From an uncultured Clostridia bacterium (GTDB taxonomy: Bacteria; Bacillota; Clostridia; Christensenellales; Borkfalkiaceae), in contig CAKQKI010000008.1 of assembly GCA_934248055.1 (NCBI GenBank), positions 1,835-65,834 of the forward strand: a stretch of DNA of 64,000 nucleotides, read 5' to 3'. How positions within the stretch are numbered: the stretch's first letter is position 1; each line of letters begins with the position of its first letter. The position numbers were made by a program, and so were the translations under genes. Below are positions 1 to 64,000 of this stretch, piece by piece. The notes beneath the pieces were generated by a model. It was not told where the DNA came from, searched no databases, and saw nothing but the letters and a program-made list of their open reading frames with translations.

Positions 1-528
1 TCCGATAGAGCAGTGAATAACCGCCGTTTTATCGAGCCTGTATTCAACCTTACCTGCTTTAACGTCTTTAATCGCCTTGGCAACGTCCATAGTAACCGTG
101 CCCGACTTGGGACTCGGCATCAATCCCTTAGGACCTAAAACCTTACCGATACGACCTACCACGCCCATCATGTCGGGAGTGGTTATAACAACGTCGAAAT
201 CAAACCAGTTGTCCTTCTGAATTTTAGCGACCATTTCTTCCGCGCCTACGTAATCCGCACCTGCCGCCTGAGCCTGATCCGCTTTATCGCCTTTTGCGAT
301 AATTAAAACTTTTGCGTTTTTACCCGTTCCGTTAGGAAGGACGATAACGCCTCTGACCTGCTGATCCGCTTGTTTCGGATCTACGCCGAGTTTGGTGTGG
401 AATTCGATCGTTTCGTCAAACTTCGCTTTAGCGGTGTTTAAAACGATGTCAATCGCTTCGTTTACGTCGTAAGACTTTGTTTTATCGAAACTCTTTATGC
501 TGTCGGCATACTTTTTACCGTATTTCAT
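1..528 (-). CDS. rplA: 50S ribosomal protein L1 (uL1); C-terminal part lies beyond the window edge
   Basis: Hand translation of the minus strand from ATG at 528-526 gives [29 protein letters not shown]...[31 protein letters not shown]. This is typical uL1. It lies directly downstream of rplK, as in the L11-L1 operon. Confidence 0.9.
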
Positions 529-585
529 TATATTAGAATCCTCCTCGTGGTTTTATAGCGAGATTACTCTCTCCCACTCTCCTTT

Positions 586-1011
586 TTATTCTTCGACGGT
601 GACGCCCATACTGCGCGCGGTACCCTTGATCATGCTCATGACCGCTTCGAGAGAAGCCGCGTTTGTGTCTACCATCTTGATTTTCGCAATCTCTTCAACC
701 TGAGCCTTGGTAAGTTTTGCTACCTTGTTCTTGTTGGGAGCCGCGCTTGCCGTTTCAATTCCGCACGCTTTTTTGATAAGTTCCGGAGCCGGCGGCGTTT
801 TAAGAATAAACGTGAACGAACGATCCTGATATATCGTTATAACTACGGGGATAACGTATCCGATCTTGTCCTGAGTTTTTGCATTGAACTCTTTGGTAAA
901 TCCGGGAAGGTTGATTCCGTAAGGTCCGAGTGTGGAACCGACGGGGGGTCCCGGTGTTGCTTTTCCGGCTTGTAACTGTAATTTAACTACAGCCGTTACT
1001 TTTTTAGCCAT
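586..1011 (-). CDS. rplK: 50S ribosomal protein L11 (uL11)
   Basis: 141-aa ORF starting [43 protein letters not shown], the canonical L11 N-terminus. Confidence 0.97.
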
Positions 1012-1100
1012 AAAAAATCCTCCATTCGTGGTACTTGCAAGACGCCTTTAAAAATTTGACGTCTCTCCCACTTTATTCTTACGAGAAATATCTCGTGAGT

Positions 1101-1622
1101 TTACTTTAAAAGTTTAAGTTGAACGAAATCCGCTTCTACTTCCGTTTCCGTATTGAACATAGCGACTTTTACTTTTGCCTTCTGCGCCGATACGTTCATA
1201 TCTACTATTTCGCCTTCGAAAGTGTCGAGCGGGCCGCTCATAATGCGGACTCTGTCACCGATATTAAAGTCTACTTCGGTTACAAGGTCTTCAAGCCGCA
1301 TGCGTTTGACTTCGTCTTCACTGAGCGGAAGAGCCTTGCCCTGAGGTCCTACGAACCCCGTGACGCCGCGCGTGTTAGTTATAAGATACCATAAATTATT
1401 CGAGTAAACAAGTTTGATAAACACGTAACAGGGAAGAATTTTTCTTAAAACGACTTTCTTTTTGCCGTTTTTTTCTTCGATAGTCTGCTCCATGGGAATT
1501 TTGACTTCGAGAATCTGCCCCTGCAGGTTGCTGTTTTCAACCATTTTTTCGAGCGTGTCTTTCACCATAGCCTCGTAACCCGAATAGGTATGGATTACGT
1601 ACCATTTTGCCGTTTCTGCCAT
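1101..1622 (-). CDS. nusG: Transcription termination/antitermination factor NusG
   Basis: 173 aa. Starts WYVIHTYSGYE (NGN domain) and has a C-terminal KOW-like segment GDRVRIMSGPLDTFEGEIVDM. Conserved secE-nusG-rplK synteny. Confidence 0.95.
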   Translation of the reverse strand: MAETAKWYVIHTYSGYEAMVKDTLEKMVENSNLQGQILEVKIPMEQTIEEKNGKKKVVLRKILPCYVFIKLVYSNNLWYLITNTRGVTGFVGPQGKALPLSEDEVKRMRLEDLVTEVDFNIGDRVRIMSGPLDTFEGEIVDMNVSAQKAKVKVAMFNTETEVEADFVQLKLLK

Positions 1623-1631
1623 AACCGCTCC

Positions 1632-1880
1632 TTACGCGACGAGCAACTTAAGAAGTTGACCCAGACCGAAATCTATAAGCGTTATAACGACCATAAACAC
1701 GAGAACTACACCTATAACGACGAAGGTTTGCTTTATAACCTTACCGAAAGTGGGCCAGGTGACCTTTTTAAGTTCGGAAAACACTTCTTTAATTTTTTTG
1801 CCCATTCTTACGAAAACGTTGGGCTTTTTGTTTTTTGGCTGAACTTTTTTTACTTCTGCAGCCGCGGTCTTTTCTTTCAT
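1632..1880 (-). CDS. secE: Preprotein translocase subunit SecE
   Basis: 82 aa with the motif ELKKVTWPT followed by a single TM helix. Sits between rpmG and nusG. Confidence 0.85.
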   Translation of the reverse strand: MKEKTAAAEVKKVQPKNKKPNVFVRMGKKIKEVFSELKKVTWPTFGKVIKQTFVVIGVVLVFMVVITLIDFGLGQLLKLLVA

Positions 1881-1912
1881 TTTACACTCCGTTATCCAGG
1901 ATTTTATTCAGA

Positions 1913-2074
1913 TTACTTAGTTTCTTTGTGTGCGGTATGCTTTTTGCAGAAAGGACAATACTTGTTGAGTTCGATCCTGTCAGGCGTGTTCTTTTTGTTT
2001 TTATATACGTCGTAATTTCTCTGTTTGCATTCCGTGCATGCAAGCGTAATTCTTACTGCATTACCTTTTGCCAT
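1913..2074 (-). CDS. rpmG: 50S ribosomal protein L33 (below the 60-aa ORF-track cutoff)
   Basis: Hand translation gives [53 protein letters not shown] (53 aa). It has the CxxC...CxxC zinc-ribbon L33 signature and lies upstream of secE. Confidence 0.9.
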
Positions 2075-2241
2075 AATTTCTATCCTTCCTAAAAAATTAA
2101 CACCCCTACGGAGTGCTTATACATTTTACCCTATTTGCCACCGATTGTCAACGGTTTTAAACGTATTTTATAAAAAACCGAAAAATTTTTGTTTTTTACG
2201 CCGTTACCCGTATTACCGCGTAACGGCGTTTTTATCCGTAA

Positions 2242-3102
2242 TTACCTATCGATAATTTCAAATCCCCTGTCTTTAAGCCAGCGAACGGATAATTTAACCC
2301 ATTTATGAAAGTCTGAAGACGTGCTTTCCATTACGCCCTGATACGCTTTTTTGCCGTACGCCGTTTCGTCCGCGACGGAAAGACCGTGCTGACCTTTTTC
2401 AAAAATATGAACGGTAAACGGAACGCCGCTGTTTTCGTAAGCGTCCGCAAGCAAAAGAGAGTTTTTCACGGGTACGCAGCCGTCGTTAAAGGTGGAAACG
2501 ATAAACGCGGGCGCGCTGTCTTTATCCACGCGGTTTTCAAGAGAAAGAAATTTTTTAAGTTCTTCGTTATTTCCGCAAAGGCTGTCGAACGAACCCCGAT
2601 GAGCGCTTTTGCCCGACGTAACGACGGGGTAAATAAAAAGCGACGCGTCCGGACGGACGAACGGCTTGCATTCTCCCAAAAAATTCAACTCTTCGGATTT
2701 GTGAAGAATCGATATGCAGCCGAGAAGATGACCGCCTGCGGAAAATCCTACGGCAGCCACGCAGTCGGGGTTGACGAAAAGCGCGTCTGCGTTTTTGCGG
2801 ATATAACACATTGCCATCGCCGCTTCTCTGAACGCCGACGGGTATTTCGCTTCGTTGCACGAATAATCGAGAATGAACGCGTTGTAATTTTCCGCCGTGT
2901 ATTTCAAAGCCACGGGTTCCGCTTCTCTCGCGCTCGTGTGGACGTAACCGCCGCCCGGTATAACGAGCATGGCGGGGTGCCTGCGCTCGGCGCAAATCTC
3001 GCCCGTCTGTTCAAGAAGACAGCATTTTAAAAAACCTTTTCTTTCGTTTTCTTTTCTTTCGATACCGAACTCTTTATAGAGATCTACCGTAAAAATTTTC
3101 AT
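2242..3102 (-). CDS. Alpha/beta-hydrolase fold esterase/lipase
   Basis: 286 aa. Nucleophile elbow GFSAGGH, oxyanion-like VIPGGGY, C-terminal HG. Confidence 0.7.
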   Translation of the reverse strand: MKIFTVDLYKEFGIERKENERKGFLKCCLLEQTGEICAERRHPAMLVIPGGGYVHTSAREAEPVALKYTAENYNAFILDYSCNEAKYPSAFREAAMAMCYIRKNADALFVNPDCVAAVGFSAGGHLLGCISILHKSEELNFLGECKPFVRPDASLFIYPVVTSGKSAHRGSFDSLCGNNEELKKFLSLENRVDKDSAPAFIVSTFNDGCVPVKNSLLLADAYENSGVPFTVHIFEKGQHGLSVADETAYGKKAYQGVMESTSSDFHKWVKLSVRWLKDRGFEIIDR

Positions 3103-3130
3103 ATTATTATCCTTATATATCTGGCGTTTA

Positions 3131-4021
3131 TTATTTTTTTACCGTCGAATATCCGAATTCGTCCAGCAAACTCTCTTTATCCCGCCAGTTTTCTTCTACT
3201 TTAACGTAAGTAGTCAAAAATACTTTCGCGCCGAGAAATTTTTCAAGACTTTCGCGGGCAAACGCGCTTACTTTTTTTATCGCCGCGCCCTGCTTTCCTA
3301 TTATAATCGATTTATGATTCTGCTTTTCGCATACGATATCCGCGTCTATTTCGTAAACGCCTTTTTCGTTCTTTTCAAACCTGTTGATAACGACCGCAAC
3401 GCCGTGCGGCACTTCTTTATCGAAGCACAATAAAACTTTTTCGCGTATAATTTCTTTAACCATGAATTTTTCAGACTTGTCGGAAACGACGTCGCCCGAA
3501 AAAATCGGCTCCCGCTCGGGAAGAGCCGAAACCAGCACGTCAAGAAGTTCTTTTACGTTGCGACCTTTTCTCGCGGATACGGGAACGATGTCGCCGACGC
3601 CTTCGATTTCCGATATTTTTAAAAGCCCCGCGGGAATATTTTCCTTCGGCATAATATCGGTTTTTGAAAACGCGACAACCGTTTTTACGCCGCTGTCTAC
3701 GACGGATTTCAGGTTTAAAAGGTCTTCGTCTTTAACTCCTTCGTGTCCGTCGAGAACGAAAAGCGCAAGGTCGGCGTCTTTTACGCTCCTTCGCGCTTCG
3801 CGCTGCATTTTTCTGCCGAGTTCGGTAGACGATTTGTAAAACCCGGGGGTATCCGTGAAAACCACCTGATAATTTTCACGGGTCAGAACGCCGAGAATTT
3901 TCTCGCGCGTGGTCTGCGGTTTTGGCGAAACTATCGCCACTTTTTCTCCTACGAGAACGTTTATCAGAGTTGATTTTCCCGCGTTCGCTCTTCCTACGAC
4001 CGCAACAATTCCGCTTTTCAT
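3131..4021 (-). CDS. era: GTPase Era
   Basis: 296 aa. G1 motif GRANAGKST, DTPG, and a C-terminal KH domain. ybeY-era synteny. Confidence 0.95.
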   Translation of the reverse strand: MKSGIVAVVGRANAGKSTLINVLVGEKVAIVSPKPQTTREKILGVLTRENYQVVFTDTPGFYKSSTELGRKMQREARRSVKDADLALFVLDGHEGVKDEDLLNLKSVVDSGVKTVVAFSKTDIMPKENIPAGLLKISEIEGVGDIVPVSARKGRNVKELLDVLVSALPEREPIFSGDVVSDKSEKFMVKEIIREKVLLCFDKEVPHGVAVVINRFEKNEKGVYEIDADIVCEKQNHKSIIIGKQGAAIKKVSAFARESLEKFLGAKVFLTTYVKVEENWRDKESLLDEFGYSTVKK

Positions 4022-4027
4022 ATCGCT

Positions 4028-4498
4028 TTATCTGAAACACCTTATGTTATTCATTACTTCTTCTTCGTAAGCGCGCATTTCGCGTTTATCGGCTTCGGTT
4101 ATATGGTCGTAACCGAAAAGATGCAAAAGCCCGTGACAGAATAAATATAAAACTTCCCTTTCGTAAGAGTGTCCGTACTCTTCGGCCTGCTCGGCGGCGC
4201 GCTTCGGGCATATCGCCACGGAGCCTATAAACAAACCGTTTTCGGTGCAGTCCAAAGGAAAATCTTTTTTCGATACCGTTTTCCCCCTTATGCCGTCAAG
4301 CGACGGAAAAGACAAAACGTCCGTAACCCTGTCGGTATTTCTGAAATCGCGGTTGAGAGCGCGTATCTCGTCTTCCGTGACGAACGCAAGTTCCGCGCAT
4401 AAACTATCTTTCTGCGACAGAACGTTATAAACTTCCGCCGCCGTTTTATCGATGCCGAGCGGCGACTTTTCCGCAATTATTTTCAATCCTTTTTTCAT
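4028..4498 (-). CDS. ybeY: rRNA maturation endoribonuclease YbeY
   Basis: 156 aa with the zinc motif HGLLHLFGYDH. Confidence 0.9.
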   Translation of the reverse strand: MKKGLKIIAEKSPLGIDKTAAEVYNVLSQKDSLCAELAFVTEDEIRALNRDFRNTDRVTDVLSFPSLDGIRGKTVSKKDFPLDCTENGLFIGSVAICPKRAAEQAEEYGHSYEREVLYLFCHGLLHLFGYDHITEADKREMRAYEEEVMNNIRCFR

Positions 4499-5982
4499 TT
4501 TTTAGACCCGCTTTTGAGTTTAGGGTATTTGACTCTGTCGTGATAAACGCCCGCAAGAGAATTCGTTATCGTGTTTCTTATGATATCGAGTTCCCTGAAA
4601 GTAATGTCGCAATCGGAAAACTGTTCGGCGTCCATTCTCTCTTCGATTATCTCTTTCACCGCTTTGTCAACGTTTTCGTGACTGCGGGTGCCTATGCTTC
4701 TTACCTTCGCTTCGCAGGCGTCGCAAATCATTATTATGGCGTTGATTTTCGTTTGCGGCTTAGGTCCGGCGTAACAGAAATTATCCATATTGAGTTCGCC
4801 GTCGGTATACTTAAGCGCTTTCGCGTAAAAATACCGTATAGGCATAGTGCCGTGGTGTTGTTCGGCGGCGTCGGCAAGCACTTCGGGAAGACGCCATTTG
4901 CGGATAAGTTCCGCGCCGTCTTTCGCGTGCGACCTGATTATTTCGGTCGAAAGTTCGGGCGAAAGTTCGTCGTGCGGGTTAACGCCCGTCTGATTTTCCG
5001 TAAAATATTCGGGTTTTTTAATTTTTCCTATATCGTGATAGTACGCACACGCCCTTGCAAGTAACGGATTTTCGCCTATCGCGTTACTGCACGCTTCGGC
5101 AAGCATTGCAACGATCGTAGTATGATTGAAAGTTCCGGGAGCAAGCGCTATCAAGCACTTTATAAGCCTTGCTTTGTGGTCGGTAAGTTCGGCAAGCCTG
5201 AAATTAGTAACCGCCCCGAAAGCGATTTCGAAAAACGGAAGCAAAAGCATCATTATTCCGTCGCTTAAAACGCCGCTGCCGAAAGCGAAAAGCGCGGTTC
5301 TTCCGAGAGCGCGGAGTCCTTCCGCGTCGAGTTCGCTCACGCTCGTTGTAAATTCAAGGCAAACCGCGCTCACGATTACGGGAATCGCTATAAATACGGA
5401 GTGTCCGAGTACTTTTGCGCGCGATCCTTCGCCGTCTATCATAAACACGGCGAAAATGCCCGAGATAAAGTTGATGATGAGCGAAGTGTAAATTACCCTG
5501 TCGTAATCGGGCGAAGTTCTGACGAATAAATCGAGAAGCAGCATGCAAATGCAGAACGCGCAGTTCAGAAACAACGCCGCCCTTCTTCCCACTAAAAGAA
5601 GCATAAGCAGCGCGCACAGCGCGAAAGGTCTTAAATACGGATTGATTTTTCCGAAAAGCCAACACGCCGCCATAGACACGGTCATCACCGTGAAAAACAT
5701 AAATATATTCGACGTTTTATAAAGAAAATCGCGCATTTCGGTGTAAAAATAAATGTACGTAAGCGCGAATACGAACGCAAGCGCGAGAATTATATAAATT
5801 TTTTCGGACAATTCTTTCGAGCCCGATAAAAAATCGCCCCGATTGCCCGTACCGCCGACTTCGACTATCAGAGCGACGAAAGTAAGCCCGACTATTATCA
5901 GTGTAAGCAATACGAACAGCGATATGGTTCTGAAATAATCTATCGCTCTCCATTTTATTTTCTGCTGATTTTTCATACTCAA
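4495..5982 (-). CDS. Multi-pass membrane HD-domain phosphohydrolase (PgpH/YqfF-like)
   Basis: 495 aa. Several TM helices are followed by an HD domain (YHDIGK, EQHHGT). It sits between phoH and ybeY as in Bacillus and Clostridium. The ATGA overlaps at both ends suggest an operon. Confidence 0.8.
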   Translation of the reverse strand: MSMKNQQKIKWRAIDYFRTISLFVLLTLIIVGLTFVALIVEVGGTGNRGDFLSGSKELSEKIYIILALAFVFALTYIYFYTEMRDFLYKTSNIFMFFTVMTVSMAACWLFGKINPYLRPFALCALLMLLLVGRRAALFLNCAFCICMLLLDLFVRTSPDYDRVIYTSLIINFISGIFAVFMIDGEGSRAKVLGHSVFIAIPVIVSAVCLEFTTSVSELDAEGLRALGRTALFAFGSGVLSDGIMMLLLPFFEIAFGAVTNFRLAELTDHKARLIKCLIALAPGTFNHTTIVAMLAEACSNAIGENPLLARACAYYHDIGKIKKPEYFTENQTGVNPHDELSPELSTEIIRSHAKDGAELIRKWRLPEVLADAAEQHHGTMPIRYFYAKALKYTDGELNMDNFCYAGPKPQTKINAIIMICDACEAKVRSIGTRSHENVDKAVKEIIEERMDAEQFSDCDITFRELDIIRNTITNSLAGVYHDRVKYPKLKSGSKK

Positions 5983-6950
5983 TCCTTTTCGCGCGCCTTT
6001 TCGCTTTTTTCGTAAGCCCTTATTATCGCGGCTACGAGCGGGTGACGCACAACGTCTTTATGAGAAAGTTTTACTATCTCTATCCCTTCGATATCTTTAA
6101 GCACCGAAAGGGCGTTTACAAGACCGCTTTTTTTGCCTTCGGGAAGATCCGTCTGCGTTATATCGCCCGTAACCACGACTTTGCTGCCGTTGCCCATACG
6201 GGTCAGAAACATTTTCATCTGCTCGACGGTGGTATTCTGCGCTTCGTCGAGAATAACGAAACTGTCGGAAAGGGTTCTGCCGCGCATGTAAGCGAGCGGC
6301 GCGATTTCAATCACGCCTTTTTCGAGAAGGGCGCGATAATTGTCCTGCCCGAACATTTCCGAAAGCGCGTCGTACAGCGGGCGCAGATACGGATCTACTT
6401 TATTTTGTAAATCTCCCGGCAAAAAACCGAGTTTTTCACCCGCTTCAACCGCGGGTCTCGTAAGAATTATCTTATCTGCGAGTTTGTTTTTATACGCGGT
6501 TACCGCAAGCGCGACGGCAAGATAGGTTTTGCCCGTACCCGCGGGTCCCACGCCGAAAACAACGGTGTTTTTATTTATGGCGTCAACGTATTTTTTCTGC
6601 CCCACGGTTTTGCATTTAATCTGCTTCCCGCGGGACGTTACCGCCACTACTCCGCTCACCGCTTTCGCAATATCTTTCGCTTCTCCGCTCAGAACGAGAT
6701 CTTTTATATAACCTATTTCGGACTTGTCCGCCTTTTCGCCCGACTTTATTATTTCGAGCAATTTTTCCGCTATTTCAACGGCAAGTTTAACCGACGATTT
6801 CTCTCCCGTGAATTTAACCGCGCCTTCGTCGACGTAAGCCGTAGTATCGGTGCATTTTGTGAGCGCGTTGAGATTTTCGTCGAAAACCCCTAAAAATTCC
6901 GATAAAATCCTTGCGTTTTCTATTTTGATTTCTTCGGTTACAGTTTGCAA
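5979..6950 (-). CDS. phoH: PhoH-like ATPase
   Basis: 323 aa. Walker A GPAGTGKT, Walker B FVILDEAQN, and GDITQTDL. Confidence 0.9.
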   Translation of the reverse strand: MQTVTEEIKIENARILSEFLGVFDENLNALTKCTDTTAYVDEGAVKFTGEKSSVKLAVEIAEKLLEIIKSGEKADKSEIGYIKDLVLSGEAKDIAKAVSGVVAVTSRGKQIKCKTVGQKKYVDAINKNTVVFGVGPAGTGKTYLAVALAVTAYKNKLADKIILTRPAVEAGEKLGFLPGDLQNKVDPYLRPLYDALSEMFGQDNYRALLEKGVIEIAPLAYMRGRTLSDSFVILDEAQNTTVEQMKMFLTRMGNGSKVVVTGDITQTDLPEGKKSGLVNALSVLKDIEGIEIVKLSHKDVVRHPLVAAIIRAYEKSEKAREKD

Positions 6951-7017
6951 ATTATCCTCCGTAAAACCATTTATGTACCTTTCCGCAAGCGACTGCGTTT
7001 GCGATTATATAAAACGC

Positions 7018-7917
7018 CTATGCGGAAATAACCCTTTTTAGTTTCATATAAACGTTCACTCCGCCGTCCGTTTCTTCCGTAACTATTTCGACGGGTTCGT
7101 CGTCGCTTTCGGAAGCCGCCGTGAAAGCCGCGGTTTTTTTTGCCGTTTCATCGGGCAACGCGCACGGAAAAAAGCGATTTTTCTCGTAAATTATTTCAAC
7201 CGTTGCGATAACGTAAGTAGGGTATTCCGCACCGTCCTTATCGGTAATGCACGCCTTTACGAGTACCGCGCCTTTTTTCACGACGTCACCTTTATTTACA
7301 ACCGCCGTTCCGCGAAGAACTTTTACTTCGCCCACCGTTCCGTCAACGTCGCTGACGATATTTTCTTCGTTTTCCGAAAGAGTTTTGCCGTTCCCGCGCG
7401 AAATTTCAAGATTTATAACGAGCCTGTTGCCCTTTTTCTTTACCGCGGCGAACGACAGTTCGGGATTATCTTTTAAAATTTTGCTTTCGAGTTCGGAAAA
7501 ATTCACCTTTTCAAATCTCGAAAAAGGTTTTATACCCGTTTCCGAAACGAGAGTTTTCGTCCGCGAAGAATAACACGCGCCGCTCCCCGTAACGTCGACT
7601 TTAAATACGAAGCCGTCCGAATACGCTGCCGTAAGCAGAAAAACGGCGAACCCCGCAACGAATCCGATATGCTTAAACGCCGTAAACAAAGGCGACAACA
7701 CGCCCCTGTACGCGCATTTTTTAATAGTATAGCACAAATTACCGCAAATAGCAATTATTTTGCGTTTGTCGTTAAAATCCACGGTTACTTCGAAAGTTTT
7801 TTCTCCCGCGCTGCGCATACGAAGAACGTTTACTCCCCTTAACCTGAGATATTCCGTAAAAACGGCGGCGTTTTCGCCCGAAAGCGTGTAAACGCATCTT
7901 AAAAGCCCGCGTTTCAT
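7018..7917 (-). CDS. yqfD: Sporulation protein YqfD (stage IV-like)
   Basis: I start it at the internal ATG 7917 (MKRGLLRCVYTLSGENAAVFTEYLRLRGVNV...), which forms an ATGA overlap with the yqfC stop. It has one central TM segment. Conserved yqfC-yqfD-phoH order. Confidence 0.75.
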   Translation of the reverse strand: MKRGLLRCVYTLSGENAAVFTEYLRLRGVNVLRMRSAGEKTFEVTVDFNDKRKIIAICGNLCYTIKKCAYRGVLSPLFTAFKHIGFVAGFAVFLLTAAYSDGFVFKVDVTGSGACYSSRTKTLVSETGIKPFSRFEKVNFSELESKILKDNPELSFAAVKKKGNRLVINLEISRGNGKTLSENEENIVSDVDGTVGEVKVLRGTAVVNKGDVVKKGAVLVKACITDKDGAEYPTYVIATVEIIYEKNRFFPCALPDETAKKTAAFTAASESDDEPVEIVTEETDGGVNVYMKLKRVISA

Positions 7918-8177
7918 ATTTTCCTTTCTATCGCGGTTACGTCGCCGAGAATGGTAACGTCGCCGTCGAGATAAGCCCCTACGGACAGTTTTTTGCCCCT
8001 GAACACGATTTTGCCCGAAGTAAGCCCTACCGTTATTTCGTCCGGTTTGACGTCTTCTATCTTTTTTGCTCCTTCGATATGCGCTCCGTATCCGCCGTAA
8101 ACAGACAAGCGGTACGCGCACGCCGAACAGGACGGGTCGATTTTTAAAAATTTACAGATATTCTCGCTGAAACTCAT
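7914..8177 (-). CDS. yqfC: Sporulation protein YqfC
   Basis: 87 aa. Its size, position directly upstream of yqfD, and the sequence ...YGGYGAHIEGAKKIEDVKPDEITV... are typical of YqfC. Confidence 0.75.
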   Translation of the reverse strand: MSFSENICKFLKIDPSCSACAYRLSVYGGYGAHIEGAKKIEDVKPDEITVGLTSGKIVFRGKKLSVGAYLDGDVTILGDVTAIERKI

Positions 8178-8298
8178 AATTTAATTTATTATTTTAACCG
8201 CGCGCGTATGACAAGCGCTTGACTTATCGCGCGAATTGTTGTATATTTTATTGCATAATTATTTTCGGCATTTTACTGAAATAAAGGAGAGTTCTGAT

Positions 8299-9345
8299 AT
8301 GAAAGAAAAAAAATTATTCGGCAAAACGCGAAACGGCGAAGATGTTTACGAATATACGGTAAATAACGGCGAGGCGTCGTTTTCCGTTCTTACTTACGGA
8401 GCGACTCTGAGAACTCTGACCGTGCCTTCCGAAAGCGGGAATACCGACGTTGTTCTCGGTTACGACTCCGTTTCGGAATACGAAAATAACGACGGCTATC
8501 TCGGCGCTACGGTAGGCCGCAACGCAAATCGGATAAAAGACGGCAAATTCGATATTTACGGCGTTCCTTACGCGGTGACGATAAACGAAAAATCGAAAAG
8601 CAATAATCTTCACGGCGGTTTTTGCGGATTCGATTCGCAAATATGGAACGTTCTCGACTCGGGCGATAACGAAAATTCCGTAGAAATGTCGCTCTTTTCA
8701 AAAAACGGTACGGACGGTTTCCCGGGAGACGTTCTCGCATACGCGCGTTTTTCTCTCGACAAAACGACCCTTACCGTGGAATACACCGCCAAAACCGATA
8801 AAAACACCGTGTGCAATATGACTAATCACGCATATTTCAATCTCAACGGCGCGGGAGAAGACGGAGCGCACGACGTTTATCTTAAAATAGATTCCGATTA
8901 TTTTACCCCCGTGGACGAAAATCTCGTTACGACGGGCGAAATTTTATCCGTAAGCGGCACGCCTTTCGATTTTACCGATTTCAAACAGATTAAAAAAGAA
9001 GAAAACGCCGATAACGAACAGATAAAAATAATGAACGGTTACGACGTGAATTACTGTCTCGGCACGGACGGCGGATTAAACCTTGCCGCAACCGCGGCGT
9101 CGGAAAAAACGGGTATTATCATGAAAGTGTTCACCACCCGCCCCGCAATTCAGTTTTATTCTGCGTGCTGCTTAACCGAAAGAAAGGGTAAAAATAATAA
9201 AATTTACCGTAAAAACTCGGCGTTTTGTCTGGAAACGCAAACTTACCCGTGCGCGGTAAGCCATCCGCATTTTCCGACGGCTCTTCTCAAAACGAACGAA
9301 AAATTCCGTTCGGTAACCAAATTCGAATTCACTAAAAAAGGATAG
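8299..9345 (+). CDS. galM: Aldose 1-epimerase (mutarotase)
   Basis: Motifs GATVGRNANRIKDGKF and NNLHGG. I prefer the start at 8299 (MKEKKLFG) because AAGGAG lies 8-13 nt upstream. Confidence 0.85.
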   Translation: MKEKKLFGKTRNGEDVYEYTVNNGEASFSVLTYGATLRTLTVPSESGNTDVVLGYDSVSEYENNDGYLGATVGRNANRIKDGKFDIYGVPYAVTINEKSKSNNLHGGFCGFDSQIWNVLDSGDNENSVEMSLFSKNGTDGFPGDVLAYARFSLDKTTLTVEYTAKTDKNTVCNMTNHAYFNLNGAGEDGAHDVYLKIDSDYFTPVDENLVTTGEILSVSGTPFDFTDFKQIKKEENADNEQIKIMNGYDVNYCLGTDGGLNLAATAASEKTGIIMKVFTTRPAIQFYSACCLTERKGKNNKIYRKNSAFCLETQTYPCAVSHPHFPTALLKTNEKFRSVTKFEFTKKG

Positions 9346-9347
9346 TT

Positions 9348-10358
9348 ATGAAAGATTTATATATTCCTACCGATTACAAAAACAAACTCGATCTTCTCGA
9401 TACGGAGAAGGCGATTAAATTCGTTAAAGACGAATTTGAAAAAACCCTTGCCGAAACGCTCGGGCTTACGAGAGTTTCGGCTCCCATTCTCGTTTTATCG
9501 GGCACCGGCATCAACGACGATCTTAACGGCGTCGAACGCGCGGTAAAATTCGACGTTCGCGGACTTGACGGAAAAAACGCCGAAATCGTTCATTCGCTCG
9601 CAAAATGGAAAAGAACCGCTCTTAAAAAGTACGGTTTTAAAACGGACAGCGGTCTGTATACCGATATGAACGCCATTCGCCGCGACGATTTTATGGACAA
9701 TCTTCATTCGATTTACGTCGATCAATGGGACTGGGAAAGAGTTATCGACCGCTCGGAAAGAAACGAAGAATTTCTTAAAAAAATAGTAACGACGATAGTC
9801 GGCGCGATTGCGGACGTAAACGAAAAAACGAAAAAGAAATTTCCGTCGCTCGATCTCGATATAAAGCGCGAAGTAACCTTTATAACGACCGAAGAATTGT
9901 TAAAACTTTATCCCGACAAAACGGCTAAAGAGCGCGAAAACGCCATAACGAAAAAATACGGCACCGTATTTTTAATGCGGATAGGAGATAAACTTTCCGA
10001 CGGAAAACCGCACGACGGACGCGCTCCCGACTACGACGACTGGTCTCTTAACGGCGACGTTCTTTTTTACAACCCCGTTCTCGGCTGTTCTTTTGAAATT
10101 TCGAGCATGGGAATAAGAGTGGACGAAAAATCGCTCGTTTCTCAACTTGAAAAAGCGGGGGTCACGGAAAGACTTAAATTCCCCTATCATAAAGACGTTT
10201 TAAGCGGCGCTTTGCCTTTAACGATAGGCGGCGGCATAGGTCAGTCGCGGCTTTGCATGCTTATTCTTCAGAAAGCGCATATCGGCGAAGTTCAGGTTTC
10301 TCTGTGGCCTGACGGCGTGGAAGAAGAAGCCGCAAAGCACGGCGTGAACATATTATAA
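9348..10358 (+). CDS. asnA: Aspartate--ammonia ligase (asparagine synthetase A)
   Basis: 336 aa. AsnA-type class II aaRS-like fold (LTRVSAPILV, GTGINDDLNG, GGGIGQSRLCM). Confidence 0.9.
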   Translation: MKDLYIPTDYKNKLDLLDTEKAIKFVKDEFEKTLAETLGLTRVSAPILVLSGTGINDDLNGVERAVKFDVRGLDGKNAEIVHSLAKWKRTALKKYGFKTDSGLYTDMNAIRRDDFMDNLHSIYVDQWDWERVIDRSERNEEFLKKIVTTIVGAIADVNEKTKKKFPSLDLDIKREVTFITTEELLKLYPDKTAKERENAITKKYGTVFLMRIGDKLSDGKPHDGRAPDYDDWSLNGDVLFYNPVLGCSFEISSMGIRVDEKSLVSQLEKAGVTERLKFPYHKDVLSGALPLTIGGGIGQSRLCMLILQKAHIGEVQVSLWPDGVEEEAAKHGVNIL

Positions 10359-10440
10359 CGCGTTTTTCGTGTTCAGGCGCAGTCGCTTAGCCACAAGTCT
10401 TTAAAAAAATTTAAAAACGCGCGTTTTCTAACTTATATTT

Positions 10441-10475
10441 ACGCCGCGGCGATAATTTTCGCCGCGGCGTCTTTT
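10441..10475. terminator. Bidirectional rho-independent terminator between convergent genes
   Basis: Perfect stem ACGCCGCGGCGA / TCGCCGCGGCGT with a 6-nt loop (TAATTT), followed by CTTTT. It lies between asnA (+) and the lipoprotein gene (-). Confidence 0.6.
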
Positions 10476-11139
10476 AATCATGTTTTGCAAGAATTTCACC
10501 GCTTAAACCGTCCGCAAGGTACGCCACGGTGCCGTTCGCGTTTACGAATCCCACGTAGTAATAATTTCTGCCGTCGCCGCCAAGAAGTCTGATTCTTATT
10601 TCCGTTTTAACCGACTTTTTGCAAAATAAATCGCTTACCGTTTTTTTATCGTATTCCGACACTTTTTCAAGTACGGCGCGGTAGTCGCAAGTATCTGAAA
10701 ACCTTTGACTTTTTACGGTAAAAACTTTATTGTCGCCACTCGATTTAATCTGAATTTCGATAGATTCCGCTTCGGGAAATTTATCCACTTCGAACGACGA
10801 AGAATACTTTCCCGACACGGGATCGTAATCGAGCGCGCCGTTTATTACTTCTTTTCCGTAACTTAAAAAAACTTCCGCGCCGCTCATGCTCTCGCCGCTT
10901 TTTTCCGCTTTCACGGTGATAAAATTTTTAAGCGTTCCCACAAAGCCGTCGGCCACGTATGGATTTTCTCTCCGTTCGGGAATAACTGTGATTTTATATC
11001 CGTTTTCATCGCACTCGTAATAGTCAAGGCGAAGTTCGGAAAGATAAATCTCGAGATTTACGTTTTTTTTGCACGCGATAGAAAATATCGTAAGAAACAC
11101 TATTAAAACGGCGCAAAATGCTTTTAACATATTTTTCAT
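10474..11139 (-). CDS. Hypothetical lipoprotein
   Basis: I prefer the internal start at 11139 (MKNMLKAFCAVLIVFLTIFSIAC, signal peptide plus lipobox). The longer ORF would overlap the divergent gene at 11234. Confidence 0.55.
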   Translation of the reverse strand: MKNMLKAFCAVLIVFLTIFSIACKKNVNLEIYLSELRLDYYECDENGYKITVIPERRENPYVADGFVGTLKNFITVKAEKSGESMSGAEVFLSYGKEVINGALDYDPVSGKYSSSFEVDKFPEAESIEIQIKSSGDNKVFTVKSQRFSDTCDYRAVLEKVSEYDKKTVSDLFCKKSVKTEIRIRLLGGDGRNYYYVGFVNANGTVAYLADGLSGEILAKHD

Positions 11140-11233
11140 AAAACAACTCTCCCGAAAAAAATATATGATATAGTCGGGCGAATTATAATTTATACTTGCT
11201 TTTTCCGCGCGATTTTGGTATATTATTATAAAT

Positions 11234-13284
<2,051 letters not shown>

Positions 13285-13300
13285 ACAAGGAATTAACGAC

Positions 13301-14836
13301 ATGGAGCAACATCAGAAAGTACTCGTATTCGATTACGGCAGTCAATATAACCAACTTCTTGCAAGACGCGTCCGCGAACACAACGTTTTAAGCGAACTTA
13401 TCTCCTGCAAAACCACGGCGGAAGAAGTAAAAAAAATCAACCCCGCGGGAATAATTTTAAGCGGAAGCCCCCACAGCGTTTACGATAAGGACGCGCCGTC
13501 CATCGATAAAGATATATTCGATCTCGGCATACCCGTACTCGGCGTATGCTACGGAGCGCAACTGATAACCAAAACGTTCGGCGGCAAAGTCGAACCCGCC
13601 GAAACCGCCGAATACGGTAAGACGGTCACTTGCTTTTTAAACAGCCCTTTGTTTAAAGGCACTCCCGAAAAGAGCGTTACCTGGATGAGTCACGGCGATC
13701 GGGTAAAGGAACTCCCCGCGGGTTTTAAATGCGTGGCAAAAACCGACACCTGCCCTTACGCCGCTTTCGAAAACGAAGAGAAAAAGATTTACGCCGTTCA
13801 GTATCACCCCGAAGTAAAACATTCGGAATACGGTTTTGACATACTCGGAAATTTCCTTTTCGGAATATGCAAAGCAAAGGGCGACTGGACAATGTCGGAC
13901 TTCGCCGAAGAACAGATATTGAAAATCCGTGAAAAAACTGCGGGCGGCAAAGTGCTTCTCGCTCTCAGCGGCGGCGTTGACAGCGCGGTTGCGGCGGCTC
14001 TTCTTCATAAAGCCGTGGGCGACAGGCTTACCTGTATTTTCGTGGATCACGGTCTTTTGAGAAAAGACGAAGCCGCGGAAGTAGTGCGCGTATTTAAAAC
14101 CGAAAGGGGTATGAATCTTATAAAGGTCGACGCGTCGGAAGAGTTTTTAACCGCTTTAAAAGGACTTACCGAACCCGAAGACAAGAGAAAAGTTATCGGC
14201 GCGCAGTTTATAAAAGTTTTTGAAAAAGAAGCGAAAAAAATAGGCGCGGTGGACTTTCTCGTTCAGGGAACGATTTATCCCGACGTTATAGAAAGCGGAA
14301 AAGGTTGCGGAGCGAAAATCAAATCGCACCATAACGTAGGCGGACTTCCGTCGGTAGTCGATTTCAAAGAAATAATCGAGCCGCTCAGAGATCTGTTTAA
14401 AGACGAAGTGAGAAAACTCGGCTTCGAACTCGGTCTTCCGGAGCATATCGTTATGCGTCAGCCCTTCCCGGGACCCGGGCTTGCAATAAGAATAATCGGA
14501 GAAGTTACGCGGGAAAAAATAGCGATACTTCAGGAAGCCGACTATATCTATCGCGACGAAATCGCAAAACACGGTTTAAGCGGAGAAATATGGCAGTATT
14601 TCGCCGTTCTTACTAACACAAGAACTGTAGGCGTTATGGGCGACAGCAGAACCTATCGCTACGTTTTAGGTCTTCGCGGAGTTACGAGCGTTGACGGTAT
14701 GACGGCAGACTGGGCAAGAATCCCCTTTGACGTATTAGCGGAAATTTCTTCAAAAATAGTAAACGAAGTAAAAGAAGTAAGCCGCGTGGTTTACGATATT
14801 ACTTCAAAGCCGCCGGCAACCATAGAATGGGAATAA
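13301..14836 (+). CDS. guaA: GMP synthase (glutamine-hydrolysing)
   Basis: 511 aa. GATase segment (GVCYGAQL), PP-loop SGGVDS, and the C-terminal PPATIEWE. Confidence 0.97.
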
Positions 14837-14867
14837 TCCGCGACGCATATTACTTTCGGAGTAAAAC

Positions 14868-15839
14868 ATGGAATTATCAGACGTTAAATGCCCCTTTTGC
14901 GGTAAAGAATATAAAATAGACAATTCTTTAACCGAAATCGAATGCGAAAACTGCAAAAAGGTATTTACAAAAGAAAAAGGCTCGAAATATTTCAAGAGCG
15001 TTTTGAGAATAAAAAAAGAAGAAAGAAAGATTGCCGAAGGCGCAAAATACGCGGAAGCGGACAGGCTTTTGGACAAGGCGAACTTTTATATCGCAAACGA
15101 AGATTTTGAAAGCGCGCTTAACGCTTTGAATTCCGCGCTCGAACTCACGACGGTAGACCCGAGAGTCTATTTTGCCATCGCCGCGGCGAAAACCAAAAAT
15201 TTTACAGATCTCGACGATACTTCTCACGTCGTATACTTAAAGCGCGCAATAGAACTTGCGGGCGAATCCCAGAAAGAAGAAATAAAGCGGACGTATTCGG
15301 CGTACTATAAAAAACGCAGTATTCCGCAAGAAGAGCGCGAAGAGTACGAAAAACAGGAAGCCGACGCAAAAACGAAACGCGTGGAAAGTCTTTTAAAAGA
15401 AGGCATTCCCCTTCATTTTTCCCGCGAAAAGTCCGTTAAAACGCTGAAAATTATTTTGCCCGTCATCTCGGCTTTGGCAGTAGGCGGAATGATTGCCGCG
15501 TTCATAACCGAGAACGCGGTAGCAACGATTGTTTCGTCGCTTATCATGATTGCCGCGGCGGGCGTTGCGTTTGCGTTTATGTCGAACAACTCCAAAGTAA
15601 AACTGTTCAACTCCGTTCTCGATTTTTACGACTCTCTTAACTATTTCGATTTTACTTCCGCGCAGCGTTCTGACGTGATGAAACAATTAGAAGAAATAGC
15701 CGTAAGTTACGTTAACAAGGAAACCGACACTACTTTGCGGAATAAAATAAGAAACCTTGTAGAAATCGCTTTGAAAACGGGAAACGAAAAGGTTGCGGAG
15801 TATATTGAAAACGATAAAAAATTAAGCCGTGAAATTTAA
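14868..15839 (+). CDS. Hypothetical zinc-ribbon / helical-repeat protein with two TM helices
   Basis: 323 aa. N-terminal CPFCG...CENC ribbon, then a TPR-like segment, then two adjacent TM helices. Confidence 0.5.
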   Translation: MELSDVKCPFCGKEYKIDNSLTEIECENCKKVFTKEKGSKYFKSVLRIKKEERKIAEGAKYAEADRLLDKANFYIANEDFESALNALNSALELTTVDPRVYFAIAAAKTKNFTDLDDTSHVVYLKRAIELAGESQKEEIKRTYSAYYKKRSIPQEEREEYEKQEADAKTKRVESLLKEGIPLHFSREKSVKTLKIILPVISALAVGGMIAAFITENAVATIVSSLIMIAAAGVAFAFMSNNSKVKLFNSVLDFYDSLNYFDFTSAQRSDVMKQLEEIAVSYVNKETDTTLRNKIRNLVEIALKTGNEKVAEYIENDKKLSREI

Positions 15840-15846
15840 AATCAGA

Positions 15847-15890
15847 GCCGCCGTGGTTGCAAGCGCAACTACGGCGGATTTTTTATTTTT
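15847..15890 (+). terminator. Rho-independent terminator
   Basis: Stem GCCGCCGTGGTTGC / GCAACTACGGCGG followed by ATTTTTTATTTTTT. Confidence 0.6.
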
Positions 15891-15894
15891 TATG

Positions 15895-17385
15895 CTAGCC
15901 AAGAATAATCGAAATTATTTCTTCGGGAGAGAGAAGATACTCGTCTTCTCCGTCGATAAACACGAAATACGGAACGGACTTAAATTCTCCGCTCAAAAGA
16001 GAAACGAGTTCGTCTTTGCCGACGTCGGAATCGCTTTCGTCGGAATAAAAAATCTGGTAACCGATTGCGCTTTTTATTATTTTTACCGCCGTTTTATAAT
16101 CGCAGTATAAAAATTCGGTCATAAACTCTTTGCCGTCGTAATAAACGCGCGCTTTTACCGTAACTTTTTGAATTATACCGCTAAGACTGTTATCGGTAAA
16201 ATCATACTCGCATTCTGTTCTTGCTCCGATAAGCGGGCAGATTCCGAAATTCGTTACCGCGATAAAAGGCACTTTACAAACGTCAAACCCGTCGCATCTC
16301 ATATACGCGTAATATTCGGGGACTACTTTTATTATTTCTTCACCCTTTAAAACCGACGCTTTTTCGTGTCCGCAATCGACGCATTTTTCAATCGTTTCGA
16401 GAGAGTTGGCGGGATCTTTGAATTTCTTTTCGTATCTGTGCGCTCCGCTTGAAATAATTGCGCCGCAACCGTCTGCCATGCAACGGATTTCGTGAGTATC
16501 GTCGTCTTTAAAAACGCATTCTCCCCTTACGTGTTCGCCGTATCCGCCGTAAACGCTTTCGAGTTTTTCACCGCTTTCGGAATAATAACCGCCGCATTTT
16601 ATACAAATTTTATGCGGTATTATCGCCCTGTGCAGGCAATCTCCGCTTCTTCCTTCGCATAGTTTTCCGAAATCGTGTTGCGGAGTTATGAAAATATCGG
16701 ATATTTCACGAAAATTTTCGTCAAAATATCCGCCGCAATTCCTGCATTCGAAACGACCTTTTTCACCCGTGGTTCCGCTTCCGCAATCCGATGAAAAACC
16801 TTCTTTCCATTCGGTAAAATCGTGCCGCGCGGGAATAACCACACTATCGAGTTCAACTCCGTTTTTATCAAAGTATTTTTCGCATACCGAACAAAAATAG
16901 TGACCTTTAACGCCGTTTTCTCCGCTTTTGCAATTCATCGGGCGATACTCCGTCCACTTTTCGAAATCGTGCTTATAAGGTATTTCGGTGCTTGTCAGAA
17001 CCACTCCGTCTTCATCAAAATTTTTGCCGCATTTTTTGCAATGATAATGTCCTTCCGTGCCGTTTTTCTCAGCCTTGCAATCCGCGTCTTCGTGCGGCGT
17101 GAATTCGCAAAACTCATGCCCCGTTGACGCTATGCTTATAAACTCCCGCTCCCCGCAAATAATGCACGAGCGCGATTTTACTCCGCTTTCCGTACAAGTT
17201 GCCCGCTTTACGATTTCCCAGCCTGTAAAATCGTGCGGACATTCCGAAGATATTTCTCCGCCGTTATCCGAAAGTGCGCCGCCGCCTTTTTCATTATGCG
17301 AACAGCCCGACAAAAACAGAAAAATACCGTTCGTTAAGACTATTAAAGCGGCTATTGCAAAAATTTTTATCTTTAAGTGCTTCAT
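15895..17385 (-). CDS. Cys-rich tandem-repeat lipoprotein (hypothetical)
   Basis: 496 aa with lipobox LFLSGC. It carries five to six HDF/HEF...C...G..G...C..CG..FD modules, the central ones spaced exactly 49 aa apart. Confidence 0.6.
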   Translation of the reverse strand: MKHLKIKIFAIAALIVLTNGIFLFLSGCSHNEKGGGALSDNGGEISSECPHDFTGWEIVKRATCTESGVKSRSCIICGEREFISIASTGHEFCEFTPHEDADCKAEKNGTEGHYHCKKCGKNFDEDGVVLTSTEIPYKHDFEKWTEYRPMNCKSGENGVKGHYFCSVCEKYFDKNGVELDSVVIPARHDFTEWKEGFSSDCGSGTTGEKGRFECRNCGGYFDENFREISDIFITPQHDFGKLCEGRSGDCLHRAIIPHKICIKCGGYYSESGEKLESVYGGYGEHVRGECVFKDDDTHEIRCMADGCGAIISSGAHRYEKKFKDPANSLETIEKCVDCGHEKASVLKGEEIIKVVPEYYAYMRCDGFDVCKVPFIAVTNFGICPLIGARTECEYDFTDNSLSGIIQKVTVKARVYYDGKEFMTEFLYCDYKTAVKIIKSAIGYQIFYSDESDSDVGKDELVSLLSGEFKSVPYFVFIDGEDEYLLSPEEIISIILG

Positions 17386-17439
17386 AATATAAACGTTTTT
17401 TATATTTTATCATTTTTATTATAAAATTTCAACGTTTTT

Positions 17440-18327
17440 TTAAATTATTCCGCCTTTTTGCGTTTTTCTGTATTTCAAAGGCGTTACGCCTACGGATTTT
17501 TTAAATGTTTTGGAAAAATAATTCGGCGTGTCGAAATTCAGTTTTTCGGAAATCTCGGATACGCTCATAGACGTGCAGGTTAAAAGTTCTTTTGCTTTTT
17601 CCGTTTTTAAATCGCGATAATATGCCATAACGCTTTTATTGAAAGCAAGCCTGAATTCCTTGAAAACATACGACTTGCTGTAATTCAGTTCCCTGCAAAC
17701 GTCGTCTATCGAAACGCTTTCGTAAAGATTTTTTAAAAGATACTCTTTAATGCTTGCGGCTATTTTCCCTTCGTAATCGCGATCGTTTAAAAACACGGGG
17801 TTTTCTCCGTCTTTTTCGGTTTCGTCACGCATGAGAGTTATAAAAAGACATTCGAGATTGTTTTTTATAAGTTGCATTCCGCCGAGCGTAGGCATAGACA
17901 AAAGTTCGAGTTTTTTGCTTTCCGGCGCAGACGTTTTCACGTCGAAAGTTTTTCTCGCTTCCATAGCGACGCTGTAAAAATATTTTTGAAATTCGCTCCG
18001 CACGAAAATTTTTTTGTTTTCGAAAAAACGCATTGCCGGCGATTTGCATTCGAACGATATGATTATAACTTCCGACGAAGTTTTCCCGTTTGCTTTAAAA
18101 GCATGCTTTTCGCAAGGCTTATGAAAAAGCGCTTCGCCTTCTTTCACGAGTATATCAGATCCTTCCGTAGGAACGAACACGTAATTTTTCCCGACGTATA
18201 ATATCTCCCAGAAATCGTGACTTTCTTCGGGAAAAACAAATTCTTTTGAAAAAGAAAACTCGTGAACCGCAATTATTTTGTTTATCGTTATAAGATTTTC
18301 GATTTTGTGCCTGAAATACTTTTTCAT
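17440..18327 (-). CDS. AraC/XylS family transcriptional regulator
   Basis: 295 aa. N-terminal cupin-like domain and a C-terminal double HTH (...SVSEISEKLNFDTPNYFSKTFKK...). It is divergent from the deacetylase operon. Confidence 0.85.
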   Translation of the reverse strand: MKKYFRHKIENLITINKIIAVHEFSFSKEFVFPEESHDFWEILYVGKNYVFVPTEGSDILVKEGEALFHKPCEKHAFKANGKTSSEVIIISFECKSPAMRFFENKKIFVRSEFQKYFYSVAMEARKTFDVKTSAPESKKLELLSMPTLGGMQLIKNNLECLFITLMRDETEKDGENPVFLNDRDYEGKIAASIKEYLLKNLYESVSIDDVCRELNYSKSYVFKEFRLAFNKSVMAYYRDLKTEKAKELLTCTSMSVSEISEKLNFDTPNYFSKTFKKSVGVTPLKYRKTQKGGII

Positions 18328-18480
18328 ATTAAAATTATAACCCTTGTTTTTGCACTTTGCAAGCGTTTTATAAAATTTTGTGGAGTATTTTACTCTTTTT
18401 AAGTAGTTTAAACCATTGTAAACGCGTCTTTATCGGTATAAAATATTATTAAATCGAAATAAAATCGGCAAGCGGAAAGA

Positions 18481-18506
18481 GTTACCGAAAAATTTTTTAC
18501 GGTAAC
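18481..18506 (+). promoter_or_regulatory. Stem-loop immediately 5' of the deacetylase RBS
   Basis: GTTACCG-AAAAATTTTTTA-CGGTAAC, a 7-bp stem ending 8 nt before the AAGGAG at 18515. Confidence 0.25.
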
Positions 18507-18528
18507 GGCTTGTCAAGGAGAAGCAACA

Positions 18529-19233
18529 ATGAGAATTCTGGCTGTGGGGGCGCATCCCGACGATATAGAAATCGCCTGTTCGGGAACGCTTGCAAAATGC
18601 GTAAAGCGGGGCGACAAAGTTATAGTCTGCCACGCTTCGAGCGGAAATCTCGGGCACGTGGAAATTCCGCCCGAAAAGTTAATTCCCATGCGGGCGGCAG
18701 AAGCGAAAAAAGCGGGCGGACTTGCGGGAATAGAAGTTATATGGGGCGGTTTTAACGATCTCGATATTTTTACAGAAACGAAAGAAGCGCGGGATAAATT
18801 AGTCGAAATTATTCAATACGCCGATCCCGATCTTATCATAACTCACGACCCTTGCGACTATATGCCCGATCATACTGCGGTTTCAAAACTCGTTTTCGAC
18901 GCGAGTTTTACGGCTACCCTTCCTAATTACAAAACAAAAACGGGAAAGGCGGCTAAACTCGTTCCCGTTTATTATATGGACACTCTTGCGGGCGTAAACT
19001 TTAACCCCACCGTTTACGTAAACATAACGAATGAAATCGATCTTAAACTGAAAATGCTTAACTGTCACGAAAGTCAGATCGTGTGGATGCGCGAACACGA
19101 CGGAATAGATTTTACCGATATGGTAAAAACCTGCTCCAAATACCGCGGTTATCAATGCGGCGCGGAATACGCGGAAGGGTTTAAACAATGTCAGGCGTAT
19201 CTGAAAGGAACTACCGAAAGGTTGCTTCCCTGA
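18529..19233 (+). CDS. PIG-L/LmbE family N-acetyl-sugar deacetylase
   Basis: 234 aa with the signature AHPDDIE near the N-terminus and a downstream HxxH-type region. Confidence 0.8.
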   Translation: MRILAVGAHPDDIEIACSGTLAKCVKRGDKVIVCHASSGNLGHVEIPPEKLIPMRAAEAKKAGGLAGIEVIWGGFNDLDIFTETKEARDKLVEIIQYADPDLIITHDPCDYMPDHTAVSKLVFDASFTATLPNYKTKTGKAAKLVPVYYMDTLAGVNFNPTVYVNITNEIDLKLKMLNCHESQIVWMREHDGIDFTDMVKTCSKYRGYQCGAEYAEGFKQCQAYLKGTTERLLP

Positions 19234-19257
19234 AAATAAAAAAGCAAGGAGAATATT

Positions 19258-20202
19258 ATGGATTTTAATTCAACGGTAAAAGGCAGTTTACTTGAAAACT
19301 TCTATCCCGAAGGCTGGGATTTTAAAAAAATAGACGAATGCTGTTCGCACGCGCCCGACGAAGTTTTCGAACGTCAGGAATTCTGGGACAAAAACTTTTC
19401 GCCCGTAAGTTGCGAAAGCGTTGCCGAATTCAACGTTAAAATGGGACACGAAATAGCAAACGAAATAAAAAAAGCCAAAGAAAGGCAGGAAAAAATCGCG
19501 TTTATTCTTCCCGTAGGACCTATGGGAATGTATAAATGGGCGGTTTACTTCCTTAAAGAATGGAACGTAGACTGCAAGCACGTGTGGTGCTTTAATATGG
19601 ACGAATGGGCAAACGGCGACGGCAACACGATAACGGGCGAAGCGTCGTTCCGAAGCGCAATGGAAAACGCGTTTTATAACCCGCTCGGAAATCTCACCGT
19701 ACCCGAAGACCACAGAAATTTCGCGACGAAAAACAACCTTGCGTCTTATCCCGAAAAAATCGCCGCGCTTAAAAAAGACGGCGCAAAACTCGTACTCGTT
19801 TACGGTATAGGAAGAATGTGCCATATCGCCTTTTTCGAGCCGCATTTCGGTTCGGAGTACGTCAGCGACGCGGAATGGCTGAAAGTCCCTTACAGAATCG
19901 GCGCAAAACTTCACCCGCTTACGATCGAGCAAAACGCCATTACTTCTTTCCGTTCGAGAACGAGTCTCGTTCCGTGCAGAGCAAACACGATAGGACCCGC
20001 GATAATGTTTTCGGCAGACTACGCTATCGGCGGCGCCGACGGCGCGCTTTCGCGCGGAATGCAATGGCAGGGAATGAGTTTCTGGATGACTTTGAGATAT
20101 AAGCCTACGAGATTCGTTACTTCGTCGTATATCCCCACACTCCCCGGAAAACTTTTCTTTCTTAAAGAACTTGCAGGACCTTTATGCCCGGACGTCAACT
20201 GA
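19258..20202 (+). CDS. NagB/RpiA/SugarP-isomerase superfamily protein (glucosamine-6-P deaminase-like, divergent)
   Basis: 314 aa. ILPVGPMGMY, FNMDEW and GIGRMCHIAFFEP parallel the NagB motifs ILATGSTP, FNMDEY and GIGxxGHIAFNEP. Confidence 0.65.
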   Translation: MDFNSTVKGSLLENFYPEGWDFKKIDECCSHAPDEVFERQEFWDKNFSPVSCESVAEFNVKMGHEIANEIKKAKERQEKIAFILPVGPMGMYKWAVYFLKEWNVDCKHVWCFNMDEWANGDGNTITGEASFRSAMENAFYNPLGNLTVPEDHRNFATKNNLASYPEKIAALKKDGAKLVLVYGIGRMCHIAFFEPHFGSEYVSDAEWLKVPYRIGAKLHPLTIEQNAITSFRSRTSLVPCRANTIGPAIMFSADYAIGGADGALSRGMQWQGMSFWMTLRYKPTRFVTSSYIPTLPGKLFFLKELAGPLCPDVN

Positions 20203-21143
20203 GCGGTATCGCCGTGGCGGGAACGGTGCTTTCGGATAAATTAAACCGTATAAGAAAGTACCCGTCTGCGGGAGAACTGAGTAAAATTTACGCGGAAGAA
20301 AAGTCCGTGGGCGGTCTTGTTCCGAACGTTGCGATAGATTTAAAGCGGATAGATTTTTCTTTGAACGTTTACGCGATAGGAAGAACGGGAAACGACGACG
20401 ACGGCGCGTTCATACGCGAAAAACTTGAAAACGAAGGGGTTTTAACGGAATTTTTGAGCAAAAACGACGGGATTACGAGTCACACTTTCGTTATGAGCGA
20501 TGACGACGGAAAACGAACGTTTTTTACTTACGGCGGCGAAAACGACGAATTCGGTTACGCCGATATTCCCTTTGAGAATTTAAACGTGAAAATGCTGCAC
20601 TTGGGATATTTCGCGCTTTTGCCGAAAACCGACGGCGGCGACGGCGTTAAAATTCTGAAAGAAGCGAAAAGGCGCGGAATAAAAACGTCGATAGATCTCG
20701 TTTCGGACAGCGAAAAAGGCTATTCCGGCGTTAAAGACTGTTTGAAATACGTAGACAATCTCATTATAAACGAAACGGAAGCGGCGGGGCTTACGGGGCT
20801 TGACGAAAACGATTTTAAAGGACTGTGCTACGCGCTTAAAAATCTCGGCGTTTGTGAAAGAGTAATCGTTCACTCGGCAAAAAAGGCGGCTTTTCTCGGT
20901 AATAATTCATACTTCGAGCAAAATTCGCTCACTTTGCCGAAAGGATATTTAAAGGGTTCTACCGGCGCGGGAGACGCGTTCACGGCAGGCGCGATTTACG
21001 CCGTGTTCAAAAATTTCAAAAACGAAGACGTTCTCGATTTTGCCATACGCGCCGCAGCGGTAAGTCTATCCGAATTATCCGCTACCGACGGCATGAAAAG
21101 CGCGGACGAAATTTATCGCGCAACCGAAAAATTCAAGGGGTAA
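20184..21143 (+). CDS. PfkB-family carbohydrate kinase
   Basis: 319 aa. The C-terminal GAGDAF ATP/anion-hole motif is typical of the ribokinase/PfkB family. The 5' end overlaps the previous gene by 19 nt. Confidence 0.8.
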   Translation: MPGRQLSGIAVAGTVLSDKLNRIRKYPSAGELSKIYAEEKSVGGLVPNVAIDLKRIDFSLNVYAIGRTGNDDDGAFIREKLENEGVLTEFLSKNDGITSHTFVMSDDDGKRTFFTYGGENDEFGYADIPFENLNVKMLHLGYFALLPKTDGGDGVKILKEAKRRGIKTSIDLVSDSEKGYSGVKDCLKYVDNLIINETEAAGLTGLDENDFKGLCYALKNLGVCERVIVHSAKKAAFLGNNSYFEQNSLTLPKGYLKGSTGAGDAFTAGAIYAVFKNFKNEDVLDFAIRAAAVSLSELSATDGMKSADEIYRATEKFKG

Positions 21144-21145
21144 TT

Positions 21146-21982
21146 ATGCTTGTTAATTTAAACGAAGTGCTTAAAAAAGCGCAAAATGAAAAATACGCGG
21201 TAGGGCTTTTCAACACTACCGACACCGATATGCTCGAAGCGGTTATCGGCGCGGCGGAAGAGTTGAATTCCCCCGTTATAATCGGCACGGCGGAAGTTCT
21301 TTTGCCGTACGGCGAACTTAAACTTATCGCCCCCGCTCTCGTTTCGGCGGCTAAAAACGCAAAAGTACCGGTAGTTGTTCATTACGACCACGGTCTTACT
21401 TTCGACAGATGCATGGAAGCGCTGCGGCTCGGATTTTCGTCCGTTATGTTCGACGGCTCTACAACGCCTTACGCGGATAATATACGCGCCACACGCGAAA
21501 TAGTGAAAATTTCGCACGCTTTCGGTGCGACCGTAGAAGGTGAAATAGGCCACGTGGGCGAAGCCGCAAGCGAAGACAATCTTTTAACGGATATGTATAC
21601 AACTCCCGAAGAAGCGGTTAAATACGTCGACGATACGGGCGTTGACGCGCTTGCCGTTGCCATAGGCTCCGCACACGGAGTGTATAAGAAAAAACCTATG
21701 CTCAATATCGACAGGCTTAAAAAAATCCGCTCCGCGCTCGACACTCCGCTCGTTCTTCACGGCGGCAGCGGACTAAGTGACGACGATTTTAAAAACACCG
21801 TGCGAGAAGGAATAGCAAAGGTAAACATTTTTACGGATCTTTGCCTTGCGGGCGAAAAATCGATAAAAGAAAGCGTTCTTCTTAATAACGGCTATCTGAA
21901 AATGCGAAACGAAAAAGTTTCGGCAATGAAAGAAGCCGTTAAGATGAAAATAAAACTTTTCGGAAGCGAAAACAAAGCGTAG
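21146..21982 (+). CDS. Class II (metal-dependent) ketose-bisphosphate aldolase (FBA/tagatose-1,6-bisP aldolase family)
   Basis: 278 aa. HYDHG, GEIGHVG and LVLHGGSG motifs. Confidence 0.85.
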   Translation: MLVNLNEVLKKAQNEKYAVGLFNTTDTDMLEAVIGAAEELNSPVIIGTAEVLLPYGELKLIAPALVSAAKNAKVPVVVHYDHGLTFDRCMEALRLGFSSVMFDGSTTPYADNIRATREIVKISHAFGATVEGEIGHVGEAASEDNLLTDMYTTPEEAVKYVDDTGVDALAVAIGSAHGVYKKKPMLNIDRLKKIRSALDTPLVLHGGSGLSDDDFKNTVREGIAKVNIFTDLCLAGEKSIKESVLLNNGYLKMRNEKVSAMKEAVKMKIKLFGSENKA

Positions 21983-22020
21983 CGGGGTTTAAAAAACGGC
22001 TTAAAAAAGCAATCCCGCAA

Positions 22021-22053
22021 AAAGACTGTCGGATAAAAACGCAGTCTTTTTTT
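22021..22053 (+). terminator. Putative terminator of the aldolase operon
   Basis: AAAGACTG...CAGTCTTTTTTTAT, a short stem with a T-tract. Confidence 0.45.
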
Positions 22054-22082
22054 ATGTCCGGCAATAATTACCGATATTAAAA

Positions 22083-22105
22083 AAACCCTTTTTAAAAAGG
22101 GTTTT
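22083..22105. terminator. Palindromic hairpin, possible bidirectional terminator
   Basis: AAACCCTTTTTAAAAAGGGTTT is perfectly self-complementary. It sits between convergent genes. Confidence 0.45.
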
Positions 22106-22176
22106 AGCCGAGCCGTGCGATAAAAATCGCATAAGCCGATAAAAGGTTTATCGCCGCATAAAACGGTAAGTCGGCG

Positions 22177-23226
22177 TTAAAAATCGTTGAACGTAAATTC
22201 GTCCCACGGGAGATTGACGGGTTTTTTTTCGGTTAAAATCTCGTCGGCATGTAAAAGCAGCGGGAAATCCGCGGCTTTCAATTCGCCGTTTCGTATAAGA
22301 ATTTTAACCGCTTTCGCCACTCTGCCGATAATTACGAGAGATTCGAGAGTAACGCCCTGTAATTTCGCTTTTGCCTCGTCTATATCGTATCCTTCGCCGA
22401 GCAGTACGCCCACAAGCCGCGTTCTGCCGCCGTACACGGTAACGTACAAATCGCCGAGCCCGATATAATAACTGTTTTCTTTTGCCTTGAACAAGCGCAA
22501 AAGTTTTTGCATTTCTTTCGCCGCTTCGAAGAAAATAGCCGCCTGCGAATTGAAATGCAATTCGCTGTTTTCGCCGAATTGCTTTTTATTAAGTCCTACC
22601 GTAAGCGCAATGCCCAACGCATAACCGTTTTTAAGCGCAACCGCCGCTTCGAGCCCGCGGATATCGGGGGTAATCGAAATATGATAGTATCCCGTTTTAA
22701 GCAAGCCTTTTAAAAATTCAAGCGTTTTAGAATCTCTGCCGCAGAATGCGACTTCTGTCTGATCGTGCGCCACGAGTTCGTAACTCGTGCAAGGTCCGCC
22801 TATCGCGTTGAAAGATATTTTCTTGTTTAACTTTTCCGCCGCCTTTTCCCAGAATTCGGGATAGGTTGTCAGAGCGCCGCTATTTTCGTTTACGAGCAAC
22901 CCTTTGGTTACGGACAGCACGATTTCGCCGTCTTTCAACTTAGGAATCACGTGTTCAGCAAACCATTCGACGCCGAAACTCGACACGCCCGAAATTACCG
23001 CCTGCGCGCCGTCGAGCGCAGCTTCGAGTTCTTCGATCTGATAATATTTCACGCCCTTGGGAAACGGCTTGTTAAACTTGGGATGCCTGTTTTCTTTTTT
23101 ACAGTTTTCTATAATTTCTCTGTCAAGATGCGTACCAACGAGCCGCACTTCGTTGCCGTTTTCCACCGCGGGAAACGCAAGCGCCGAGCCCATCATTCCC
23201 GCTCCTACTATCGTAATAACAGCCAT
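22177..23226 (-). CDS. NAD(P)-dependent glycerol-3-phosphate dehydrogenase family protein
   Basis: 349 aa. Rossmann motif IVGAGMMGSALA and a GpsA-like C-terminal domain. Confidence 0.7.
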   Translation of the reverse strand: MAVITIVGAGMMGSALAFPAVENGNEVRLVGTHLDREIIENCKKENRHPKFNKPFPKGVKYYQIEELEAALDGAQAVISGVSSFGVEWFAEHVIPKLKDGEIVLSVTKGLLVNENSGALTTYPEFWEKAAEKLNKKISFNAIGGPCTSYELVAHDQTEVAFCGRDSKTLEFLKGLLKTGYYHISITPDIRGLEAAVALKNGYALGIALTVGLNKKQFGENSELHFNSQAAIFFEAAKEMQKLLRLFKAKENSYYIGLGDLYVTVYGGRTRLVGVLLGEGYDIDEAKAKLQGVTLESLVIIGRVAKAVKILIRNGELKAADFPLLLHADEILTEKKPVNLPWDEFTFNDF

Positions 23227-23282
23227 ATCGTTTTACTCCTTTACGTATGATTTTTTTAACTGAATATTATTGATTGCCGACT

Positions 23283-24404
23283 TTAAATCCCGTTATTGAA
23301 AAATACGGTATACGGCGCTAATTTATCGCCCGTCGTAAAGCCTTTCTTTTTTCCCGCGTTCCGCACGTAAAATACCGCTCTGTCATTAAAAACTTCGAAC
23401 ACGAGATATTGCGCGAACAGCGGCGTTCCCGTATGCGGGTAATACTGCTTTTCTTTTAAACCGCCGTAACCCGTTAACCCGTCTTTATCGAAATTTTCAA
23501 CGTCGAACGGGCGCAGTCCGCCCATATGAACGAAAGTATAGCAATACTTTTTTCCGCGCGAATCGTTTTGCCCGAAATTATTGTTTAACGGATTATCGTT
23601 TTTATCGAAATGCAAAACCGCGCAAGACGAATTATCTTTGTATTCCACACGTTCGCCGTGAACGTGACCGTACAGATAAAACGCGTTTTTATGTCCTTTG
23701 AACATATCGTAAAACTTTTTAACGTTTCCGTTAACCATCGTTTCAACGAGTTCTTCGCCGTAATAATAGCACTTTGCAGATAAATGCCCTATAATAAACA
23801 CGGGCTTTATTCCGTCGGGATCGATTTCGTTCAATTTATTTTTTACCCAGTCAAGCGTTTCGTCGGTATAATAACCTTCGTGAGTATTGAAAGCCGTGTC
23901 GGGATCGATATTTATTCCTATAAAATCGACGCCGTTAACGACGTAATGAAACGCGTTTAAATATCTTTCTTCTATCTTATGAACAGACTTCGCTTTTAAT
24001 TTTTCCTTTGGCGGAAGTTCGCCGAACGATTTATCCATATAATCGTAAAAATCGGTCGTGTTATACGGCTCGTTTTCAGCCGTTCCTATATCGCCCAGAA
24101 TAAAATCGTTGTTTCCCGCAACGTATAAAACTTTTCCGCTTTTAGTCGTGCTTTCGGCAACGGTGTTGAGTTTTTGCTTTAAATCCAAAAAATTTTTTTT
24201 GGGCAAAGCGCAGGATTTATCCCATTCGGGATAGTCCGAAACGTTATCGCCGCCGATAATCGCAAGGTCCGCCTTTCCGAATTCTTTTACGGCGTTTTCC
24301 GCCGCAGTCAGATACGATTTTCTTAACGTTACGGGATAATCGAGCATTGCCTGCTGATTATGAATATCCGTAAAACAAAATGCCGTTAATACAGGTTTTT
24401 CCAT
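23283..24404 (-). CDS. Calcineurin-like metallophosphoesterase
   Basis: 373 aa. Motifs DIHN, GDNVSD, GNND and GHVHG. Confidence 0.7.
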   Translation of the reverse strand: MEKPVLTAFCFTDIHNQQAMLDYPVTLRKSYLTAAENAVKEFGKADLAIIGGDNVSDYPEWDKSCALPKKNFLDLKQKLNTVAESTTKSGKVLYVAGNNDFILGDIGTAENEPYNTTDFYDYMDKSFGELPPKEKLKAKSVHKIEERYLNAFHYVVNGVDFIGINIDPDTAFNTHEGYYTDETLDWVKNKLNEIDPDGIKPVFIIGHLSAKCYYYGEELVETMVNGNVKKFYDMFKGHKNAFYLYGHVHGERVEYKDNSSCAVLHFDKNDNPLNNNFGQNDSRGKKYCYTFVHMGGLRPFDVENFDKDGLTGYGGLKEKQYYPHTGTPLFAQYLVFEVFNDRAVFYVRNAGKKKGFTTGDKLAPYTVFFNNGI

Positions 24405-24430
24405 AATTAAAACTCCCTTGCGCTTAAAAC

Positions 24431-25066
24431 TTATTTTCTTAATTCTTCGTAAGAAGTTTCGAATTTTTCAACAAACGGCTTATACACTTTAAAATCTCTG
24501 AAAAAAATCTTGCTCGCATACACGCCGAGCCCTACTCTGCCGTATTTGCTTATCGGTTTTTTATCCAGCATTTCAACCACGAGTTCGCCGTCTACGAATA
24601 AAAATAAATTATTACCCGCCCGTCCGGTCTGAATATGATGTTCCGTCGAAGCGTCGAAATCTTTGATTTTCGTAAGAGCCTGCACTTTGTTTTTGAGCGG
24701 ATATTTTTCAATGCCGCACTTTCCTATCCACCAGCCTTGCAGTCCGCCTACGTACCCGGGCTTAGGAAGACCTTTTTTATAATTCCACCCGTCCGCGCAG
24801 AAAGTAAAGTTCAGATCGTTATCGTAAGGGGGAATGATTTTGCCGTAAAAATCAAGCAGAACGTCGCCTTTATAATGCTTATAGGAATAAATAAGACCGC
24901 CGCCGTCTTCTTCCATATAACCCGTAACGCCGCCGTTTTCGGCAATCCACTTACCGCCCGCAATCTCAAAATCTTTTTCAAGATTGCCGCCTGAAAAATC
25001 CGTCCGATACAGCAATTCGGATTTTTCAACCGTAATATCTTTTTCTTTTATTCTGAGTATCTGCAT
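24431..25066 (-). CDS. Hypothetical protein, possibly concanavalin-like (YesU/DUF1961-like)
   Basis: 211 aa. It resembles YesU-type jelly-roll proteins only by my recollection and is not verified. Confidence 0.35.
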   Translation of the reverse strand: MQILRIKEKDITVEKSELLYRTDFSGGNLEKDFEIAGGKWIAENGGVTGYMEEDGGGLIYSYKHYKGDVLLDFYGKIIPPYDNDLNFTFCADGWNYKKGLPKPGYVGGLQGWWIGKCGIEKYPLKNKVQALTKIKDFDASTEHHIQTGRAGNNLFLFVDGELVVEMLDKKPISKYGRVGLGVYASKIFFRDFKVYKPFVEKFETSYEELRK

Positions 25067-25087
25067 ATTTTAACAGTTTTCCTTTAT

Positions 25088-25121
25088 AAATCTTATTGCG
25101 CCGTAAATCTTATTGCGCCGT
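25088..25121. repeat. Perfect 17-bp tandem duplication (AAATCTTATTGCGCCGT x2)
   Basis: Read directly: unit 1 is 25088-25104 and unit 2 is 25105-25121. Confidence 0.95.
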
Positions 25122-25607
25122 CCAGACCCGACATAAACCAGCCGATATCCGACCTTACCGGACAGCGATTCGCCCGCTTTGTGACGAACGGACCGTTCCC
25201 GCATATTGATATTCCAAAACATTATACCCCAACTTCACGATATAGTCAATAAAAAACCTTCAACTCTCTTATTTTAAATTATACATACCGTATTATACAT
25301 ACTGTCAGCGGTATAAAGCAATACGCCCGTTTTACCGAGCCGATTTTTACTTTTTATAATTTTTAATTCCCGCGCGGCAATAATTCTTTGTCCCCCTGCT
25401 TAAACCGCCGCCCGATAGAATTTAAGGCGCTTGCCGCGGCTATTTATTCATAACGGTTATTTCCTTATTAAATATATCATTTATAAGAATCCGTTTCTAC
25501 CCGAAAACCTTATAAAATTTGCCTGATTTTTGATTTTTTAATTTTTTTATCGAAAGTATTGAAAAATTTTTTAAAATATATTAAAATGAATTTAAGGAGA
25601 AAAACTG

Positions 25608-26441
25608 ATGATTTATAACGACAGTTATATTTTAAAAACGGGTCATAGTTTTCTTGCGCCTATCTACGATCCGCCCCTTGCAACTCATAATCATACTTTT
25701 TTTGAGTTTTCTTTTATCAGACGGGGACATTGCGTAAACGTAATCAACGGCATAAGGTATCCCGTATCGCGCGGAATCTGCGCTTTACTACGCCCTTCCG
25801 ATTGCCATTTTTTTGACGACACGATGCCCGTAAATCCGAAAAAATACGAGCATATCGACGTGTACGTTTTTAAAGACGATTTTAAAAACTGTTGCGATGC
25901 AATCGATTTGAAATTGTATAACGATATAATAAATTCCGAATCTCCCGTCGTATTCAATCTTTCAAATCCCTTTCTCGAATCGCTCGATAATAAAATAGAC
26001 TACCTTATAAATAATCAGTCCGGCGAACTTGCGAAGATATTTCATAAAATCATTATCGTTTCGTTATTAGGGGCGTATCTTGAAGAAAAAGGACTTAACA
26101 ACCATAATTATCCGAAGTGGCTGAACGATTTGCTTGCAGACCTTAACACGATTGACGCGATAAGTTCGAATATTTCTGCTCTTGCCAAAAAATACGGCTA
26201 TTGCCCCGAACATTTAAGCCGCGAATTCAAAAAATTTACCGGTGAAAAACTTATAGATTACATAACCCGACAGAGAATAAAATATTCTTTGCCTTTAATA
26301 ACGGAAAACCATATGAGAATTATCGATATCGCGCAGATTCTCGGCTATCAGAAGCAAAGTTCTTTTTCGGCGAATTTCAAATCTATTATGAATTGCACGC
26401 CGAAACAGTTTCAACTGCTGCATGCCGCCGGGCAAAAATAA
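25608..26441 (+). CDS. AraC/XylS family transcriptional regulator
   Basis: 277 aa. C-terminal double HTH (ISALAKKYGYCPEHLSREFKK..., IIDIAQILGYQKQSSFSANFK). Confidence 0.8.
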   Translation: MIYNDSYILKTGHSFLAPIYDPPLATHNHTFFEFSFIRRGHCVNVINGIRYPVSRGICALLRPSDCHFFDDTMPVNPKKYEHIDVYVFKDDFKNCCDAIDLKLYNDIINSESPVVFNLSNPFLESLDNKIDYLINNQSGELAKIFHKIIIVSLLGAYLEEKGLNNHNYPKWLNDLLADLNTIDAISSNISALAKKYGYCPEHLSREFKKFTGEKLIDYITRQRIKYSLPLITENHMRIIDIAQILGYQKQSSFSANFKSIMNCTPKQFQLLHAAGQK

Positions 26442-26719
26442 TCCGAGCCGCGTTTAACTGCTGTGTTTTTTTAGTACTTCTAATCAGGAAGTTAACTACT
26501 AAAACCGATGAAAAACGAAGATAAAATCATGCGCGATAAAAATCAACGATCAGAAAATTTTTAACTTTTAATTAAATCAGCAAATAAAACGAACCTTCAA
26601 TATCGTAAAGATCGCTCGGTCTCAATGAATTTACCGATTATAAGGGTAATAACGTTTTAAGATAAAGAATGCAATTGCTTGTGTTCTGCATTTTAGATTA
26701 TACAGGGAAAAGTAATGAT

Positions 26720-29700
26720 ATGAAAAAGATGTTATGTAATTTTTGTCAGGAAACTTTAGAGTTTGAAAATCATAAATATACATGCCCGATTTGCGACAAA
26801 GAATGGAATGAAATTATCCTTAGCGATAAAAATTATTTCGATTCGGACTGCGTGTCTTATATCAATCCGATATTGACGTCAGAGTACCAAAGTTTTTATT
26901 CGTTATTGCAAAACAAACAAGTTTACGGGATTATTTTGCAAATTAAAGATATTTACGAAATCATCATCAGAATTCCCGTATTGCTGGTATGTTCTTTCAT
27001 TTTAAACGCCAAACACACGCTTAAAGGAAAGGAATTGCTTGTTTATATGATGTCTAAACCGCTGTCTTTAGGCGATTGGCGATACCTTATTTCGCTTGCT
27101 TCGGAAGTGGTAGACGAAATGGAAGAAACCGTTCCGATTGAGATCAAATCGTTGGTTAACATAGTAAAAAAATTCGTCTTTTCCGATAAAAACGGAGATA
27201 TCGTGTATTGGAGAAACAGCACCATTTCTCACGGAGCGACAAGGCAGTTAAACGATGCGGATTTATACGATGACGCCGCGACTAAATTAGAAGAAATTAC
27301 AGGTTTTTTTAAAAACAACGCTTCATTATTTCACAGTATTTCGTTCATTGACGAAAACGGCGTTGAATTGGACGAAAACAACAGCAAAATCTGCAAAAGA
27401 GGAAGGGTGTTTTTAAAAATCAACGATAAAAAATATTCTCTTTACCCTTTTTTCACCATAAAAGACGAGGGGATTTTTTTGTTCGACAGATATGTAAAAA
27501 AAATTAAAAAGACGGATATTATCGATTACGTAAAAAGCGTAAAAACCTCCGTCGAGTTTGAAGAATTAAATAATTTAAGTTTAGAAAATTCCATAAGTTT
27601 ATTTAATGCGGACAACAGTATAGACACATATACAATCGAAGAACGCGACCTTTGCGAAGAGATTGCCAACGGTAACGAATTTTTGTCACCCGATTACTTA
27701 ATCGAAGCGTTAAAAGAAGAATTAAAAAACAAAAAAAGCGTTTTTTCCATACAAATGGAAAAAGGAATGGGGAAAAGTTATTTCGTAAAAGGACTCGACG
27801 CGTTCTCATTGAATAATATTTTTATTGACGAACTTACCGTTAAAGCGTTTTATATTAATTCGACGTACAATTCCAGAGTAAACGATTTCTGTATTTGCGT
27901 CGAAGATTTAATGAGAAAAAAAACAAGCGGTTTTACGATTGCTAATTCGGTTATTCGTCTCAACATCAATTCGGCTGACCCGAGCAAGGCTTTTGCGGAT
28001 TTTTTAAACGAATACAAAAGAAAGTATTATTACGATAAAAAATTACTTTTTATTTTTGACGGAATAGACGAATTAAAAATTCAAACGGGCAAAAACATTA
28101 CCGATTTTATTCCCGATTACGATGATTTGGACGACGGAATTTATATTCTTTTGACTTTAAGAACCGATTCAAAAAACGATGAAATATCGCCGTTTGTTCG
28201 CGAATATATTTCTGATTTCAAAGGGAAAAAATATTGCTATACAAAATCAAGCGAAGAATATCTTTCGTTCGCAAAGAATTATTTTGATTTGTTTTTTGTT
28301 AAAAAAGTACTGTTGTTTTGCAAAAAAAATAAACTGAACAATAATATCAACGTGGCGAAAATGAGCGAAAAATTCTACGAAATCGAAGACAAGTCGATGT
28401 TGAATTTAAGCTTGATTCGCGAATTGACTCTTTTAAATTTAAACGACTGCATTAAAAAAGGAAACGATTATTTCAATGCCGACGAGTTGTCTTTCGGCAG
28501 CGATATGTACGTTTCTTATTTCAGCAGTATAAAAGAGTATTACGGTTCAAAATATTATGAGAAATTCGTCAACGTTTTGTGCCGTCTGGCAATTGCCGAC
28601 AGGGGGCTTTCCCTTGAAGAGTTGTCTGTTTTATCGGGAAACAACAATCTGAATTTTGCCTTTCTCGGCTTTATAAATTCCATGAAAATGTTTCTTGATA
28701 CAATCAGAGACAATAAGGGAACGTTGTTTACTATAGGCCACATAGATAGAAAGAGTATCATTTATTCGATTTTCAAACAAGAAATCGATAGTTTAAAAAA
28801 CGAGATTATTTTAAGAATAGAAAACGTTTCAAGTGACGCTTTTGCTTACGGAAACGTTGAAGACAACGTGTTTTATTGCTGTATTAACTCAATTCTCAAC
28901 GACTTAAACCCCGCAATTCCCGACGATTGCGCCGTTGCGTTCGATTTGTTTAAAAGCATGCTTAAATTGCCTTTGGATTTCGATTGGGGCGCGTTTCGTT
29001 CGACTATTATTTCCGAACTGATTGTTTTAAATAATATAACGGGGTTCGAGAAGTTTTCGTTCGACTTGAACGAAGAGCAAAAATACGATTATTTCATGAT
29101 TTTATCGAAAATCGCTTTTAATGAAATGATTTTAAAAAATACCTGTATAAGCGAGCAGTTTTTTGAAAAAGCAATTGCCTTCTATAAAGACGAAAGCGCA
29201 GACGAAAACAAGCAAAACGGTTATGCGGAAACGCTGTCTTTTTACGCTACTTTATTGTGGGATTTGGGAGAAAATGACAAGGCATATAACATTTATAAAG
29301 AAGTTGTAAAGTCCAAAAAGAATATAAATTTAACCGATAAACAATTAGTTTCTGACGTAGACCTTTTGTCGGAATACGTATGCCTGTCTAATATTGCCAA
29401 TTCGGCGCGTTTTTACGACGAGCAATTCAACAATTTAAAGTTCGTCGAACAAGGTTTGCCTTTATGTTGCGATTGCGAGAAAAAAGAGAGAACTCTCCCG
29501 TTTATGAGCGCGTGTTTTTTTAGTTATTACAGAGATATAAACGACGTAAAAAATGCGATATATTATATTAAAAACGCCATTTCGGAATATGATATATGCT
29601 GCCATAACCCCGAATCGAGAATGTATATTCCGGATTTGGTCAAGTGTATGTACAAATATATCGATTACATCAATTTAAACGATGCCGTTACGTGTGATTT

Positions 29701-29935
29701 CGACAAAGAAGAGAACTATTTTAATTCCTTAATCGATTATATTTCTCAAAATAAAGACTACGACGATCCTTTTTCATTTATGGAATACTTGTTTAGCCTT
29801 TACAGATTATACAAAACGAGAAATGATGAAAAAGCCAAGTATTATAAGGAAAAAATAATAAATTATTATTTACATTTAGATGACGCGTATAAAGAAAACG
29901 AACGTCTGGCAAAAATTATCGAAAAAGTTAATTAA
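26720..29935 (+). CDS. STAND-class P-loop NTPase (NACHT-like) with N-terminal zinc ribbon and HEPN-like motif and C-terminal TPR-like repeats
   Basis: Contents: Zn ribbon CNFC...CPIC; WRNSTISHG (Rx5H); Walker A GMGKS at 27764-27778; NACHT-style Walker B LLFIFDGIDE at 28043-28072; helical repeats in the last ~350 aa. I prefer the start at 26720 (MKKMLCNFC) over the ORF-track start at 26669. The gene is AT-rich. Confidence 0.65.
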   Translation: MKKMLCNFCQETLEFENHKYTCPICDKEWNEIILSDKNYFDSDCVSYINPILTSEYQSFYSLLQNKQVYGIILQIKDIYEIIIRIPVLLVCSFILNAKHTLKGKELLVYMMSKPLSLGDWRYLISLASEVVDEMEETVPIEIKSLVNIVKKFVFSDKNGDIVYWRNSTISHGATRQLNDADLYDDAATKLEEITGFFKNNASLFHSISFIDENGVELDENNSKICKRGRVFLKINDKKYSLYPFFTIKDEGIFLFDRYVKKIKKTDIIDYVKSVKTSVEFEELNNLSLENSISLFNADNSIDTYTIEERDLCEEIANGNEFLSPDYLIEALKEELKNKKSVFSIQMEKGMGKSYFVKGLDAFSLNNIFIDELTVKAFYINSTYNSRVNDFCICVEDLMRKKTSGFTIANSVIRLNINSADPSKAFADFLNEYKRKYYYDKKLLFIFDGIDELKIQTGKNITDFIPDYDDLDDGIYILLTLRTDSKNDEISPFVREYISDFKGKKYCYTKSSEEYLSFAKNYFDLFFVKKVLLFCKKNKLNNNINVAKMSEKFYEIEDKSMLNLSLIRELTLLNLNDCIKKGNDYFNADELSFGSDMYVSYFSSIKEYYGSKYYEKFVNVLCRLAIADRGLSLEELSVLSGNNNLNFAFLGFINSMKMFLDTIRDNKGTLFTIGHIDRKSIIYSIFKQEIDSLKNEIILRIENVSSDAFAYGNVEDNVFYCCINSILNDLNPAIPDDCAVAFDLFKSMLKLPLDFDWGAFRSTIISELIVLNNITGFEKFSFDLNEEQKYDYFMILSKIAFNEMILKNTCISEQFFEKAIAFYKDESADENKQNGYAETLSFYATLLWDLGENDKAYNIYKEVVKSKKNINLTDKQLVSDVDLLSEYVCLSNIANSARFYDEQFNNLKFVEQGLPLCCDCEKKERTLPFMSACFFSYYRDINDVKNAIYYIKNAISEYDICCHNPESRMYIPDLVKCMYKYIDYINLNDAVTCDFDKEENYFNSLIDYISQNKDYDDPFSFMEYLFSLYRLYKTRNDEKAKYYKEKIINYYLHLDDAYKENERLAKIIEKVN

Positions 29936-29949
29936 ACGGAGCGATAACT

Positions 29950-30987
29950 ATGAATAATATACAAGAATTTAAAAACGCCAAATACGGATTGATGATTCAT
30001 TTCGGCTTATATAGTTTGCTGGGAGGCGTGTATAAAGGACAACGCGGTCCTGCATACGCAGAATGGATTGAATGTAACAAGCGTATACCTAATGCCGAAA
30101 TCGACAAATTAGCGAGTGTTTTCAATCCTATTTATTTCGACGCCGACTATATTTGTCGCTTCGCAAAAGAATGCGGCATGAATTATATCGTCATCACGAC
30201 AAAACACCACGAAGGCTTTGCCTTGTTTAAATCGAATGCAGATAACTTTAATAGTTTCGACGGTACACCATGCAAAAGAGATTTAATAAAAGAATTGTCG
30301 GTTGCTTGCGAAAGATATGATTTAAAACTTGGTTTTTACTATTCTCAATGCATCGATTGGAGAGAGCCTGACGGCGGAGGATATACCGTAGACCCTAAAT
30401 ACTCCGCAGGCGCGTCATGGGATAACGATTGGGATTTTCCCGACAAAGAAAAAAAGAATTACGAGGCGTGTTTCAATAAAAAAATCTTACCTCAAGTCAA
30501 AGAAATTATGTCCGCTTACGGAAAGATATTTTTGGCCTGGTTTGATATGCCCCTTGATTCAACTTATCGACAAAGTGAAATATTATACAATACGGTAAAA
30601 GAATTGCAACCCGACTGTTTAATCAATTCCAGATTAGGAAACGGCAAATTCGATTACGTTTCTTTGGGGGATAACGAAATTCCCGATTTTATCCCTGACG
30701 CTATTTCGGCAAGCGTAGACGACAACGATATATGGGGATTTAAAAAATCTCCTTACGGACTTTACGAATCGGCATGCACTTTGAATAATTCGTGGGGATA
30801 TAGTTCTGTCGACGATGATTGGAAAACACCCGAAACCGTTTTAAATAACAGGATAAAGTTGGAAAGATTAGGCATAAATTACCTGATAAACGTAGGGCTG
30901 GATTGGTTGGGAAGAATACCCTTTAAAGCCGAAAACATATTGAGAGAGGTTCAAAAATTATATGAAGAAACGCAAACAAATAAATAA
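29950..30987 (+). CDS. GH29-family alpha-L-fucosidase-like protein (catalytic domain only)
   Basis: 345 aa. KYGLMIHFGLYS and TTKHHEGFALF match the GH29 N-terminal motifs. Confidence 0.75.
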   Translation: MNNIQEFKNAKYGLMIHFGLYSLLGGVYKGQRGPAYAEWIECNKRIPNAEIDKLASVFNPIYFDADYICRFAKECGMNYIVITTKHHEGFALFKSNADNFNSFDGTPCKRDLIKELSVACERYDLKLGFYYSQCIDWREPDGGGYTVDPKYSAGASWDNDWDFPDKEKKNYEACFNKKILPQVKEIMSAYGKIFLAWFDMPLDSTYRQSEILYNTVKELQPDCLINSRLGNGKFDYVSLGDNEIPDFIPDAISASVDDNDIWGFKKSPYGLYESACTLNNSWGYSSVDDDWKTPETVLNNRIKLERLGINYLINVGLDWLGRIPFKAENILREVQKLYEETQTNK

Positions 30988-32422
30988 AATGTTGTTTTAT
31001 TTCATTACAGACGACAACATTGAAAAACATCTTTCGACAAAAAGCGTTATAAACAGAAAAAACGAAGTCGTTTGTATTTGGAAAAACGACAAAGACGTAT
31101 CTAACGAACTTATATTTGAAGTAAAACATCTTATGGACAAAGACGAAAATATACATATCATGTCGTCTTTTGTACTCGATAAAAACTTTTACGGAGAATA
31201 CGGACTGAATTTTAATCAATCGGTTCTATTGCCGAAAAACAATTTGGAAGAAATAGGCTTTTCATTGAATAACGTAAGAATACATTGTTTCCGGTCTAAT
31301 ATTAATTTCATTGAATTAGACTACGTTGTCAATTCCGACGACCCGAAAGTTATCAATAACTTTAATTATTTTATGTCCGAAGTAAAGTCGAACGTCGTTT
31401 TAAAGTTAAGTTATAAAAAACTCAACGAAAACAATGAAGTTTACGTCGAAACAAAAGAGTTGACGGTTCTTGATTTTATATTGTCTTTAATCAAAGATTT
31501 CGGAACGCTGAACGATATGGACTTTAAAGGCGAGTTGTCATATAAATCGTTAAAACCGTTGCTGGTGTCATATTTGTTCACCGAAAACAGCACCGACGTA
31601 AATGAATTTGAAAGTAATTTAGGGCATAACTATAAAGAATCGTACAATTTAAACGAAAACCATTTGCGAAAGACTAAATATTTCAATAATTCCACGTGGT
31701 ATTATACCGTTGATTCTATTTCAAATATTACTTATTCCACCGACAATGCTTTGACAAATACCTTTTTTAGCGAAACGTTTACGGACAAGGTAAATAAACT
31801 GTATTTTCCCTTGGTCTTGTTGGCTGCGCATCAGAAATTGTATTGTTTGTACGTTTATCATAAACTTTTTGAAATAAATATCGATTTTACCACCGCGGAA
31901 GAATTAAAAAACAAATGCGACGAATTTACCGCAATAAAGGCTAATTTCGACAAAATGAGTTTGTATTACTTTTTTGACAATCCGTCTTTCATCGAACACG
32001 TAAACGTTTTCTATTCAAACGTGGTCGAGGCTTTCGGCGTAGAAACGTATAAAAAAGCGGTTTATTCAAAAACGAACACATTGATAGAGTTTTCAAATCA
32101 ATGCTCAAAATTATTGGCTAATTATAAAGAGAAAAAAGAATCTAAAAGAAAAATTATTTATGACATTTTTGCTATAATCACCGCATCTGTTTTTTCGTTT
32201 GCTTCATTGTACGATACGTTTTTAAAATTCTTAAAAAACATCAACGTTTCGTTTGGTTTTACCGACAACATTTTAATCTTTTCGGGATTTGCAGTCGTTT
32301 GCCTTATTATTCCTTTTATTTACAATCTCGCTAACAACATGAAAAAACTAAAAAAATCGAAGGCAGAGATCGCCGAAACCGAAAAAAAGATAAAAGACAT
32401 AGGTGTAAAAATAGACATGTAA
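30962..32422 (+). CDS. Hypothetical protein with two C-terminal TM helices
   Basis: 486 aa, very AT-rich, with no family I recognise. TM1 is IIYDIFAIITASVFSFASLY and TM2 is ILIFSGFAVVCLIIPFIYNL, followed by a Lys-rich coiled tail. An alternative start at 30989 would remove the 26-nt overlap with the GH29 gene. Confidence 0.55.
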   Translation: MKKRKQINKMLFYFITDDNIEKHLSTKSVINRKNEVVCIWKNDKDVSNELIFEVKHLMDKDENIHIMSSFVLDKNFYGEYGLNFNQSVLLPKNNLEEIGFSLNNVRIHCFRSNINFIELDYVVNSDDPKVINNFNYFMSEVKSNVVLKLSYKKLNENNEVYVETKELTVLDFILSLIKDFGTLNDMDFKGELSYKSLKPLLVSYLFTENSTDVNEFESNLGHNYKESYNLNENHLRKTKYFNNSTWYYTVDSISNITYSTDNALTNTFFSETFTDKVNKLYFPLVLLAAHQKLYCLYVYHKLFEINIDFTTAEELKNKCDEFTAIKANFDKMSLYYFFDNPSFIEHVNVFYSNVVEAFGVETYKKAVYSKTNTLIEFSNQCSKLLANYKEKKESKRKIIYDIFAIITASVFSFASLYDTFLKFLKNINVSFGFTDNILIFSGFAVVCLIIPFIYNLANNMKKLKKSKAEIAETEKKIKDIGVKIDM

Positions 32423-32544
32423 GCAATTAAAAAAATAGATTTTTTAATATTTTTTCAATAATTTCGTCTTTTATCAGATTGCTCCTTTTTATAAAAAGTC
32501 TAATTTGATTTCGCCGCATTCGGCAATGAAAGAGTATAAAGAAT

Positions 32545-32582
32545 AAACAAAAAACGAACCCCATCGGAACGAAAGGGTTCGT
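32545..32582 (-). terminator. Terminator downstream of tRNA-Leu
   Basis: Stem ACGAACCC (32554-32561) / GGGTTCGT (32575-32582). On the minus strand it is followed by TTTTTGTT. Confidence 0.6.
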
Positions 32583-32594
32583 TTTATTCTTGTT

Positions 32595-32680
32595 TGGTGC
32601 CGAAGGTGGGACTTGAACCCACACATGGTCGCCCATAACGGATTTTGAGTCCGTCGCGTCTGCCATTCCACCACTCCGGC
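32595..32680 (-). tRNA. tRNA-Leu (anticodon CAA), CCA encoded
   Basis: I folded the reverse complement by hand. Acceptor GCCGGAG/CTTCGGC; anticodon arm ACGGA-CTCAAAA-TCCGT; long variable arm (ATGG-GCGA-CCAT); T arm GTGGG-TTCAAGT-CCCAC; discriminator A plus CCA. Total 86 nt. Confidence 0.92.
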
Positions 32681-32800
32681 AAAAACAGTTGATTTTTAAA
32701 GCGGATTATGCAATACTATATATAATACGTTTAAAAGCAGTAATATAATAACACAGCGACGAAAAAAACGCAAACGTTTTTAAGCGTATACAAGGAAAAT

Positions 32801-35362
32801 ATGGAAAAATTAGTTTTAATCGACGGCAACAGTCTGATAAATCGCGCGTATTACGCAACCCCGCTTTTAACCGACAAAAGCGGCCGCCCGACGAACGCGA
32901 TACTCGGCTTTACGAATATGCTTATAAAAATGCGCGCCGATCTTTCGCCCGACTATCTTCTCGTTGCGTTCGACCGCCACGAGCCTACTTTCAGGCATAA
33001 AATATTCGAATCTTACAAGGGAACGCGCAAACCCATGCCCGACGATTTGCGCCTGCAAATTCCGCTTCTTAAAGAACTTTTAAACGCTATGAATATCAGA
33101 ACTTACGAGCAGGCGGGAATAGAAGCCGACGATATTATAGGCACTATCGCAAAGCGTTACGGCGGAAAAACTATTATAATTACCGGCGATAAAGACAGTT
33201 TTCAACTCGTAGACGATAACGTTTCGGTATACTTTACCAAAAGGGGCATAAGCGACGTTGAAATATATACCGCCGAAAATTTTCAGGAAAAGACGGGTAT
33301 TTTACCTTCTCAGGTTATAGATTTAAAGGCGTGTATGGGAGATTCGTCAGACAATATTCCCGGGATAGCGGGCGTAGGCGAAAAAACCGCTTTAACGTTA
33401 ATTCAGAAATACGGCGGGCTTGACGGAGTTATATCTCACGCGGAAGAATTGAAAGGCAAACTTTCCGAAAAAGTTATAAACGGAAAAGAGTCTGCATATT
33501 TAAGCAGAACGCTCGCAACCATAAATGTTCACGCGGATATTCCCGAAAATATCGAAAAAAGCGTTTTCCCCTTTCCGTTCGGCAATGAAGTAAAAAAATT
33601 ATTCGAAAGCCTTGATTTTAAAGGGATTCTGCGAAGAACGGAATTGTTCGGGGCGGACGACGCGAATCAACTCTCTCCCGAAAAAAGCGAAATACAGGTT
33701 AAAATAATAAAAAAAGCGGAAGATTTTACGGGAATTCCGAGCGGGAACGAAATAACGCTCGCCGTTCTTAAAGATATTCACGTTTTTAACGGCGATAATA
33801 CCGAATACGTAATAAAAATTGCCGAAAACATGATGCTTGACGACGGTTTTTCTTACGAAGAAGGGCTTGAATTATTCCGCGAATTCGTTGAAAACGCCGA
33901 AAATACGGTTATTTGCTATTCGCGCAAAAAACTTGACGATATTTTTTACGACGCGGGAATAAATTTTAACTGCAAGGCGGAAGATCTCGACCTTGTAAGA
34001 TATCTTGCGGATTTTTCGGGACGGGAAGAAACGCTCGAAGAAACTCTCGAAGATTACGGCAAAAACAAAAACACGCCCGCTTTTTCGCTTTACTCGCTTT
34101 ATACCGAACTTTATAAAAAACTTAAAGAAGACGGAACCGAAAAGTTATATCGCGAAACGGAACTGCCGCTTTCACGGGTTTTAACAGCCATGGAGCGCGC
34201 GGGGTTTAAAATCGATATAAAAATGCTTGACGAGTTAAAAAAGGAATATTCCGCTAAATTAAAGGAATTATCCGATAAAATAAACGAGTATGCGGGCGAA
34301 CCCGTAAACCCGAATTCACCTAAGCAACTTGCAACGCTTCTTTACGAAAAACTCGGACTTTCCAAAGGAAAAAAGAATAAAAGCGGGAATTACACCACGA
34401 GCGCGGAAACCCTTGAAGCGCTTGCGGACAAGCACCCCGTCGTTCCGCTGATTTTAAGTTACAGAACGGCGCAGAAACTTTATTCTTCGTATATAGAAGG
34501 AATGCGACCGCTTATCGACGTAAAAACGGGACTCGTTCACACGTGTTTTAATCAGACGCTCACTCAGACCGGCAGGCTTTCGTCGAAAGAGCCTAACCTT
34601 CAGAATATTCCCGTCCGCGAAGACGAAGGCAGAGTGCTGAGAAAACTTTTTATTCCGAGAAGCGAAAACAGAACTCTTATAGACGCGGATTACTCGCAGA
34701 TAGAATTGCGGTTGCTTGCGCACATGAGCGGCTGCGAAGAACTGATCGGGGCTTACAACGAAGGAAAAGACGTGCATGCCGTTACGGCAAGTCAGGTTTT
34801 CGGAGTACCGATTACGGAAGTCACGCCGCAAATGCGCCGCAGCGCGAAAGCCGTTAATTTCGGAATTATTTACGGAATCAGCGAATACGGTCTTGCTAAA
34901 AATCTGAAAATCAGCGCGAAAGAAGCCGCAGATTATATTAAAAAATATTTCGAAACTTATCCGCACGTTAAAGAATATATGGAAAAAAACGTGGAATTTG
35001 CAAAAAAGCACGGTTACGTTACCACTCTTTTCGGAAGAAAGCGAATTATAAAAGAACTTTCTTCTTCTAATTACGCGGTAAGAACGTTCGGCGAACGGGC
35101 GGCAATGAACATGCCCCTTCAGGGAACGAGCGCGGACATTATAAAAATCGCGATGATAAACGTTTTTAACCGTCTTAAAAAAGAATGCCCCGACGCGTAT
35201 CTTATTTTACAGGTCCACGACGAACTTATAATCGACGCGCCCGACGAATGCGTAGCCGCCGCTTCTAAGATTTTAAAATACGAAATGGAAAACGCCGTTA
35301 AACTGAAAGTGCCGCTCACGGTAGAACTTTCGACCGGCAAAACCTGGTATGACGCGAAATGA
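32801..35362 (+). CDS. polA: DNA polymerase I
   Basis: 853 aa. N-terminal 5'-nuclease (LIDGNSLINRAYYA) and polymerase motifs DYSQIELR and QVHDELI. Confidence 0.97.
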   Translation: MEKLVLIDGNSLINRAYYATPLLTDKSGRPTNAILGFTNMLIKMRADLSPDYLLVAFDRHEPTFRHKIFESYKGTRKPMPDDLRLQIPLLKELLNAMNIRTYEQAGIEADDIIGTIAKRYGGKTIIITGDKDSFQLVDDNVSVYFTKRGISDVEIYTAENFQEKTGILPSQVIDLKACMGDSSDNIPGIAGVGEKTALTLIQKYGGLDGVISHAEELKGKLSEKVINGKESAYLSRTLATINVHADIPENIEKSVFPFPFGNEVKKLFESLDFKGILRRTELFGADDANQLSPEKSEIQVKIIKKAEDFTGIPSGNEITLAVLKDIHVFNGDNTEYVIKIAENMMLDDGFSYEEGLELFREFVENAENTVICYSRKKLDDIFYDAGINFNCKAEDLDLVRYLADFSGREETLEETLEDYGKNKNTPAFSLYSLYTELYKKLKEDGTEKLYRETELPLSRVLTAMERAGFKIDIKMLDELKKEYSAKLKELSDKINEYAGEPVNPNSPKQLATLLYEKLGLSKGKKNKSGNYTTSAETLEALADKHPVVPLILSYRTAQKLYSSYIEGMRPLIDVKTGLVHTCFNQTLTQTGRLSSKEPNLQNIPVREDEGRVLRKLFIPRSENRTLIDADYSQIELRLLAHMSGCEELIGAYNEGKDVHAVTASQVFGVPITEVTPQMRRSAKAVNFGIIYGISEYGLAKNLKISAKEAADYIKKYFETYPHVKEYMEKNVEFAKKHGYVTTLFGRKRIIKELSSSNYAVRTFGERAAMNMPLQGTSADIIKIAMINVFNRLKKECPDAYLILQVHDELIIDAPDECVAAASKILKYEMENAVKLKVPLTVELSTGKTWYDAK

Positions 35363-35943
35363 AAAATTATCTCGTTGCCGTAACAGGCGGAATAGGAAGC
35401 GGAAAATCAACGGCTGTAAAAATTCTTAAAGACAGCGGCTACACGGTGTTTTCAGCCGATGATATTTACAGAAAATTACTGAAAAACAAGACCTTTCAAA
35501 AAGCCGTTTACGCCGCGGCGGGAATTGAAAAGCACGGCGAAAAGTTTGAGTTTTCAAAGGTGTCGGAAGCGGTTTTCAACGACGAAAAAAAACTTGAAAA
35601 ACTAAACGCCGTCACTCACCCCGCAATAATGAACGCGATGCTTTCGGAAAGCAAAGCGGCGGGCGGACTCGTTTTCAACGAAGTTCCCCTTCTTTTCGAA
35701 GGCGGATACGAAAAATTTTATAACGAAGTGATAATAGTCGTTCGCGACGAGAATTCAAGGATAGAAAGCGTTATGAAAAGAAGCGGTCTTACCCGCGAAG
35801 ACGTTATTAAAAGAATAAAAAAACAGTTCGATTATGAAAATACCGAAAATACCGCGCATACTGTTATTAGTAACGACGGCGATTTAATCGCTTTTTCTGA
35901 AAAGGTGAAAACGGTTGCGGAAAATATCGGTAAAAAACTTTAA
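35359..35943 (+). CDS. coaE: Dephospho-CoA kinase
   Basis: 194 aa. P-loop GGIGSGKST. polA-coaE synteny with an ATGA overlap. Confidence 0.9.
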   Translation: MKNYLVAVTGGIGSGKSTAVKILKDSGYTVFSADDIYRKLLKNKTFQKAVYAAAGIEKHGEKFEFSKVSEAVFNDEKKLEKLNAVTHPAIMNAMLSESKAAGGLVFNEVPLLFEGGYEKFYNEVIIVVRDENSRIESVMKRSGLTREDVIKRIKKQFDYENTENTAHTVISNDGDLIAFSEKVKTVAENIGKKL

Positions 35944-36445
35944 AATAACGATAACGGCAATATTTATCGCGCTTACGCTCGCGCTCTCCGCTTATTTGTC
36001 TTATGAAGTGGGCGGATATAAAAAATACGCGCAAAAAGTCGGCTGTTTTTGTGAGCGATACGACGTAAAGCAATCGCTTTGCCTTGCGATAATGCGCACC
36101 GAAAGCGGATTTAACGAAAAAGCAAAATCTTTAAAAGGCGCGGTCGGTCTTATGCAACTTATGCCCGAAACCGCCGAATATATGGCGCGGTCGGAAGGCA
36201 AAACGATTAACGATATTACAAGTCCCGACGAAAATATCCGCTACGGAACGGCATATCTTAATTATTTAAGCAAAAAATTTTCCGACGAAAACGCGGTTAT
36301 TTGCGCGTATAACGCAGGAGAAACGAAAGTGCGCGAATGGATAAAGAACGGAAAACTCGACGAAAAGCGGGTGTCTTATCCCGAAACGCTTGCTTATCTT
36401 AAAAAGGTAAAGAGAAGAAAATTCATTTACGAGGTTATATTATGA
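35915..36445 (+). CDS. Lytic transglycosylase (SLT domain), membrane-anchored
   Basis: 176 aa. Catalytic ESGFN and GLMQLMP motifs plus AYNAG. Confidence 0.8.
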   Translation: MRKISVKNFKITITAIFIALTLALSAYLSYEVGGYKKYAQKVGCFCERYDVKQSLCLAIMRTESGFNEKAKSLKGAVGLMQLMPETAEYMARSEGKTINDITSPDENIRYGTAYLNYLSKKFSDENAVICAYNAGETKVREWIKNGKLDEKRVSYPETLAYLKKVKRRKFIYEVIL

Positions 36446-36735
36446 ACGAAAACGAAAATTTAAATTGCGATACCGCGGAAGAATATTACGAATATTTAAG
36501 AAACGCCGAGCGGAAAAAAAGAAATAAGCGCCCGTTCGATTTTGCCGCTCTCGGACTTTTGCTGGACGCTTTTTTCGGTATAGGCGCGATATTTTCTTTT
36601 ATTTCCCTTTTAATGCTTAAAAGTCTGCCCGAAAAAACGGGGAAAGGCTATAAATGGGCAAAAGCCGTGGGAATAACGGGGCTTGTTTTCGGCGCGGCTT
36701 TTTTCACTCTCAGTTGCATTTGCCTTGCGCGTTGA
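36442..36735 (+). CDS. Small hypothetical membrane protein
   Basis: 97 aa with two predicted TM helices. Its start overlaps the SLT gene stop. Confidence 0.45.
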   Translation: MNENENLNCDTAEEYYEYLRNAERKKRNKRPFDFAALGLLLDAFFGIGAIFSFISLLMLKSLPEKTGKGYKWAKAVGITGLVFGAAFFTLSCICLAR

Positions 36736-36783
36736 GTATATAATTACCCGCTCTTTCTATTTAAAACGAATCCGATTCTAAAT

Positions 36784-37485
36784 TTAATCGACTTTTTCGT
36801 AAATTTTTAAATACTCGTTAAAATATCTTAACCCGAATTCGTAAAGCGATTTCGAGTCGAAATGCAAGCCGTCTTCTTTGGAAGTCAGACCGTCGGCAGA
36901 AACGTATCCGACCATCTCGTTTTCTTTTGCGATTTGCCTTAATTGCTCGTTCACGATGTAATAATTGCGTTGAGTTTTCAGCGTTTTACTGTCTTTAAAA
37001 TAATCTCCGAGTCCGCCGATTAAGACGGGAATACCGAAAGCGTTCAAATCCTTTCTTAACGCGGAAAGCATTTTTTCAAAGCGGATTTTATACGTCCGCG
37101 CAAGACTTTCTTCGCAATCGGCTTCGCCCTGATGCCACAATATCCCTGCCAAAGACGACGTTCTCGTTGCTAATTCGGTCTGATACACGGCGTTATCGTA
37201 CAATAAACTTCCCTTTTTCCATTCTTCAAGACTCGTTCCGCCGTCCGCGCAACATATAAGTCCTACGTCGACGCCGAATTTTTCCGCATACTTTTCGGCA
37301 AAACTTTCGGCAAGACTAACGCCCGAAAAAGACCTGTCGGGATTGATCGGTCTGAACATCGGCTGCCAACGCCCGTTACGCAACGTTTTAATATGCGACT
37401 CGTCTATATGCGCGGCTTCCGACAGTTCTCCCCTGCCTGCCATATTAGATTGTCCTATCAACAAAAAAGAATGTAGGGATTCCAT
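36784..37485 (-). CDS. SASA/DUF303-type carbohydrate O-acetylesterase (sialate O-acetylesterase-like)
   Basis: 233 aa. N-terminal LIGQSNMAGRG and WHQGE motifs. Confidence 0.75.
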   Translation of the reverse strand: MESLHSFLLIGQSNMAGRGELSEAAHIDESHIKTLRNGRWQPMFRPINPDRSFSGVSLAESFAEKYAEKFGVDVGLICCADGGTSLEEWKKGSLLYDNAVYQTELATRTSSLAGILWHQGEADCEESLARTYKIRFEKMLSALRKDLNAFGIPVLIGGLGDYFKDSKTLKTQRNYYIVNEQLRQIAKENEMVGYVSADGLTSKEDGLHFDSKSLYEFGLRYFNEYLKIYEKVD

Positions 37486-37766
37486 TCGTCACCTCTAATT
37501 ACCGAAAAGGCGTCTTTTTCGCCATTTTCCGCGACCGTTCGGGCGCAGTACATCAGTACAGCAACCCTCACGCTCGCAAAAAATCATCAAAAAATGCGCT
37601 CTTTTCGGTGCGAAGCATTTTTGCGGATGAGAAACCGACCGCATCGCGGCTCGTTCAGGCAAGGCAAACGCCCGAAGTTGTACTAAAGTACTACGAGCGG
37701 CGTTTAACGCCGCATAAATCGGTTTATCACCGCAAAAATAACTATTGATGACGAATGGAATCCCTA
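37474..37766. repeat. 293-bp structured intergenic element bounded by a perfect 18-nt inverted repeat
   Basis: TAGGGATTCCATTCGTCA at 37474-37491 is the exact reverse complement of TGACGAATGGAATCCCTA at 37749-37766. The interior contains several nested stems, for example GCGGCGT-TTA-ACGCCGC. Confidence 0.7.
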
Positions 37767-37772
37767 TCATTT

Positions 37773-38588
37773 TTATAAAAAAACCTTTATATCTTCTATT
37801 TTTTGAGCGGTTGTTTTCAGAATATGGCAATCTTCGCCGAACTTGCAATCTATGCCGTATTTCGCTTTAACCGCTTGTTTAACGGCAGCCGCTTTTTCTG
37901 TTCTCGTGTATCTGATTTCAAGCGAAACCGGGAAAACGAGTTTTTTATATCTCATTTTTTTTGCATCGGATAACGCTTTAATCGTTTTATCGTATAATTC
38001 CTTGTATAAATCTTCGCCGCGAAAATCAGCGGCGTTCCGCCCTTTCGCGCGCTTTGTAGCCACGGTGACTATATCGTCCGACACGTCGGTTATCTCGCGC
38101 AGACAAACGTCGTCGGAAACGAGCATTAACACGGGAATATTTTTAAACAGCGCTATATTCGAATCGATAAAAAATTCACCGACCGCCTTGTTTGCTATTT
38201 TGAAATACTGAATGCTTTCGGAACTGTAAGTATGGGCAAGAACGCCGTTTAAAGTTCCTTCTTTCGAGTGATAACCCAAAAATATTACGCCGTCGATTTC
38301 AAGAGAATCCGTAAAATTCATCCGCTCGATTGCCGAATTATCAAGACCTACGTCTTTGGCGCGCGGATCGACGTTTTTAAAATCCAGATTATGCCCTACA
38401 GAGTGATTATCCCAGACGTAAACCTGCTCGGCGCCCGAATCGTATAACGCGCTTATAATCACGTTAAGTTCTTTCGTCGCTTCGCAAACCGCAACATCGT
38501 ATTGCCCGCAACCTTTATGCAGGCTTTTATACGGCTCGCCTACGACGTAATTCACTCCTTCCATATCGACCGCAACCAGATATTTCAT
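37773..38588 (-). CDS. M55 family D-aminopeptidase (DppA-like)
   Basis: 271 aa. N-terminus MKYLVAVDMEGVNYV is typical of DppA/M55. Confidence 0.75.
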   Translation of the reverse strand: MKYLVAVDMEGVNYVVGEPYKSLHKGCGQYDVAVCEATKELNVIISALYDSGAEQVYVWDNHSVGHNLDFKNVDPRAKDVGLDNSAIERMNFTDSLEIDGVIFLGYHSKEGTLNGVLAHTYSSESIQYFKIANKAVGEFFIDSNIALFKNIPVLMLVSDDVCLREITDVSDDIVTVATKRAKGRNAADFRGEDLYKELYDKTIKALSDAKKMRYKKLVFPVSLEIRYTRTEKAAAVKQAVKAKYGIDCKFGEDCHILKTTAQKIEDIKVFL

Positions 38589-38620
38589 TTTGCGCTCCTT
38601 TACACATAACTTTATAGGCG

Positions 38621-38657
38621 CGGCACGAGAACGGCGTTTTTGCGTTCCCGTACCGCT
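38621..38657 (-). other. 14-bp stem-loop valid only in the minus-strand RNA (two G-U pairs), without a U-tract
   Basis: Minus-strand RNA reads GCGGUACGGGAACG-CAAAAACGC-CGUUCUCGUGCCGC. It lies 20 nt after the stop of the 627-aa gene. Confidence 0.4.
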
Positions 38658-38676
38658 CTTTAAAGTTTTTTGTTTT

Positions 38677-40560
38677 TTACAATTCGCCTGCCGAAAACGT
38701 AACGTCGTCTATCGTCAGTTCGGAAGCGACGTTCGTTCTTATCAAAAATGTTTTTACGTCGGTTTTTTTGAACTTCGTGCCTGTTAAATTCAGCGAATCC
38801 CAGTTGCTTATATCGAACCTTATAGTGTGAGCATTTCCGTCGGCGCTGACCGTAACGGCGTTAAGCGAAACGTAATTTTGCCCTATGCCGATACCCGAAT
38901 AAAATCTTACGGATATCTGCGCGTTTACAGAAGTTTTTACCTTTACGTAAACGTATTTTACGTCCGCTAATTCCGCGCCCGCAACGTTCTGATTGTAAAG
39001 TCCGTTCCATGCGGTTACCTTTCCTTTAAGGCTCTTGCCGCCCGATATTGCCCCGTCTGTTATATATTCCATCGTATTGCCGCTACCGCTCACTTTCCAG
39101 CCCGCTTCGTCTTCGAAATCATAAAGTACTTTTACGTCGCTTATAGCCGACTCGTCTTTCGCAAACACGATATCGTCTGTTTTTACCGAAGCGACAACGC
39201 TTGACATAACGAACATCGTTTTAATTTCGGTTTTATCAAACGCCGTTCCCGTCGCGCTTAAATTTCCCATATCCACGCGCACGAGATGCCACGCACCGTC
39301 CGCTTTTACGTCTTGTCCGAACTGCAGATACGACTCGTCGAAAGCGTTGTTCTCCTTAAAAAATCTTAACGTTATTCTTGTGTTTACGCTCGATTTGACT
39401 TTGAAAGTAATGTAATTTACGTCGCCGAAATCGATTTCTTTATCGAGATTATCGCGATATATTCCGTTATAACCCCCGGTTGTAGCGAAAAGCAAACTCT
39501 TTGCGCCCGATATTGCTCCGTCGGTTATATATTCTTTAGTAGTGCTTCCCGTCGTTTTCCATTTCGTCGTTTCGGTTTCGAAATCGTCAAACACGCACGA
39601 ATTTGCAAATACCGCGTTCAGGGTAACGTCTTCTACTATCGGCGCGTTGAAATCGAAGTCTGTTCCGTCCTTTTGCCACCCTATAAGGTCGTAAGGATAT
39701 AAGGCGTCTTTTTCGGCGTAATCTGCCGATACTTTTCCGCCAAACCTTACTTCGGCAACTACGTTTTGCTGACTTGTGCCGAAATTAAACGTTACGTTCA
39801 GCCTGTCGAGTTTATAATAAAGTTTTAAAACCAGAGTTCCGTCGCTCTTAACCATGCCTGCGGCAACTCTGTCCGCGTGAGCCGTATCTTCCGAATAGTG
39901 TTCCGCGCTCAACGGTTCGGCCGAAACGTCAGTATAGCAAAAACCTTTTAATAATTGCGTTTTGCTTTCGTCAATCGCGTATTCGCCGTTTACGTTTTCA
40001 AAATAATGCTCCACCGTATAATCCGCTTCGCCCGCAAATTTTTCAAGCAACGCTTTCTGCGCCGCCGTAAAAGTCGCGCTTTCGTCGGATAACGCCCTGC
40101 CGGCAACGTAAGAAATGCTTTTCACGGCCGATTTACCGTATTCGATTTGACCGTCTGCGCGTTTTACGTAACTGCGCGCGACCACGTTTGCCGAATATTC
40201 GCTTTCGGGGATATTATAAACTACCGCCCTGAAACTATACGTTCCCTTTTCGTTTTCGAAAGGAATACAGGGAATATTCAGAACTTCGGGCGTTTCAAAG
40301 GTGAGTTCTTTGCCTTGTTCCGTTTTGCTTTCGGGCAATAAAAGCGTGCCGTAAACGTAGTTTTTATTATAGGAATTTACCGTCGTCTGAAAACGAAGAC
40401 CCGATAACTCGCTCAATCTTACCGACGCGCCGTCGATAGCAGGAACTTCTCCTTCTGCGGCAAAAGCCGCGTTTTTGTAAGTCGCTACCGATAAAGACGC
40501 TAACGTCAGACTTATTACGGCGCATACGCCGATTATCAATTTTTTAATACTTCTTTTCAT
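38677..40560 (-). CDS. Secreted multi-domain carbohydrate-binding protein
   Basis: 627 aa with a signal peptide. It has a Listeria-Bacteroides-type repeat (GWQKDGTDFDFNAPIVEDVTLNAVF) and two ~140-aa CBM-like modules, each starting FDDFE/YDFED...YITDGAISG. Confidence 0.6.
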   Translation of the reverse strand: MKRSIKKLIIGVCAVISLTLASLSVATYKNAAFAAEGEVPAIDGASVRLSELSGLRFQTTVNSYNKNYVYGTLLLPESKTEQGKELTFETPEVLNIPCIPFENEKGTYSFRAVVYNIPESEYSANVVARSYVKRADGQIEYGKSAVKSISYVAGRALSDESATFTAAQKALLEKFAGEADYTVEHYFENVNGEYAIDESKTQLLKGFCYTDVSAEPLSAEHYSEDTAHADRVAAGMVKSDGTLVLKLYYKLDRLNVTFNFGTSQQNVVAEVRFGGKVSADYAEKDALYPYDLIGWQKDGTDFDFNAPIVEDVTLNAVFANSCVFDDFETETTKWKTTGSTTKEYITDGAISGAKSLLFATTGGYNGIYRDNLDKEIDFGDVNYITFKVKSSVNTRITLRFFKENNAFDESYLQFGQDVKADGAWHLVRVDMGNLSATGTAFDKTEIKTMFVMSSVVASVKTDDIVFAKDESAISDVKVLYDFEDEAGWKVSGSGNTMEYITDGAISGGKSLKGKVTAWNGLYNQNVAGAELADVKYVYVKVKTSVNAQISVRFYSGIGIGQNYVSLNAVTVSADGNAHTIRFDISNWDSLNLTGTKFKKTDVKTFLIRTNVASELTIDDVTFSAGEL

Positions 40561-40579
40561 CTTATTCTGCCCCCTTTAT

Positions 40580-40714
40580 TCACCATTTCCATTCTCCGCC
40601 GAAATCGTGCGTGTCGTCGCCGATCGAATCGAGCGGGTTGTAGCCGCTTTCAGTCATCACGTCGGTTTTAAGCAATTGTACCGTAAAAAACGGTTTTTCA
40701 TATATTTTTTTCAT
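40580..40714 (-). CDS. Unannotated small ORF, 44 aa (MKKIYEKPFFTVQLLKTDVMTESGYNPLDSIGDDTHDFGGEWKW)
   Basis: AAGGAG lies 8 nt upstream of the ATG. The ORF ends 19 nt before the 627-aa gene. A paralogue sits at 59293-59436. Confidence 0.45.
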   Translation of the reverse strand: MKKIYEKPFFTVQLLKTDVMTESGYNPLDSIGDDTHDFGGEWKW

Positions 40715-40731
40715 ACATAATCTCCTTTTTC

Positions 40732-42678
40732 TCAGCCTATGAGAAGTTCTATTTTATCAAATACGGCGCTGCCCGTTCCGCCGTAATTTATATTAAGAAC
40801 GATATATCTGAATTTCATACTCGTATGATGCGTTGCCGTAAGAGAAGACATATCGCCGTAATATATCGTTATCTCGCGCAATCCGTCGCCGTCGATAGGC
40901 GCGGTATACAGTAAACCGTTTCCCGCTCCGTCTTTTAAACTCACCGCTATACTCGTAACGTTCGTAGTGTTGACGGAAAACCGAATTGCGTACGTATTCT
41001 GATAGTTAACCCACTTATCGTTAGTGTATTGAATATCTTTTTTAGCGTCGGTAGCCGTGCCTACGCCGTCTTTTATCGTAATGCCGTTATTCCAGTTCTG
41101 CGTGCCGCTTCCTGAAAAATCGGCGGCAAAAGCCACGCCCTGCGAACCGTTGGCGGCGGTATAAAACTCCATATCGTCAAACGCAAACTGATGAGCGTTG
41201 GTTTGCGGATAAACGCCTTTGCAAGTAATTTTTAAAGTGTCTATTTTCGATTTGTCTATCGGCTTATCGCTGCCGTTTACGGCTTTCATCGCGGCAAAAT
41301 CGCAAACCATAACCGACGAGTTGTTGTCTTTGAAAAACTCTTTCACAGCCTGATAATAGTTGCCTTCCGAACCTATCGTGACGGTTAAAGTCGCAACTAC
41401 GCCGACGGCGTCTTTCGAATTGTTGAACACGGCGGAACTAATTTTCATTCTGAATCCGTTCACCGCTGAAAAGTCGGTTTTGGAAAAATCGTATTCTGCC
41501 GCTTCGAGCGTGTATTCGTTCGTACCGAACGAAGTAGGATCGTACACTTTAAGCCCCGTTTTCGATACGGATTTGATAAGATCTCTGTTTGCGTTGACGT
41601 CGTAAACGAGTTTCCATTTGTTTGCGTCGGACGCATTGTCGAAAGTTTCGAACGGCGTATCCGTGACGATACGTTTTTTGGGTATTTCAGCCGCTTTGCC
41701 GCGCGTATCCGTAAGATATTCGCCGCCCGCGCCGATTGTAATATCGTCGATTAAAACAGAAGAAGTTTTCGTAGATGACGTGGGGTGATAATAAAACCAT
41801 AAACGAACTATACCCGTAAGATCCCATACTCCGTCGCCGCCGCCCGCGTCTTCGAACGCGGTAAACGGAATAGTAACGTAACACGGATCTATGGCGTTGA
41901 GAGTCACAGCCGCGCTCCATCTCTGATACCCGCGCTTGCCTATCGAAACGGTAAATTTTCCGCCGCTGCCGTCGCTTAAAAGCCAGAATTTTATTCCGTC
42001 CGCGCCGCCCCAGTTTTTCTTATCCGGCGGGTTTATCGACTGAACGGCGGCCCAACCTTTATCCGAACGTTTATACGTAAGTTTCATGGCGACGCTGCCG
42101 TTCGCACCTTCGCCTTTTGCAAGAGTGGGAATAAAATCGTCGCCGCCGGTGTGTCTGATAAACCGTTCGCCGAGCGCATAGTCGTCCGAAAACTCTTCAA
42201 AATCGTAAATCGTTCTTACTTTCGTAACGTCGGGAACGGGCGTTTCGTGTTTTTCCTGCGTGAAAAACACGGTGCTTCTGTAAGAAACGGCTGTATCCGC
42301 TCCGCTTTTGCCTTTTTTCATTGCGTATATCCGAACGTAATATTTAGTGGAATATTTCAGCGTCGCGCTGACGGTTACGTTCGTAATAACCGTAGTTTCT
42401 TCGGCGCAAATCTCCGTAAAATCGGAGTTTTCGGATAAAGCAACGAGATATTTTTCGGCGTTTCTTTCTTCCGTCCATACAATACGCGGATTTATATCCG
42501 ACGTAACCGAATTCGCTTGCGGCGCGGTTATTTCAAAGTTGCCGAGCGGAACGTTCTGATGCTCGACTTCCGCGCCTTGCGGAACGGACGGCGGATCGAT
42601 ATGTTTTTTACACGCCGTTACCGATAAGGATAGCGCCGTTACCGCTGCAAGCAAAAAAGCAATCCATCTTCTTTTCAT
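40732..42678 (-). CDS. Surface lipoprotein with FN3-like and CBM-like modules
   Basis: 648 aa with lipobox SVTAC. It carries repeated YDFE...-type jelly-roll modules similar to those in the 627-aa protein. Confidence 0.6.
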   Translation of the reverse strand: MKRRWIAFLLAAVTALSLSVTACKKHIDPPSVPQGAEVEHQNVPLGNFEITAPQANSVTSDINPRIVWTEERNAEKYLVALSENSDFTEICAEETTVITNVTVSATLKYSTKYYVRIYAMKKGKSGADTAVSYRSTVFFTQEKHETPVPDVTKVRTIYDFEEFSDDYALGERFIRHTGGDDFIPTLAKGEGANGSVAMKLTYKRSDKGWAAVQSINPPDKKNWGGADGIKFWLLSDGSGGKFTVSIGKRGYQRWSAAVTLNAIDPCYVTIPFTAFEDAGGGDGVWDLTGIVRLWFYYHPTSSTKTSSVLIDDITIGAGGEYLTDTRGKAAEIPKKRIVTDTPFETFDNASDANKWKLVYDVNANRDLIKSVSKTGLKVYDPTSFGTNEYTLEAAEYDFSKTDFSAVNGFRMKISSAVFNNSKDAVGVVATLTVTIGSEGNYYQAVKEFFKDNNSSVMVCDFAAMKAVNGSDKPIDKSKIDTLKITCKGVYPQTNAHQFAFDDMEFYTAANGSQGVAFAADFSGSGTQNWNNGITIKDGVGTATDAKKDIQYTNDKWVNYQNTYAIRFSVNTTNVTSIAVSLKDGAGNGLLYTAPIDGDGLREITIYYGDMSSLTATHHTSMKFRYIVLNINYGGTGSAVFDKIELLIG

Positions 42679-42681
42679 CTT

Positions 42682-45279
42682 TTACTCTCCTGTTCTGTTT
42701 ATAATTAAAGCCACGTCGCACGACCAGCCGTCCAACGCGATCGTCAGGTCGCCGTTTTTCGCCTGACATGAAAACGTTTTTAAAGTAACTCCGTTTTGGG
42801 TATCGAATACGGTAACGCTGTATTTTCCGCCGTATCCGCCTTTAAAAGTTACCTGCATATTGCCTAGATTGCCGGGATTAAGGTTGGAATAGTTATACGA
42901 AGTGTCCGTAAGATAGGCGTATACCGACTCTTTCCCGAAATAGCCCGCCACCCATACTCTCGAAGCGTTCTGCCCGTCGATTATATAATTTTCAGAAGTG
43001 AGCGTATCGAGAGTAACGTAGTCGTTGCCGAACAATTTAAACATTGCCGCCGCGTTCGTATAGTTGGAATACTGGTTATACTTATTTACGCATTCTTCCC
43101 AAAAACTCGCCGCGCCCGCCGCGCCGCCGCCCATACCGCAGGTAAAAGCGGTTTGCCTGTTCAGCATTCCGTAAGGGTCTTTGTCGTGATTATACGCTTC
43201 CGAAGTGCCGCTCGCGCCCGTTTCGCCTATCAACGCGGGTTTTCCGAATTTTTTCCACATCGAATAACACTCGTTCGCAAGCGCAACGGCATAGTTGCTC
43301 TTGCTGTAATACCAGTGAAAACTTACAAAATCAACCGAATTTGCCGAATACACGGCGTCGGAATGGTCGTTGCCCGAACTTATAGACACAAGGTGGCGGT
43401 AAGGGTCGACGGAGTGCATATAATCGCCTATTTCGTCAGCCCAGTCACGCGCCTGCTCCTGCGTGATTCTGACGCCGTACCAGGTGCTGTCCATTCCTAT
43501 TTCGTTCATAAGTTCCCAGTTGAGAATATTGCGAGAATACCCGTAACGGGCAACGTAATAACGATATAGTTTTTTGGTGTCTTCTATCGCGCGCCTGTCG
43601 GTAAAATATTCCCACGGCTCGTCTAAATATCCGCCGTTGAGTTTGTTATACGGGTTAGTATCCCAGCGGTGAGAAAGCGTGGCGTCGGCGTTATCTTTTC
43701 TGAACGCCGAAATCGCCTGCATGGGTATTTGCAGATACAGTCCGTTCTCTTCGGCAAGAGATACGATTCTGTCAAACTGATAAGATTTGTCTTGTCTTGC
43801 GTCGAAATTCAATATTCCGCCCGCGGCGTTCTGCGCGCCGTAAGCGGCGTCTATATCCGTAAGCCAGGAGCGCGAAAAATTCATTCCCGCCGCTTTCATT
43901 TTCGGGAAATACACGTCGTAAAGCGTTGAGCCGAGCGCCACGTTCTGACTGTAACAAACGTTCATTCCTATGGGCATATACGGCGTGCCGTCTTCGAAAA
44001 CGAAATTCCTTTTCTTCGTTTGCTCAACGGTTATTATGCCTTTATTTTTGCTTGCGTCGGGATTTTCCGAAACGGTAACCGACGAAACGTAAGAGAATTT
44101 TTCTTTTCCGTTTTTCTTGCCGACTACTCTGTACAGCCACTCGCCGCTTTCGGTAAAGCGGAAACGGATTTTGTAATTGTCGTTGCCCGTAGCGGTAATC
44201 GTTTCTTTGCCGAACAAATCTCCGCTGACGTAATTTTTCAAAGGTTCGGCTACGAAATCAGATAAAACGGCGGTTTTAATCGGCATAGCCGACCAGAAAA
44301 ACTCTGCGGCAGATACGTATAAATCGCCCGTTGCGGTATATCTTTCAGCCCCCGCGCTGCCTGCGGCAACGCTGTTGTTCGGCTGAATTCTTACCGAATA
44401 CATGCTCGTAAGCGGGAGCGGATTGTAAACGTTGGAGTGAACGAAATCGGTTTTATCCGCGTTTACAAGACAATCGACTTCCTGCTCTTCTCCGTTTTTA
44501 TCTAATACGGGATTGCCCTTTTTATCCTTTTTTACAACCTTTTCCGTTTCTGCGCCGTAATAAAAGGTATATCTGGTCCACTCGTCGGATAATTGCGGAA
44601 GTTTAACGTAAGCCTGATCGTCGTTGCCGTAAAAATACAGGAACAGGCCGTCCGTTTTTAAATTTTTATCTGCCTTTAACCATATCGAAACGGTATCGTT
44701 GTCAAGACCTATTCCCGATTTTCCTATAACCGCTCCGCCGCTTCCGCTCTGTGCGGGAGCGGTAAGGCTGAAAGATATTTTCGCAACAGCCTTTAAAATA
44801 TCGTCTTTTTCTTCAAGCACGCCGCTTATTTTTGCGTTTCCCTGAGCGAAATACCGTCCCTTCGACGTCATATCGTATTCGGCGTTCAAATCGTATTCTT
44901 CAAACTTTCTTTCGTACCCTTTATACCAGAACGCGGGCATCGTGTAAAGACTGCCGGAAGGCGAAACGAACTGCCCGTATATATCCGATTCGGAAGGGTC
45001 GTATACGTTCACGCCCTTGATATTACCTATGACGTTGAGTTCGAATTTTTCGTTGGCAACGCGCGAAGAACTCTCGTCTTCGGATACGGTCGTCACGTTG
45101 TAATCGGCGTCTTCCGCGCCCGTTATCTGATTTTTAACGGCTGACCTTATCTTCTCGATCGTTTTTTGCGCATGATTTTTGCCTACGTCGACCGCACCCT
45201 GCTCGGGTAAACTTACAGAGCAGGAACATAAACAAAACGCTAATAATAAACTAAAAACCGCTATTATCCTTTTTTTCAT
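42682..45279 (-). CDS. Lipoprotein with C-terminal clan GH-A (GH5-like) glycoside hydrolase domain
   Basis: 865 aa with lipobox CLCSC. Candidate acid/base motif NWELMNE and candidate nucleophile LIGETG. The N-terminal ~400 aa is non-catalytic. Confidence 0.6.
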   Translation of the reverse strand: MKKRIIAVFSLLLAFCLCSCSVSLPEQGAVDVGKNHAQKTIEKIRSAVKNQITGAEDADYNVTTVSEDESSSRVANEKFELNVIGNIKGVNVYDPSESDIYGQFVSPSGSLYTMPAFWYKGYERKFEEYDLNAEYDMTSKGRYFAQGNAKISGVLEEKDDILKAVAKISFSLTAPAQSGSGGAVIGKSGIGLDNDTVSIWLKADKNLKTDGLFLYFYGNDDQAYVKLPQLSDEWTRYTFYYGAETEKVVKKDKKGNPVLDKNGEEQEVDCLVNADKTDFVHSNVYNPLPLTSMYSVRIQPNNSVAAGSAGAERYTATGDLYVSAAEFFWSAMPIKTAVLSDFVAEPLKNYVSGDLFGKETITATGNDNYKIRFRFTESGEWLYRVVGKKNGKEKFSYVSSVTVSENPDASKNKGIITVEQTKKRNFVFEDGTPYMPIGMNVCYSQNVALGSTLYDVYFPKMKAAGMNFSRSWLTDIDAAYGAQNAAGGILNFDARQDKSYQFDRIVSLAEENGLYLQIPMQAISAFRKDNADATLSHRWDTNPYNKLNGGYLDEPWEYFTDRRAIEDTKKLYRYYVARYGYSRNILNWELMNEIGMDSTWYGVRITQEQARDWADEIGDYMHSVDPYRHLVSISSGNDHSDAVYSANSVDFVSFHWYYSKSNYAVALANECYSMWKKFGKPALIGETGASGTSEAYNHDKDPYGMLNRQTAFTCGMGGGAAGAASFWEECVNKYNQYSNYTNAAAMFKLFGNDYVTLDTLTSENYIIDGQNASRVWVAGYFGKESVYAYLTDTSYNYSNLNPGNLGNMQVTFKGGYGGKYSVTVFDTQNGVTLKTFSCQAKNGDLTIALDGWSCDVALIINRTGE

Positions 45280-45295
45280 CTTTTTTCTCCTTAAT

Positions 45296-46147
45296 TCATT
45301 TTAAATCCGCCACGACGACGTATTTGTTCATCGTGTTCTGTAAAAAGGTAAACAATATAATAATCGGCACGATGGCGATTACCAGAGCCGCGTAAAGTTG
45401 CAGCCTTCCGACTTCCGACAGGCTGTCGTTCGTCTGGAATTTCAATAACGTGAGCGGAACGGTAAACATTTCGGGATCGCGCAGATAAACCATCGGACCG
45501 TAACTGTTTTTCCAGTTGCCTAAAAACGTATTCAGCGCGACCAGACACAAAACGGGAACCAACTGCGGCAAAAGTATTTCCGCCCATATTTTAAATACGT
45601 TGCAGCCGTCTAATTTTGCCGCTTCGTCCATTTCTTTCGGAACGCTTCTCATAAACGACATTATGAACAATATGCTCGTAGCCGCGCCGAAAAAGCCGGG
45701 GACTATAAGCGGAAGGTAAGTGTAAAGCCATCCGAGCGATTTAAAGAACAAAAATTTCGGTATCGACGTTACCTGCGCGGGAAGAAACATCGTGCTTAAC
45801 ATGCATATAAAAACCACGTATCTTCCCTTAAAGCGGAAACGCGAAAGCCCGTATGCCACGAACGAACTTACGAAAATATTTTGTATCACCGCGACGGAAG
45901 CAAGCATAACGCTGTTGAATATACTTTTATAAAACTTCTTTCCTATAAGAACGGTAACGTATCGTTTCCATTGAGGCGAAGCGGAAAAAAACGGTTGCTT
46001 CGCGCTGTAAAATTCCTCTCTCGTTAGAAGCGACGTCGAGATCAGCCATAAAAACGGAAATACGATAATCATCGCGAGTATTATCGTGATTATTTTGAAT
46101 ATTACCGACGAAACCGCAGGTTTTTTACCCGACAATGCTTTTTTCAT
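45296..46147 (-). CDS. Carbohydrate ABC transporter permease (MalG/AraQ-like)
   Basis: 283 aa, six TM helices, EAA-like loop EAAKLDG. Confidence 0.9.
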   Translation of the reverse strand: MKKALSGKKPAVSSVIFKIITIILAMIIVFPFLWLISTSLLTREEFYSAKQPFFSASPQWKRYVTVLIGKKFYKSIFNSVMLASVAVIQNIFVSSFVAYGLSRFRFKGRYVVFICMLSTMFLPAQVTSIPKFLFFKSLGWLYTYLPLIVPGFFGAATSILFIMSFMRSVPKEMDEAAKLDGCNVFKIWAEILLPQLVPVLCLVALNTFLGNWKNSYGPMVYLRDPEMFTVPLTLLKFQTNDSLSEVGRLQLYAALVIAIVPIIILFTFLQNTMNKYVVVADLK

Positions 46148-46155
46148 ATTTTCTC

Positions 46156-47100
46156 CTAATCGTCAAGACTGTAAAATCCCGTTTTCTGAACGAATACGAG
46201 CAGTCCCGAACTTGCAACGAGCGAAATAAAGAAAATCGTCCACCCGATTGCGCTGCCCATGCCGAATTCTCCGTCGACAAAACTCTTGTTATAAAGATAA
46301 AACACCAGCGTTGCCAGCGAATTTCCCCTGCCCATAGCGCCGTCGCCCGCGCCGACGATAGAAGATAATCCTACGGCAAGGTCGAAAACCTGTAATCCGA
46401 AAACGAGCCCCATAATAATCTGATATACGATTACTCCCGACATAAGCGGAATGCAAATACGAATCAATAGCGTCATATTGCCTGCGCCGTCGATTTTCGC
46501 CGCTTCGTAGATATGCTCGTCTATGCTTTTGACTCCCGACAAATACGTCATCATAGCGCCGCCGATTCCCCAGAAACACAGTAAAACCATTACCCAGACC
46601 GCCTGCCCGGGAGTTGCGAGCCAGGATTGATTAGGGAGCGAAAATCTTGCTAAAATCCTGTTTATAAGGGATTGATTTTTTACGCCGAAAATCGAGTCCA
46701 TCATTATTGCGAACGCCGTGCTTATAGTCATAGTGGGCATATATATAAGAGTTCGCAAAACCGAATTTACTTTGCTTTTTTTAGCGATAGCCCACGCGAC
46801 GATTATACCTATGACGAAATTTATGATCAGCGCCATTACCGTATAAATCAGAGTGTTGGATAACGCCGCGTAAAACGATTCGCCGTATTTCGTGGACGCG
46901 CTGAACAGATTTTTATAGTTTTTAAATCCTATCCACTCGGCAGAGCCTATTCCGCCGAAACCATTCCATTCGGTAAACGAAAGATAAAACGAAACTATAA
47001 GCGGAATCACGGTAAAACATGAAAATCCTATAATCCACGGACTTACAAATACCCAGCCGAGTTTTCCCTTATGCAAATCGCCTTTTCTTTTGCTTGTCAT
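46156..47100 (-). CDS. Carbohydrate ABC transporter permease (MalF/AraP-like)
   Basis: EAA loop EAAKIDGAG. I set the start at 47100 (MTSKRKG), which gives an ATGA overlap with the binding-protein stop. Confidence 0.88.
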   Translation of the reverse strand: MTSKRKGDLHKGKLGWVFVSPWIIGFSCFTVIPLIVSFYLSFTEWNGFGGIGSAEWIGFKNYKNLFSASTKYGESFYAALSNTLIYTVMALIINFVIGIIVAWAIAKKSKVNSVLRTLIYMPTMTISTAFAIMMDSIFGVKNQSLINRILARFSLPNQSWLATPGQAVWVMVLLCFWGIGGAMMTYLSGVKSIDEHIYEAAKIDGAGNMTLLIRICIPLMSGVIVYQIIMGLVFGLQVFDLAVGLSSIVGAGDGAMGRGNSLATLVFYLYNKSFVDGEFGMGSAIGWTIFFISLVASSGLLVFVQKTGFYSLDD

Positions 47101-48413
47101 AAATATTTTGCTCCCTCTGCCATTTTCGCGCAAAAGTCTTTACCGCTGAACGACGCGTCGTTGCAAAGTTTACTGAAATAAGTGGAAAAATGGTTGGTAA
47201 ATTCAGACGACGTAATCGGCGCGACGTATAAATTGTCAAGCCCGATTTTATACGAAGAATACAGCATGGGATCCCAGTTGCCGTCGGAATTTTCCGAAAC
47301 GACGCCGAACGCTTCGGTGTTCACGGGAATATCGGCAATTTTCGCGTATTTCAATTGCTGCTCTTTGGTAAGCATCCATTTGATGATTCTGAAAGCCTTT
47401 TCCTTATTTTTGCTGAACGAAGGTACCACTAAGGCGTTATAATCGCCGTAAGCGATGTCTTTGGCTTTAATAACCGTTCCGTCCCGAAGGGTTATATCTT
47501 CGGCTTTGAACGGAGCGATCGTCGCTATTTTAGTGCCTGACGATTTATAATAATCCTTTAAATTAGTAAGCGTGGCGAAATTTCCCCACCCCGCAAGACA
47601 TTTTTCGTTGAGTATCGCGTTTTCTACCGAACCGTACGTGCCGCCGCCGCTTTCGGAATAAGGAACGACCCAACCGCTTCTTACGAAGTCCTTGAACTGC
47701 TGCGCGGCTTTCCAGCCAGCCTCGTTGTTGCAGCCGATTGTTCCGTCCTGATTTATCATCGGCGCGCCTACGCTGCCGAGAAACATGTGCAACGCTTCGT
47801 TATGGCTCACGTTAAGACCCATTAAAATGTTCTGATCCGCGCCTACGCTTTTCATTAAACCGACGAATTCTTTACCCGTAAACGCTTCCGTTCTGTTATA
47901 CGGTATTCCGCCTTCAAGGGCGCTTTCGGAAACGTTTTCCCAAATCGTGGCGTTGATTACGGGAACTCTCGTAACGAGTCCTATCGGCATGCCTATAACG
48001 GCGTCGCCTATCTTCATTTTATCCTTCGCGGACGGCATAATCGATTCGCGCGTTTCTTTTAACTCTTCTGTCTTGCTGAAATCGACAAACATTTTTTTGT
48101 CTTTTTCCTGTAAATTCAACCTGCTCAATCCCCAGTTGTTAAGGAAAATTATATCTGCCGCGCTTTCGCCTATCAAATCGTTTCTCATCGTTGAAAAATG
48201 AGTGCCGTATTCTTTGAATTCCCATTCGATTTTTATATCGGGATTGCTCTTCTCGAATTCGGCAGTCCACGCCTTTAAACGCGGCTCGTCCGTTTCGTTG
48301 CTCCAACGAGCGATACGCACGACTTCGGAATCTTTTTTCTTACAACCCGAAATAGTTCCGCACACCGAAAACAACAGCGCGGCGGAAATAATTACAGCAA
48401 TAATCTTTTTCAT
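47097..48413 (-). CDS. ABC transporter extracellular sugar-binding lipoprotein
   Basis: 438 aa with lipobox ISGC. Family 1 solute-binding-like. Confidence 0.85.
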   Translation of the reverse strand: MKKIIAVIISAALLFSVCGTISGCKKKDSEVVRIARWSNETDEPRLKAWTAEFEKSNPDIKIEWEFKEYGTHFSTMRNDLIGESAADIIFLNNWGLSRLNLQEKDKKMFVDFSKTEELKETRESIMPSAKDKMKIGDAVIGMPIGLVTRVPVINATIWENVSESALEGGIPYNRTEAFTGKEFVGLMKSVGADQNILMGLNVSHNEALHMFLGSVGAPMINQDGTIGCNNEAGWKAAQQFKDFVRSGWVVPYSESGGGTYGSVENAILNEKCLAGWGNFATLTNLKDYYKSSGTKIATIAPFKAEDITLRDGTVIKAKDIAYGDYNALVVPSFSKNKEKAFRIIKWMLTKEQQLKYAKIADIPVNTEAFGVVSENSDGNWDPMLYSSYKIGLDNLYVAPITSSEFTNHFSTYFSKLCNDASFSGKDFCAKMAEGAKYL

Positions 48414-48418
48414 ATCAT

Positions 48419-49804
48419 TTACCTCTTTTCGTTATCATATATCTTTTCGTTATCATATATCAGTTGCTTATAAAACAAAGCGGAATCTTTAAGCGTTCTT
48501 TTTTGCGTGGCGTAATCCACGTAAACTAATCCGAACCGCTCGGAATACCCCTTGCCCCACTCGAAATTATCCATCAGCGACCACGCGAAAAATCCGCGTA
48601 CGTCGGCGCCTTCGGTAATTGCTCTGCGCACGTTTTTAAGATATTTTTTGTAAAAATCTATCCTGTAAGAATCGTGAACAAAGCCGTCTTCGCAAATCCA
48701 GTCGTTACAGCAAATGCCGTTTTCGGTAATATATACGGGTAATTTATACCTTTCCCACAGCGTTTTTATAACGAACCATATCGCGCGCGGCGTAACCGAC
48801 CAGTTGAGCGAATTTTTCATTTTACCGAGCGGCTGTTTCGCCACTTTGAATCCGCCGTTCCCGTCGGAAACTATTGCCGAAGCGGAATAACAGTTCTGCG
48901 CGATGAAATCCAGCGGCTGAGATATGAGTTTTCTGTCGTCTTCGCTCATAACGGGCATTTTGTCGCCGAACCGCTCGTACATTTCGGGCGGATATTCGCC
49001 GAGATATATCGGATCGCACCAGTAGCGCAAACTCATGTGCCAGTAATAATCTTCTTTTATCGTAAGAATCGACTTCGTTGCCGCTTCTATATCTTCTTTC
49101 GAATCGGTAAGCGGAAAATCGGCGTCGGTAGACATCGTAATACCTGTTTTTGCGTCGGGAACGGCTTCTCTTATCGCCTTGACGGCGTAACCGTGCGCGC
49201 GGAAAAAGTTATGCGAAGCGCGTAGCCATTCTTTCACGTCGAGTTTAAGCCCCGGAGCGTGCCGCCCCGAATGATGCCCTGCGGGCAAAAAACTCTGCGG
49301 CTCGTTGAACGTTATAAAATATTTAACTCTGTCGCCGTAAGTTTTTGCTATAAAACGCGCGTATTCCCCGAAAATTTCAGGCACTTCGTCGTTCAGCCAA
49401 CCGCCTTTGCGATATACCCAGGAAGGCATATCCCAGTGAAATAAAGTGATGAACGGTATAATATCGTTTGCGATAAGTTCGTTTATAAGGTCGTTATAAA
49501 ATTTAACCCCTTTTTCGTTAGGAATTCCGCTGTCGTCGGGAAAAACGCGCGGCCAGGAAACAGAAAACCGATAGGCTTTCAATCCCATTTTTTTCATAAT
49601 GGCAACGTCTTCTTTATAACGATTTACGTGATCGCACGCAACGTCGCCGTCAGAGCCGTCTAAGATATTACCTTCTCGTCGGCAATAATCGTCCCAGATG
49701 CAGTCGCCGCGCCCCTGCCTGTCGCCTTCGATCTGAAACGAAGCGGTAGCCGCGCCGAACAAAAAGCCTTTAGGAAAAATCAATTCGTTATCCACGTCGT
49801 TCAC
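48419..49804 (-). CDS. GH1 beta-glucosidase/6-phospho-beta-glycosidase family enzyme
   Basis: 461 aa. TFNEP (acid/base) and ITENG (nucleophile). The C-terminus carries a duplicated IYDNEK. Confidence 0.92.
   Translation of the reverse strand: MNDVDNELIFPKGFLFGAATASFQIEGDRQGRGDCIWDDYCRREGNILDGSDGDVACDHVNRYKEDVAIMKKMGLKAYRFSVSWPRVFPDDSGIPNEKGVKFYNDLINELIANDIIPFITLFHWDMPSWVYRKGGWLNDEVPEIFGEYARFIAKTYGDRVKYFITFNEPQSFLPAGHHSGRHAPGLKLDVKEWLRASHNFFRAHGYAVKAIREAVPDAKTGITMSTDADFPLTDSKEDIEAATKSILTIKEDYYWHMSLRYWCDPIYLGEYPPEMYERFGDKMPVMSEDDRKLISQPLDFIAQNCYSASAIVSDGNGGFKVAKQPLGKMKNSLNWSVTPRAIWFVIKTLWERYKLPVYITENGICCNDWICEDGFVHDSYRIDFYKKYLKNVRRAITEGADVRGFFAWSLMDNFEWGKGYSERFGLVYVDYATQKRTLKDSALFYKQLIYDNEKIYDNEKR
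48425..48460. repeat. Perfect 18-bp tandem duplication inside the GH1 3' end
   Basis: CTTTTCGTTATCATATAT x2 at 48425-48442 and 48443-48460. Confidence 0.95.
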
Positions 49805-49813
49805 TCCCGGAAT

Positions 49814-50887
49814 TTAATACTTTACCGGCATGGAACTGCCTGCGTACAACTGTTCGATAAGACTTACTATTTTCCGCGCCATACCGAGCGTTACGTACGT
49901 TTCGCGCCCTTCGCTCAATTTAAAATATAAATCCTTGTAAAATTCTGCCGTTCCAACGTCAAACGCCGTGCCGTCGTATTTTCCGCTCAGTGAGTGCGCG
50001 GCAAGATTTTCGCCGCAATATTTCGGATTTCCGTTTTCGTCCTGAAGTATTCCTTCTATCACGGGTCTTGCGGGATTTTCTCCGTCTAAGATATATTTGA
50101 CTTCGTAATTCGTCGTGCTGCATCTGAACGTGCCGCGACTGCCTTGTATTTTCAGGTTATATCCCGAAAACGCGTCGGTATTGTTTATTTCCACGTCCAC
50201 TACGGGCTTCCCGGGGGCGGTCAGTATCACCTTGCAATAATCGTCGGAATCTCCGCTTGACATAGGCGTGTGCCGCAAACGCGAAAACGCAACCTTCCAT
50301 TCGTCGTCGAAATCAAGAAAGCCGAGCGCCATTCCGAACGGATGCGGTCCCGTGTTGAAAGCGTTTCCCGCCATTTTCTTTTGCAGCGTCTGCCAGTCCC
50401 AACGACGCGCGAAAGTGTTATAGCGAATACTTACCTGCAATACGTCGCCTATTTCTTTTTCTTTTATAACGCGCAGCGCGTCGCGGTAAAACGGAGCGTA
50501 AAAAGTTTGCTGAAACACCGCCAGCGTAACTCCCTTTTCTTTTGCGAGATTAGTGAGAATATCGCATTCGTAACGATCGCGGACGAAAGGCTTTTCGCAC
50601 AATACGTTAAACCCGTTTTCAAGCAGATTTTTAGTGATTTCGAAGTGCATATCCGAAAAAGAAGCGTTCACCACCAAATCTATATCCTGTTTTTCAAACA
50701 ATTCTTTATAGTCGGAAAGAACTTCGCACCCTTCGTAACGGGTTTTTGAAATTTCACGGCGGCGCTTATCCGCTTCCACCACGTATTTCACGTTAAAATA
50801 CTCGTTTTTTTCGGAAATATAATATTTTCCGTGAATATCTTTACCGCTTCTGCCTTGCCCTATTATTGCTAAATTTAACTTTTTCAT
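49814..50887 (-). CDS. Gfo/Idh/MocA family oxidoreductase
   Basis: 357 aa. N-terminal Rossmann IIGQGRSG and EKP motif (LCEKPF). Confidence 0.8.
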   Translation of the reverse strand: MKKLNLAIIGQGRSGKDIHGKYYISEKNEYFNVKYVVEADKRRREISKTRYEGCEVLSDYKELFEKQDIDLVVNASFSDMHFEITKNLLENGFNVLCEKPFVRDRYECDILTNLAKEKGVTLAVFQQTFYAPFYRDALRVIKEKEIGDVLQVSIRYNTFARRWDWQTLQKKMAGNAFNTGPHPFGMALGFLDFDDEWKVAFSRLRHTPMSSGDSDDYCKVILTAPGKPVVDVEINNTDAFSGYNLKIQGSRGTFRCSTTNYEVKYILDGENPARPVIEGILQDENGNPKYCGENLAAHSLSGKYDGTAFDVGTAEFYKDLYFKLSEGRETYVTLGMARKIVSLIEQLYAGSSMPVKY

Positions 50888-51044
50888 TATTAACTCCTGT
50901 TTAACTTAATTGCATTATAACCGAAAATAAATCAAATGTACATATATAAAACTACATATTACATTAACAAAACTACCGTATTCGGTTGACTTTTTGCGTT
51001 ATTTATTCTATACTTTAAAAAAACTCGGTACTGGGATTAACGTT

Positions 51045-51848
51045 ATGAAAAAAAACAATTATAAATCGAGCGCGCCGTCGTTGGATTTTTATTACAATCA
51101 AAGCACGCTGGTTTCGGAATGCTCTTACGCGACGCATTGCCATAACGCGTACGAAATACTTTTTTTATTGTCGGGCACGGCAACAATATTGACCGAAGGG
51201 CGAACTTATCCGATTAAAAAATACGACCTTGTCATTACGCGACCCATGAGTTTTCATAGTATCGACATTTACGGCTCGCAAAAATATAACAGAATAAATA
51301 TTTTAGTAAATTCGAGTAAACAGTTGATACGGCTTCTTAACGCGCTGTCGCATAACCTTGAAGTAATCAACTGCGAAAATATCCCTACGATTATAGATTG
51401 TTTCAAAAAAATGGAAACTTACAACAAGCATTTTCCGATTGAAGATTTCAACGTTTTACTGAACAATCTGCTCGTGGAAGTATGCTATAATCTTCTGATG
51501 CGCGAATCCGTTATCGAGCAGGAATTTTCAACTTCGTCCAAAACGATAACGGACGCTCTCGAATACATAAACAAAAATCTTTTCGATATTAAAGACGTAA
51601 CGGACGTGTGCAGGCATTTATACGTTTCAGAAACTCATCTTTTCCGTTTGTTCAAACAGGAAGTAAGAACGTCGCCCAAAAAATATATTACGACAAAACG
51701 CTTGCTTTACGCGCAGAAACTGCTTTCCGAAGGCGAAAAGCCCACTGCGATTTTCAACAAGTGCGGTTTTAACAATTATATCTCGTTTTATCAGCGTTAT
51801 CTTGATTTTTTCGGCTATCCCCCGTCGGACGAGCCTGTCAAACCCTGA
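51045..51848 (+). CDS. AraC/XylS family transcriptional regulator
   Basis: C-terminal double HTH. The start at 51045 (MKKNNYKSS) is likelier than 50994. The 3' end overlaps convergent nagA by 11 nt. Confidence 0.75.
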   Translation: MKKNNYKSSAPSLDFYYNQSTLVSECSYATHCHNAYEILFLLSGTATILTEGRTYPIKKYDLVITRPMSFHSIDIYGSQKYNRINILVNSSKQLIRLLNALSHNLEVINCENIPTIIDCFKKMETYNKHFPIEDFNVLLNNLLVEVCYNLLMRESVIEQEFSTSSKTITDALEYINKNLFDIKDVTDVCRHLYVSETHLFRLFKQEVRTSPKKYITTKRLLYAQKLLSEGEKPTAIFNKCGFNNYISFYQRYLDFFGYPPSDEPVKP

Positions 51849-52986
51849 CCTTTTTCCCGCCTACGAAAACGCTTTTGACGTTTATATCTTCGTCGAAAAC
51901 TATAACGTCGGCGTCCTTGCCTTGCGATAATTCGCCTTTATCGAGTTTAAGAATTTCGGCGGGAACGCTCGTTACGGTTTTTACCGCAGACAAAACGTCG
52001 TAACCGCAATCTTTAACAAGAACTCTTACGAGTTTATCCGCCGTAGCGACGCTTCCCGCAAAAGCCGAGCGATCTTTAAGTTTGCAAACGCCGTCTTCTA
52101 CTATAAACGGAGTGCCGCTCATCACACCTTCTTTTATATCGGTATCGGTAATTTCAAGACTGTCGGTAACCGCAACCACTTTGTTTATCCCTTTGATTTT
52201 TATAATCATTTTAATCAGTTCCGACGGCAGATGTTTTCCGTCCGCGATGATTTCAACGTATAATTCGTCTCTTAAAAACGCGCTTTCGATAACGCCGGGA
52301 TAACGGAAACCGTGATCGCGCGTGACGGTTGACGTGCAGGAATAAAGGTGCGTTATAAGATTACAACCGTTATCTATTGCGGTTTTCATATCGTCGTAAC
52401 GGGCGTCCGTATGCCCCGCCGAAGCGATTATTCCGCAAGAAACGATATATTTGCAAAAAGCCCCGTTCTTGTCCTTTTCGGGCGCGTAAGTCCAACGAAC
52501 AATGCCGTTTTTGTATTCTTCTACGAGTTTTTTATAATCGGCTTCGATCGGGTCTGTGATAAAAGCGGGGCATTGCGCTCCGCATCGGCTCGCCGAAAGA
52601 TAAGGGCCTTCGAGATGCGCGCCTAAAATATTGCTCATCGAATTTTTATCTTTCATCGCCGCCGATATATTCGCAACGGCTTTTTTCATATTCTCAAAAG
52701 AAGCAGCCGAAATCGTAGGCGCGATGGAAGTAGTTCCGTGCCGCAAATGAACGTTTGCGCCGCGAACCACGTCTTCTGCCGTTCCGTTCACGAACGGAAA
52801 GCCGCCGCCTCCGTGCGTATGAATATCTATAAACCCCGCGGAAACGAAAAAATCGGTAAAATCATACTTTTCGTCCGCCGATTTCCGCTTTGCGGTTACG
52901 CTGTCTATTTTTTCTTTGTCGAGATAAACGTAACCGTCGAAAATCCCGTCGGGCGTTAATATTTTGTTGCTTTTTATTTCAATCAT
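51838..52986 (-). CDS. nagA: N-acetylglucosamine-6-phosphate deacetylase
   Basis: 382 aa. Amidohydrolase motifs DIHTHGG, HLEGP and AGHTDA. Confidence 0.85.
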   Translation of the reverse strand: MIEIKSNKILTPDGIFDGYVYLDKEKIDSVTAKRKSADEKYDFTDFFVSAGFIDIHTHGGGGFPFVNGTAEDVVRGANVHLRHGTTSIAPTISAASFENMKKAVANISAAMKDKNSMSNILGAHLEGPYLSASRCGAQCPAFITDPIEADYKKLVEEYKNGIVRWTYAPEKDKNGAFCKYIVSCGIIASAGHTDARYDDMKTAIDNGCNLITHLYSCTSTVTRDHGFRYPGVIESAFLRDELYVEIIADGKHLPSELIKMIIKIKGINKVVAVTDSLEITDTDIKEGVMSGTPFIVEDGVCKLKDRSAFAGSVATADKLVRVLVKDCGYDVLSAVKTVTSVPAEILKLDKGELSQGKDADVIVFDEDINVKSVFVGGKKVRV

Positions 52987-53744
52987 AATAAGCCCGCGCT
53001 GTCGGAATCGAGATACAATACCGCGTTTTCCTTAGTTCTGAGAATACTTGCCGGGCAATGCTCGTCCACTTTGCCGTTTATCGTTTCGTAAACCGCACGC
53101 GCTTTCGTTTTGGCAGGCACTATGCAAAACAGATACGGCGCGGCAACGAGCGCGGGAACGGTTAAGGTCATGGCGTGAGTGGGAACGTCGTTTATATTTT
53201 CAAAGCAACCGTCGTTCACTTGCTGACGACGGCAGATTTCGTCGAGTTTAACGGGCTTTACGAGTCTTTTATCGTGAAAATCCGCAACGGGCGGATCGTT
53301 GAACGCGATATGCCCGTTTTCGCCTATGCCCATTATAACTATATCGGCAGGGTTTTCAGACAGTAATTTTCCGTATCTTTCGGCTTCTTTATCGGGGTTT
53401 TCGGCAGATATATCTATATAATTCACGCTTTTAAACGGGACTAAACCGAAAATATGTTTTTTTAAGAAATTGCCGAATCCTTGCGGCGCGTTTTTATTAA
53501 GACCTATATATTCGTCCATGTGATAGGCGTTAATTCTGTTCCATTCTGTTTCTTTATCTTCCGTTAAAGCCTTTAACACATCGTTTTGCGACGGCGCGGC
53601 GGCAAAAATTACGTTTATTTCGCTCTTGCGGGACAACAAGTCTGCAATTCTGTTTTTTATGTCAGTCGCCGCGCTTTCGCCCATCAGCACTCTGTTTTCG
53701 AATATTTTAACCTGCAGTTTATCCGCAAAAAAAGATTTAATCAT
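52983..53744 (-). CDS. nagB: Glucosamine-6-phosphate deaminase
   Basis: 253 aa. YHMDEY and GIGENGHIAFNDP. Confidence 0.9.
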   Translation of the reverse strand: MIKSFFADKLQVKIFENRVLMGESAATDIKNRIADLLSRKSEINVIFAAAPSQNDVLKALTEDKETEWNRINAYHMDEYIGLNKNAPQGFGNFLKKHIFGLVPFKSVNYIDISAENPDKEAERYGKLLSENPADIVIMGIGENGHIAFNDPPVADFHDKRLVKPVKLDEICRRQQVNDGCFENINDVPTHAMTLTVPALVAAPYLFCIVPAKTKARAVYETINGKVDEHCPASILRTKENAVLYLDSDSAGLL

Positions 53745-54595
53745 TATAACTCCTTTAGTAATTTATAAAATTTTTCCGCGTCGTCGTCGAACGCCGCCTG
53801 CTGCGTTTCGTATTTATACGGATTTTCAAAAGTTTTTCCTACCAGCGCGTTAAGACCCGCAAACGTTTGCAAATGCGGTTCGAGCGTAACGAAAACGTCT
53901 TTTTCATAACTTTCGGAAAAATCTTTCAGAATTTCTTTTATCGACGCCTGCCCTTTACCCGCGGGAACTATCGCGCCTTCGTAAAGCGCGTCTTTTATAT
54001 GAAAATATTCTATGTGTTTTTTGAGCGGAAAATAGGCGTCGGGAAAAGGTTTGAAACCGTCTAAAACGAAGTTGCCCATATCGAACACACATTTCAGTTT
54101 TCCGCCTGCCGCTTCAAGTAAATCAAGGCAATTTGCAGGACTTTCTCCGTAAATTCCCGCTTCGTTTTCGTGACAGAGCGTTAAATCGTATTTATCCGCA
54201 AGGTCGATGAGTTTTCCGACAGCGTCGATAACTCTGTCTCTGAACGCTTCCGCTTTCTGACCTTTCGGAATATAAAAACTGAAAATCCTTACGTTTTTCG
54301 CGTTAAAATATTTCGCGGTTTCGAAAACGCGTTCGGCAAGACGCAAATGCCCAGCAATATCTCCGTCAATCGGTATTTTACCTATCGGAGAGCCTATCGC
54401 CGAAACCGACACGCCGTTTTCATCGAAAGCGCGCTTAACGGCAATTTTGTCGCTTTTTGTAAATTCCGAAACGTTTTTGCCGTTGCAGTGCCTTAATTCG
54501 ACGTATCTTATGCCGTGTTTTTTCAACGCCGCAATCTGCAAATTCAAATCGTCGGAATATTCGTCGATAAAAGCCGCTACTTTATATTCCGCCAT
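53744..54595 (-). CDS. Xylose-isomerase-like TIM-barrel protein (sugar phosphate isomerase/epimerase family)
   Basis: 283 aa. It has the pattern typical of the AP_endonuc_2 fold (HENE..., LEPH...). Confidence 0.7.
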   Translation of the reverse strand: MAEYKVAAFIDEYSDDLNLQIAALKKHGIRYVELRHCNGKNVSEFTKSDKIAVKRAFDENGVSVSAIGSPIGKIPIDGDIAGHLRLAERVFETAKYFNAKNVRIFSFYIPKGQKAEAFRDRVIDAVGKLIDLADKYDLTLCHENEAGIYGESPANCLDLLEAAGGKLKCVFDMGNFVLDGFKPFPDAYFPLKKHIEYFHIKDALYEGAIVPAGKGQASIKEILKDFSESYEKDVFVTLEPHLQTFAGLNALVGKTFENPYKYETQQAAFDDDAEKFYKLLKEL

Positions 54596-55473
54596 TATAC
54601 CGAAAACTCCCTTACTTTTTCTTCGTTTCCGCTGTCGAGCGAACGCTGAATGGCGTTCATAACGAAAACGGGCGCGATAAAATCTTTGAAATCGGCAACT
54701 TGTTTTTCTCCCGATAAAATCCGATAAAATTCGTCGAACTCTTCTTTAAAGCAGGGGTTTGAACCGTTTACGGTGAAACTAGACCCTTTCACGTCGTTTT
54801 CTACTACCCGCATCGCGTAATAACAATTATAACTTTCGTCAACAAACAACCCTATAACGTCGTACCGCTCGTAACGGAATACGACCGTAAGTTTTTTACC
54901 GTTTAAATAGGACTTTACGGACTTCGGGTATCTTCCGAATATTTCGCCCGCTATTTCGACAAGGTGTTGCGCGTAAAAAAACAATCCGCCGTTTACGTTG
55001 TTGATACTCATCGGACATCTTACGAAGCCGCCTATCGTTTCTCCGCCGATTTTATTAACGGCGTCGCTTTTCAATTCTTTTACGAACGCGTCGAACCTGC
55101 ACGAAGACCCGCCCGTGATTTTAACGCCGTTTTTTATACACGCTTCTGCAAATTCCAGCGCGTCCGATTCGCTTACGGTAACGGGCTTATCCATAAAAAC
55201 GACCATGTTTTTGCGAAGATAAGGAAGCGCGTACTTTAAATGATTATCGCCGTGCCTTGCCGTTACCACGATGCCGTCTACCTTTCCCACGGCGTCGGAA
55301 TAATCGTCAAGAACGGGAACGCCGTACTTTTCGGCAAGTTTTTCGGCGGCGCTTCTGTCATGACTGTAAACGCCCGCGATTTCCACGTCGCCGTACGCAG
55401 GGTCGCTTTTAATAAAGTTTATAAACGTGGCGGAATGTGAATTTTCACATCCTAAAAATACTATTCTTTTCAT
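54595..55473 (-). CDS. Gfo/Idh/MocA-like oxidoreductase (short form)
   Basis: 292 aa. N-terminal Rossmann-like segment and MDKP in place of EKP. Confidence 0.6.
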   Translation of the reverse strand: MKRIVFLGCENSHSATFINFIKSDPAYGDVEIAGVYSHDRSAAEKLAEKYGVPVLDDYSDAVGKVDGIVVTARHGDNHLKYALPYLRKNMVVFMDKPVTVSESDALEFAEACIKNGVKITGGSSCRFDAFVKELKSDAVNKIGGETIGGFVRCPMSINNVNGGLFFYAQHLVEIAGEIFGRYPKSVKSYLNGKKLTVVFRYERYDVIGLFVDESYNCYYAMRVVENDVKGSSFTVNGSNPCFKEEFDEFYRILSGEKQVADFKDFIAPVFVMNAIQRSLDSGNEEKVREFSV

Positions 55474-55483
55474 AATATCACCT

Positions 55484-56464
55484 TTAAATTTTAATTTCTT
55501 TTCCTTCCGATTCGTATAATTTAAGCAAAAGTGTAACTACCTTTTTCGCTTCGTTAAAATCTATATCGAATTTTTCGCCGTTTTTCAACGCCTTGTAAAA
55601 CTTGTCTATAAGAACGATATGCCCCGCTCCCCAGACTTCTTTGCCGAAAAGCGGAAGCCCGTCGCTTTTAGTTAAAAAGTTTCCGTTCAGTATAATATTG
55701 TCGTTCACGATAACCGCCGTATCTTTTGCCGAATGCAACATAATGGTTATAGGAAAACTCGTGGTTGCGGAGTTGGTGGCGTTTAAAATAAACCGACCAC
55801 CGTTTTTAAGATTGAATATTCCGAACGCGCTCTCTTCCACGTCGATAACGTCTTTTAACGTGTCGCAGGAAGTATGCCCTATAACCGACGAAGGCATGCC
55901 GCACAGCCATTGCAGTATATCGAGAGTATGCAGCGCCTGATTGATAACCACACCGCCGCCTTCGGTTTTTTTCTTTCCGCGCCACTCTTCGCTTTCATAA
56001 TAAGCCTTATCGCGCTGCCAGCATAAATAACCGCTTGCCGCCGTTATTTCTTTATCTTTAAAGTAATCTTTTATAAATCGCATCGATTCTTTATATCGAT
56101 TTTGCTGACAAACTCCGAGTTGCGCCACAGACCCGTTTACCGATCGCTCTATCCTGCTTAACTGCCCGAAGTCGATTGCCACGGGCTTTTCGCATAAAAC
56201 GTTTATATTTCTGTCAAGCGCAAAACATATCATTTCGGCGTGCAGATAATGCGGCGTGCAGATATGCACCGCGTCTAAATTTTCACGCAAAAGCATTTCT
56301 TTATAGTCTTCATACGCTTTTGCGTCAAGCCCGAATTTTCGGTTTGCGGACAAGCACCTGTCGATTTTTATATCGCAAAGCGCGGTTATGTTTTGCCCCG
56401 CTTTTAACAGCGCGGGGATATGAATACGGGCGATAGCGCCTATACCGATAATTCCTACTTTCAT
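55484..56464 (-). CDS. Gfo/Idh/MocA family oxidoreductase
   Basis: 326 aa. IIGIGAIARIH and CEKP. Confidence 0.8.
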   Translation of the reverse strand: MKVGIIGIGAIARIHIPALLKAGQNITALCDIKIDRCLSANRKFGLDAKAYEDYKEMLLRENLDAVHICTPHYLHAEMICFALDRNINVLCEKPVAIDFGQLSRIERSVNGSVAQLGVCQQNRYKESMRFIKDYFKDKEITAASGYLCWQRDKAYYESEEWRGKKKTEGGGVVINQALHTLDILQWLCGMPSSVIGHTSCDTLKDVIDVEESAFGIFNLKNGGRFILNATNSATTSFPITIMLHSAKDTAVIVNDNIILNGNFLTKSDGLPLFGKEVWGAGHIVLIDKFYKALKNGEKFDIDFNEAKKVVTLLLKLYESEGKEIKI

Positions 56465-56476
56465 ATTTTCTCCGAA

Positions 56477-57307
56477 TCACACTCCGCTGTATGCCGAAAA
56501 CCCGCCGTCCACGCAAATAATCGTTCCCGTTACGAAGCCGCTCGCTTCTTCGCTGCAAAGCCAGAGAAGGCAGCCTGTAAGATCGCTTATTTTCCCGAAT
56601 CTTCTCATAGGCGTTGCGGAAAGAATTTTATTAGTTCTTGCCGTGGGCGTTCCGTCGTCGTTATATAAAAGCCCTTTGTTCTGATTCGTTACGAAAAACC
56701 CGGGAGCAATCGCGTTGCAACGGATATTGCACGGCGCGAAATGTACCGCCAGCCACTCGGTGAAATTCGATATTCCCGCTTTCGCCGCGGAATACGCGGG
56801 AATTTTAGTAAGCGGCCGAAAGGCGTTCATAGACGAAACGTTGATTATGTTTCCGCCCGTTTTTACCATTCCTTCCGCAAATACCTGCGTAACCAGAAAC
56901 GCCGACGTGATATTAAGATCGAAAACGAATTTCAGCCCGCTCTCGTCAAGCGCGAAAAAGTCCTTTACTCCTTCGGTGTCGGGAAACATATACTCGTTGT
57001 CGCAAGTGGCTCGGGGATTGTTTCCGCCCGCGCCGTTTATAAGTATATCTACTTTTTTAAAAGCCCCCGTAACGCTGTTATAAGCAGATTTTATACTCTC
57101 TTTATCCAGACAGTTACAGCGAACGGCAAGCGCGTTTTCACCGAGTTCTTCGGCGAGTTTTTCAGCCGCGTCGTAATTTATATCGAGAAGCGCAACGTTC
57201 GCTCCGCATTCGTATAACGCCTTTGCGAACTCGCCGCAAATAACTCCGCCCGCGCCCGTAACGGCAACCGTTTTTCCTTTTAAATCTATTTTGAAAGGCA
57301 GTTTCAT
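56477..57307 (-). CDS. Short-chain dehydrogenase/reductase (SDR)
   Basis: 276 aa. TGAGGVIG, NGAG and YSAAK catalytic motifs. Confidence 0.85.
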   Translation of the reverse strand: MKLPFKIDLKGKTVAVTGAGGVICGEFAKALYECGANVALLDINYDAAEKLAEELGENALAVRCNCLDKESIKSAYNSVTGAFKKVDILINGAGGNNPRATCDNEYMFPDTEGVKDFFALDESGLKFVFDLNITSAFLVTQVFAEGMVKTGGNIINVSSMNAFRPLTKIPAYSAAKAGISNFTEWLAVHFAPCNIRCNAIAPGFFVTNQNKGLLYNDDGTPTARTNKILSATPMRRFGKISDLTGCLLWLCSEEASGFVTGTIICVDGGFSAYSGV

Positions 57308-57396
57308 TTTCTTTCTCCCGTTAAACGTTTTCGTTGCGGCTTAAAACCGCTCTGAATATGCCCCGCCGGACATATATTCCGATGTTGTTTTTGTTT

Positions 57397-57425
57397 ATTA
57401 TATCATCGGAATTCGGATAAGTCTA
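57397..57425 (-). promoter_or_regulatory. Candidate sigma-A promoter for the SDR-to-nagA operon
   Basis: On the minus strand: TAGACT (57425-57420), 17-nt spacer, TATAAT (57402-57397). Confidence 0.3.
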
Positions 57426-57513
57426 TAAAGATTTTTCCCATTATAATTAAAAAAAATTCCCACATAACGGTTTTGCGGGCGATACACATTTTTTCGTTTT
57501 AAGCCCAATTCGA

Positions 57514-57654
57514 TAAAAATAAACCGCGACAAAAAAAAGCCGCGACAAAAAAAACCGCGGTGACAAAATTAACCACGGCGGTAAAAATAAACTGCGCGAC
57601 AAAAAAAGCCGCGGTAAAAACCGCGCGACAAAAATAAGCCGCGCAACAAAAAAA
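57514..57654. repeat. Array of eight degenerate 14-18-bp units (A5-8 tract plus CCGCG/GCGCG core)
   Basis: Units read directly: AAAAATAAACCGCGAC, AAAAAAAAGCCGCGAC, AAAAAAAACCGCGGTGAC, AAAATTAACCACGGCGGT, AAAAATAAACTGCGCGAC, AAAAAAAGCCGCGGT, AAAAACCGCGCGAC, AAAAATAAGCCGCGCAAC. Confidence 0.85.
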
Positions 57655-57687
57655 CGCCCCGAAAGCCATTATCCTGCTTTCAGGGCG
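57648..57687 (-). terminator. Rho-independent terminator of the 530-aa gene
   Basis: On the minus strand: CGCCCTGAAAGC-AGGATAATG-GCTTTCGGGGCG followed by TTTTTTT. Confidence 0.7.
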
Positions 57688-57703
57688 CGTTCTTTTATTG
57701 AAT

Positions 57704-59296
57704 TTAGTACTCGTTCCTTAAATTTTTCCAAACCGCCGCGGTAAAATTTTTACCGCTTTCACTTGTCAAAAACTCTTCAATATTACTGAAATAACACACT
57801 TTTTCAAGGTATTTCTGATTATCTGCAAGGCAAACTACAGGCATTTCGACTGCGCAGCAAATATAAAAATCGTTAAGTGCCGTATCTTCGCGCTCTTCAA
57901 TTGCGAGCGCGCCGTAATTATAAAAAGATACGCCGCCGAAATTTTCTCCGCTTAAGTCGATTATCTCCGTTACTACCCTTTCGCAACTTTTGCACGACGT
58001 ATACATAACCGAAGTTTTAGTCGTTATTTCCGTATTGCTTCCGTCAAACAGATACCATATTCTTACGTCCTGCAATTTTGCCCCGCTCCCGTCGATACCG
58101 AGTACTGTTCTGTGGTATCCGGGGTTTGCTTCTCCGAGCACTTCGTTTTCAAACGATATTTCGGTAAAGTTTACGTTTTTAATCGTCGCGCCTTTGAAAT
58201 TTCCGAACAAGCCGCCGTTTCCCGCGATAAAGTTCACGGCGTGACCGTTTCCGTCAAGCGTTCCCGTAAAACCGTATCCTTCGCTTATCGCGTCGGGATT
58301 ATGCTCTATAAAAAGCGCTTCGTCGCTGCCGTCGACGGGAATAAGATCGTTATCTAAAACGTAATAACCGTTATCGTTTTTCTTTGAAGCAACTTCGAAA
58401 ATTTTCAAATCGCTTTGAGTTTTAAGTATTTTAGTTACTGTAAAAAGGTTGTTTACGTACACGTTCGAAGAATAATCGAAAACGTCCGCCCGTATAATTT
58501 CTCCGCCATTAAAAGCAAGGCTTTCCGCGGAAATTTTCACACTTTCTCCGCTTACTTTCGCAATACAATAATTTCCGTCTACAAGCGCGGGATAAAAGCC
58601 GTTCTGCAACTTATACGCATTGCCGAAAGTTATTTCGCCGTTTGCCGTTTCGGCGTATTCGGGGTTATTCTGAGTTTCGATTGCGGCTGCGCTTATTCCC
58701 GTAACGCAATCGCTGTAAAAATCTTCGGTATAGTCTTTATAATTCTCGCTTGCCATTATCTCGGCGGCAAGCATTGTCACGGAGCGCGCGTTCGCTTTAT
58801 AATCGCTCTCGGCGTATTCTACAATCTCTTTGCCGCTTTCGGTCGTTATCGATACGTACGGTAACGCGTAAACGGGCGTGGAATATTTCTCCGCCGAAGG
58901 TTCGGGGTACGATATCGAAAACGAAAATTCGCATATCTCGTTCACAAACTTTATATCTTCTTTTTTAAGACACAGCGCGCTTTCGAGTTTATACTTTTCA
59001 GAATTTTCTTTTTTAAAGCGGCTTTCGCCTATCGCGGGACCTTTCAACGCGTAAAAATTTATATCCGCTCCGGGATATTTCGTAAGAAGTTCCCTGTAAT
59101 ACTCGTTGGTGAACTTTGCCGTCCATACAATATTCTTTTCGCCGTCTTTTTCGCGCAATTCCGCGCCGACGTTCATTGAAAAACTAAAATCTGCCGCGGC
59201 ATAGTTGCCGCTGTTTTCCATTACGACGAAACAAACCGTTAAACTTGTAAGCATTGCGAAAAATAAACGCAGTATCAACGTAAAGCGACGTTTCAT
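57704..59296 (-). CDS. Hypothetical secreted or membrane-anchored protein
   Basis: 530 aa with an N-terminal hydrophobic signal or anchor. I recognise no family. Confidence 0.55.
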   Translation of the reverse strand: MKRRFTLILRLFFAMLTSLTVCFVVMENSGNYAAADFSFSMNVGAELREKDGEKNIVWTAKFTNEYYRELLTKYPGADINFYALKGPAIGESRFKKENSEKYKLESALCLKKEDIKFVNEICEFSFSISYPEPSAEKYSTPVYALPYVSITTESGKEIVEYAESDYKANARSVTMLAAEIMASENYKDYTEDFYSDCVTGISAAAIETQNNPEYAETANGEITFGNAYKLQNGFYPALVDGNYCIAKVSGESVKISAESLAFNGGEIIRADVFDYSSNVYVNNLFTVTKILKTQSDLKIFEVASKKNDNGYYVLDNDLIPVDGSDEALFIEHNPDAISEGYGFTGTLDGNGHAVNFIAGNGGLFGNFKGATIKNVNFTEISFENEVLGEANPGYHRTVLGIDGSGAKLQDVRIWYLFDGSNTEITTKTSVMYTSCKSCERVVTEIIDLSGENFGGVSFYNYGALAIEEREDTALNDFYICCAVEMPVVCLADNQKYLEKVCYFSNIEEFLTSESGKNFTAAVWKNLRNEY

Positions 59297-59436
59297 GATA
59301 ACTCTCCGAATTCGTGGAATATACTTATCCAGTCGTCTTTGAAACGCGACGAAGAGTACTGCGGACTTACGGTAACCACACTGTCCGCCTTTATCGTAAC
59401 AACAATAATCTCAGGTGTTTTATAAATTTTAGCCAT
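59293..59436 (-). CDS. Unannotated small ORF, 47 aa (MAKIYKTPEIIVVTIKADSVVTVSPQYSSSRFKDDWISIFHEFGELS)
   Basis: Its TGA stop overlaps the ATG of the 530-aa gene (ATGA). Its N-terminus is paralogous to the 44-aa ORF at 40580-40714. The RBS is weak. Confidence 0.4.
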   Translation of the reverse strand: MAKIYKTPEIIVVTIKADSVVTVSPQYSSSRFKDDWISIFHEFGELS

Positions 59437-59733
59437 TACGTATACTCGAATTTAAAAAATAATGATGAATTTTGATAAAAATTATATCACTTTGTCGAAA
59501 TTTTGTCAATTATTAGCACTTGCATTTCGTAAATTTTTATTTTTTTATTATTTTTCCTTTTTAGCCGCAAGCGATCGCACCTGAACTCGGTCATTTGCGT
59601 CGTGTTTTCAGGCTAAAACAAGGCGCGTGATAGAAGTAAATTAAGCAAAATCGATTTTTTAGCAGTTGACGTTTATGCTTTACAAAAACTCGTCGGCATG
59701 CTAAAATTAACAAAGAGATTAAAGGAGAATTTA

Positions 59734-61692
59734 ATGAACGACCAAGCGGTTTGGATGTGGAACTACGGCGACTACGAACTGTTTCACAACATAAAATTAC
59801 ATTCGAGAAGGCAAGAGTTCGGTATGGATTTTCCGCCGTTTTTTCCTATCGCGGGTATAACGCCTTTGGTGATTTTTTCCGCGACGGTAAACGTGCCTGA
59901 AGACGATTTTATCACGGTTAAAATAAACGGCAAAGGGAGAATCGGGGTCGATTATAAATTTTACCCGCCAGGCGACGGTATACCCGTGCCGAAAGGGAAA
60001 AGAAATATCGAAATAACCGTTATAAACGAAAACGGACTTCCCGCGGCGTACGCTTGCGGTAAGTACGTTAAAAGCGGTAACGTATTCGGTTGCTCGCAAT
60101 TTCGCGGCGATTTTAAACCTGTCGGATGCGTGCCGGAATATCGCTCGCCAACAGCGAACGTTGAAAAATTCCCGTTTAAATATCGCAAGGTTTTTCCGGA
60201 ACGAGAAGAAGAAACGGGCGGCGGTGCGCTATACGACTTTAACGAAGAATCTTTCGGACTTATCGTTATGGAAAACCTTTCATCTTCTGCGAAAGTTTAT
60301 TACGGCGAAAGCAGAGAAGAGGCTCTTTCGTGCGGCGATGCGATTTTATCGGAAAGCGTAAAAGCCGCTAAAAAAACGATTTTAAAATCAAGGGCGTTCA
60401 GATATATTTACGTTAAAGGCGCAAAGCCCGTTTCCCTTTACGCAAAACTCGAATATCTGCCGCATAAAAACATAGGCGATTTTCATTCCGACGACGTTTT
60501 GGTGGAAAAAGTATTCAAGGTCTGCAAGCACACTTTCGGATTATGTTCGAGAGAATTTTATTTGGACGGAATAAAACGCGATCGCTGGGTCTGGGCGGGC
60601 GACGCATATCAAACTTATATAATAAACAGATATTTAAATCGCGACGACGAAACGGTAAAGCGTACGATAATCGCGCTACTCGGAAAACCGCCTTATACCG
60701 CGCATATAAATACCATAAACGATTATTCGGCTTATCTTATAATTATGACGGCGGACTATTACAAAAGCACGGCTGACGCGGATTTTATAAAAGCGATTTA
60801 CCCCCGCGTAAAGGCGCTATATCTTTTTATAAAAGAACGGCTTGACGAAAACGGCTTCGTCGTAGAGCGCCCCGGCGACTGGATTTTTATAGACTGGGCG
60901 GTTCTCGATAAAGAAGGTCCGCACTCTTTCGAACAGATACTTTTATATAAAGTATGCGTTTCGATGAGAAATCTCGCTATGGCGGTAGGCGATGACGAAG
61001 GTTTTATTCAAAACGAAGCCTTACTTAAAGAAAAAATTTATCAAAAGTTTTACGATAAAGAACTCGGCGGCTTTGTTGACGGATACGTTTCGGGCAAGAA
61101 GCAAATCAGTCGTCAGCAAAACGTAATGGCAGTGCTTACGGGCTTTACCACGGAAAAGGAGAATGCGCTTATTCTCGAAAAAGTACTTAAAAACCCCGCG
61201 ATACCGCCGATAAAAACGCCCTATTTTAAGTTTTACGAACTTTGCGCGTTTTGCGAACTCGAAGAGGTAAAAGTTGCCCAAGATATGATAACCGAATACT
61301 GGGGCGGTATGCTTGCAGAAGGCGCGACCAGTTTTTACGAGGAATACGACCCCGCTGTAACGGGTATAGAAAAATACGCTATGTACGGCAACAAATTCGC
61401 TAAAAGTCTTTGCCACGCTTGGGGCTCGGGACCGATAGCGATCCTTCTTAAATACGTAGCAGGTGTTCGCCTTGACGAGAGTGGTAAAACGTTTACGATT
61501 ATCCCTTGTCCCGGTAAATATAAAAGATTTACGGCAACCGTTCCGGTTTTCGGCGGTGCGGTTAAAGTGGTTTACGATAACGGCAAAATAAAGGTTGCTT
61601 CGAGCGTTTCGGGCGGTAAACTGATAATCAACGACAAAACTTATATAATAAACGAAAATTCGTCGGTTACGGCGTGGAATGCGGAGAAATAA
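59734..61692 (+). CDS. Six-hairpin glycoside hydrolase, alpha-L-rhamnosidase (GH78)-like
   Basis: I prefer the start at 59734 (MNDQAVWMW) because AAAGGAG lies upstream. KRDRWVWAGDAY and CHAWGSGP resemble GH78 catalytic-domain motifs. Confidence 0.55.
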   Translation: MNDQAVWMWNYGDYELFHNIKLHSRRQEFGMDFPPFFPIAGITPLVIFSATVNVPEDDFITVKINGKGRIGVDYKFYPPGDGIPVPKGKRNIEITVINENGLPAAYACGKYVKSGNVFGCSQFRGDFKPVGCVPEYRSPTANVEKFPFKYRKVFPEREEETGGGALYDFNEESFGLIVMENLSSSAKVYYGESREEALSCGDAILSESVKAAKKTILKSRAFRYIYVKGAKPVSLYAKLEYLPHKNIGDFHSDDVLVEKVFKVCKHTFGLCSREFYLDGIKRDRWVWAGDAYQTYIINRYLNRDDETVKRTIIALLGKPPYTAHINTINDYSAYLIIMTADYYKSTADADFIKAIYPRVKALYLFIKERLDENGFVVERPGDWIFIDWAVLDKEGPHSFEQILLYKVCVSMRNLAMAVGDDEGFIQNEALLKEKIYQKFYDKELGGFVDGYVSGKKQISRQQNVMAVLTGFTTEKENALILEKVLKNPAIPPIKTPYFKFYELCAFCELEEVKVAQDMITEYWGGMLAEGATSFYEEYDPAVTGIEKYAMYGNKFAKSLCHAWGSGPIAILLKYVAGVRLDESGKTFTIIPCPGKYKRFTATVPVFGGAVKVVYDNGKIKVASSVSGGKLIINDKTYIINENSSVTAWNAEK

Positions 61693-62267
61693 AAATGTCT
61701 TTGGAAAGAGTAAGAGAGTATTTTAAGAAATTCGGTATTGAGAACAGAATAAAGGTATTGCCCGAGTCGTGCGCGACGGTCGCGCTTGCGGCACACGCGC
61801 TCGGTACGGAAGAAAAACGAATAGCGAAAACGCTTTCTTTTCACGCGGGCGAAAAAGTCGTTTTAATAGTTTGCGCCGGCGACGCAAAAATTGACAACGC
61901 GAAATATAAAGCATACTTTAAAACCAAAGCGAAGATGCTCGGCGTAGAAGAAGCCGCTTTTTTAGTCGGACACGCCGTGGGCGGGGTATGTCCGTTTGCG
62001 GTAAACGACGGAGTAGAGATTTATCTCGACGAGTCGCTTAAACGTTTTGATACGGTTTTCCCCGCGTGTGGCAGCGGCAACAGCGCGATAGAAATGACTA
62101 TTGATGAAATAGAAAAATATTCGGGTTATATCGCGTGGATAGACGTTACCAAACTCCCCGAATAAAGCGTTACGCCGTAAAACCGCAGACAATATGTAGC
62201 GCAAAAGCAAAGCGGCTTATTACCGTTACGCGCCGCGATTAGACGTAAACCGTATAAACAGGTATGC
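61653..62267. repeat. Left arm of a 615-bp inverted duplication
   Basis: Reverse-complement match to 63278-63892 with only scattered mismatches. The outer ~40 nt are more diverged. Confidence 0.9.
61695..62165 (+). CDS. YbaK/EbsC-type aminoacyl-tRNA deacylase domain protein, copy A
   Basis: 156 aa from MSLERVREYF. GHAVGGVCPF is typical of YbaK/ProX editing domains. Confidence 0.8.
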   Translation: MSLERVREYFKKFGIENRIKVLPESCATVALAAHALGTEEKRIAKTLSFHAGEKVVLIVCAGDAKIDNAKYKAYFKTKAKMLGVEEAAFLVGHAVGGVCPFAVNDGVEIYLDESLKRFDTVFPACGSGNSAIEMTIDEIEKYSGYIAWIDVTKLPE

Positions 62268-62385
62268 CGGACAAAAATAATTGAAGCCTTGCAAAAAGGA
62301 ATTACGTTTGACGCGCAAAGCGAAAGATAATAAATAAAAAACTGTTGCTTGTGACTTTATGGTCATGCAAATATAAGGGAATTAT

Positions 62386-63258
62386 ATGAAAATATCAATC
62401 AGATTTTTTAACGATAAAGAAGTGCGCGCCGCTTGGAACGAGAAAAACAACAGGTGGTATTTCAGCGTTCTTGATATTATCGGGGCAATCAGAAAAGAAG
62501 ATAATTACGAAAAATGCCGTAACTATTGGAAATATCTGAAAGCCAAACTGAAAAAAGAAAACAGCGAGTTGGTTAGTGCCACTACCCAACTGAAATTAAC
62601 TGCCGCCGACGGGAAAAAGTATATGTCGGACGCCTTGGATTCTGACGGAGTTATTAAACTCGCCGCAGAATTTCCGAGCAAGGTCGGCGCAGAGTTTATC
62701 GGCTGGTTTACGCGGTCGGACGATACGATTGACGGCAAAAGTAAGCAAAAAGCATACGCATTGTTTGATAGTTCTTTTATAGACGCCATCGAGATAGGAA
62801 CAGTCAAAGGCTTACAACAAATTCACGCGTATTTATTCGGCGGTTTATATGATTTTGCCGGGCAAATCCGCACGCTTAATATTGCAAAAGGCGGTTTTGC
62901 CTTTGTCCCCGCTATGTTTTTACAGGATAATTTACGGTTGATTGAAAAAATGCCCGAAGATACGCTTGAAAACATAGTAAAAAAGTACGTTGAAATGAAC
63001 GTTGCTCATCCGTTTATGGAAGGAAACGGTCGAAGTACTCGTATATGGCTCGATTTGATACTGAAAAAGAATCTTAAAAAATGCACCGACTGGAGCAAAA
63101 TCGATAAGAAGGAATACCTTACTGCAATGCAGGAAAGCCCCGTGGATTCTTCTCATATTTACGAACTTATAAAATACGCATTGACCGACGATATAAATAA
63201 TCGAGAAATCTTTATGAAAGGAATCGACTACTCTTATTATTACGAGCAAGTTGACTGA
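62386..63258 (+). CDS. Bro-N-like DNA-binding domain fused to a Fic (AMPylase family) domain
   Basis: 290 aa with the canonical Fic motif [12 protein letters not shown]. The N-terminus [31 protein letters not shown] is Bro-N/antirepressor-like. Confidence 0.8.
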
Positions 63259-63277
63259 TCTGTTTCAATGTTCAACA

Positions 63278-63892
63278 GCATACCTATTTATACGGTTTAC
63301 GTCTGATCGCGGCGTGTAACGGTAATAAGCCGCTTTGCTTTTGCGCTACATATTGTCTGCGGTTTTACGGCGTAACGCTTTATTCGGGAAGTTTGGTAAC
63401 GTCTATCCACGCGATATAACCCGAATATTTTTCTATTTCATCAATAGTCATTTCTATCGCGCTGTTGCCGCTGCCACACGCGGGGAAAACCGTATCAAAA
63501 CGTTTAAGCGACTCGTCGAGATAAATCTCTACTCCGTCGTTTACCGCAAACGGACATACCCCGCCCACGGCGTGTCCGACTAAAAAAGCGGCTTCTTCTA
63601 CGCTGAGCATCTTCGCTTTGGTTTTAAAGTATGCTTTATATTTCGCGTTGTCAATTTTTGCGTCGCCTGCGCAAACTATTAAAACGACTTTTTCGCCCGC
63701 GTGAAAAGAAAGCGTTTTCGCTATCCGTTTTTCTTCCGTACCGAGCGCATGCGCCGCAAGCGCGACCGTCGCGCTCGACTCGGGCAATACCTTTATACTG
63801 TTATCAATACCGAATTTCTTAAAATACTCTCTTACTCTTTCCAAAGACATTTTTATTCCTACGCAATCAACGCCGTAATCGACGACTTTTCG
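63278..63892. repeat. Right arm of the 615-bp inverted duplication
   Basis: See the left arm. The inner ends are GGTATGC (62261-62267) and GCATACC (63278-63284). Confidence 0.9.
63380..63850 (-). CDS. YbaK/EbsC-type aminoacyl-tRNA deacylase domain protein, copy B
   Basis: 156 aa. It differs from copy A at 4 residues (E15D, R17S, C25S, G82S). Confidence 0.8.
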   Translation of the reverse strand: MSLERVREYFKKFGIDNSIKVLPESSATVALAAHALGTEEKRIAKTLSFHAGEKVVLIVCAGDAKIDNAKYKAYFKTKAKMLSVEEAAFLVGHAVGGVCPFAVNDGVEIYLDESLKRFDTVFPACGSGNSAIEMTIDEIEKYSGYIAWIDVTKLPE

Positions 63893-64000
63893 ATTTTATT
63901 TTTGTCTGGCATTCCATTCGTCGGGGCTATCGTCGCATAAGTCAGCGAATATATCAACGGCACGGAAAAATAGCGCGTAAACATTTCATATATAAAAATA
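63859..64000 (-). CDS. 3' end of an unidentified gene running off the window
   Basis: An open minus-strand frame gives ...YEMFTRYFSVPLIYSLTYATIAPTNGMPDKNKIEKSSITALIA*. Only 46 codons are visible. Confidence 0.25.
   Translation of the reverse strand, partial: IFIYEMFTRYFSVPLIYSLTYATIAPTNGMPDKNKIEKSSITALIA

Follow-up and report, generated by a model that had tools for sequence, protein, structure and literature searches.

What does the AT-rich part of this contig encode, and do its genes form a mobile system of a kind that has not been described? The question arises from a stretch of 64,000 nucleotides (the window), in which a sequence-only reading had marked one segment of shifted composition beside a tRNA-Leu(CAA) gene as a single island and as a likely place for an undescribed system. 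The latter expectation held up: the genes concerned form a cassette that looks like an undescribed immune-type system, none of its components has a direct model match in PADLOC or PHROG, and no description of a STAND/GH29/CorA-like system was found in the papers searched.

A three-gene cassette shared between genomes

The cassette comprises 5.75 kb and exactly three genes, encoding a STAND NTPase, a GH29 fucosidase and a CorA-like membrane protein (Table 1). Their co-oriented, tight spacing had been recognized before, and the coordinates agree with it: 14 nt separate the STAND stop (29935) from the GH29 start (29950), and the CorA-like gene starts at 30962, overlapping by 26 nt the GH29 gene, which stops at 30987. 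In blastn, no other stretch aligns with the sister-MAG contig L025, which belongs to another species' genome; positions 1-158 and 5907-13383 of L025 match nothing anywhere in the 64-kb window, and the 89%-identical cassette there has unrelated sequence on both sides. Because this alignment covers only 26708-32456, the AraC gene lies outside the conserved cassette despite its AT-rich location; it is not found upstream of the cassette at other loci, and the exact AraC protein occurs elsewhere solely in the same context as in the window. The island as a single unit is thus upheld for the three genes and not for the AraC gene.

Table 1. Features of the AT-rich segment and the adjoining tRNA locus (window coordinates; STAND residues in the numbering of the 1088-aa frame).
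Feature	Position	Strand	Basis and remarks
AT-rich segment	25250..32594	.	34.0% G+C vs 44.6% elsewhere in the window; composition profiles and script
AraC/XylS-family regulator	25608..26441	+	Pfam HTH_18 5e-16, HTH_AraC 8e-11; inside the AT-rich segment
Shared three-gene cassette	26708..32456	+	only stretch aligning with sister-MAG contig L025, 89.4% nucleotide identity (blastn)
STAND NTPase	26720..29935	+	1071 aa; AF2 pLDDT 83; Foldseek
N-terminal zinc ribbon (C23, C26, C39, C42)	26735..26794	+	cysteines invariant or nearly so
R182-N-S-T-I-S-H188 (Rx5H, HEPN-like motif)	27212..27232	+	in the STAND helical domain, aa 46-223
P-loop core, NACHT-like	27764..28072	+	Walker A G366-M-G-K-S370, Walker B L459-LFIFDGIDE468
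C-terminal TPR-like helical repeat sensor (aa 726-1088)	28844..29932	+	AF2 all-helical repeats; Foldseek TPR proteins LGN, Rap, KLC
AlfC-type GH29 alpha-L-fucosidase	29950..30987	+	345 aa, single domain, no signal peptide; Pfam PF01120 3e-56
CorA-like membrane protein	30962..32422	+	486 aa; AF2 pLDDT 81, pTM 0.76
Two predicted transmembrane helices (~aa 398-416, 429-458)	32153..32335	+	hydropathy windows; seen in all partner proteins
Hairpin with flanking A and T runs	32553..32595	.	RNA fold -20.4 kcal/mol, z = -3.9; sequence read directly
tRNA-Leu(CAA)	32595..32680	-	ARAGORN; Rfam tRNA 54.6 bits; 3' end towards the island

More distant copies occur in at least six other contexts, and every copy has a higher AT content than its flanks (G+C of GH29-type cassettes 0.28-0.34 vs 0.32-0.48 in the flanks, 8/8 loci). 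Their hosts are gut and rumen Clostridia, one genome contains two paralogous systems, and at L027 the cassette has decayed, with the CorA-like gene lost and the GH29 gene kept. This recurrence in other genomes and unrelated contexts confirms that the three genes are a conserved unit, and comparison of the loci indicates that the cassette moves horizontally between gut Clostridia as an AT-rich unit. The flanks are mostly housekeeping genes, with defence-gene neighbours at some loci only: WYL, DNA methylase and McrB-like genes accompanied by terminase and portal genes of prophage type (L013, L014), YefM/YoeB toxin-antitoxin genes (L001-L003), an integrase and type I R-M S subunits (L005), and, in other flanks, type II R-M and PDC-S01 matches.

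The STAND NTPase

The open reading frame of the first gene begins mechanically at 26669 (1088 aa); judged from the N-termini of homologues, a start at 26720 (MKKMLCNFC...) is more likely. Its earlier identification as a STAND protein proved correct: the AF2 model retrieved in Foldseek a STAND-TPR protein (6mfv, 9e-9), Avs3 (8dgc, 5e-6), Apaf-1, AVAST5, CED-4 and ZAR1, homologues show faint matches to PF24883 NPHP3_N and TPR families, and the Walker motifs (consensus GMGKS and hhhhDGxDE) are invariant at G366, M367, G368, K369 and S370 and at D464, G465, D467 and E468. Neither Pfam nor the AF2 model revealed a DNA-binding domain in the protein. Variation is greatest in the TPR domain (mean pairwise identity 0.31 vs 0.50-0.53 for the N-terminal and NTPase domains), as expected for an immune sensor.

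In these respects the protein resembles Avs/AVAST and bNACHT proteins, with which it shares a tripartite organization (N-terminal effector-like module, STAND P-loop NTPase, C-terminal TPR-type sensor), structural similarity to Avs3 and AVAST5, a variable sensor domain and a patchy, mobile distribution. It differs from them in matching no PADLOC Avs or bNACHT model, in its obligate pairing with a separate CorA-like membrane protein, accompanied in one clade by GH29, and in its N-terminal module (zinc ribbon, RNx4H helical domain and beta domain), which corresponds to no described Avs effector in the searched libraries.

Within this module, the zinc ribbon gave weak Pfam zinc-ribbon matches in 7/11 members, and the RNxxIxHG motif occurs in each of the 30 database homologues and at 6 further loci (36/36), down to 23% identity. 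We regard the helical domain as HEPN-like on the basis of this motif and of two sub-threshold Pfam HEPN_AbiU2 matches across it (2/11 members, E 0.007 and 0.026). Like HEPN RNases (AbiU2, Csm6, Cas13 and the KEN domains of RNase L/Ire1), the domain is all-helical, its invariant R-N-x4-H is covered by the published motif definition Rx4-6H (Anantharaman et al., 2013, PMC3710099), and activation by induced dimerization would fit STAND oligomerization; the spacing here, however, is Rx5H followed by an invariant Gly.

The CorA-like partner and the invariant pair

The upstream start of the third gene (30962) is supported, because homologues retain the extended N-terminus even when they have Val or Ile in place of the second Met. 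The AF2 model combines a cytoplasmic alpha/beta domain with a long stalk helix and, at the C-terminus, a two-TM hairpin; its helices span 351-417 and 424-474 when the protein is numbered on 477 aa. CorA accounted for 32/34 top PDB matches in Foldseek (reported as ranks 1-32 and 34, 35), all of them weak (E 0.017-0.33, TM-score 0.13-0.30). The predicted protein has the overall fold class and topology of the CorA Mg2+ channel (PF01544; T. maritima structures), but it lacks a Pfam CorA match and a GMN signature in the loop after TM1, and its cytoplasmic domain is larger and different.

The sequence-only reading had assigned this gene to no recognizable family, which remains true for Pfam across its 448 representative clusters. 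It needs qualifying for PADLOC, whose CRISPR-associated CorA-like model PDLC01043 is matched by 73/92 family representatives (best 3e-25). By these profile matches, the family is shown to include type III CRISPR-associated CorA effectors; for the window protein the link is transitive, because family members match the PADLOC CorA models whereas the protein itself falls below their thresholds. The CRISPR CorA, a membrane effector gated by SAM-AMP, has in almost every case a partner enzyme that degrades the signal, namely NrN, DEDD or SAM-AMP lyase (Chi et al., 2023, PMC10600005; Hoikkala et al., 2024, PMC11229360). Like the membrane partner of the STAND protein, it has a large domain in the cytoplasm, a stalk helix and a C-terminal pair of TM helices, and in one clade the effector gene described here also directly adjoins a gene for a hydrolytic enzyme. 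In contrast to type III systems, no cas10, other cas genes or CRISPR array lie near the cassettes, the sensor, encoded upstream, is a STAND NTPase rather than Cas10, a glycosidase takes the place of the phosphodiesterase or lyase beside the effector gene, and there is no sign of a small-molecule signal.

In every intact locus (the window, L001-L015, L025, L028-L034, L047 and L048), the STAND gene abuts or overlaps the gene for a homologous CorA-like protein, which is 460-570 aa long and has its two TM helices at the C-terminus. The genes follow one of three orders, STAND-GH29-2TM, 2TM-STAND or STAND-2TM, and the pairwise identities of the two proteins co-vary (Pearson 0.84, Spearman 0.48, 91 pairs). 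The invariant core of the system is a STAND gene tightly coupled to a CorA-like two-TM gene.

The GH29 fucosidase

The middle gene had also been assigned to no recognizable family, which is contradicted by its clear identity as a GH29 alpha-L-fucosidase. The protein aligns ungapped over 339 residues with Lacticaseibacillus casei AlfC, an alpha-1,6-L-fucosidase (PDB 6o18; E 4e-134, 56% identity); both are single-domain proteins of 345 aa without a signal peptide, and both catalytic residues, the nucleophile Asp in WFD and the acid/base Glu in GLYES, are kept in the window and in all 8 cassette copies. Only in one AT-rich clade does the gene separate the STAND gene from the CorA-like gene. For an immune-type system, an enzyme that cleaves sugars is an unusual component; a fucosidase with an intact active site is without precedent there and could point to a carbohydrate-related function.

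Proposed function and alternatives

We consider it probable that the cassette is an abortive-infection-type conflict system, directed against phages or mobile elements. The variable TPR array of the STAND protein would bind an invader-derived protein, and NTP-dependent oligomerization would then gather the N-terminal modules, each with its zinc ribbon and R-N-x4-H helical domain. The gathered modules may assemble HEPN-type RNase sites, engage the CorA-like cytoplasmic domain, or both, after which the CorA-like partner would open or disrupt the membrane and arrest the cell. The place of GH29 in this scheme, as a clade-specific accessory part, is speculative.

It is unlikely that the conflict system consists of the STAND and CorA-like genes alone, with the fucosidase as a non-contributing passenger captured once. 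Such a reading would suit the two-gene versions, which exist in both orders and presumably function without GH29, and the behaviour of GH29 as an ordinary constrained enzyme, its cassette copies being 62-98% mutually identical, vs values down to 45% for STAND and 33% for CorA-like proteins. Nevertheless, the active site and the position of the gene, with frames overlapping or abutting on both sides, have been kept in at least seven distinct contexts while STAND diverged, the decayed L027 cassette retained precisely this gene, and small mobile cassettes would rarely be expected to retain a neutral gene between the others of an operon.

A quite improbable explanation is a glycan-sensing or glycan-utilization module. 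In it, a cytoplasmic AlfC-type fucosidase would degrade fucosyl-GlcNAc that derives from host N-glycans and has been imported. The STAND protein would serve as a scaffold or, in the manner of MalT, as a regulator that senses a ligand, the two-TM protein would be a channel or sensor in the membrane, and the AraC protein would regulate transcription. Sugar regulons are regulated by STAND proteins such as MalT, which counts in favour of such a module, as do the similarity to AlfC with its intact catalytic residues, the AraC gene immediately upstream in the window and the gut and rumen habitat of the hosts. AlfC itself is a catabolic enzyme, encoded in the alf-2 operon (PMC6960285) alongside the AlfH permease and further genes of catabolism, but no alfH-like permease, fucose-catabolic gene or other carbohydrate-active enzyme lies beside the cassette in any context examined. 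Moreover, the STAND protein shows no DNA-binding domain, AraC is not conserved with the cassette, and many family members lack GH29 while keeping the STAND and CorA-like pair. The CRISPR-associated effectors among the relatives of the membrane partner, and the mobility of the cassette as an AT-rich unit that sometimes adjoins R-M, toxin-antitoxin or prophage genes, likewise argue against the glycan reading.

Composition and the tRNA-Leu locus

The claimed compositional shift is evident in the profiles. In 1-kb windows, G+C is 0.314-0.385 (mean 0.341, n=13) within 25.2-32.6 kb and averages 0.446 (sd 0.027, n=110) outside the segment, and the whole-segment values are 0.340 and 0.446; the left edge, where G+C drops between 25.25 and 25.4 kb, is approximate. 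These data support the compositionally foreign character of the segment. Part of the dip reflects amino-acid composition, since GC3 of its genes is just modestly lower (0.39-0.42 vs 0.43-0.54 in flanking genes).

Integrase and transposase genes and a direct repeat of the tRNA 3' end (att) were looked for in the segment and none was found, in agreement with the sequence-only reading. The last cassette gene ends 172 nt from tRNA-Leu(CAA), close to the distance of about 170 bp given there, but the absence of an integrase and att repeat leaves integration targeted to the tRNA, suggested as a hotspot, unsupported. Comparing relatives for presence or absence of 25.6-32.6 kb yielded no contrast: every site-spanning contig bearing the identical polA, 211-aa protein or AraC carries the island, no empty site occurs among them, and a metagenome scan returned just polA relatives of at most 45% identity. 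That the dip consists of native lineage-specific genes for Lys/Asn/Ile-rich proteins, not of a horizontally acquired island, is very improbable: the slightly lower GC3, the presence on all site-spanning contigs of the species, which gives no indication of a recent gain at this site, and the lack of an integrase or att repeat would fit, but the same three genes stand between unrelated flanks in another species' genome, and distant copies exceed their flanks in AT content in each further context. The hairpin between the cassette and the tRNA is not included in the shared stretch; it probably serves the host tRNA locus as a bidirectional terminator.

Composition and gene layout of the AT-rich segment

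The AT-rich segment next to tRNA-Leu(CAA) (window 25250-32594) contains four ORFs, all co-oriented, for an AraC/XylS regulator, a predicted STAND NTPase, a GH29-type fucosidase and a CorA-like protein with two transmembrane segments (two-TM protein); the last three genes (26708-32456) are referred to as the cassette. The sharp change in composition claimed by the sequence-only reading was borne out by a sliding-window analysis, in which all 13 1-kb windows at 25.2-32.6 kb had 31.4%-38.5% G+C, compared with a mean of 44.6% (sd 2.7%, n=110) for 1-kb windows in the rest of the 64-kb window; the segment as a whole has 34.0% G+C versus 44.6% elsewhere. Codon usage, a second check proposed there, shifted in the same direction but only moderately (GC3 of 0.39-0.42 in island genes versus 0.43-0.54 in flanking genes), so part of the G+C dip reflects proteins rich in Lys, Asn and Ile. 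The described arrangement of three co-oriented, tightly spaced genes, with a short gap followed by an overlap, was confirmed. The upstream start of the 486-aa ORF is supported because homologues keep the N-terminal extension despite Val or Ile at the internal Met.

Features of the AT-rich segment and of other parts of the window
Feature	Position	Strand	Remarks
Genes for 373-aa and 211-aa proteins	23283-25066	-	Left of the island; no Pfam family; accompany the backbone in every strain seen
Perfect 17-nt tandem duplication	25087-25121		TAAATCTTATTGCGCCG, two copies; just left of the G+C fall
Imperfect 17-nt direct repeat, left copy	25532-25548		GATTTTTTAAT(T/A)TTTTT
AraC/XylS regulator gene	25608-26441	+	Pfam HTH_18, 5e-16; ordinary family member
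STAND ORF, 1088 aa	26669-29935	+	True start at 26720 (MKKMLCNFC) indicated by homologue N-termini
GH29 ORF, 345 aa	29950-30987	+	14-nt gap after STAND gene
CorA-like ORF, 486 aa	30962-32422	+	26-nt overlap with GH29 gene
Imperfect 17-nt direct repeat, right copy	32438-32454		Coincides with the end of L025 similarity (32456)
Strong hairpin with flanking A and T runs	32553-32595		-20.4 kcal/mol, z = -3.9; between cassette and tRNA gene
tRNA-Leu(CAA)	32595-32680	-	ARAGORN and Rfam; 3' end towards the island
Degenerate tandem array	57511-57662		Unit of 16-18 nt (about CGACAAAAAAAAGCCG), 5-9 copies, 63-70% matches; distant from the island

The island was said to end about 170 bp from tRNA-Leu(CAA), and 172 nt separate the tRNA gene from the stop of the last island gene; DNA of atypical composition thus lies beside a tRNA 3' end, as in tRNA-associated islands. 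As the sequence-only reading had also noted, no integrase was found among the window ORFs or Pfam matches, no transposase in the AT-rich segment, and no direct repeat of the tRNA sequence or its 3' end within 24400-32800. With no integrase and no tRNA 3'-end repeat, the tRNA-targeted integration that it had put forward is not supported. Rfam searches between the genes (E <= 1) returned the tRNA alone and no regulatory RNA. The sole bracketing repeat found was the AT-rich imperfect 17-nt pair that flanks the AraC gene plus the cassette, which may have arisen by chance.

The STAND NTPase and its repeat sensor

The sequence-only reading, whose STAND assignment proved correct, had described the other two cassette genes as lacking a recognisable family; the middle gene is in fact a clear GH29 fucosidase gene by Pfam, and the two-TM protein has family members that match CRISPR-associated CorA-like models. 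The 1088-aa protein (residues numbered according to this ORF) belongs to no Pfam (E <= 0.01), NCBIfam, PADLOC or PHROG family, and its homologues, comprising 30 clusters from gut, rumen and rabbit metagenomes and from Clostridia or Christensenellaceae MAGs, are all unnamed or 'hypothetical', with only faint precomputed PF24883 matches in some of them. Judged from its motifs and predicted structure, it is a STAND NTPase of the NACHT-like/NPHP3_N type. The Walker A (G366-M-G-K-S370) and Walker B (LLFIFDGIDE468) motifs are invariant in 23 aligned homologues; among 30 database homologues, Walker A is present in all and Walker B in all but one. In the AlphaFold2 (AF2) model (23 sequences, mean pLDDT 83), a zinc ribbon comes first; a helical domain then spans residues 46-223 and a small beta domain 224-295, ahead of an alpha/beta NTPase (~355-525), and the chain continues through a helical/winged-helix region into a long helical-repeat array (730-1088). 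Foldseek against the PDB matched this model to the STAND-TPR protein 6mfv (9e-9), Avs3 bound to terminase (8dgc, 5e-6), Apaf-1 (6e-5), AVAST5, CED-4, ZAR1 and many TPR proteins, and the succession of NTPase, helical/winged-helix region and repeat sensor is that of solved STAND proteins. The TPR array is the least conserved domain (mean pairwise identity of 0.31 versus 0.50-0.53 in the N-terminal and NTPase parts), the pattern expected for a sensor under diversification.

The helical domain contains many invariant polar residues, including W181-R-N-x-x-I-x-H188-G-A, and R182-N-x4-H188 is invariant in 36 sequences (30 database homologues and six loci) down to 23% identity. An Rx4-6H motif within an all-alpha domain, as residues 46-223 are in the AF2 model, is characteristic of HEPN proteins, and Pfam HEPN_AbiU2 covers the RNx4H stretch in two of 11 members (E of 0.007 and 0.026, below the gathering score). 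When the N-terminal module was compared with the PDB by profile, a spurious designed coiled coil and zinc ribbons were returned, with no HEPN match. We consider the chances that this module is HEPN-like to be evenly balanced, and its reading as an HEPN-like RNase, suggested by the conserved motif, to be plausible but unproven. A distant homologue from the cultured Clostridium tepidiprofundi DSM 19306 (L048, 4538-9546) carries a SAM domain where the zinc ribbon would be and keeps both the RNxxIGHG module and a CorA-like partner upstream.

The CorA-like membrane partner

The 486-aa protein matches no Pfam family, including CorA (PF01544), and has two C-terminal transmembrane segments by hydropathy. 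A profile search for a deeper alignment yielded eight proteins, and the AF2 model built from nine sequences (pLDDT 81, pTM 0.76) combines long helices with an alpha/beta domain at the N terminus; a stalk helix of ~65 residues runs into TM1, followed by TM2. This is the layout of CorA, namely a cytoplasmic alpha/beta domain, a stalk continuous with TM1, and TM2. Thermotoga maritima CorA accounted for 32 of the top 34 Foldseek matches in the PDB (ranks 1-32, 34, 35; E of 0.017-0.33), which are weak (TM-score of 0.13-0.30). The GMN motif is absent from 13 of 13 aligned members, the loop after TM1 being LYDTFLKFLKN in the window protein.

An exhaustive profile search with this family retrieved 448 representative clusters at E <= 1e-3. 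The CRISPR-associated CorA-like models in PADLOC are PDLC01043, 01174, 01175 and 01178; 73 of 92 family representatives retrieved with the profile of the window protein match PDLC01043 (best 2.8e-25), and CorA-like matches were obtained for three to four of 13 aligned STAND partners (alignment A2) and for the partner encoded in C. tepidiprofundi (1.5e-19). The window protein itself matches none of these models at E <= 1 and therefore represents a divergent branch of the CorA-like family. The ten diverse family members searched contain no meaningful Pfam domain, and SLATT or another known two-TM effector family, tried as an alternative assignment, found no Pfam support in the window protein or these ten. 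The cytoplasmic domain of the partner family has many invariant polar positions, among them N135, Y136, E140, K225, Y228, N243, S244 and W246, a pattern compatible with binding of a ligand or partner.

CRISPR CorA is a membrane effector that SAM-AMP gates via the cytoplasmic domain, and is nearly always paired with a signal-degrading NrN, DEDD or SAM-AMP lyase protein, NrN being needed for immunity (PMC10600005); activators may differ between CorA clades (PMC11229360). According to the literature, there is no structure of the cytoplasmic domain of a CorA effector. No Cas Pfam family was found among the called neighbours at any locus examined, no CRISPR-like array within the window, and no NrN, DEDD or SAM-lyase gene adjoining the CorA-like gene, a position taken in one clade by GH29.

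An AlfC-type fucosidase between sensor and membrane protein

By sequence, the 345-aa protein is an AlfC-type GH29 alpha-L-fucosidase (Pfam PF01120, 3e-56), with 56% identity to Lacticaseibacillus casei AlfC (PDB 6o18, 345 aa; E 4e-134) over 339 residues without gaps. The nucleophile Asp (WFD) and the acid/base Glu (GLYES), equivalent to D200 and E274, are kept in all eight cassette copies, which are 62-98% identical among themselves. The protein lacks a signal peptide. The alf-2 operon encodes AlfC, which is cytoplasmic and catabolic, together with a permease (PMC6960285); in contrast, in none of the contexts examined is the cassette next to a transporter gene or a gene of fucose/GlcNAc catabolism. 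GH29 is limited to the clade in which STAND proteins are at least 44% identical to that of the window, and one member of that clade at 45% (L007/L032) lacks it.

The role of GH29 is the least certain step, and whether it has a function in the system at all is, in our judgement, an even call. It may be a passenger, and the two-gene versions, which look functional, are in keeping with this; the retention of the gene in the middle of the operon, with catalytic residues intact, through deep divergence and repeated relocation speaks against it. By analogy, it may otherwise act as an NrN-like modulator or off-switch, or as an effector on fucosylated envelope precursors. The intact AlfC-like enzyme, together with the adjoining AraC gene and the gut habitat, could also point to a module for glycan utilisation or glycan sensing. 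Against such a module, the STAND protein has no DNA-binding domain, the cassette travels with no permease or catabolic gene and with no conserved AraC gene, versions devoid of GH29 exist, and the relatives of the membrane partner are CRISPR effectors.

A conserved and mobile unit

At every intact locus examined, a homologue of the two-TM gene abuts or overlaps the STAND gene (L001-L050 denote other contigs and loci compared); in L026, which has the order STAND-GH29-2TM, the contig stops ~70 codons into the two-TM gene. Pairwise identities of the STAND and CorA-like proteins co-vary (Pearson 0.84, Spearman 0.48, 91 pairs). These loci show that the gene for a STAND NTPase bearing a variable TPR sensor is obligately accompanied by one for a membrane protein from the CRISPR-CorA effector family, probably with translational coupling of the two.

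Gene order and genomic context of the cassette and its relatives
Loci	Gene order	Context
Window, L025, L028	STAND-GH29-2TM	
L001-L003	STAND-GH29-2TM	Radical-SAM gene on one side, YefM/YoeB on the other
L004-L006	STAND-GH29-2TM	tRNAs, integrase, type I R-M S subunits and P-type ATPase adjoin
L013-L015	STAND-GH29-2TM	Prophage terminase/portal genes on one side; WYL, DNA methylase and McrB-like on the other
L007-L011, L029-L032, L047, L048	2TM-STAND	
L012, L033, L034	STAND-2TM	
Remaining loci		Housekeeping genes

The genomic contexts are wholly different from locus to locus, and among 107 flanking ORFs at ten further loci housekeeping families predominate, together with a type II R-M pair, PDC-S01 and a few other PADLOC matches. 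L025, a contig of a GTDB species-representative MAG, aligns to the window over 26708-32456 only, at 89.4% nucleotide identity, and neither its 158-nt upstream flank nor its 7.5 kb of downstream sequence is matched anywhere within the 64-kb window. The limits of this alignment define a transferable unit of exactly three genes with the AraC gene excluded, which moves the boundaries proposed from the sequence alone and leaves standing its interpretation of the segment as a foreign, undescribed system. A native, non-island origin of the segment is contradicted by L025 and by the many other contexts. GH29-type cassettes have 28-34% G+C compared with 32-48% in their flanks, the value being lower in all eight loci; the G+C content of distant two-gene versions matches that of the host. 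We are highly confident that a conserved, mobile STAND/GH29/CorA-like unit exists.

In four GH29-type loci, tRNA genes lie 0.3-2.2 kb from the cassette; they are found upstream of the STAND gene in L004 (6905-7073), L026 (7765-7841) and L027 (9598-9683), the last being tRNA-Leu(CAA) on the cassette side opposite to that in the window. The L027 cassette is decayed (14248-14310): only the first ~19 codons of its CorA-like gene are left, with unrelated GC-rich DNA beyond them, and its STAND and GH29 genes are intact, and the same MAG (Lapin-012 bin2) carries a second, paralogous STAND and CorA-like pair without GH29 (L034). A phage- or plasmid-borne element found no support: no relatives were found in IMG/VR viral contigs with the STAND or CorA-like profiles, or in PLSDB plasmids by tblastn. 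Among uncultured Clostridia of gut and rumen the cassette is common, one variant, P0013, being listed by itself in 243 blocks of the assembly collection. The cassette may thus affect phage-host dynamics in the microbiome.

Presence and absence at the site

A comparison of related genomes, also proposed by the sequence-only reading, yielded no empty site and found the cassette in a different context in L025. Spanning contigs with identical polA (a flanking backbone gene), 211-aa or AraC protein all carry the island; the other contigs with an exact copy of one of these proteins are too short to show the site, and a metagenome scan with the polA N-terminus gave relatives at <= 45% identity only, too distant to be informative. 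Four short metagenome contigs among L017-L020 and L024 (window ~25076-25202, 32646) stop 10-136 nt upstream of the 211-aa gene, and one contig of this set begins inside tRNA-Leu. Assembly breaks at both island edges are compatible with, and no proof of, strain heterogeneity in island presence. In L017, a metagenome contig with 99% identity, window position 22062 is joined straight to 17479; owing to this strain-level indel, L017 lacks a 4.6-kb sugar-catabolism cluster (17480-22061) with genes for FBP aldolase, PfkB kinase, a 314-aa protein, PIG-L deacetylase and a second AraC protein.

Proposed function

We somewhat favour a role of the STAND/GH29/CorA-like unit in conflict or defence. Activation of Avs, bNACHT and NLR proteins starts with ligand binding by the repeat domain, and the ensuing NTP-dependent oligomerisation brings the N-terminal modules together. 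The active site of HEPN RNases typically needs dimerisation, which fits activation by STAND oligomerisation. By analogy, the STAND protein would sense an invader, and sensing would lead to RNA cleavage by the HEPN-like module and/or membrane permeabilisation by the CorA-like protein, with abortive infection as the end result. A homotypic adaptor domain shared by the STAND N-terminus and the CorA-like N-domain was tried as a candidate and rejected (hhalign probability 0.15%).

A more specific and, in our view, improbable variant, drawn from the analogy with CRISPR CorA, is that the triggered N-terminal module of the STAND protein makes or releases a fucose-like glycosidic ligand gating the CorA-like effector, GH29 being the dedicated off-switch or a hydrolase that prevents desensitisation. 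GH29 would then be the counterpart of the NrN or SAM-AMP lyase of CRISPR CorA. If true, GH29 would be the first glycoside hydrolase with a demonstrated part in prokaryotic immunity, and a second messenger of a new chemical class would be indicated for immune signalling.

Comparison with known systems

A known defence system was rejected by the defence-predictor check that had been suggested, and the expectation of an undescribed system held here: PADLOC gave no match at E <= 1 for the four island proteins and PHROGs none for the three cassette proteins. By analogy, the system would function as a STAND sensor of the Avs/bNACHT type coupled with a CorA effector of the CRISPR type. It differs from Avs and bNACHT in that the window STAND protein is missed by the PADLOC defence HMMs, as are two homologues at E <= 0.01, and from CRISPR CorA effectors in the failure of the window protein in the direct HMM test and in the absence of cas genes and of a CRISPR array. 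Unlike AlfC, which has a catabolic operon context, the cassette GH29 comes without permease or catabolic genes.

STAND/NLR-like sensors and CorA-type membrane effectors are each already known in prokaryotic immunity; their joint action is not described in the libraries searched. No literature linking a fucosidase or a CorA-like protein with STAND defence was found in a search of incomplete coverage that included a 2026 survey of ~90 Avs families, the Aravind-laboratory survey of NTP-dependent conflict systems and DefensePredictor. To our knowledge, nothing comparable to an intact AlfC-type fucosidase held stably between sensor and effector has been described. As a combination of sensor and effector the cassette is new, and its glycosidase component is without precedent. 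Should the pairing prove functional, CorA-like effectors would be a general, exchangeable module reaching beyond type III CRISPR, and the system would offer a second, simpler case for studying the gating of CorA effectors. The cassette also raises the question of whether a glycosidase regulates, or serves as an effector in, an immune system.

A distant member of the CorA-like family (522 aa; PADLOC CorA-like, 7e-11) is encoded last in a different operon in two further contigs (L049, 1-7569, and L050). The genes ahead of it encode an AdoMet-decarboxylase-like protein (PF02675), a ParA-like P-loop protein (weak PDC-M28B match) and two large proteins without a family. This operon may represent another uncharacterised CorA-based system, and its SAM-related enzyme is suggestive in light of SAM-AMP signalling.

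Follow-up and report, generated by a model that had tools for sequence, protein, structure and literature searches.

A NACHT-signature STAND protein encoded in a mobile three-gene cassette of gut and rumen Clostridia, a putative conflict module

Introduction

STAND/NLR-type receptors are common to bacterial, plant and animal immunity, and the mapping of their diversity in bacteria is still under way. Defence-associated STAND families number at least 90, the majority of them uncharacterised, and non-defence STAND clades are interspersed among the defence clades (PMC13581612). The Avs sensors bind conserved phage proteins and activate their N-terminal effector via oligomerisation (PMC13581612). 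Another group is that of the antiphage bNACHT proteins, and the D[GAS]hDE signature after the Walker B strand marks NACHT (Kibby et al., bioRxiv 10.1101/2022.07.19.500537). The listed bNACHT fusions include RNase effectors, HEPN among them, and zinc ribbons. The HEPN domains, for which the motifs Rx4-6H and Ex3[KR] have been defined, are themselves associated with zinc ribbons and with 2-TM proteins (Anantharaman et al., 2013; PMC3710099). A further membrane effector is the CorA-family protein of type III CRISPR, which is activated by SAM-AMP (PMC12255297).

Here we describe a STAND family of gut and rumen Clostridia that is not covered by the annotation or defence-finder models used here. Its representative lies in a stretch of 64,000 nucleotides from an uncultured Clostridia bacterium (the window; all positions refer to it). 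With moderate confidence, we take the ORF to encode the sensor and switch of a horizontally mobile conflict module that gut and rumen Clostridia carry, most likely an abortive-infection anti-phage one.

The STAND gene and its relatives

26720 to 29935, plus strand: STAND gene (1071 aa plus stop codon), from ORF scan, homologues, AlphaFold2 model and Foldseek

The enclosing ORF covers 26669-29935 (+) and yields 1088 aa counted from its first ATG, while ATG 26720 yields the 1071-aa product. ATG 26720 is the likely start codon; the aligned Met is the start in most of the 22 aligned relatives, a few being offset by a few residues, and a purine-rich agggaaaag is found 5' of it. Homologues number 32, of which 23 are full-length with 25-99% identity (alignment A1), and 39 relatives at ~20% identity make up alignment A4. 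The N-terminal domain as sole query retrieved 611 representative clusters, a single member cluster is found on >115 contigs, and members of the family occur commonly in Clostridia of the human gut and the rumen. The AlphaFold2 model has a mean pLDDT of 83. Because of the homologues, the invariant motif residues, the relatives of the N-terminal domain and this model, the observation is not a matter of chance.

The protein is composed, in order, of a zinc ribbon, a HEPN-like domain, a beta subdomain, a NACHT-signature STAND NTPase, a winged helix and a variable TPR sensor.

The N-terminal head

26720 to 26809, plus strand: zinc ribbon, residues 1-30 (C6, C9, C22, C25), from Cys invariance, weak Pfam matches and a beta-hairpin in the model
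26810 to 27337, plus strand: HEPN-like all-helical domain, residues 31-206, from model helices and sub-threshold Pfam HEPN matches
26957 to 26971, plus strand: E80-x3-R84, an Ex3[KR] motif in the long second helix, from conservation and the definition in PMC3710099
27212 to 27232, plus strand: R165-N166-S-T-I-S-H171, in the form of the Rx4-6H catalytic motif of HEPN, from conservation and model position
27338 to 27589, plus strand: beta-rich subdomain, residues 207-290, from seven strands in the model

The four cysteines of C6-x2-C9 ... C22-x2-C25 are invariant in 23 homologues, and Pfam Zn-ribbon models match many members weakly. The HEPN-like domain that follows is predicted to contain helices 50-64, 68-96, 101-112, 117-133, 140-153, 161-168 and 180-199. 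Within the long predicted helix 68-96 sits E80-I-I-I-R84, which provides the upstream acidic Ex3[KR] of HEPN helix 2; E80 never varies in alignments A1, A4 and A6, and K/R84 reaches at least 90% conservation there. The R165-N166-x4-H171 stretch conforms to Rx4-6H with a polar N/D/H after the arginine, and W164, R165, N166, H171 and G172 are invariant in the 39 relatives at ~20% identity, R165 and N166 also in alignment A6. In the predicted structure helix 161-168 closes with WRN, H171 lies in the loop 169-179 and helix 180-199 comes next; this is the placement found in HEPN domains, as judged in the predicted structure only. The positions of both motifs agree with the HEPN description in PMC3710099, and three additional helices (101-153) separate the helix-2 and helix-3 candidates.

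The Pfam models HEPN_AbiU2 (E 7e-4 to 0.03) and HEPN_MAE_28990 (E 0.009) match 1-3 members per scan below the gathering score, and these sub-threshold matches recur over several scans. A search for PDB sequence matches to the domain returned none, and the full-length Foldseek lists hold mostly STAND and TPR proteins. Motif conservation and the model point to an N-terminal head that is probably an RNA-cutting HEPN-type domain. The sequence-only reading had left these ~300 aa as an unknown domain and missed the HEPN hallmarks R165-N-x4-H171 and E80-x3-R84. The beta subdomain has invariant residues P243, G251, D256 and Y270 (alignment A1), and no family match was obtained for residues 207-290.

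The NTPase core and the TPR-like sensor

27725 to 28249, plus strand: nucleotide-binding domain (NBD), residues 336-510, from model strands and Foldseek STAND matches
27764 to 27778, plus strand: Walker A GMGKS, residues 349-353, from motif and conservation
28043 to 28072, plus strand: Walker B with NACHT signature LLFIFDGIDE, residues 442-451, from motif and conservation
28160 to 28162, plus strand: Sensor-1 arginine R481 (TLRT), invariant in A1 and A4
28250 to 28819, plus strand: helical and winged-helix domains, residues 511-700, including H674, from the model
28820 to 29932, plus strand: TPR-like helical-repeat sensor, residues 701-1071, from 17 paired helices, Foldseek and Pfam in relatives

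The NBD model has parallel strands at 340-346, 372-378, 441-447, 474-481 and 503-507, so that a P-loop Walker A and a Walker B aspartate lie on a parallel-sheet core as in STAND proteins, and the strand order fits the model. In Walker A, G349, G351, K352 and S353 are invariant in A1, and G351 and K352 in the 39 relatives of A4. In Walker B, D447, G448, D450 and E451 are invariant in A1; the same holds in A4 for D447, D450 and E451, and G448 reaches at least 90% conservation there. D447-G-I-D450-E451 thus carries the D[GAS]hDE signature of the NACHT clade, with which Koonin and Aravind (in 2000) are reportedly also credited. The winged-helix region comprises helices 632-639 and 646-653 and a hairpin 659-672 in the model, and H674 is invariant in A1 only.

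The helical and winged-helix extension is accompanied by structural likeness to STAND proteins. The top Foldseek matches are the STAND-TPR protein 6mfv (E 3.9e-9), Apaf-1 1z6t (E 5.6e-6), CED-4, the Avs5 filament 9nc9 and ZAR1, and ORC/Cdc6 is the sister group in the list. With the Pfam models NACHT (PF05729) or NPHP3_N (PF24883), the window protein scores 12.9 bits where 26.7 is the cut-off, and the match extends over just 20 residues; among the relatives, NPHP3_N matches 19/23 and 30/39, and NACHT 16/23 and 20/39, at E <= 0.01. The gene product is probably a NACHT-type molecular switch.

The C-terminal region is modelled as 17 paired helices (pLDDT ~90), that is, tandem helix-turn-helix repeats of the TPR kind, and is matched in Foldseek by the TPR domains of Rap, LGN and KLC with a target-normalised TM (TMt) of ~0.5. 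Pfam TPR models match the window protein weakly (TPR_12, E 0.068), and among the relatives 12/23 and 28/39 have TPR family matches, with E values as low as 1e-57. No other part of the protein varies as much as this region, whose mean pairwise identity is 0.30 vs 0.54 for the NBD, and this variability suggests a receptor-like sensor.

The sequence-only reading had proposed an anatomy of ribbon, NACHT-signature STAND NTPase, winged helix and TPR-like sensor, which the motifs, the model and Foldseek support. All motifs it quoted are located in the 1071-aa translation: its CxxC...CxxC ribbon is borne out by the four invariant Cys, GMGKS and LLFIFDGIDE lie at 349-353 and 442-451, and its repeat stretch YAETLSFYATLLWDLGENDKAYNIYKEVV corresponds to residues 835-863. 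Its winged-helix-like middle region appears as the helix-helix-hairpin 632-672, its helical TPR-like C-terminus as the paired helices with their Foldseek TPR matches, and against the refuting outcome it had named, a non-STAND ATPase, the structure search placed the protein among the STAND proteins and not in another ATPase class.

The cassette and its CorA-like membrane partner

26708 to 32456, plus strand: low-GC three-gene cassette (STAND, GH29, membrane partner), from blastn homology limits and GC
32595 to 32680, minus strand: tRNA-Leu(CAA), adjoining the right cassette border, context outside the system, from ARAGORN
30989 to 32422, plus strand: conserved partner, 477 aa (486 aa from start 30962), CorA-like architecture, from adjacency, model and Foldseek
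32153 to 32212, plus strand: partner transmembrane helix 1 (TM1), residues 389-408, from hydropathy scan and model
32270 to 32329, plus strand: partner transmembrane helix 2, residues 428-447, from hydropathy scan and model

The STAND gene is the first gene of a 5.75-kb cassette. In blastn, the related locus L011 aligns at 89% nucleotide identity over exactly 26708-32456 and L001 at 70% over 26718-32238; the flanks are unrelated in both, and they differ in L004 too. The GC content is 0.338 in the cassette vs 0.425 and 0.441 in its flanks, and the start and stop codons within it abut or overlap. No second copy of the tRNA-Leu(CAA) 3' end occurs elsewhere in the window. The cassette is horizontally mobile. 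The three-gene cassette, the CorA-like partner and the AlfC fucosidase were all absent from the sequence-only reading.

The partner, for which no earlier description is known, adjoins the STAND gene in all complete narrow-family loci except L013, in either gene order; L013 has the STAND and GH29 genes and no detectable partner. The pairing holds in three gene arrangements, at STAND identities of 29-91% and with unrelated flanks. With the partner as query, 3/3 loci found carry cassette genes, and its identity to the window copy declines in parallel with that of the STAND protein. The STAND gene and its 2-TM partner are inherited as a unit. It is improbable that the STAND protein works alone as an Avs/bNACHT-like sensor-nuclease, with the partner and the fucosidase as mere neighbours: the adjacency across those arrangements, the abutting or overlapping codons and the borders that take in all three genes argue against it, and in its favour stand L013, the wider N-terminal-domain family, which is without this partner, and the single-gene make-up of most characterised Avs/bNACHT systems (PMC13581612).

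The partner model (pLDDT 87, pTM 0.80) shows an alpha/beta domain on the cytoplasmic side, from which very long stalk helices lead into TM1, the first of two C-terminal TM helices. CorA/CmaX proteins make up most of the top 40 Foldseek matches over ~370 columns, and the best of these is weak (E 0.021, probability 0.82, TM 0.2-0.3). In the CorA family a GMN motif ends TM1. In the partner, GMN is absent in or after TM1 (...SFASLYDTFLKFLKNINVSF...), and Pfam CorA has no match in the window partner or 16 members at E <= 1. The cytoplasmic domain carries the invariant motifs NYFxSE, NxKxSY, FxNSxW and PSxxHxN.

These motifs, with the near-universal pairing whatever the gene order, the unexplained beta subdomain 207-290 with its invariant residues and the sub-threshold level of the HEPN matches, would fit a system in which the CorA-like protein is the sole effector and the STAND N-terminal domain a non-catalytic adaptor that opens it by docking onto its cytoplasmic domain, as a split analogue of channel-forming NLR resistosomes. 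We hold this to be quite unlikely. It is difficult to account for the strict invariance of R165, N166, H171 and E80 at ~20% identity unless they are catalytic, the same N-terminal domain occurs in the wider family without the partner, and this domain and the partner have no domain in common (hhalign probability 0.3%).

A selfish addiction module, in which one of the two proteins, HEPN-STAND or membrane protein, acts as a toxin restrained by the other and so stabilises the cassette instead of protecting the host, could draw on the mobile, low-GC nature of the cassette, the fast evolution of the pair and the frequent role of HEPN domains as toxins (PMC3710099). Such a module is nevertheless very improbable, as known modules are far simpler than a 1071-aa NTPase that carries a variable, receptor-like TPR region, and plasmid or phage association is absent.

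The fucosidase and the genomic neighbourhood

29950 to 30987, plus strand: AlfC-type GH29 alpha-L-fucosidase, 345 aa, cytoplasmic, from Pfam, PDB 6o18 and catalytic residues

The middle gene matches Pfam Alpha_L_fucos (E 3e-56; 191.7 bits vs a cut-off of 25.2) and PDB 6o18 (AlfC; E 3.8e-134 over residues 2-340). The nucleophile D200 and E39, R229, D242, N243, E274 and W283 are identical to AlfC in the window copy, and 7/7 cassette copies retain WFD and GLYE. Pfam and catalytic residues both assign it to GH29/AlfC, and it is predicted to be a catalytically intact AlfC-type alpha-1,6-fucosidase. A conserved metabolic enzyme within the operon is atypical of defence systems. In this sub-lineage it lies between the STAND and partner genes; since sister lineages keep the pair without AlfC, it is more probably a passenger transcribed along with them than part of the mechanism.

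The neighbours of the cassette are not clearly enriched in defence genes, in a sample (114 proteins from 14 contexts, 13 loci and the window) that is small for statistics. At PADLOC E <= 1e-5, 142 models match these neighbours; the 25 listed match two members each and comprise type I S-subunit models, PDC-S01 and mad5. In some contexts Pfam identifies a YefM/YoeB toxin-antitoxin pair, a Schlafen/AlbA_2 gene or a DUF234/Mrr-like gene, and in some an integrase accompanies type I S-subunit genes; most contexts resemble housekeeping or metabolic genes. No PADLOC, NCBIfam or PHROG model matches the STAND protein or its partner, and no Pfam model covers either. The PADLOC Avs models (2023 library, which is without Avs6-21) have 0 matches to the window STAND protein, and 1/39 distant relatives matches Avs1b at E 0.0034 with the same library. 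No relative was found in IMG/VR viral contigs. Of the candidate antiphage sensor of the sequence-only reading, the anatomy stood; the antiphage part is one that we infer, and the lack of PADLOC matches, the few defence neighbours and the absence from viral contigs count against it. The few defence neighbours bear on a refuting outcome that this reading had itself named, homologues not enriched near defence genes, and do not decide it.

The same observations may be read as non-immune signalling within gut-niche physiology. Via its TPR region a MalT-like STAND protein would sense a metabolite, envelope or ion cue and in response govern a CorA-like channel; glycan use by AlfC may or may not belong to this unit. 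The standing of AlfC as a genuine catabolic enzyme, its place as the most conserved of the cassette genes, the mainly housekeeping or metabolic neighbours, the lack of PADLOC matches and of family members on viral contigs, and the interspersed non-defence STAND clades (PMC13581612) are all consistent with it. We nonetheless regard it as rather unlikely: the STAND protein is without a regulatory output domain, DNA-binding or otherwise, R-N-x4-H and Ex3R, both invariant, form a nuclease-type active site, the sensor is hypervariable, the cassette is patchy, low-GC and context-hopping, AlfC is dispensed with in the sister lineages that keep the pair, and the partner is without the GMN ion-selectivity motif.

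Proposed mechanism and significance

The NACHT switch, the probable RNase head, the variable tail, the partner and the fucosidase together make a variant of an anti-phage system plausible. Analogy with bNACHT, Avs and NLR proteins suggests how such an abortive-infection module might work. A trigger, probably a phage protein, would be bound by the TPR region. The NACHT module would then oligomerise in a nucleotide-dependent manner and bring the N-terminal HEPN domains together, and the clustered domains could form composite R-N-x4-H ribonuclease sites that cleave RNA. The CorA-like, pentamer-type partner may be a co-effector gated by the activated STAND protein, through ion leak or depolarisation; alternatively, it may act as membrane anchor or regulator of the STAND protein. 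The fucosidase would more likely be carried along than take part.

More speculatively, the pair could be a two-component 'split resistosome', in which the triggered NACHT-TPR oligomer docks onto the pentameric channel and opens it; we consider this unlikely. The docking may be of the STAND N-terminal region onto the cytoplasmic funnel of the CorA-like channel, possibly alongside HEPN RNA cleavage. In this reading the fucosidase might be a functional third component, e.g. on a fucosylated trigger or envelope glycan. Should the pairing prove functional, NLR-like sensing would be coupled to a channel-type effector, a link so far found in plant resistosomes and, for CorA, in type III CRISPR signalling. 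If immune-type, the family would offer a testable example of a glycosidase in such an operon in gut commensals.

Comparison with known systems

The fucosidase resembles AlfC of Lacticaseibacillus casei (PDB 6o18; PMC7718225) in that both have 345 aa, match over nearly the full length and share the same catalytic residues; however, the window gene lies inside a mobile STAND/membrane-protein cassette and not in a fucosyl-GlcNAc catabolic operon of the kind described in PMC6960285. The partner has a predicted layout like that of the type III CRISPR CorA effector and the CorA Mg2+ channel (PDB 4i0u, 3jcf, 8tmc), but its matches are weak (E >= 0.02) and it has neither GMN nor a Pfam CorA match. No Cas10 or other nucleotide-signal generator lies near the partner, so that its coupling would be to the STAND protein.

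The HEPN-STAND-TPR fusions of Anantharaman et al. (2013; PMC3710099) combine HEPN with STAND and TPR, the combination predicted for the window protein. Theirs belong to DUF4145-like and other HEPN families, whereas the domain in the window is without an above-threshold Pfam HEPN match and has a long insert and a beta subdomain. Avs/AVAST proteins (Avs1-21; PMC13581612) are also STAND NTPases with large TPR-like sensors, and the Avs5 filament 9nc9 was matched; the window protein differs in its effector, its additional operon partner and the lack of an Avs HMM match. With bNACHT (Kibby et al., bioRxiv 10.1101/2022.07.19.500537) it shares an N-terminal effector, a NACHT module with D[GAS]hDE and winged helix, and TPR-type repeats. 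It differs in scoring under the Pfam NACHT/NPHP3_N thresholds, in having no PADLOC match and in possessing a dedicated membrane-protein partner.

The STAND Gene and Its Homologues

The STAND gene can be read from two positions.

26669–29935, + strand: open reading frame, as called
26720–29935, + strand: STAND gene from an internal ATG, 1071-aa product

The ATG at 26720 is likely the true start, because the initial Met of most of the 22 aligned homologues falls at this codon (in a few it is displaced slightly, by a few residues) and the codon is preceded by a purine-rich stretch. The protein read from this ATG is the 1071-aa product described in the sequence-only reading. Its cysteine pairs (C6-x2-C9 and C22-x2-C25), GMGKS (residues 349–353) and LLFIFDGIDE (442–451) were located in the translation, and the repeat sequence quoted in that reading is present at residues 835–863. 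The searches gave 32 homologues, of which 23 are full-length (25–99% identity, about 1075–1088 aa); without exception they derive from metagenomes or Clostridia MAGs. Among the aligned homologues, the residues of the motifs do not vary. Judged from these homologues and residues, the STAND gene is real.

The NTPase Core and the TPR Tail

As a single query, the STAND protein gave nothing significant against Pfam, NCBIfam, PADLOC or PDB sequences, and alone it scores below the Pfam thresholds. Its relatives, scanned singly, match Pfam NPHP3_N (19 of the 23 closer homologues and 30 of 39 wider relatives at about 20% identity), NACHT (16 and 20, respectively) and TPR families (12 and 28). Profile searches of the PDB with the alignments A1 (closer full-length homologues), A2 and A6 (an N-terminal-domain profile) yielded at most weak TPR, zinc-ribbon and designed coiled-coil matches; the designed coiled-coil 9r1o was discarded as a compositional artefact.

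The AlphaFold2 model, built on a 23-sequence alignment, is confident (mean pLDDT 83). The best Foldseek match in the PDB is the STAND-TPR protein 6mfv (E 3.9e-9), followed by Apaf-1, Dark, CED-4, the Avs5 filament, ZAR1 and also ORC/Cdc6, which is the sister group of STAND. The C-terminal third matches the TPR proteins Rap, LGN and kinesin light chain. The objection that the P-loop region might adopt a non-STAND ATPase fold is unsupported, since Foldseek groups the model with STAND proteins and their ORC/Cdc6 sister group. Against viral structures, Foldseek gave TPR and AAA matches at most, and none for the N-terminal domain.

A D[GAS]hDE signature following Walker B is the defining feature of the NACHT clade (Kibby et al., 10.1101/2022.07.19.500537). 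The NACHT-type Walker B proposed earlier holds, as the protein reads D447-G-I-D450-E451. In the 39 wider relatives D447, D450 and E451 are invariant, and so are G351, K352 and R481, the sensor-1 arginine, while G448 is at least 90% conserved. All 23 closer homologues share the histidine of the winged helix, H674. Divergence is greatest in the TPR region, where the mean pairwise identity is 0.30 vs. 0.54 in the nucleotide-binding domain, as would be expected of a receptor surface.

The N-Terminal Domain

The first 330 residues had been described as an unknown domain. This stands insofar as no Pfam family covers the region, but HEPN motif residues and topology can be recognized in it. A profile of the region alone collected 611 representative clusters at E ≤ 1e-3, of which 474 pass E ≤ 1e-10. 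Almost all matches form the N-terminus of 1000–1700-aa proteins with the same NACHT-TPR body, and therefore the domain is a module that is widely distributed and dedicated to STAND proteins. Across this diversity D77, E80, G118, W164-R165-N166, H171-G172 and D256 are invariant.

HEPN RNases carry an Rx4-6H motif with a polar residue after the R, and a second motif, Ex3[KR] (Anantharaman et al., 2013, PMC3710099). R165-N166-x4-H171 agrees with the former, including the polar residue, and E80-x3-R84 with the latter. In the AlphaFold2 model E80 lies within the long second helix (68–96), extra helices (101–153) are inserted after it, WRN ends a short helix (161–168), and H171 sits in the following loop ahead of the last helix (180–199). 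This placement of the motifs is that given for HEPN (Anantharaman et al., 2013, PMC3710099). The only non-zinc-ribbon families recurring over the region are HEPN_AbiU2 (E 7e-4 to 0.03, one to three members per scan) and HEPN_MAE_28990 (one member, E 0.009), both sub-threshold. By motif and modelled topology, a HEPN-like assignment is well supported though not proven. One further part was delimited:

residues 207–290 of the STAND protein: beta-rich subdomain

In place of the zinc ribbon, a relative known from a 278-aa fragment (P0145) has a SAM domain (Pfam SAM_1, E 1e-6) before the HEPN-like domain. A relative bearing SAM_TNK is flanked by genes for an AAA ATPase and an APH-type kinase (L028, 1376–12529), and a second NACHT protein (>1996 aa) follows, forming a cluster of STAND genes.

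The Cassette and Its Mobility

A low-GC stretch (0.338 vs. about 0.43 in the flanks) begins with the STAND gene, which is followed by two genes, with a tRNA gene nearby.

29950–30987, + strand: GH29 gene, 345 aa, beginning 15 nt after the STAND gene
30989 or 30962 to 32422, + strand: partner gene, 477/486 aa, abutting or overlapping the GH29 stop codon
32542–32594: 25-nt hairpin beside the tRNA-Leu 3' end
32595–32680, − strand: tRNA-Leu(CAA) gene, 140 nt past the right border of the cassette

In an 89% identical relative (L011), the DNA homology spans exactly 26708–32456, and outside these borders the two sequences are unrelated; the pattern recurs in a relative at 70% identity, and in other genomes the cassette is flanked by quite different genes. 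Therefore, the three genes move as one unit. Within the window there is neither a second copy of the tRNA-Leu(CAA) 3' end nor an integrase, no significant direct, inverted or att-like repeats flank the cassette, and promoter and terminator scans gave matches at chance level. A perfect 17-nt tandem duplication (TAAATCTTATTGCGCCG x2, 25087–25120) is located shortly upstream of gene 24431–25066 on the minus strand.

Two pairs of loci have otherwise identical contexts. Relative to L004, L006 carries an insertion (1949–4616) of an integrase and two type I RM specificity-subunit genes, shufflon-like, and relative to L001, L003 carries one (3261–4772) of a Schlafen/AlbA_2-HATPase_c_4 gene. The region around the cassette is therefore itself a variable hotspot.

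The Membrane Partner

The partner protein has no match in Pfam, NCBIfam, PADLOC, PHROG or PDB sequences. A word-indexed homologue search returned 8 proteins, even with a profile; more diversity was obtained from locus translations and a cluster look-up. Three arrangements occur among the loci carrying STAND relatives.

STAND-GH29-partner: window, L001–L006, L011, L014
partner-STAND: L009, L010, L015–L018
STAND-partner: L007, L008, L019–L021

It was considered that the STAND protein acts alone. Of the complete loci of this family, all but L013 have a partner homologue directly beside the STAND gene, a search seeded with the partner found three additional loci, all three with cassette genes, and the identities of partner and STAND protein to the window copies fall in parallel (88/91%, 61/70%, 34/46% and 24/32%). 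In L013 (10264–12190), STAND and GH29 genes are present and the partner is undetectable downstream, where only fragmented ORFs are found; these suggest that the third gene decayed or was replaced. More remote STAND proteins that share the N-terminal domain, e.g., in Veillonella dispar, are without the CorA-like partner. One or two soluble genes (about 730–860 aa) precede the distant STAND genes of L024 (1521–5969), L026 (950–5693) and L022 (2870–5434). They have no Pfam match, the two of L024 are paralogous (40% identity) and that of L022 is related to both; they may be a different partner set.

The partner model (19-sequence alignment; pLDDT 87, pTM 0.80) is confident. It has an alpha/beta domain (1–250) and very long helices (254–417), the last of which continues into the first transmembrane helix, and a second transmembrane helix. 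CorA, the magnesium channel, and its relative CmaX account for most of the top 40 Foldseek matches, aligned over about 370 columns; no match reaches significance (best E 0.021, probability 0.82; TM scores 0.2–0.3). The CorA motif, GMN, is absent from the sequence. The partner is thus CorA-like in architecture and not a member of the CorA family, and it is probably an oligomeric membrane protein. The idea of an adaptor domain shared with the STAND N-terminus was rejected (hhalign probability 0.3%).

In some type III CRISPR systems, a CorA-family protein is a membrane effector activated by SAM-AMP (PMC12255297), which provides a precedent for a membrane-effector role of the partner. We also considered the partner as the sole effector, with a non-catalytic STAND N-terminal domain.

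The Embedded Fucosidase

The GH29 protein is closely homologous to, and as long as, AlfC (PDB 6o18, E 3.8e-134), the alpha-1,6-specific fucosidase of L. casei (PMC7718225). Mutation of the nucleophile D200 or of E39, R229, D242, N243, E274 or W283 abolishes AlfC activity (PMC7718225), and the residues are identical at all these aligned GH29 positions. The WFD and GLYE motifs are retained in the seven cassette copies examined, and no signal sequence is evident in the first 25 residues. GH29 is the slowest evolving cassette protein (62–94% identity) and the membrane partner the fastest (34–88%). The gene is confined to the sub-lineage whose STAND protein is at least 44% identical to that of the window; it is missing from the sister L018 (45% identity) and all deeper branches. 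We lean towards a passenger rather than a working part of the cassette. An intact metabolic enzyme is nevertheless retained within the operon. Another reading considered for the cassette was a MalT-like signalling unit without an immune role, linked to ion or glycan physiology.

Putative Role and Mechanism

The HEPN-NACHT-TPR layout is typical of bNACHT and Avs-type immune receptors (PMC3710099; Kibby et al.). This architecture, the variable sensor and the mobile, low-GC, patchily distributed cassette speak in favour of defence. The neighbourhoods, whose lack of defence genes would have counted against the earlier proposal, show no clear enrichment in such genes. A YefM/YoeB toxin-antitoxin pair is present in some contexts, as are a Schlafen/AlbA_2 gene and an integrase accompanied by type I specificity-subunit genes. 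The 114 proteins that neighbour the family in 14 contexts (13 loci and the window) include only two matches to each of the PADLOC models listed. Many contexts consist of housekeeping genes, no PADLOC model matches the STAND protein or the partner, and viral contigs (IMG/VR) contain no relative of the STAND family. An addiction module was also considered. Weighing the points for and against, we slightly favour a defence role of the cassette, by reasoning and not as a finding. The PADLOC match 'RTasPolA' (DRT, E 1e-36) at 32801–35362 (+) was rejected as defence; the gene is a housekeeping gene, because it encodes a complete DNA polymerase I with the full 5'-3' exonuclease and PolA domain set.

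In such a role, the TPR region would bind a trigger, upon which the NACHT module would exchange or bind nucleotide and oligomerize. The HEPN domains would thereby be juxtaposed, forming active R-N-x4-H sites that cut RNA. The activated STAND protein could open the CorA-like partner, which would then be a second effector, directed at the membrane; alternatively, the partner might tether or restrain the STAND protein.

Comparison With Known Systems

HEPN-STAND-TPR fusions (PMC3710099) and bNACHT proteins with RNase effectors (Kibby et al.) are known kinds. A literature search combining CorA with NACHT, STAND or HEPN found no report of a STAND/CorA-like pairing. In contrast to these known kinds, the N-terminal-domain family described here is large yet unannotated, one branch of it is near-universally paired with a CorA-like membrane protein, and an AlfC is embedded in the cassette; these three elements are new.

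Follow-up and report, generated by a model that had tools for sequence, protein, structure and literature searches.

In the literature that we searched, CorA-like effectors have been described solely in the company of type III and type VI-B CRISPR systems, as ancillary components. The CRISPR CorA of type III is a SAM-AMP-activated membrane effector beside which a degrading enzyme is always encoded; in Bacteroides fragilis, CorA is toxic alone and the adjacent enzyme relieves that toxicity (Chi et al. 2023, PMC10600005). The CorA of type VI-B transports divalent cations (Zn2+, Ni2+ and Cd2+ are moved in liposomes) and modulates the HEPN RNase Cas13b (PMC11662929). A full-text literature search returned no paper that joins CorA, antiphage function and a STAND NTPase, and it is a CorA-like protein encoded beside such an NTPase that we describe here, from a window of 64,000 nucleotides (the whole stretch of DNA that was analysed) of an uncultured Clostridia bacterium of the family Borkfalkiaceae.

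The protein at the center of this analysis, P0001, is encoded at positions 30962..32422 of the window (+ strand), where translation yields 486 aa and zero stops. With a GC content of 0.314, compared with 0.434 for the window as a whole, and with no other 1461-bp stretch of the window lying lower, its gene is indeed the most AT-rich there, as the preliminary description had stated. The first 26 nt of the gene are shared with the GH29 gene upstream, and the start at 30962 is supported because a GAGAGAGG box lies upstream and because the homologues retain the N-terminal 'QINK' extension while carrying V, I or L in place of Met at position 10. The idea that AT-rich DNA yielded this ORF by chance can be rejected in the face of homologues at 34–99% identity and a dN/dS of 0.105 (measured against the L001 orthologue); the ORF is real and under purifying selection. 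Further, those homologues form a family that is rare and lacks a Pfam model, comprising about 74 clusters, so that P0001 is not the orphan it was first taken to be.

Hydropathy and an AF2 model bear out the layout originally read from the sequence, namely a large soluble domain followed by a 2-TM hairpin and a Lys-rich tail. Kyte-Doolittle analysis in 19-residue windows identifies 398–423 and 427–461 as the sole hydrophobic regions, and the ~397-aa cytosolic part is followed by TM1 (aa 398–424; 32153..32233, +), with the sequence IIYDIFAIITASVFSFASLYDTFLKFL, a 12-aa loop and TM2 (aa 437–457; 32270..32332, +), with the sequence ILIFSGFAVVCLIIPFIYNLA. A K/R-rich stretch, ANYKEKKESKRK, precedes TM1, and a tail of 29 aa, nine of them Lys (32333..32419, +), helical in the AF2 model, follows TM2; from these charged flanks the positive-inside rule predicts an N-in/C-in topology. 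The cytosolic part itself is made up of two regions. The first, an N-terminal alpha/beta domain (aa 1–260; 30962..31741, +) recognized from the AF2 secondary structure and a 42-sequence alignment, displays polar and aromatic residues that do not vary in the family (Y136, E140, K142, K225, Y228, N243, W246 and N255). The second, a helical stalk (aa 263–397; 31748..32152, +), is composed of AF2 helices at 263–303, 312–336, 345–357 and 360–426, the last of which is continuous with TM1 in a CorA-like manner; T265 is a further invariant residue.

Direct scans of P0001 against Pfam, NCBIfam and PADLOC gave zero matches even at E<=1, including to the CRISPR CorA-like models PDLC01043, PDLC01174 and PDLC01175. 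To that extent the earlier statement that no family resemblance was detectable holds; at the level of the family it does not, as a clear CorA-like link emerges. Among the 42 aligned family members, PADLOC model PDLC01043 is matched by 20 (best E 1.6e-18), PDLC01175 by 13 and PDLC01174 by nine, with the region equivalent to aa 1–260 of P0001 matching PDLC01175 and that equivalent to its stalk matching PDLC01043. One protein, P0018, acts as a bridge: it is linked to P0001 by phmmer at 1.8e-44 and to PDLC01043 at 9.6e-14, and it also matches the N-terminal model PDLC01175, collinear with PDLC01043. Likewise, hhalign unites the clade of P0001 (A3) with a distant clade (A4) at a probability of 100% and an E of 3e-74 across 468 columns. 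Homology to the CRISPR CorA-like models through intermediates and profiles is full-length, and the link is transitive since none of the CorA, PADLOC, Pfam or NCBIfam models matches P0001 itself. On these sequence comparisons we count the family link as established, and P0001 appears to belong to the superfamily of CorA-like membrane effectors, as a very divergent, conserved member outside CRISPR.

Wider searches added little to this picture. PDB sequence searches with P0001-family profiles gave no matches, viral contigs scanned with two family sub-alignments contained no relatives, a word-index homologue search with the 42-sequence profile recovered one new context only, and a GTDB scan recovered a Hadza MAG only. 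A six-frame search of the source genome with PDLC01043 produced no match at E<=10, a result to be set beside a control that matched 13 of 14 genomes at this loose threshold and is uninformative. Single stray matches to the PADLOC '2TM Effector' and PycTM models occurred among the 42 members (E~5e-3).

The AF2 model built from 42 sequences (pLDDT 91.5, pTM 0.85) supersedes an earlier 8-sequence model (pLDDT 73.6), in which the most conserved segment, 209–270, was unmodelled and with which Foldseek found no meaningful matches. Structure prediction had been suggested as a check, and with the newer model the top ~28 Foldseek matches in the PDB are all to T. maritima CorA (at best E 5.4e-3, with probabilities reaching 0.87), weak matches that range from E 5e-3 to 0.1 with TM-scores of 0.14–0.28 and none at E<=1e-3. 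In the BFVD viral fold library nothing was significant, a phage 'Mg2+ transporter' ranking second at E 0.09. Hydropathy, AF2 and Foldseek together point to a cytosolic N-domain joined to a C-terminal 2-TM CorA-related part. Of the two layouts initially evoked for P0001, CorA-like and SLATT-like, the former is supported by the PADLOC matches of family members and by the structural model, whereas SLATT membership is rejected, P0001 having neither a Pfam nor a PADLOC match and no resemblance to SLATT having been found. With T. maritima CorA (PDB 4i0u, 3jcf, 8tm*), the best structural match, the model shares an alpha/beta N-domain, a long stalk helix running into TM1, a short loop, TM2 and a basic C-terminus; however, P0001 is longer (486 aa vs ~350 aa), its N-domain is larger and different, and the TM-scores are low. 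A GMN (or GxN) motif at the periplasmic end of TM1 is the signature of canonical CorA, Mrs2 and ZntB. In P0001, GMN is absent throughout the TM region, TM1 terminating in SLYDTF (...SFASLYDTFLKFLKN), and a Pfam scan at E<=1 gives no match to PF01544; with its patchy distribution, these features lead us to reject a canonical CorA Mg2+ transporter.

Set against the CRISPR-associated proteins, P0001 shares with the III-B CorA (PMC10600005) a large cytosolic N-terminal domain whose fold is unique, coupled to a C-terminal 2-TM part, the matching of the same PADLOC CorA-like HMMs by its family members, an always adjacent enzyme gene and the character of an accessory, laterally moving gene. Unlike the III-B CorA, it is too divergent for a direct HMM match, its locus lacks linkage to cas10 or CRISPR, its partner is a STAND NTPase, and the adjacent enzyme is not NrN, DEDD or a SAM-AMP lyase but a GH29 fucosidase (in sister clades, an AdoMet-decarboxylase-like, AdoMet_dc-like, protein). 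With the type VI-B1 CorA (PMC11662929) it has in common a gut bacterial setting and a 2-TM CorA-like protein encoded beside a HEPN-type RNase, the putative counterpart of the latter being the STAND partner with its invariant RNx4H motif. In contrast to P0001, the VI-B1 CorA falls in one group with canonical CorA and III-B CorA-1, and its gene is linked to those of Cas13b and RT-Cas1, both of which are absent at the P0001 locus.

The STAND (NACHT-like) NTPase is encoded at 26720..29935 (+) and is recognized from the domains of its homologues, which carry PF24883 NPHP3_N and TPR, and from its invariant Walker motifs; its longest ORF begins at 26669, and the likely start is M18, the orthologues beginning with MKKM. 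Its parts are a Zn-ribbon, a domain bearing an Rx5H motif, a P-loop and, at the C-terminus, a TPR-like region. In 17 sequences of 23–69% identity, the residues of Walker A (G366/G368/K369; GxGK) and of Walker B (D464/G465/E468; DGxDE) do not vary. Together with the TPR matches of the homologues, this provides the P-loop STAND core, Walker A/B motifs and C-terminal repeats expected of a STAND antiviral sensor. The HEPN-like Rx5H (RNx4H) motif of the N-terminal domain, WRNSTISHG (27212..27232, +), stands out by its conservation, with W181, R182, N183, H188, G189 and A190 invariant in 17 divergent family members; a HEPN HMM scan of the protein gave no match, and on this motif the domain is a putative RNase. 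Like the Avs/bNACHT antiphage proteins, the cassette protein possesses a P-loop STAND core, a repeat C-terminus and a putative N-terminal effector. Unlike them, it has no PADLOC match (the PADLOC defence models match none of the cassette genes) and has fixed separate partners, a membrane protein and a glycosidase, a layout that to our knowledge is not described for Avs/bNACHT. The gene has a dN/dS of 0.089 and was found in one of 38 species of the genus. Human-gut metagenomes frequently contain one version of the cassette, for whose STAND protein, P0099, the collection searched has entries in 243 blocks.

The cassette sits in an AT-rich island (GC 0.34 vs 0.43 for the window) with an AraC-family regulator gene at its 5' edge (25608..26441, +; HTH_18 E 5e-16, HTH_AraC; GC 0.381) and a tRNA-Leu(CAA) gene as its 3' boundary (32595..32680, - strand). 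Just before the latter lies a hairpin with a flanking A-run and U-run (32549..32588), first spotted by eye and then confirmed by folding (MFE -18.2 kcal/mol, z -3.7; none of 200 shuffles reached this stability), which is a probable bidirectional terminator closing both the cassette and the tRNA gene; a promoter/terminator consensus scan gave counts no better than shuffles. The tRNA-Leu–polA–coaE block is conserved in the genus and is all that same-genus synteny shares, the upstream side being variable; an empty-site comparison was uninformative because same-genus polA is only 59–63% identical. The P0001 gene itself occurs in two of 37 species of the genus and in none of the 24 other families of the order, a patchy, accessory distribution at odds with a housekeeping membrane protein. 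Its neighbors are the STAND and AlfC-type fucosidase genes, tRNA-Leu and polA, and no cas10 is nearby; in the source genome Cmr2 has no match and Csm1 a single sub-threshold 30-bit match on another contig, and the lone CRISPR array seen, of a type II-like kind, is on contig C12. We regard it, with moderate confidence, as the final gene of a cassette of three (STAND, AlfC and CorA-like) that was acquired horizontally and lies beside tRNA-Leu.

The CorA-like gene co-occurs with the STAND family across loci, which upholds the proposed partnership with an NTPase sensor gene: the same STAND family accompanies it in two gene orders and many neighborhoods. The complete trio is seen at loci L001, L004–L007, L009, L010 and L021–L023, recurring in six further sequence clusters with unrelated neighborhoods, and a seventh contig fragment (L011) keeps the AlfC–CorA-like pair. 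In one clade (L026 and L027) the fucosidase is missing, and the CorA-like gene immediately precedes a STAND gene of 36% identity. At L024 and L025, STAND and AlfC are kept and the CorA-like gene is reduced to a 19-codon remnant, from which it follows that the former pair can persist without the latter. Some family members come after a Mokosh-like helicase, with an AbiL/AriA-like ATPase–Toprim pair close by; others adjoin a YoeB/Phd toxin–antitoxin pair or a PD-(D/E)XK AAA-ATPase. In sister clades the CorA-like gene comes after that of the AdoMet_dc-like protein, a tandem one, and the 694- and 726-aa proteins of these operons have no PDB, Pfam or PADLOC match.

The tightest neighbor of the P0001 gene is the AlfC-type GH29 alpha-L-fucosidase (29950..30987, +; PF01120 E 3e-56), consisting of the catalytic domain only, a presence that the effector model of the preliminary description does not explain. 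It aligns with AlfC of PDB 6o18 at E 4e-134. Under a first alternative, the cassette would be a module for host core fucose (Fuc-alpha1,6-GlcNAc), with the AlfC enzyme, a MalT-like STAND protein, the AraC regulator directly upstream and a CorA-like channel or sensor. The fucosidase is 56% identical to the characterized L. casei enzyme and, keeping 13 of 13 catalytic and fucose-binding residues (including D199 (= D200), D241 (= D242), R228 and E273), is apparently catalytically intact; its dN/dS of 0.045, the lowest of the three cassette genes, signals the strongest purifying selection, it is the sole GH29 of a genome that possesses fucI, GH29 being present in 28 of 38 species of the genus, and the STAND–AlfC pair outlasts the loss of the CorA-like gene at L024 and L025. 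Nevertheless, we consider this reading unlikely: the cassette has no permease, kinase or fucose-catabolic gene, fucI being on another contig; the AraC gene is not conserved with it, being missing upstream at L004 and L021–L024; CorA-like and STAND genes also pair without a fucosidase; other family members accompany defence-type helicases and ATPases; and the STAND protein lacks a DNA-binding output and yet has an invariant HEPN-like motif. Further, we know of no 2-TM CorA-type pore that is a sugar transporter.

Somewhat less likely again is that P0001 acts on its own, as a membrane toxin or an abortive-infection protein, or forms half of a toxin–antidote pair with AlfC, the STAND gene being merely co-transferred. 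That family members occur with several different partners, that the CorA-like gene can be lost alone and that the solitary toxicity of the B. fragilis protein is relieved by its adjacent enzyme (PMC10600005) would all accord with such a role; against it, the STAND/CorA-like adjacency survives changed gene order down to 24–36% identity, and the identity ranks of the three cassette genes run parallel across loci, as co-inheritance predicts. Finally, the notion that P0001 is the organism's divalent-cation (Mg2+/Zn2+) transporter, replacing a missing canonical CorA amid incidental neighbors, is barely tenable: the absence of PF01544 from the source genome (0 matches at 95.8% completeness; 13 of 14 control genomes match), the CorA resemblance of the model and the liposome activity of the VI-B protein (PMC11662929) could be cited for it, but the gene's rarity in the genus, its AT-rich island, the lack of GMN and PF01544 and the STAND/AlfC linkage conserved across unrelated neighborhoods all oppose it.

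Hence, we lean towards the reading of P0001 as the membrane effector of a STAND-based conflict module borne on a horizontally acquired cassette; its CorA-like kinship and the STAND NTPase and fucosidase beside it on an acquired island make it probably the membrane arm of an undescribed defence-type module. Weighing against this reading are the transitive nature of the CorA-like link, the weak Foldseek matches, the lack of GMN, of PADLOC defence matches and of relatives on the viral contigs scanned, the persistence of STAND–AlfC at L024 and L025, and a fucosidase that resembles a functioning metabolic enzyme and would suit sugar utilization. Its channel activity, its trigger and the defence function of the cassette we infer from these relationships, and the following mechanism may be envisaged. 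The STAND protein would detect a cue from the invader by means of its TPR-like C-terminus and oligomerize. Its activation might then open an oligomeric CorA-like channel, either directly or through a small ligand bound in the conserved cytosolic pocket, with the resulting cation leak or depolarization arresting the infected cell. Alternatively, the divalent-cation flux might tune the HEPN-like RNase of the STAND protein itself.

The fucosidase gene stands to the CorA-like gene as the genes of signal-degrading enzymes stand to that of CRISPR CorA. A bolder extension, quite improbable in our estimation, is that the CorA-like family constitutes ligand-gated channels beyond CRISPR, with the clade-specific neighboring enzyme acting as the cognate signal-turnover or desensitization enzyme, much like NrN or the SAM-AMP lyase. 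If true, there would be non-CRISPR immune signaling by a fucosylated small molecule here and by a SAM-derived one in the AdoMet_dc clades, and the STAND NTPase (or the 690–800-aa proteins) would control the production or release of the signal. The clade-dependent neighboring enzyme provides a direct experimental handle on two questions raised for CRISPR CorA, namely why the degrading enzyme is indispensable and by which ligands each CorA clade is gated. More generally, the same effector scaffold appears to have been recruited by a STAND NTPase here, and sister clades show it taken up by a Mokosh-like helicase and by operons that contain AdoMet_dc; with several such non-CRISPR partners, what was a CRISPR-only effector would become a general, swappable membrane module.

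The open reading frame at 30962-32422 (+) translates into 486 codons with no internal stop, and its product, P0001, has only two hydrophobic segments by hydropathy (398-423 and 427-461). These parse into TM1 (aa 398-424) after a K/R-rich approach, a 12-residue loop, TM2 (aa 437-457) and a 29-residue C-terminal tail with 9 lysines; the topology predicted from the sequence is N-in/C-in with ~397 cytosolic residues. The preliminary description of a large cytosolic part followed by two TM helices and a Lys-rich tail is thus confirmed, as is its claim that this gene is the most AT-rich in the window: its GC of 0.314 is the lowest of any 1.46 kb, within an AT-rich island at about 25.1-32.6 kb (GC 0.34 vs a window average of 0.43). 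The gene overlaps the upstream fucosidase gene by 26 nt, and a GAGAGAGG box lies upstream of the 30962 ATG; this upstream start is taken as real because residue 10 of the homologues is V, I or L. The gene is real and constrained, with a dN/dS of 0.105 against an 88%-identical orthologue (L001).

P0001 had been regarded as an orphan, which is not borne out: a word-index search recovered 8 related clusters (37-99% identity), and exhaustively searching 1.84 billion representatives with HMMER recovered 74 at E<=1e-3, mostly full-length (460-530 aa). The 42-sequence alignment of the family displays sharp motifs (NYFxSExK, NYKxSYK, FxNSxW, TNxFF, YFxLFLxxxHQ(K/R) and PSxxEHxN), with N243, T265 and Y281 invariant. 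Meaningful Pfam domains are absent from all members, and searching the PDB sequences with the family profile gave no match. During neighbor annotation, a distant member in locus L018 was found to match the PADLOC "CorA-like" model PDLC01175. Across the 42 aligned members, PDLC01043 matched 20/42 (best E 1.6e-18), PDLC01175 13/42 and PDLC01174 9/42, the matches being collinear, with PDLC01175 covering the N-terminal domain and PDLC01043 the central and stalk region. P0001 itself matched none of these models at E<=1; its relative P0018 provides a bridge (1.8e-44 to P0001, 9.6e-14 to PDLC01043), and profile-profile comparison joins the P0001 clade to the distant clade (probability 100%, E 3e-74, 468 columns). 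An AlphaFold2 model built on 8 sequences was of middling quality (pLDDT 73.6) and had no PDB matches. The one built on 42 sequences (pLDDT 91.5, pTM 0.85) opens with an alpha/beta N-domain, followed by helices 263-303, 312-336 and 345-357; a single uninterrupted helix (360-426) then runs on as TM1, and helix 433-483 comes last. T. maritima CorA accounts for every one of its top ~28 PDB matches (best E 5.4e-3, with probabilities reaching 0.87), at low TM-scores of 0.14-0.28. Hence, the matches of family members, the P0018 bridge, the profile comparison and this model together place P0001 on a distant branch within the superfamily of CorA-like effectors, with a CorA-like architecture. The earlier statement of "no family resemblance" holds for P0001 against the individual models and fails at the level of the family, where the CorA-like resemblance raised alongside it is borne out by the members' PADLOC matches, the profile comparison and the CorA matches of the structural model.

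The gene is the last of a trio encoding a ~1075-aa STAND protein, a 345-aa AlfC and a ~480-aa CorA-like protein, which recurs in a Hadza-gut Clostridia MAG (L001), in L004-L007, where it adjoins a YoeB/Phd toxin-antitoxin pair, and in L009, L010 and L021-23; a fragment (L011) preserves the CorA-like gene and, of the AlfC gene, just the end. L021-23 derive from a common human-gut organism. The collection's index lists its STAND protein in 243 blocks, and the organism's CorA-like protein shares 34% identity with P0001. The flanking genes differ at every locus, and the identities drop in parallel (STAND 91/70/65/57/46%, AlfC 94/80/77/73/70%, CorA-like 88/61/58/52/34%), as expected from co-inheritance as a cassette. 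In L026/27, 4 nt separate a 469-aa CorA-like gene from the STAND gene (36% identical) that follows it, and a fucosidase is missing; therefore, the STAND-CorA-like link outlasts both a changed gene order and the loss of AlfC. The suspected co-occurrence with the STAND gene is thus upheld by the trio amid different flanks and by this reversed pair. L024/25 retain STAND-AlfC, but their CorA-like gene is reduced to its first 19 codons (L024:11250-11330, also in L025; MVVLNDNKMILHLLREVIK*), and the membrane gene was specifically lost in this lineage.

The STAND NTPase (26720-29935), upstream of the AlfC gene, has its start at M18 fixed by orthologues (MKKM...); the longest ORF opens 17 codons earlier (26669-26719) than the start of all orthologues, and this extension is probably not translated. 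Its homologues combine PF24883 (NPHP3_N, NACHT-type) with TPR domains, and in 17 sequences (23-69% identity) Walker A G366, G368 and K369 and Walker B D464, G465 and E468 are invariant. In the N-domain, WRNSTISHG (window 27212-27232) has W, R, N, H, G and A invariant across 17 homologues, the most distant of them at 23% identity. The WRNxxxxHGA motif (R182...H188) fits the HEPN Rx4-6H signature (Rx5H) and, while no HEPN model matched it, suggests a putative RNase head. The GH29 fucosidase (29950-30987) matches AlfC (PDB 6o18; E 4e-134, 56% identical, gapless) and keeps 13/13 catalytic or fucose-binding residues (PMC7718225), including, in AlfC numbering, the nucleophile D200, the acid/base candidate D242, R229, N243, E39 and E274; it seems fully competent as a sugar hydrolase.

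Other family members have different partners. In L002:2866-11464, a defence islet, an AbiL/AriA-like ATPase-Toprim pair and a 1432-aa Mokosh-like (MkoC/MkoA) SF1 helicase (MkoC model, E 6e-60) are followed by an adjoining CorA-like gene whose product is 43% identical to P0001; this arrangement could represent a variant of Mokosh that uses a membrane effector. CorA-like genes of at least 4 clusters are partnered by a tandem AdoMet-decarboxylase-like protein (265 aa), encoded directly upstream in L013:9135-9932, L018:7153-7959, L016:135-932 and L012:3-233; its second repeat has QSH in place of the ESH self-cleavage site, and the neighbor is notable in that SAM-AMP, the known CRISPR CorA ligand, is SAM-derived. 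Twice (L013:3883-9132 and L018:1785-7156 upstream) it belongs to a conserved five-gene operon with a ~690-aa protein, a ~300-aa ParA/VirC1-like P-loop protein (weak PADLOC PDC-M28B match) and a 726-804-aa protein, the two large ones giving no Pfam, PADLOC or PDB match. In L019:228-3750 the first gene of an operon is CorA-like, and DUF4145 (359 aa) and DUF697 (318 aa) proteins are encoded with it. Viral contigs yielded no relatives.

The defence-type partners speak against the foremost alternative, a sugar-utilisation or sensing module, as do the fucosidase-free STAND pair, a cassette without any transporter or catabolic gene, and an AraC gene that does not travel with it. In its favor are an intact AlfC with the lowest dN/dS of the cassette (0.045), which is the only GH29 of the genome, a fucI elsewhere and the AraC neighbor; on balance we consider it unlikely. 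Slightly less probable again is that P0001 is a self-standing toxin, or forms a toxin-antidote pair with AlfC.

The island opens with the AraC regulator and is closed by a strong hairpin flanked by A and U (z -3.7) together with tRNA-Leu(CAA), after which come polA and coaE. The block from the tRNA to coaE (32595-35943) is conserved across the genus (vs L031-L033), whereas the sequence on the upstream side of the tRNA is entirely different from one species to the next. We saw no integrase within the island, and the site looks like a variable hotspot. The CorA-like gene is accessory, occurring in 2/37 species of the genus and 0/24 other families of the order, and the STAND family in 1/38 species of the genus. 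Canonical CorA was ruled out for P0001, which has no PF01544 match and no GMN motif, TM1 ending in SLYDTF. PF01544 was also not detected in the 95.8%-complete genome (13/14 control genomes were positive), and the organism presumably uses another Mg2+ transporter; that absence of a canonical CorA would favor a housekeeping metal transporter, which the patchy distribution renders very improbable. The genome shows no Cmr2 match and a Csm1 match of 30 bits against a cut-off of 170, and the only visible CRISPR array (C12:33020-33900, outside the window; 36-nt repeat GTTTAAGAGTATAACAAAATAACAAAGCTCTCAAAC, ~30-nt spacers) looks type II-like and is unrelated to the CorA-like gene; with no Cas10 and such an array on another contig, the CorA-like gene is not CRISPR-associated.

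The closest known system is the CRISPR-associated CorA effector, a membrane protein that is toxic alone, is always encoded beside a degrading enzyme and is gated when SAM-AMP binds its cytosolic domain (PMC10600005). Different CorA clades are proposed to use different ligands (PMC11229360), and a VI-B CorA transports divalent cations and modulates Cas13b, an HEPN RNase (PMC11662929). In contrast to the CRISPR-associated CorA effector, the sensor here is a STAND NTPase rather than Cas10, the neighboring enzyme is GH29 (or AdoMet_dc-like) rather than NrN, DEDD or a lyase, and the P0001 sequence lies beyond direct HMM reach; the fucosidase sits where NrN or the lyase sits in CRISPR loci. Our literature search found no paper on CorA-like effectors linked to STAND NTPases. 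We lean towards P0001 being the membrane component of a conflict module based on STAND, for which we advance, by analogy with the CRISPR CorA proteins, the following mechanism. The STAND protein would sense and then oligomerise; the CorA-like oligomer might open through contact, or through a ligand bound by the invariant Y/E/K/N/W cluster of its N-domain; and the resulting ion leak or cation flux would arrest the cell, or modulate the HEPN-like head.

Follow-up and report, generated by a model that had tools for sequence, protein, structure and literature searches.

MITEs, non-autonomous DNA transposons with bacterial definitions and examples on record (PMC11602168, PMC3049150, PMC3184786, PMC10969869), range in size from 50 to 800 bp (PMC11602168). 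Among them, the Correia elements of Neisseria and the pneumococcal RUP elements, the latter linked to IS630-Spn1, are small and non-coding, carry long terminal inverted repeats (TIRs) and are flanked by a TA duplication. Their copies number in the tens and lie mainly at the ends of genes, their transcripts fold into long hairpins, and they are able to alter the expression of neighboring genes. [quoted passage not shown] In-frame intragenic MITEs have been described as well, as Rickettsia palindromic elements (RPEs) and as ORFs with intragenic ERIC or BOX elements (PMC10969869, PMC3049150).

Here, we analyze an element from an uncultured Clostridia bacterium, found at the junction of a peptidase M55 gene and a SASA-family esterase gene in a window of 64,000 nt (the whole stretch of DNA analyzed). 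It resembles Correia and RUP elements in every feature of build listed above, and by analogy may also alter the expression of its neighbors. Unlike these, it shows no sequence similarity to either, its genus contains no IS630-type (DDE_3) transposase in 38 genomes, and its family keeps both a size of ~295 bp and a two-domain covarying core across species (at up to 30% element divergence). As with REP2 and the Borrelia IR, a dispersed repeat would provide a downstream ORF with translation-initiation signals. REP2, however, has no TIRs and carries these signals in its consensus, whereas here only the ATG belongs to the MITE consensus and the Shine-Dalgarno sequence would stem from two post-insertion mutations in one copy; moreover, unlike in REP2 and the Borrelia IR, no promoter is predicted in the MITE. 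Like intragenic RPE, ERIC and BOX elements, the insert sits within a coding sequence, fits its frame (291 nt, or 97 codons) and adds codons (MESL). In contrast to them, it is not translated within the protein: TAG and TGA codons end the through-frame, and the restart lies in the TIR. Overall, our comparisons favor, with a probability of about 0.8, a history in which a MITE inserted in codon 2 of the esterase gene and the gene was restarted at the TIR ATG with a two-mutation Shine-Dalgarno sequence, in coupling with M55.

The element and its family

The original prediction had pointed to an 18-mer, TAGGGATTCCATTCGTCA (37474-37491), and its exact reverse complement (37749-37766), both of which we confirmed. 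The inner pairing of 37619-37638 with 37719-37738 was also borne out, and further nested hairpins accompany it. The perfect 18-nt inverted repeat is the intact portion of a 28-nt TIR, with 86% complementarity over the 28 nt; by our own estimate, chance would place two perfectly inverted 18-mers within 300 nt of each other ~3e-4 times per 64 kb. The minus-strand RNA of the element is predicted to fold at -154.5 kcal/mol (z = -12.9 versus shuffles). The element in the window by itself encodes no protein, and the frames of the family consensus are all broken by stops. Positions are collected in Table 1.

Table 1. Positions of the element, its parts and the adjoining gene features in the window
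Feature	Position	Strand	Remarks
MITE copy, 293 bp including both TA	37474..37766		At least 12 full-length genomic copies at 86-98% identity
Left TIR	37474..37501		Family consensus TAGGGATTCCATTCGTCATCACTAATTA; window copy ...GTCACCTCTAATTA
Right TIR	37739..37766		
TA target-duplication copy 1	37474..37475		Six empty-site contigs with a single TA (ATGA-TA-CGT)
TA target-duplication copy 2	37765..37766		With the preceding A (37767), old codon 2, ATA
Internal hairpin domain 1	37502..37608		Helices 37502-37519/37590-37608, 37525-37542/37566-37583, 37545-37551/37556-37562
Internal hairpin domain 2	37617..37739		Outer helix 37617-37637/37720-37739, the inner pairing of the original prediction, with smaller hairpins inside
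SASA-family (PF03629) esterase gene	36784..37485	-	233 aa, MESLHSFLLIGQSNMAGRG...
Peptidase M55 gene	37773..38588	-	Upstream in the esterase operon
Original esterase ATG	37768..37770	-	M55 stop TAA (37773-37775) ends 2 nt before it
Present esterase ATG	37483..37485	-	Inside the TIR; TGACGA ATG GAA TCC CTA
Shine-Dalgarno GAGGTGA	37489..37495	-	From two substitutions private to the window copy
91-codon open frame	37495..37770	-	Opens at the old ATG and spans the entire element; stop TAG overlaps the new Shine-Dalgarno

A BLAST search of the element against its own 1.87-Mb assembly, the check proposed along with the original prediction to recognize a MITE, returned many copies: at least 12 are full-length (86-98% identity) and ~10 more are truncated or nested. 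The partial copies end at element positions 242, 178 or 152, and the genome also contains several 55-nt right ends and ~12 solo 24-nt termini. Aligned with their flanks, all own-genome copies span TAGGG to CCCTA, and the flanks share only the TA. The family consensus is 295 nt long with the TIR TAGGGATTCCATTCGTCATCACTAATTA. Carriers within the genus are only 3 of 37 genomes, and relatives 70-97% identical and 286-296 bp long occur in many related MAG species. A degenerate TIR pattern matched at least 104 stretches, which come from many uncultured gut Clostridia/Christensenellaceae-type MAGs; where both ends were found, they lie 286-296 bp apart, or ~560-740 bp apart with nested or adjacent elements. 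Family copies thus measure 286-296 bp and contain no transposase gene, are dispersed in multiple copies of high identity, and in every case keep the 28-nt TIR at both ends, compared with a MITE threshold of at least 10-15 bp. By these sequence features, we classify the window element as a MITE, a non-autonomous DNA transposon, ~295 bp long with 28-nt TIRs, a conserved and heavily base-paired core and a TA duplication. Its family is new, but the kind is known: orphan MITEs that target TA.

Several copies and fragments merit separate description. The solo 24-nt units have the form TAGGGA-TTCCATTCGTCA-TC(A/C)CTA, stop exactly after base 24 and each form a small hairpin (in G000, for example, C2:226854-226877, C11:10581-10604, C1:75543-75566 and C1:213711-213734); one carries a compensatory TAGAGA/TCTCTA stem. 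Similar units occur in other genomes (L050, L062, L073, L082, L096, L098, L102, L107 and L114), and all of these might represent footprints of excision, minimal elements or units akin to REPs. A 53-nt mini-element (G000 C1:121870-121922) consists of two diverged termini back to back and seems to derive from the family by internal deletion. At G000 C3:47380-47673, two convergent genes both stop at a TAG formed by the element termini, and at G000 C3:161485-161779 the TAA of the upstream gene overlaps base 1 of the element. Given its TA target, the MITE can replace stop codons harmlessly.

We also identified a second, unrelated MITE of 275 bp with the TIR GCCAGACAAGAATAAT (reference copy G000 C3:204354-204628), which is present in about nine full-length and many partial copies, often at contig ends. 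The class of first-family copies cut at 242 consists of elements with this 275-bp MITE nested at ~242, with a duplicated AT around the insert. In the window, at ~63896-63923, a 275-bp MITE terminus abuts a TIR fragment of the first element, beside an inverted ybaK duplication.

The TA duplication points to IS630/Tc1-mariner-like chemistry, and in the sequences that we searched no DDE_3 gene is paired with matching TIRs, so that IS630-derived membership is not established. Specifically, the DDE_3 (PF13358) transposase is absent from all 38 genus genomes and present in 2 of 18 other host genomes, with no TIR-like sequence near those genes. Neither G000 nor G015 contains IS4/IS5 (PF01609) or rve (PF00665) genes. 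No TIR pairs more than 750 bp apart were detected in the own genome or at 80 loci elsewhere; as MAGs often lose IS copies, this absence of a cognate IS is weak evidence. The ORFs beside odd TIR copies are, judged by eye, ordinary host genes in appearance.

We next asked how the structure is kept across the family, using an alignment of 32 members (70-100% identical, 302 columns). RNAalifold predicts 88 pairs, 20 of them with compensatory double changes. In our own count, 97% of cells are paired versus 41-50% with the partners slid by 1-3 columns, and 22-23 pairs show double changes versus 3-10 in the slid controls, mostly in internal helices. The two TIR ends also co-vary between species (TTCC...GGAA versus AAAC...GTTT), as expected when one transposase binds both ends. 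Conservation of the internal helices needs another cause: hairpins acting in transposition, a role at the RNA level, or template-switch mutation at palindromes. On the consensus strand, 68 G-U cells compare with 37 A-C cells, and five of six tandem-gene copies share an orientation; each of these signals is too weak to call the strand on which the structure acts.

Insertion into the second codon of the esterase gene

To reconstruct the empty site, we joined the two flanks with a single TA, which gives TAA-AA-ATG-ATA-CAT-TCT... and, in frame, MIHSFLLIGQSNMAGRG. In a protein search, P0001 and P0125 (98% identical, 231 aa) have the N-terminus MIRSFLLIGQSN, and P0003 and P0004 have MIHSFLL. At the DNA level, L031 and L148-L150, which are 98-99% identical and share the gene order, have GGTTTTTTTATGATACGTTC, with the junction GGTTTTTTT-ATG-ATA-CGT, and L034 and L035 (92% identical) read TTTTTATAAAAATGATACGATC, with the junction TTTTTATAAAA-ATG-ATA-CGA; the latter equals the joined-flank model except in the third codon. 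All six contigs have a single TA where the insert is bracketed by TA...TA, establishing the target-site duplication for the window copy; for the remaining copies the evidence consists of their TA flanks. In net terms, the insert adds 291 nt (97 codons) and is bordered by TA on both sides.

Since close strains carry the empty single-TA site, we conclude that the TA in codon 2 (ATA) of the esterase, just past the M55 stop, was the insertion target of the element and was duplicated. Of the earlier suggestion of a MITE lying between the M55 and esterase genes, the MITE stands, on its dispersed copies, its TA...TA flanks at all copies and its empty single-TA site in near-identical strains, and the position does not: the site is the original second codon of the esterase. 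The insertion separated the esterase ORF from its original ATG. The inserted allele (P0121) is found on at least six public contigs, and one contig from a Hadza gut metagenome is identical to the window across 3.7 kb. A metagenome scan for the insertion junction, seeking intermediate alleles that lack the Shine-Dalgarno changes, gave no matches.

Two further observations concern the empty-site strains. The M55-esterase junction contains a 6-nt indel (ATAAAA) that is polymorphic between strains (window 37767-37775 versus L031:2740-2756 and L148-L150): L031 and L148-L150 have an ATGA stop/start overlap, and the window, L034 and L035 have TAA-AA-ATG. In addition, public calls of the empty-site esterase (P0122-P0134, 219 aa; L034:1465-2160) often start at the Met of GQSNMAGRG and lose the catalytic GQSN motif, while the DNA has an in-frame ATG-ATA-CGA 36 nt upstream. 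The 219-aa start is, going by this DNA, an annotation artefact.

A probable translation start inside the inverted repeat

The present esterase ORF runs from the TIR ATG-GAA-TCC-CTA in frame into CAT-TCT-TTT (H-S-F), for a predicted protein MESLHSF.... The start codon and the codons MESL thus lie inside the left arm, as the original prediction had it, and the GAGGTG that it had read as a Shine-Dalgarno sequence next to the left 18-mer is indeed there, as a GAGGTGA 3 nt 5' of the ATG and with its GAGG core 6 nt before it. The TIR ATG is present in G000-type copies, including all 12 full-length copies of the own genome, and absent in some variants from other genomes (for example the G015/G016 type). 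The GAGGTGA, in contrast, is unique to the window copy among the 32 aligned family members, the others having GTGATGA or variants of it. Three changes set the window copy apart from its sister (C3:25192-25485), all of them private to the window copy, and a pair of these forms the Shine-Dalgarno sequence: GTGATGA>GAGGTGA on the mRNA strand, corresponding to the plus-strand changes 37492 T>C and 37494 A>T. These two substitutions change the predicted anti-Shine-Dalgarno pairing from -5.4 to -11.5 kcal/mol, with the anti-Shine-Dalgarno taken as canonical rather than from the host because the MAG contains no 16S gene. The fraction of substitution pairs in the 293 nt that do as well is 1.3e-5, in a test framed after the pattern had been seen.

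Across the own genome, a Shine-Dalgarno core precedes the first ATG of 33% of long ORFs versus 0.3% at control positions, and by this measure the organism clearly uses Shine-Dalgarno-led initiation. The two substitutions were probably selected for restoring esterase translation. Compared with the empty allele L148, the esterase differs by nine synonymous codons and one non-synonymous codon, a split that fits constraint, over a count that spans pre-insertion time as well.

With the TIR arms paired in the predicted mRNA fold, the new AUG has an equilibrium P(unpaired) of 0.0009, which makes free initiation there look difficult. When 31 nt around the old ATG are kept single-stranded, the predicted value rises to just 0.07, and with the AUG in an 18-22-bp helix, translation of the esterase may be weak or absent. 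The old ATG now heads a frame of its own, which stays open for 91 codons through the 5' arm and the rest of the element and ends at the junction TAG AGG TGA CGA ATG, a stop-restart geometry of TAG-AGGTGACGA-ATG with the TAG 9 nt before the new AUG. Translation of this frame would open the helix, and the ribosome would terminate right at the new start, as in termination-reinitiation; in this way, ribosomes arriving from M55 or from the old ATG could unzip the TIR helix and re-initiate at the new AUG. That the old-ATG frame ends at the Shine-Dalgarno sequence suggests translational coupling in this model.

The arrangement can be set beside known coupled genes. In L031 and L148-L150, M55 and the esterase meet in the ancestral ATGA overlap, as in ATGA-type coupled genes, and the present junction, TAG-9 nt-ATG with the Shine-Dalgarno sequence overlapping the stop, resembles termination-reinitiation pairs. 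Unlike in ATGA-type genes, the upstream 91-codon frame is a transposon by-product, and the coupling is deduced from the geometry. Given the ancestral overlap in some strains, coupling between M55 and the esterase would be preserved, and termination-reinitiation is a plausible means in the modeled RNA. We rejected the open frame itself as strong evidence of selection: we estimate its chance occurrence at ~0.1, and it rests on two 1-nt deletions that are both shared, one with the sister copy and one with C3:47380-47673. The equivalent frame in the other 11 copies stops after 19-89 codons, before that TAG, and in the consensus after 38. Since its deletions occur in other copies, the open frame may have been inherited.

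Three other readings of the locus have to be weighed against a MITE whose host gene was restarted from its TIR. The original prediction had also considered a long esterase 5' leader, riboswitch-like or protein-controlled, in which the distal 18-mer acts as a regulated anti-start. The very stable predicted fold, the predicted occlusion of the start codon and the covariation of the internal helices all suit such a leader. Yet the sequence sits at more than 20 unrelated loci, in every type of gene context, orthologous leaders in 92-99% identical strains are without it, and the covariation belongs to the repeat family and not to esterase leaders. The prediction had also matched no known riboswitch class, and our Rfam scan of 36500-38800 agrees, with no match within the element even at E<=10. 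Dispersed copies and target duplications refute the riboswitch reading, and we give a regulated leader virtually no credence. What survives of it is the burial of the new AUG (P(unpaired) ~0.001 as predicted), which in the modeled fold is a by-product of the TIRs and not a ligand switch. A REP/REPIN origin, with the 24-nt TAGGGA-N12-TCNCTA hairpin as a REP spread by RAYT and the 295-bp element as an inverted doublet, is highly unlikely in our judgment. It would account for the exact ends of the solo units (after TCACTA or TCCCTA), their compensatory stem and their presence in other genomes. But G000 and G015 carry the element without a Y1 transposase (PF01797), for which G016 yielded a sub-threshold match only, and a TA duplication is typical of DDE cut-and-paste rather than of the IS200/RAYT mechanism; these two findings make a REP/RAYT system unlikely. 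In addition, the conserved core is 247 nt long, and REPIN spacers are far shorter.

The third reading accepts the MITE and denies the repair: the insertion simply inactivated the esterase, the ORF beginning MESL is a fortuitous in-frame extension to the TIR ATG, and the Shine-Dalgarno-like substitutions are neutral. We hold this to be unlikely, although it explains part of the data. In the predicted fold, all of the new AUG is paired, and the insertion is recent enough for an intact ORF to prove little. A parallel case can be found beside the sister copy, where a 572-aa ORF (G000 C3:25474-27192) also extends in frame to the TIR ATG (MESLPKENIM...). Its native start is probably an ATG 27 nt downstream of the TIR ATG, so that this extension looks like chance and is probably meaningless. 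Against plain inactivation, two of the three private changes, only 2 nt apart, give a perfect 7-nt Shine-Dalgarno sequence at ideal spacing, with a chance of ~1e-5 (framed post hoc) and no counterpart among 32 relatives, and the allele persists on at least six contigs. We also rejected an outward promoter from the element as an explanation, because none was predicted in it; no terminator was predicted on the gene strand either. We retain the restart of the esterase gene at the TIR ATG as the preferred reading.

A broader proposal concerns the family as a whole. The length of the ~250-nt two-domain core and the 97% of pairs kept across species, along with the failure to find a transposase, make it possible that the family is not just a transposon relic in decay but a selected mobile module of structured nucleic acid, whose window copy has turned into a uORF-driven coupling device that gates the esterase start. 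We regard this as unlikely. Possible roles for such a module are as RNA, affecting the stability or translation of the flanking messages, or alternatively as a single-stranded DNA form for an unrecognised mobilising enzyme.

Probable repair of a transposon-hit gene

With the MITE assignment, a false riboswitch candidate is removed, and public annotation is seen to be affected as well, esterase calls often beginning at an internal Met and losing the catalytic GQSN motif. Both the ~295-bp and the 275-bp families break contigs in these gut MAGs. For the esterase gene, the alleles before and after are both available, and together they would document the repair of a transposon-hit gene without excision. 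The parts of this repair would be the ATG of the TIR, an in-frame junction that runs through the duplicated TA, and a ribosome-binding site made by two point mutations, amounting to a compact natural case of a translation start evolved de novo. More generally, with a TAG at the tip and an ATG 12 nt inside, the ends of this MITE may serve as portable stop and start codons.
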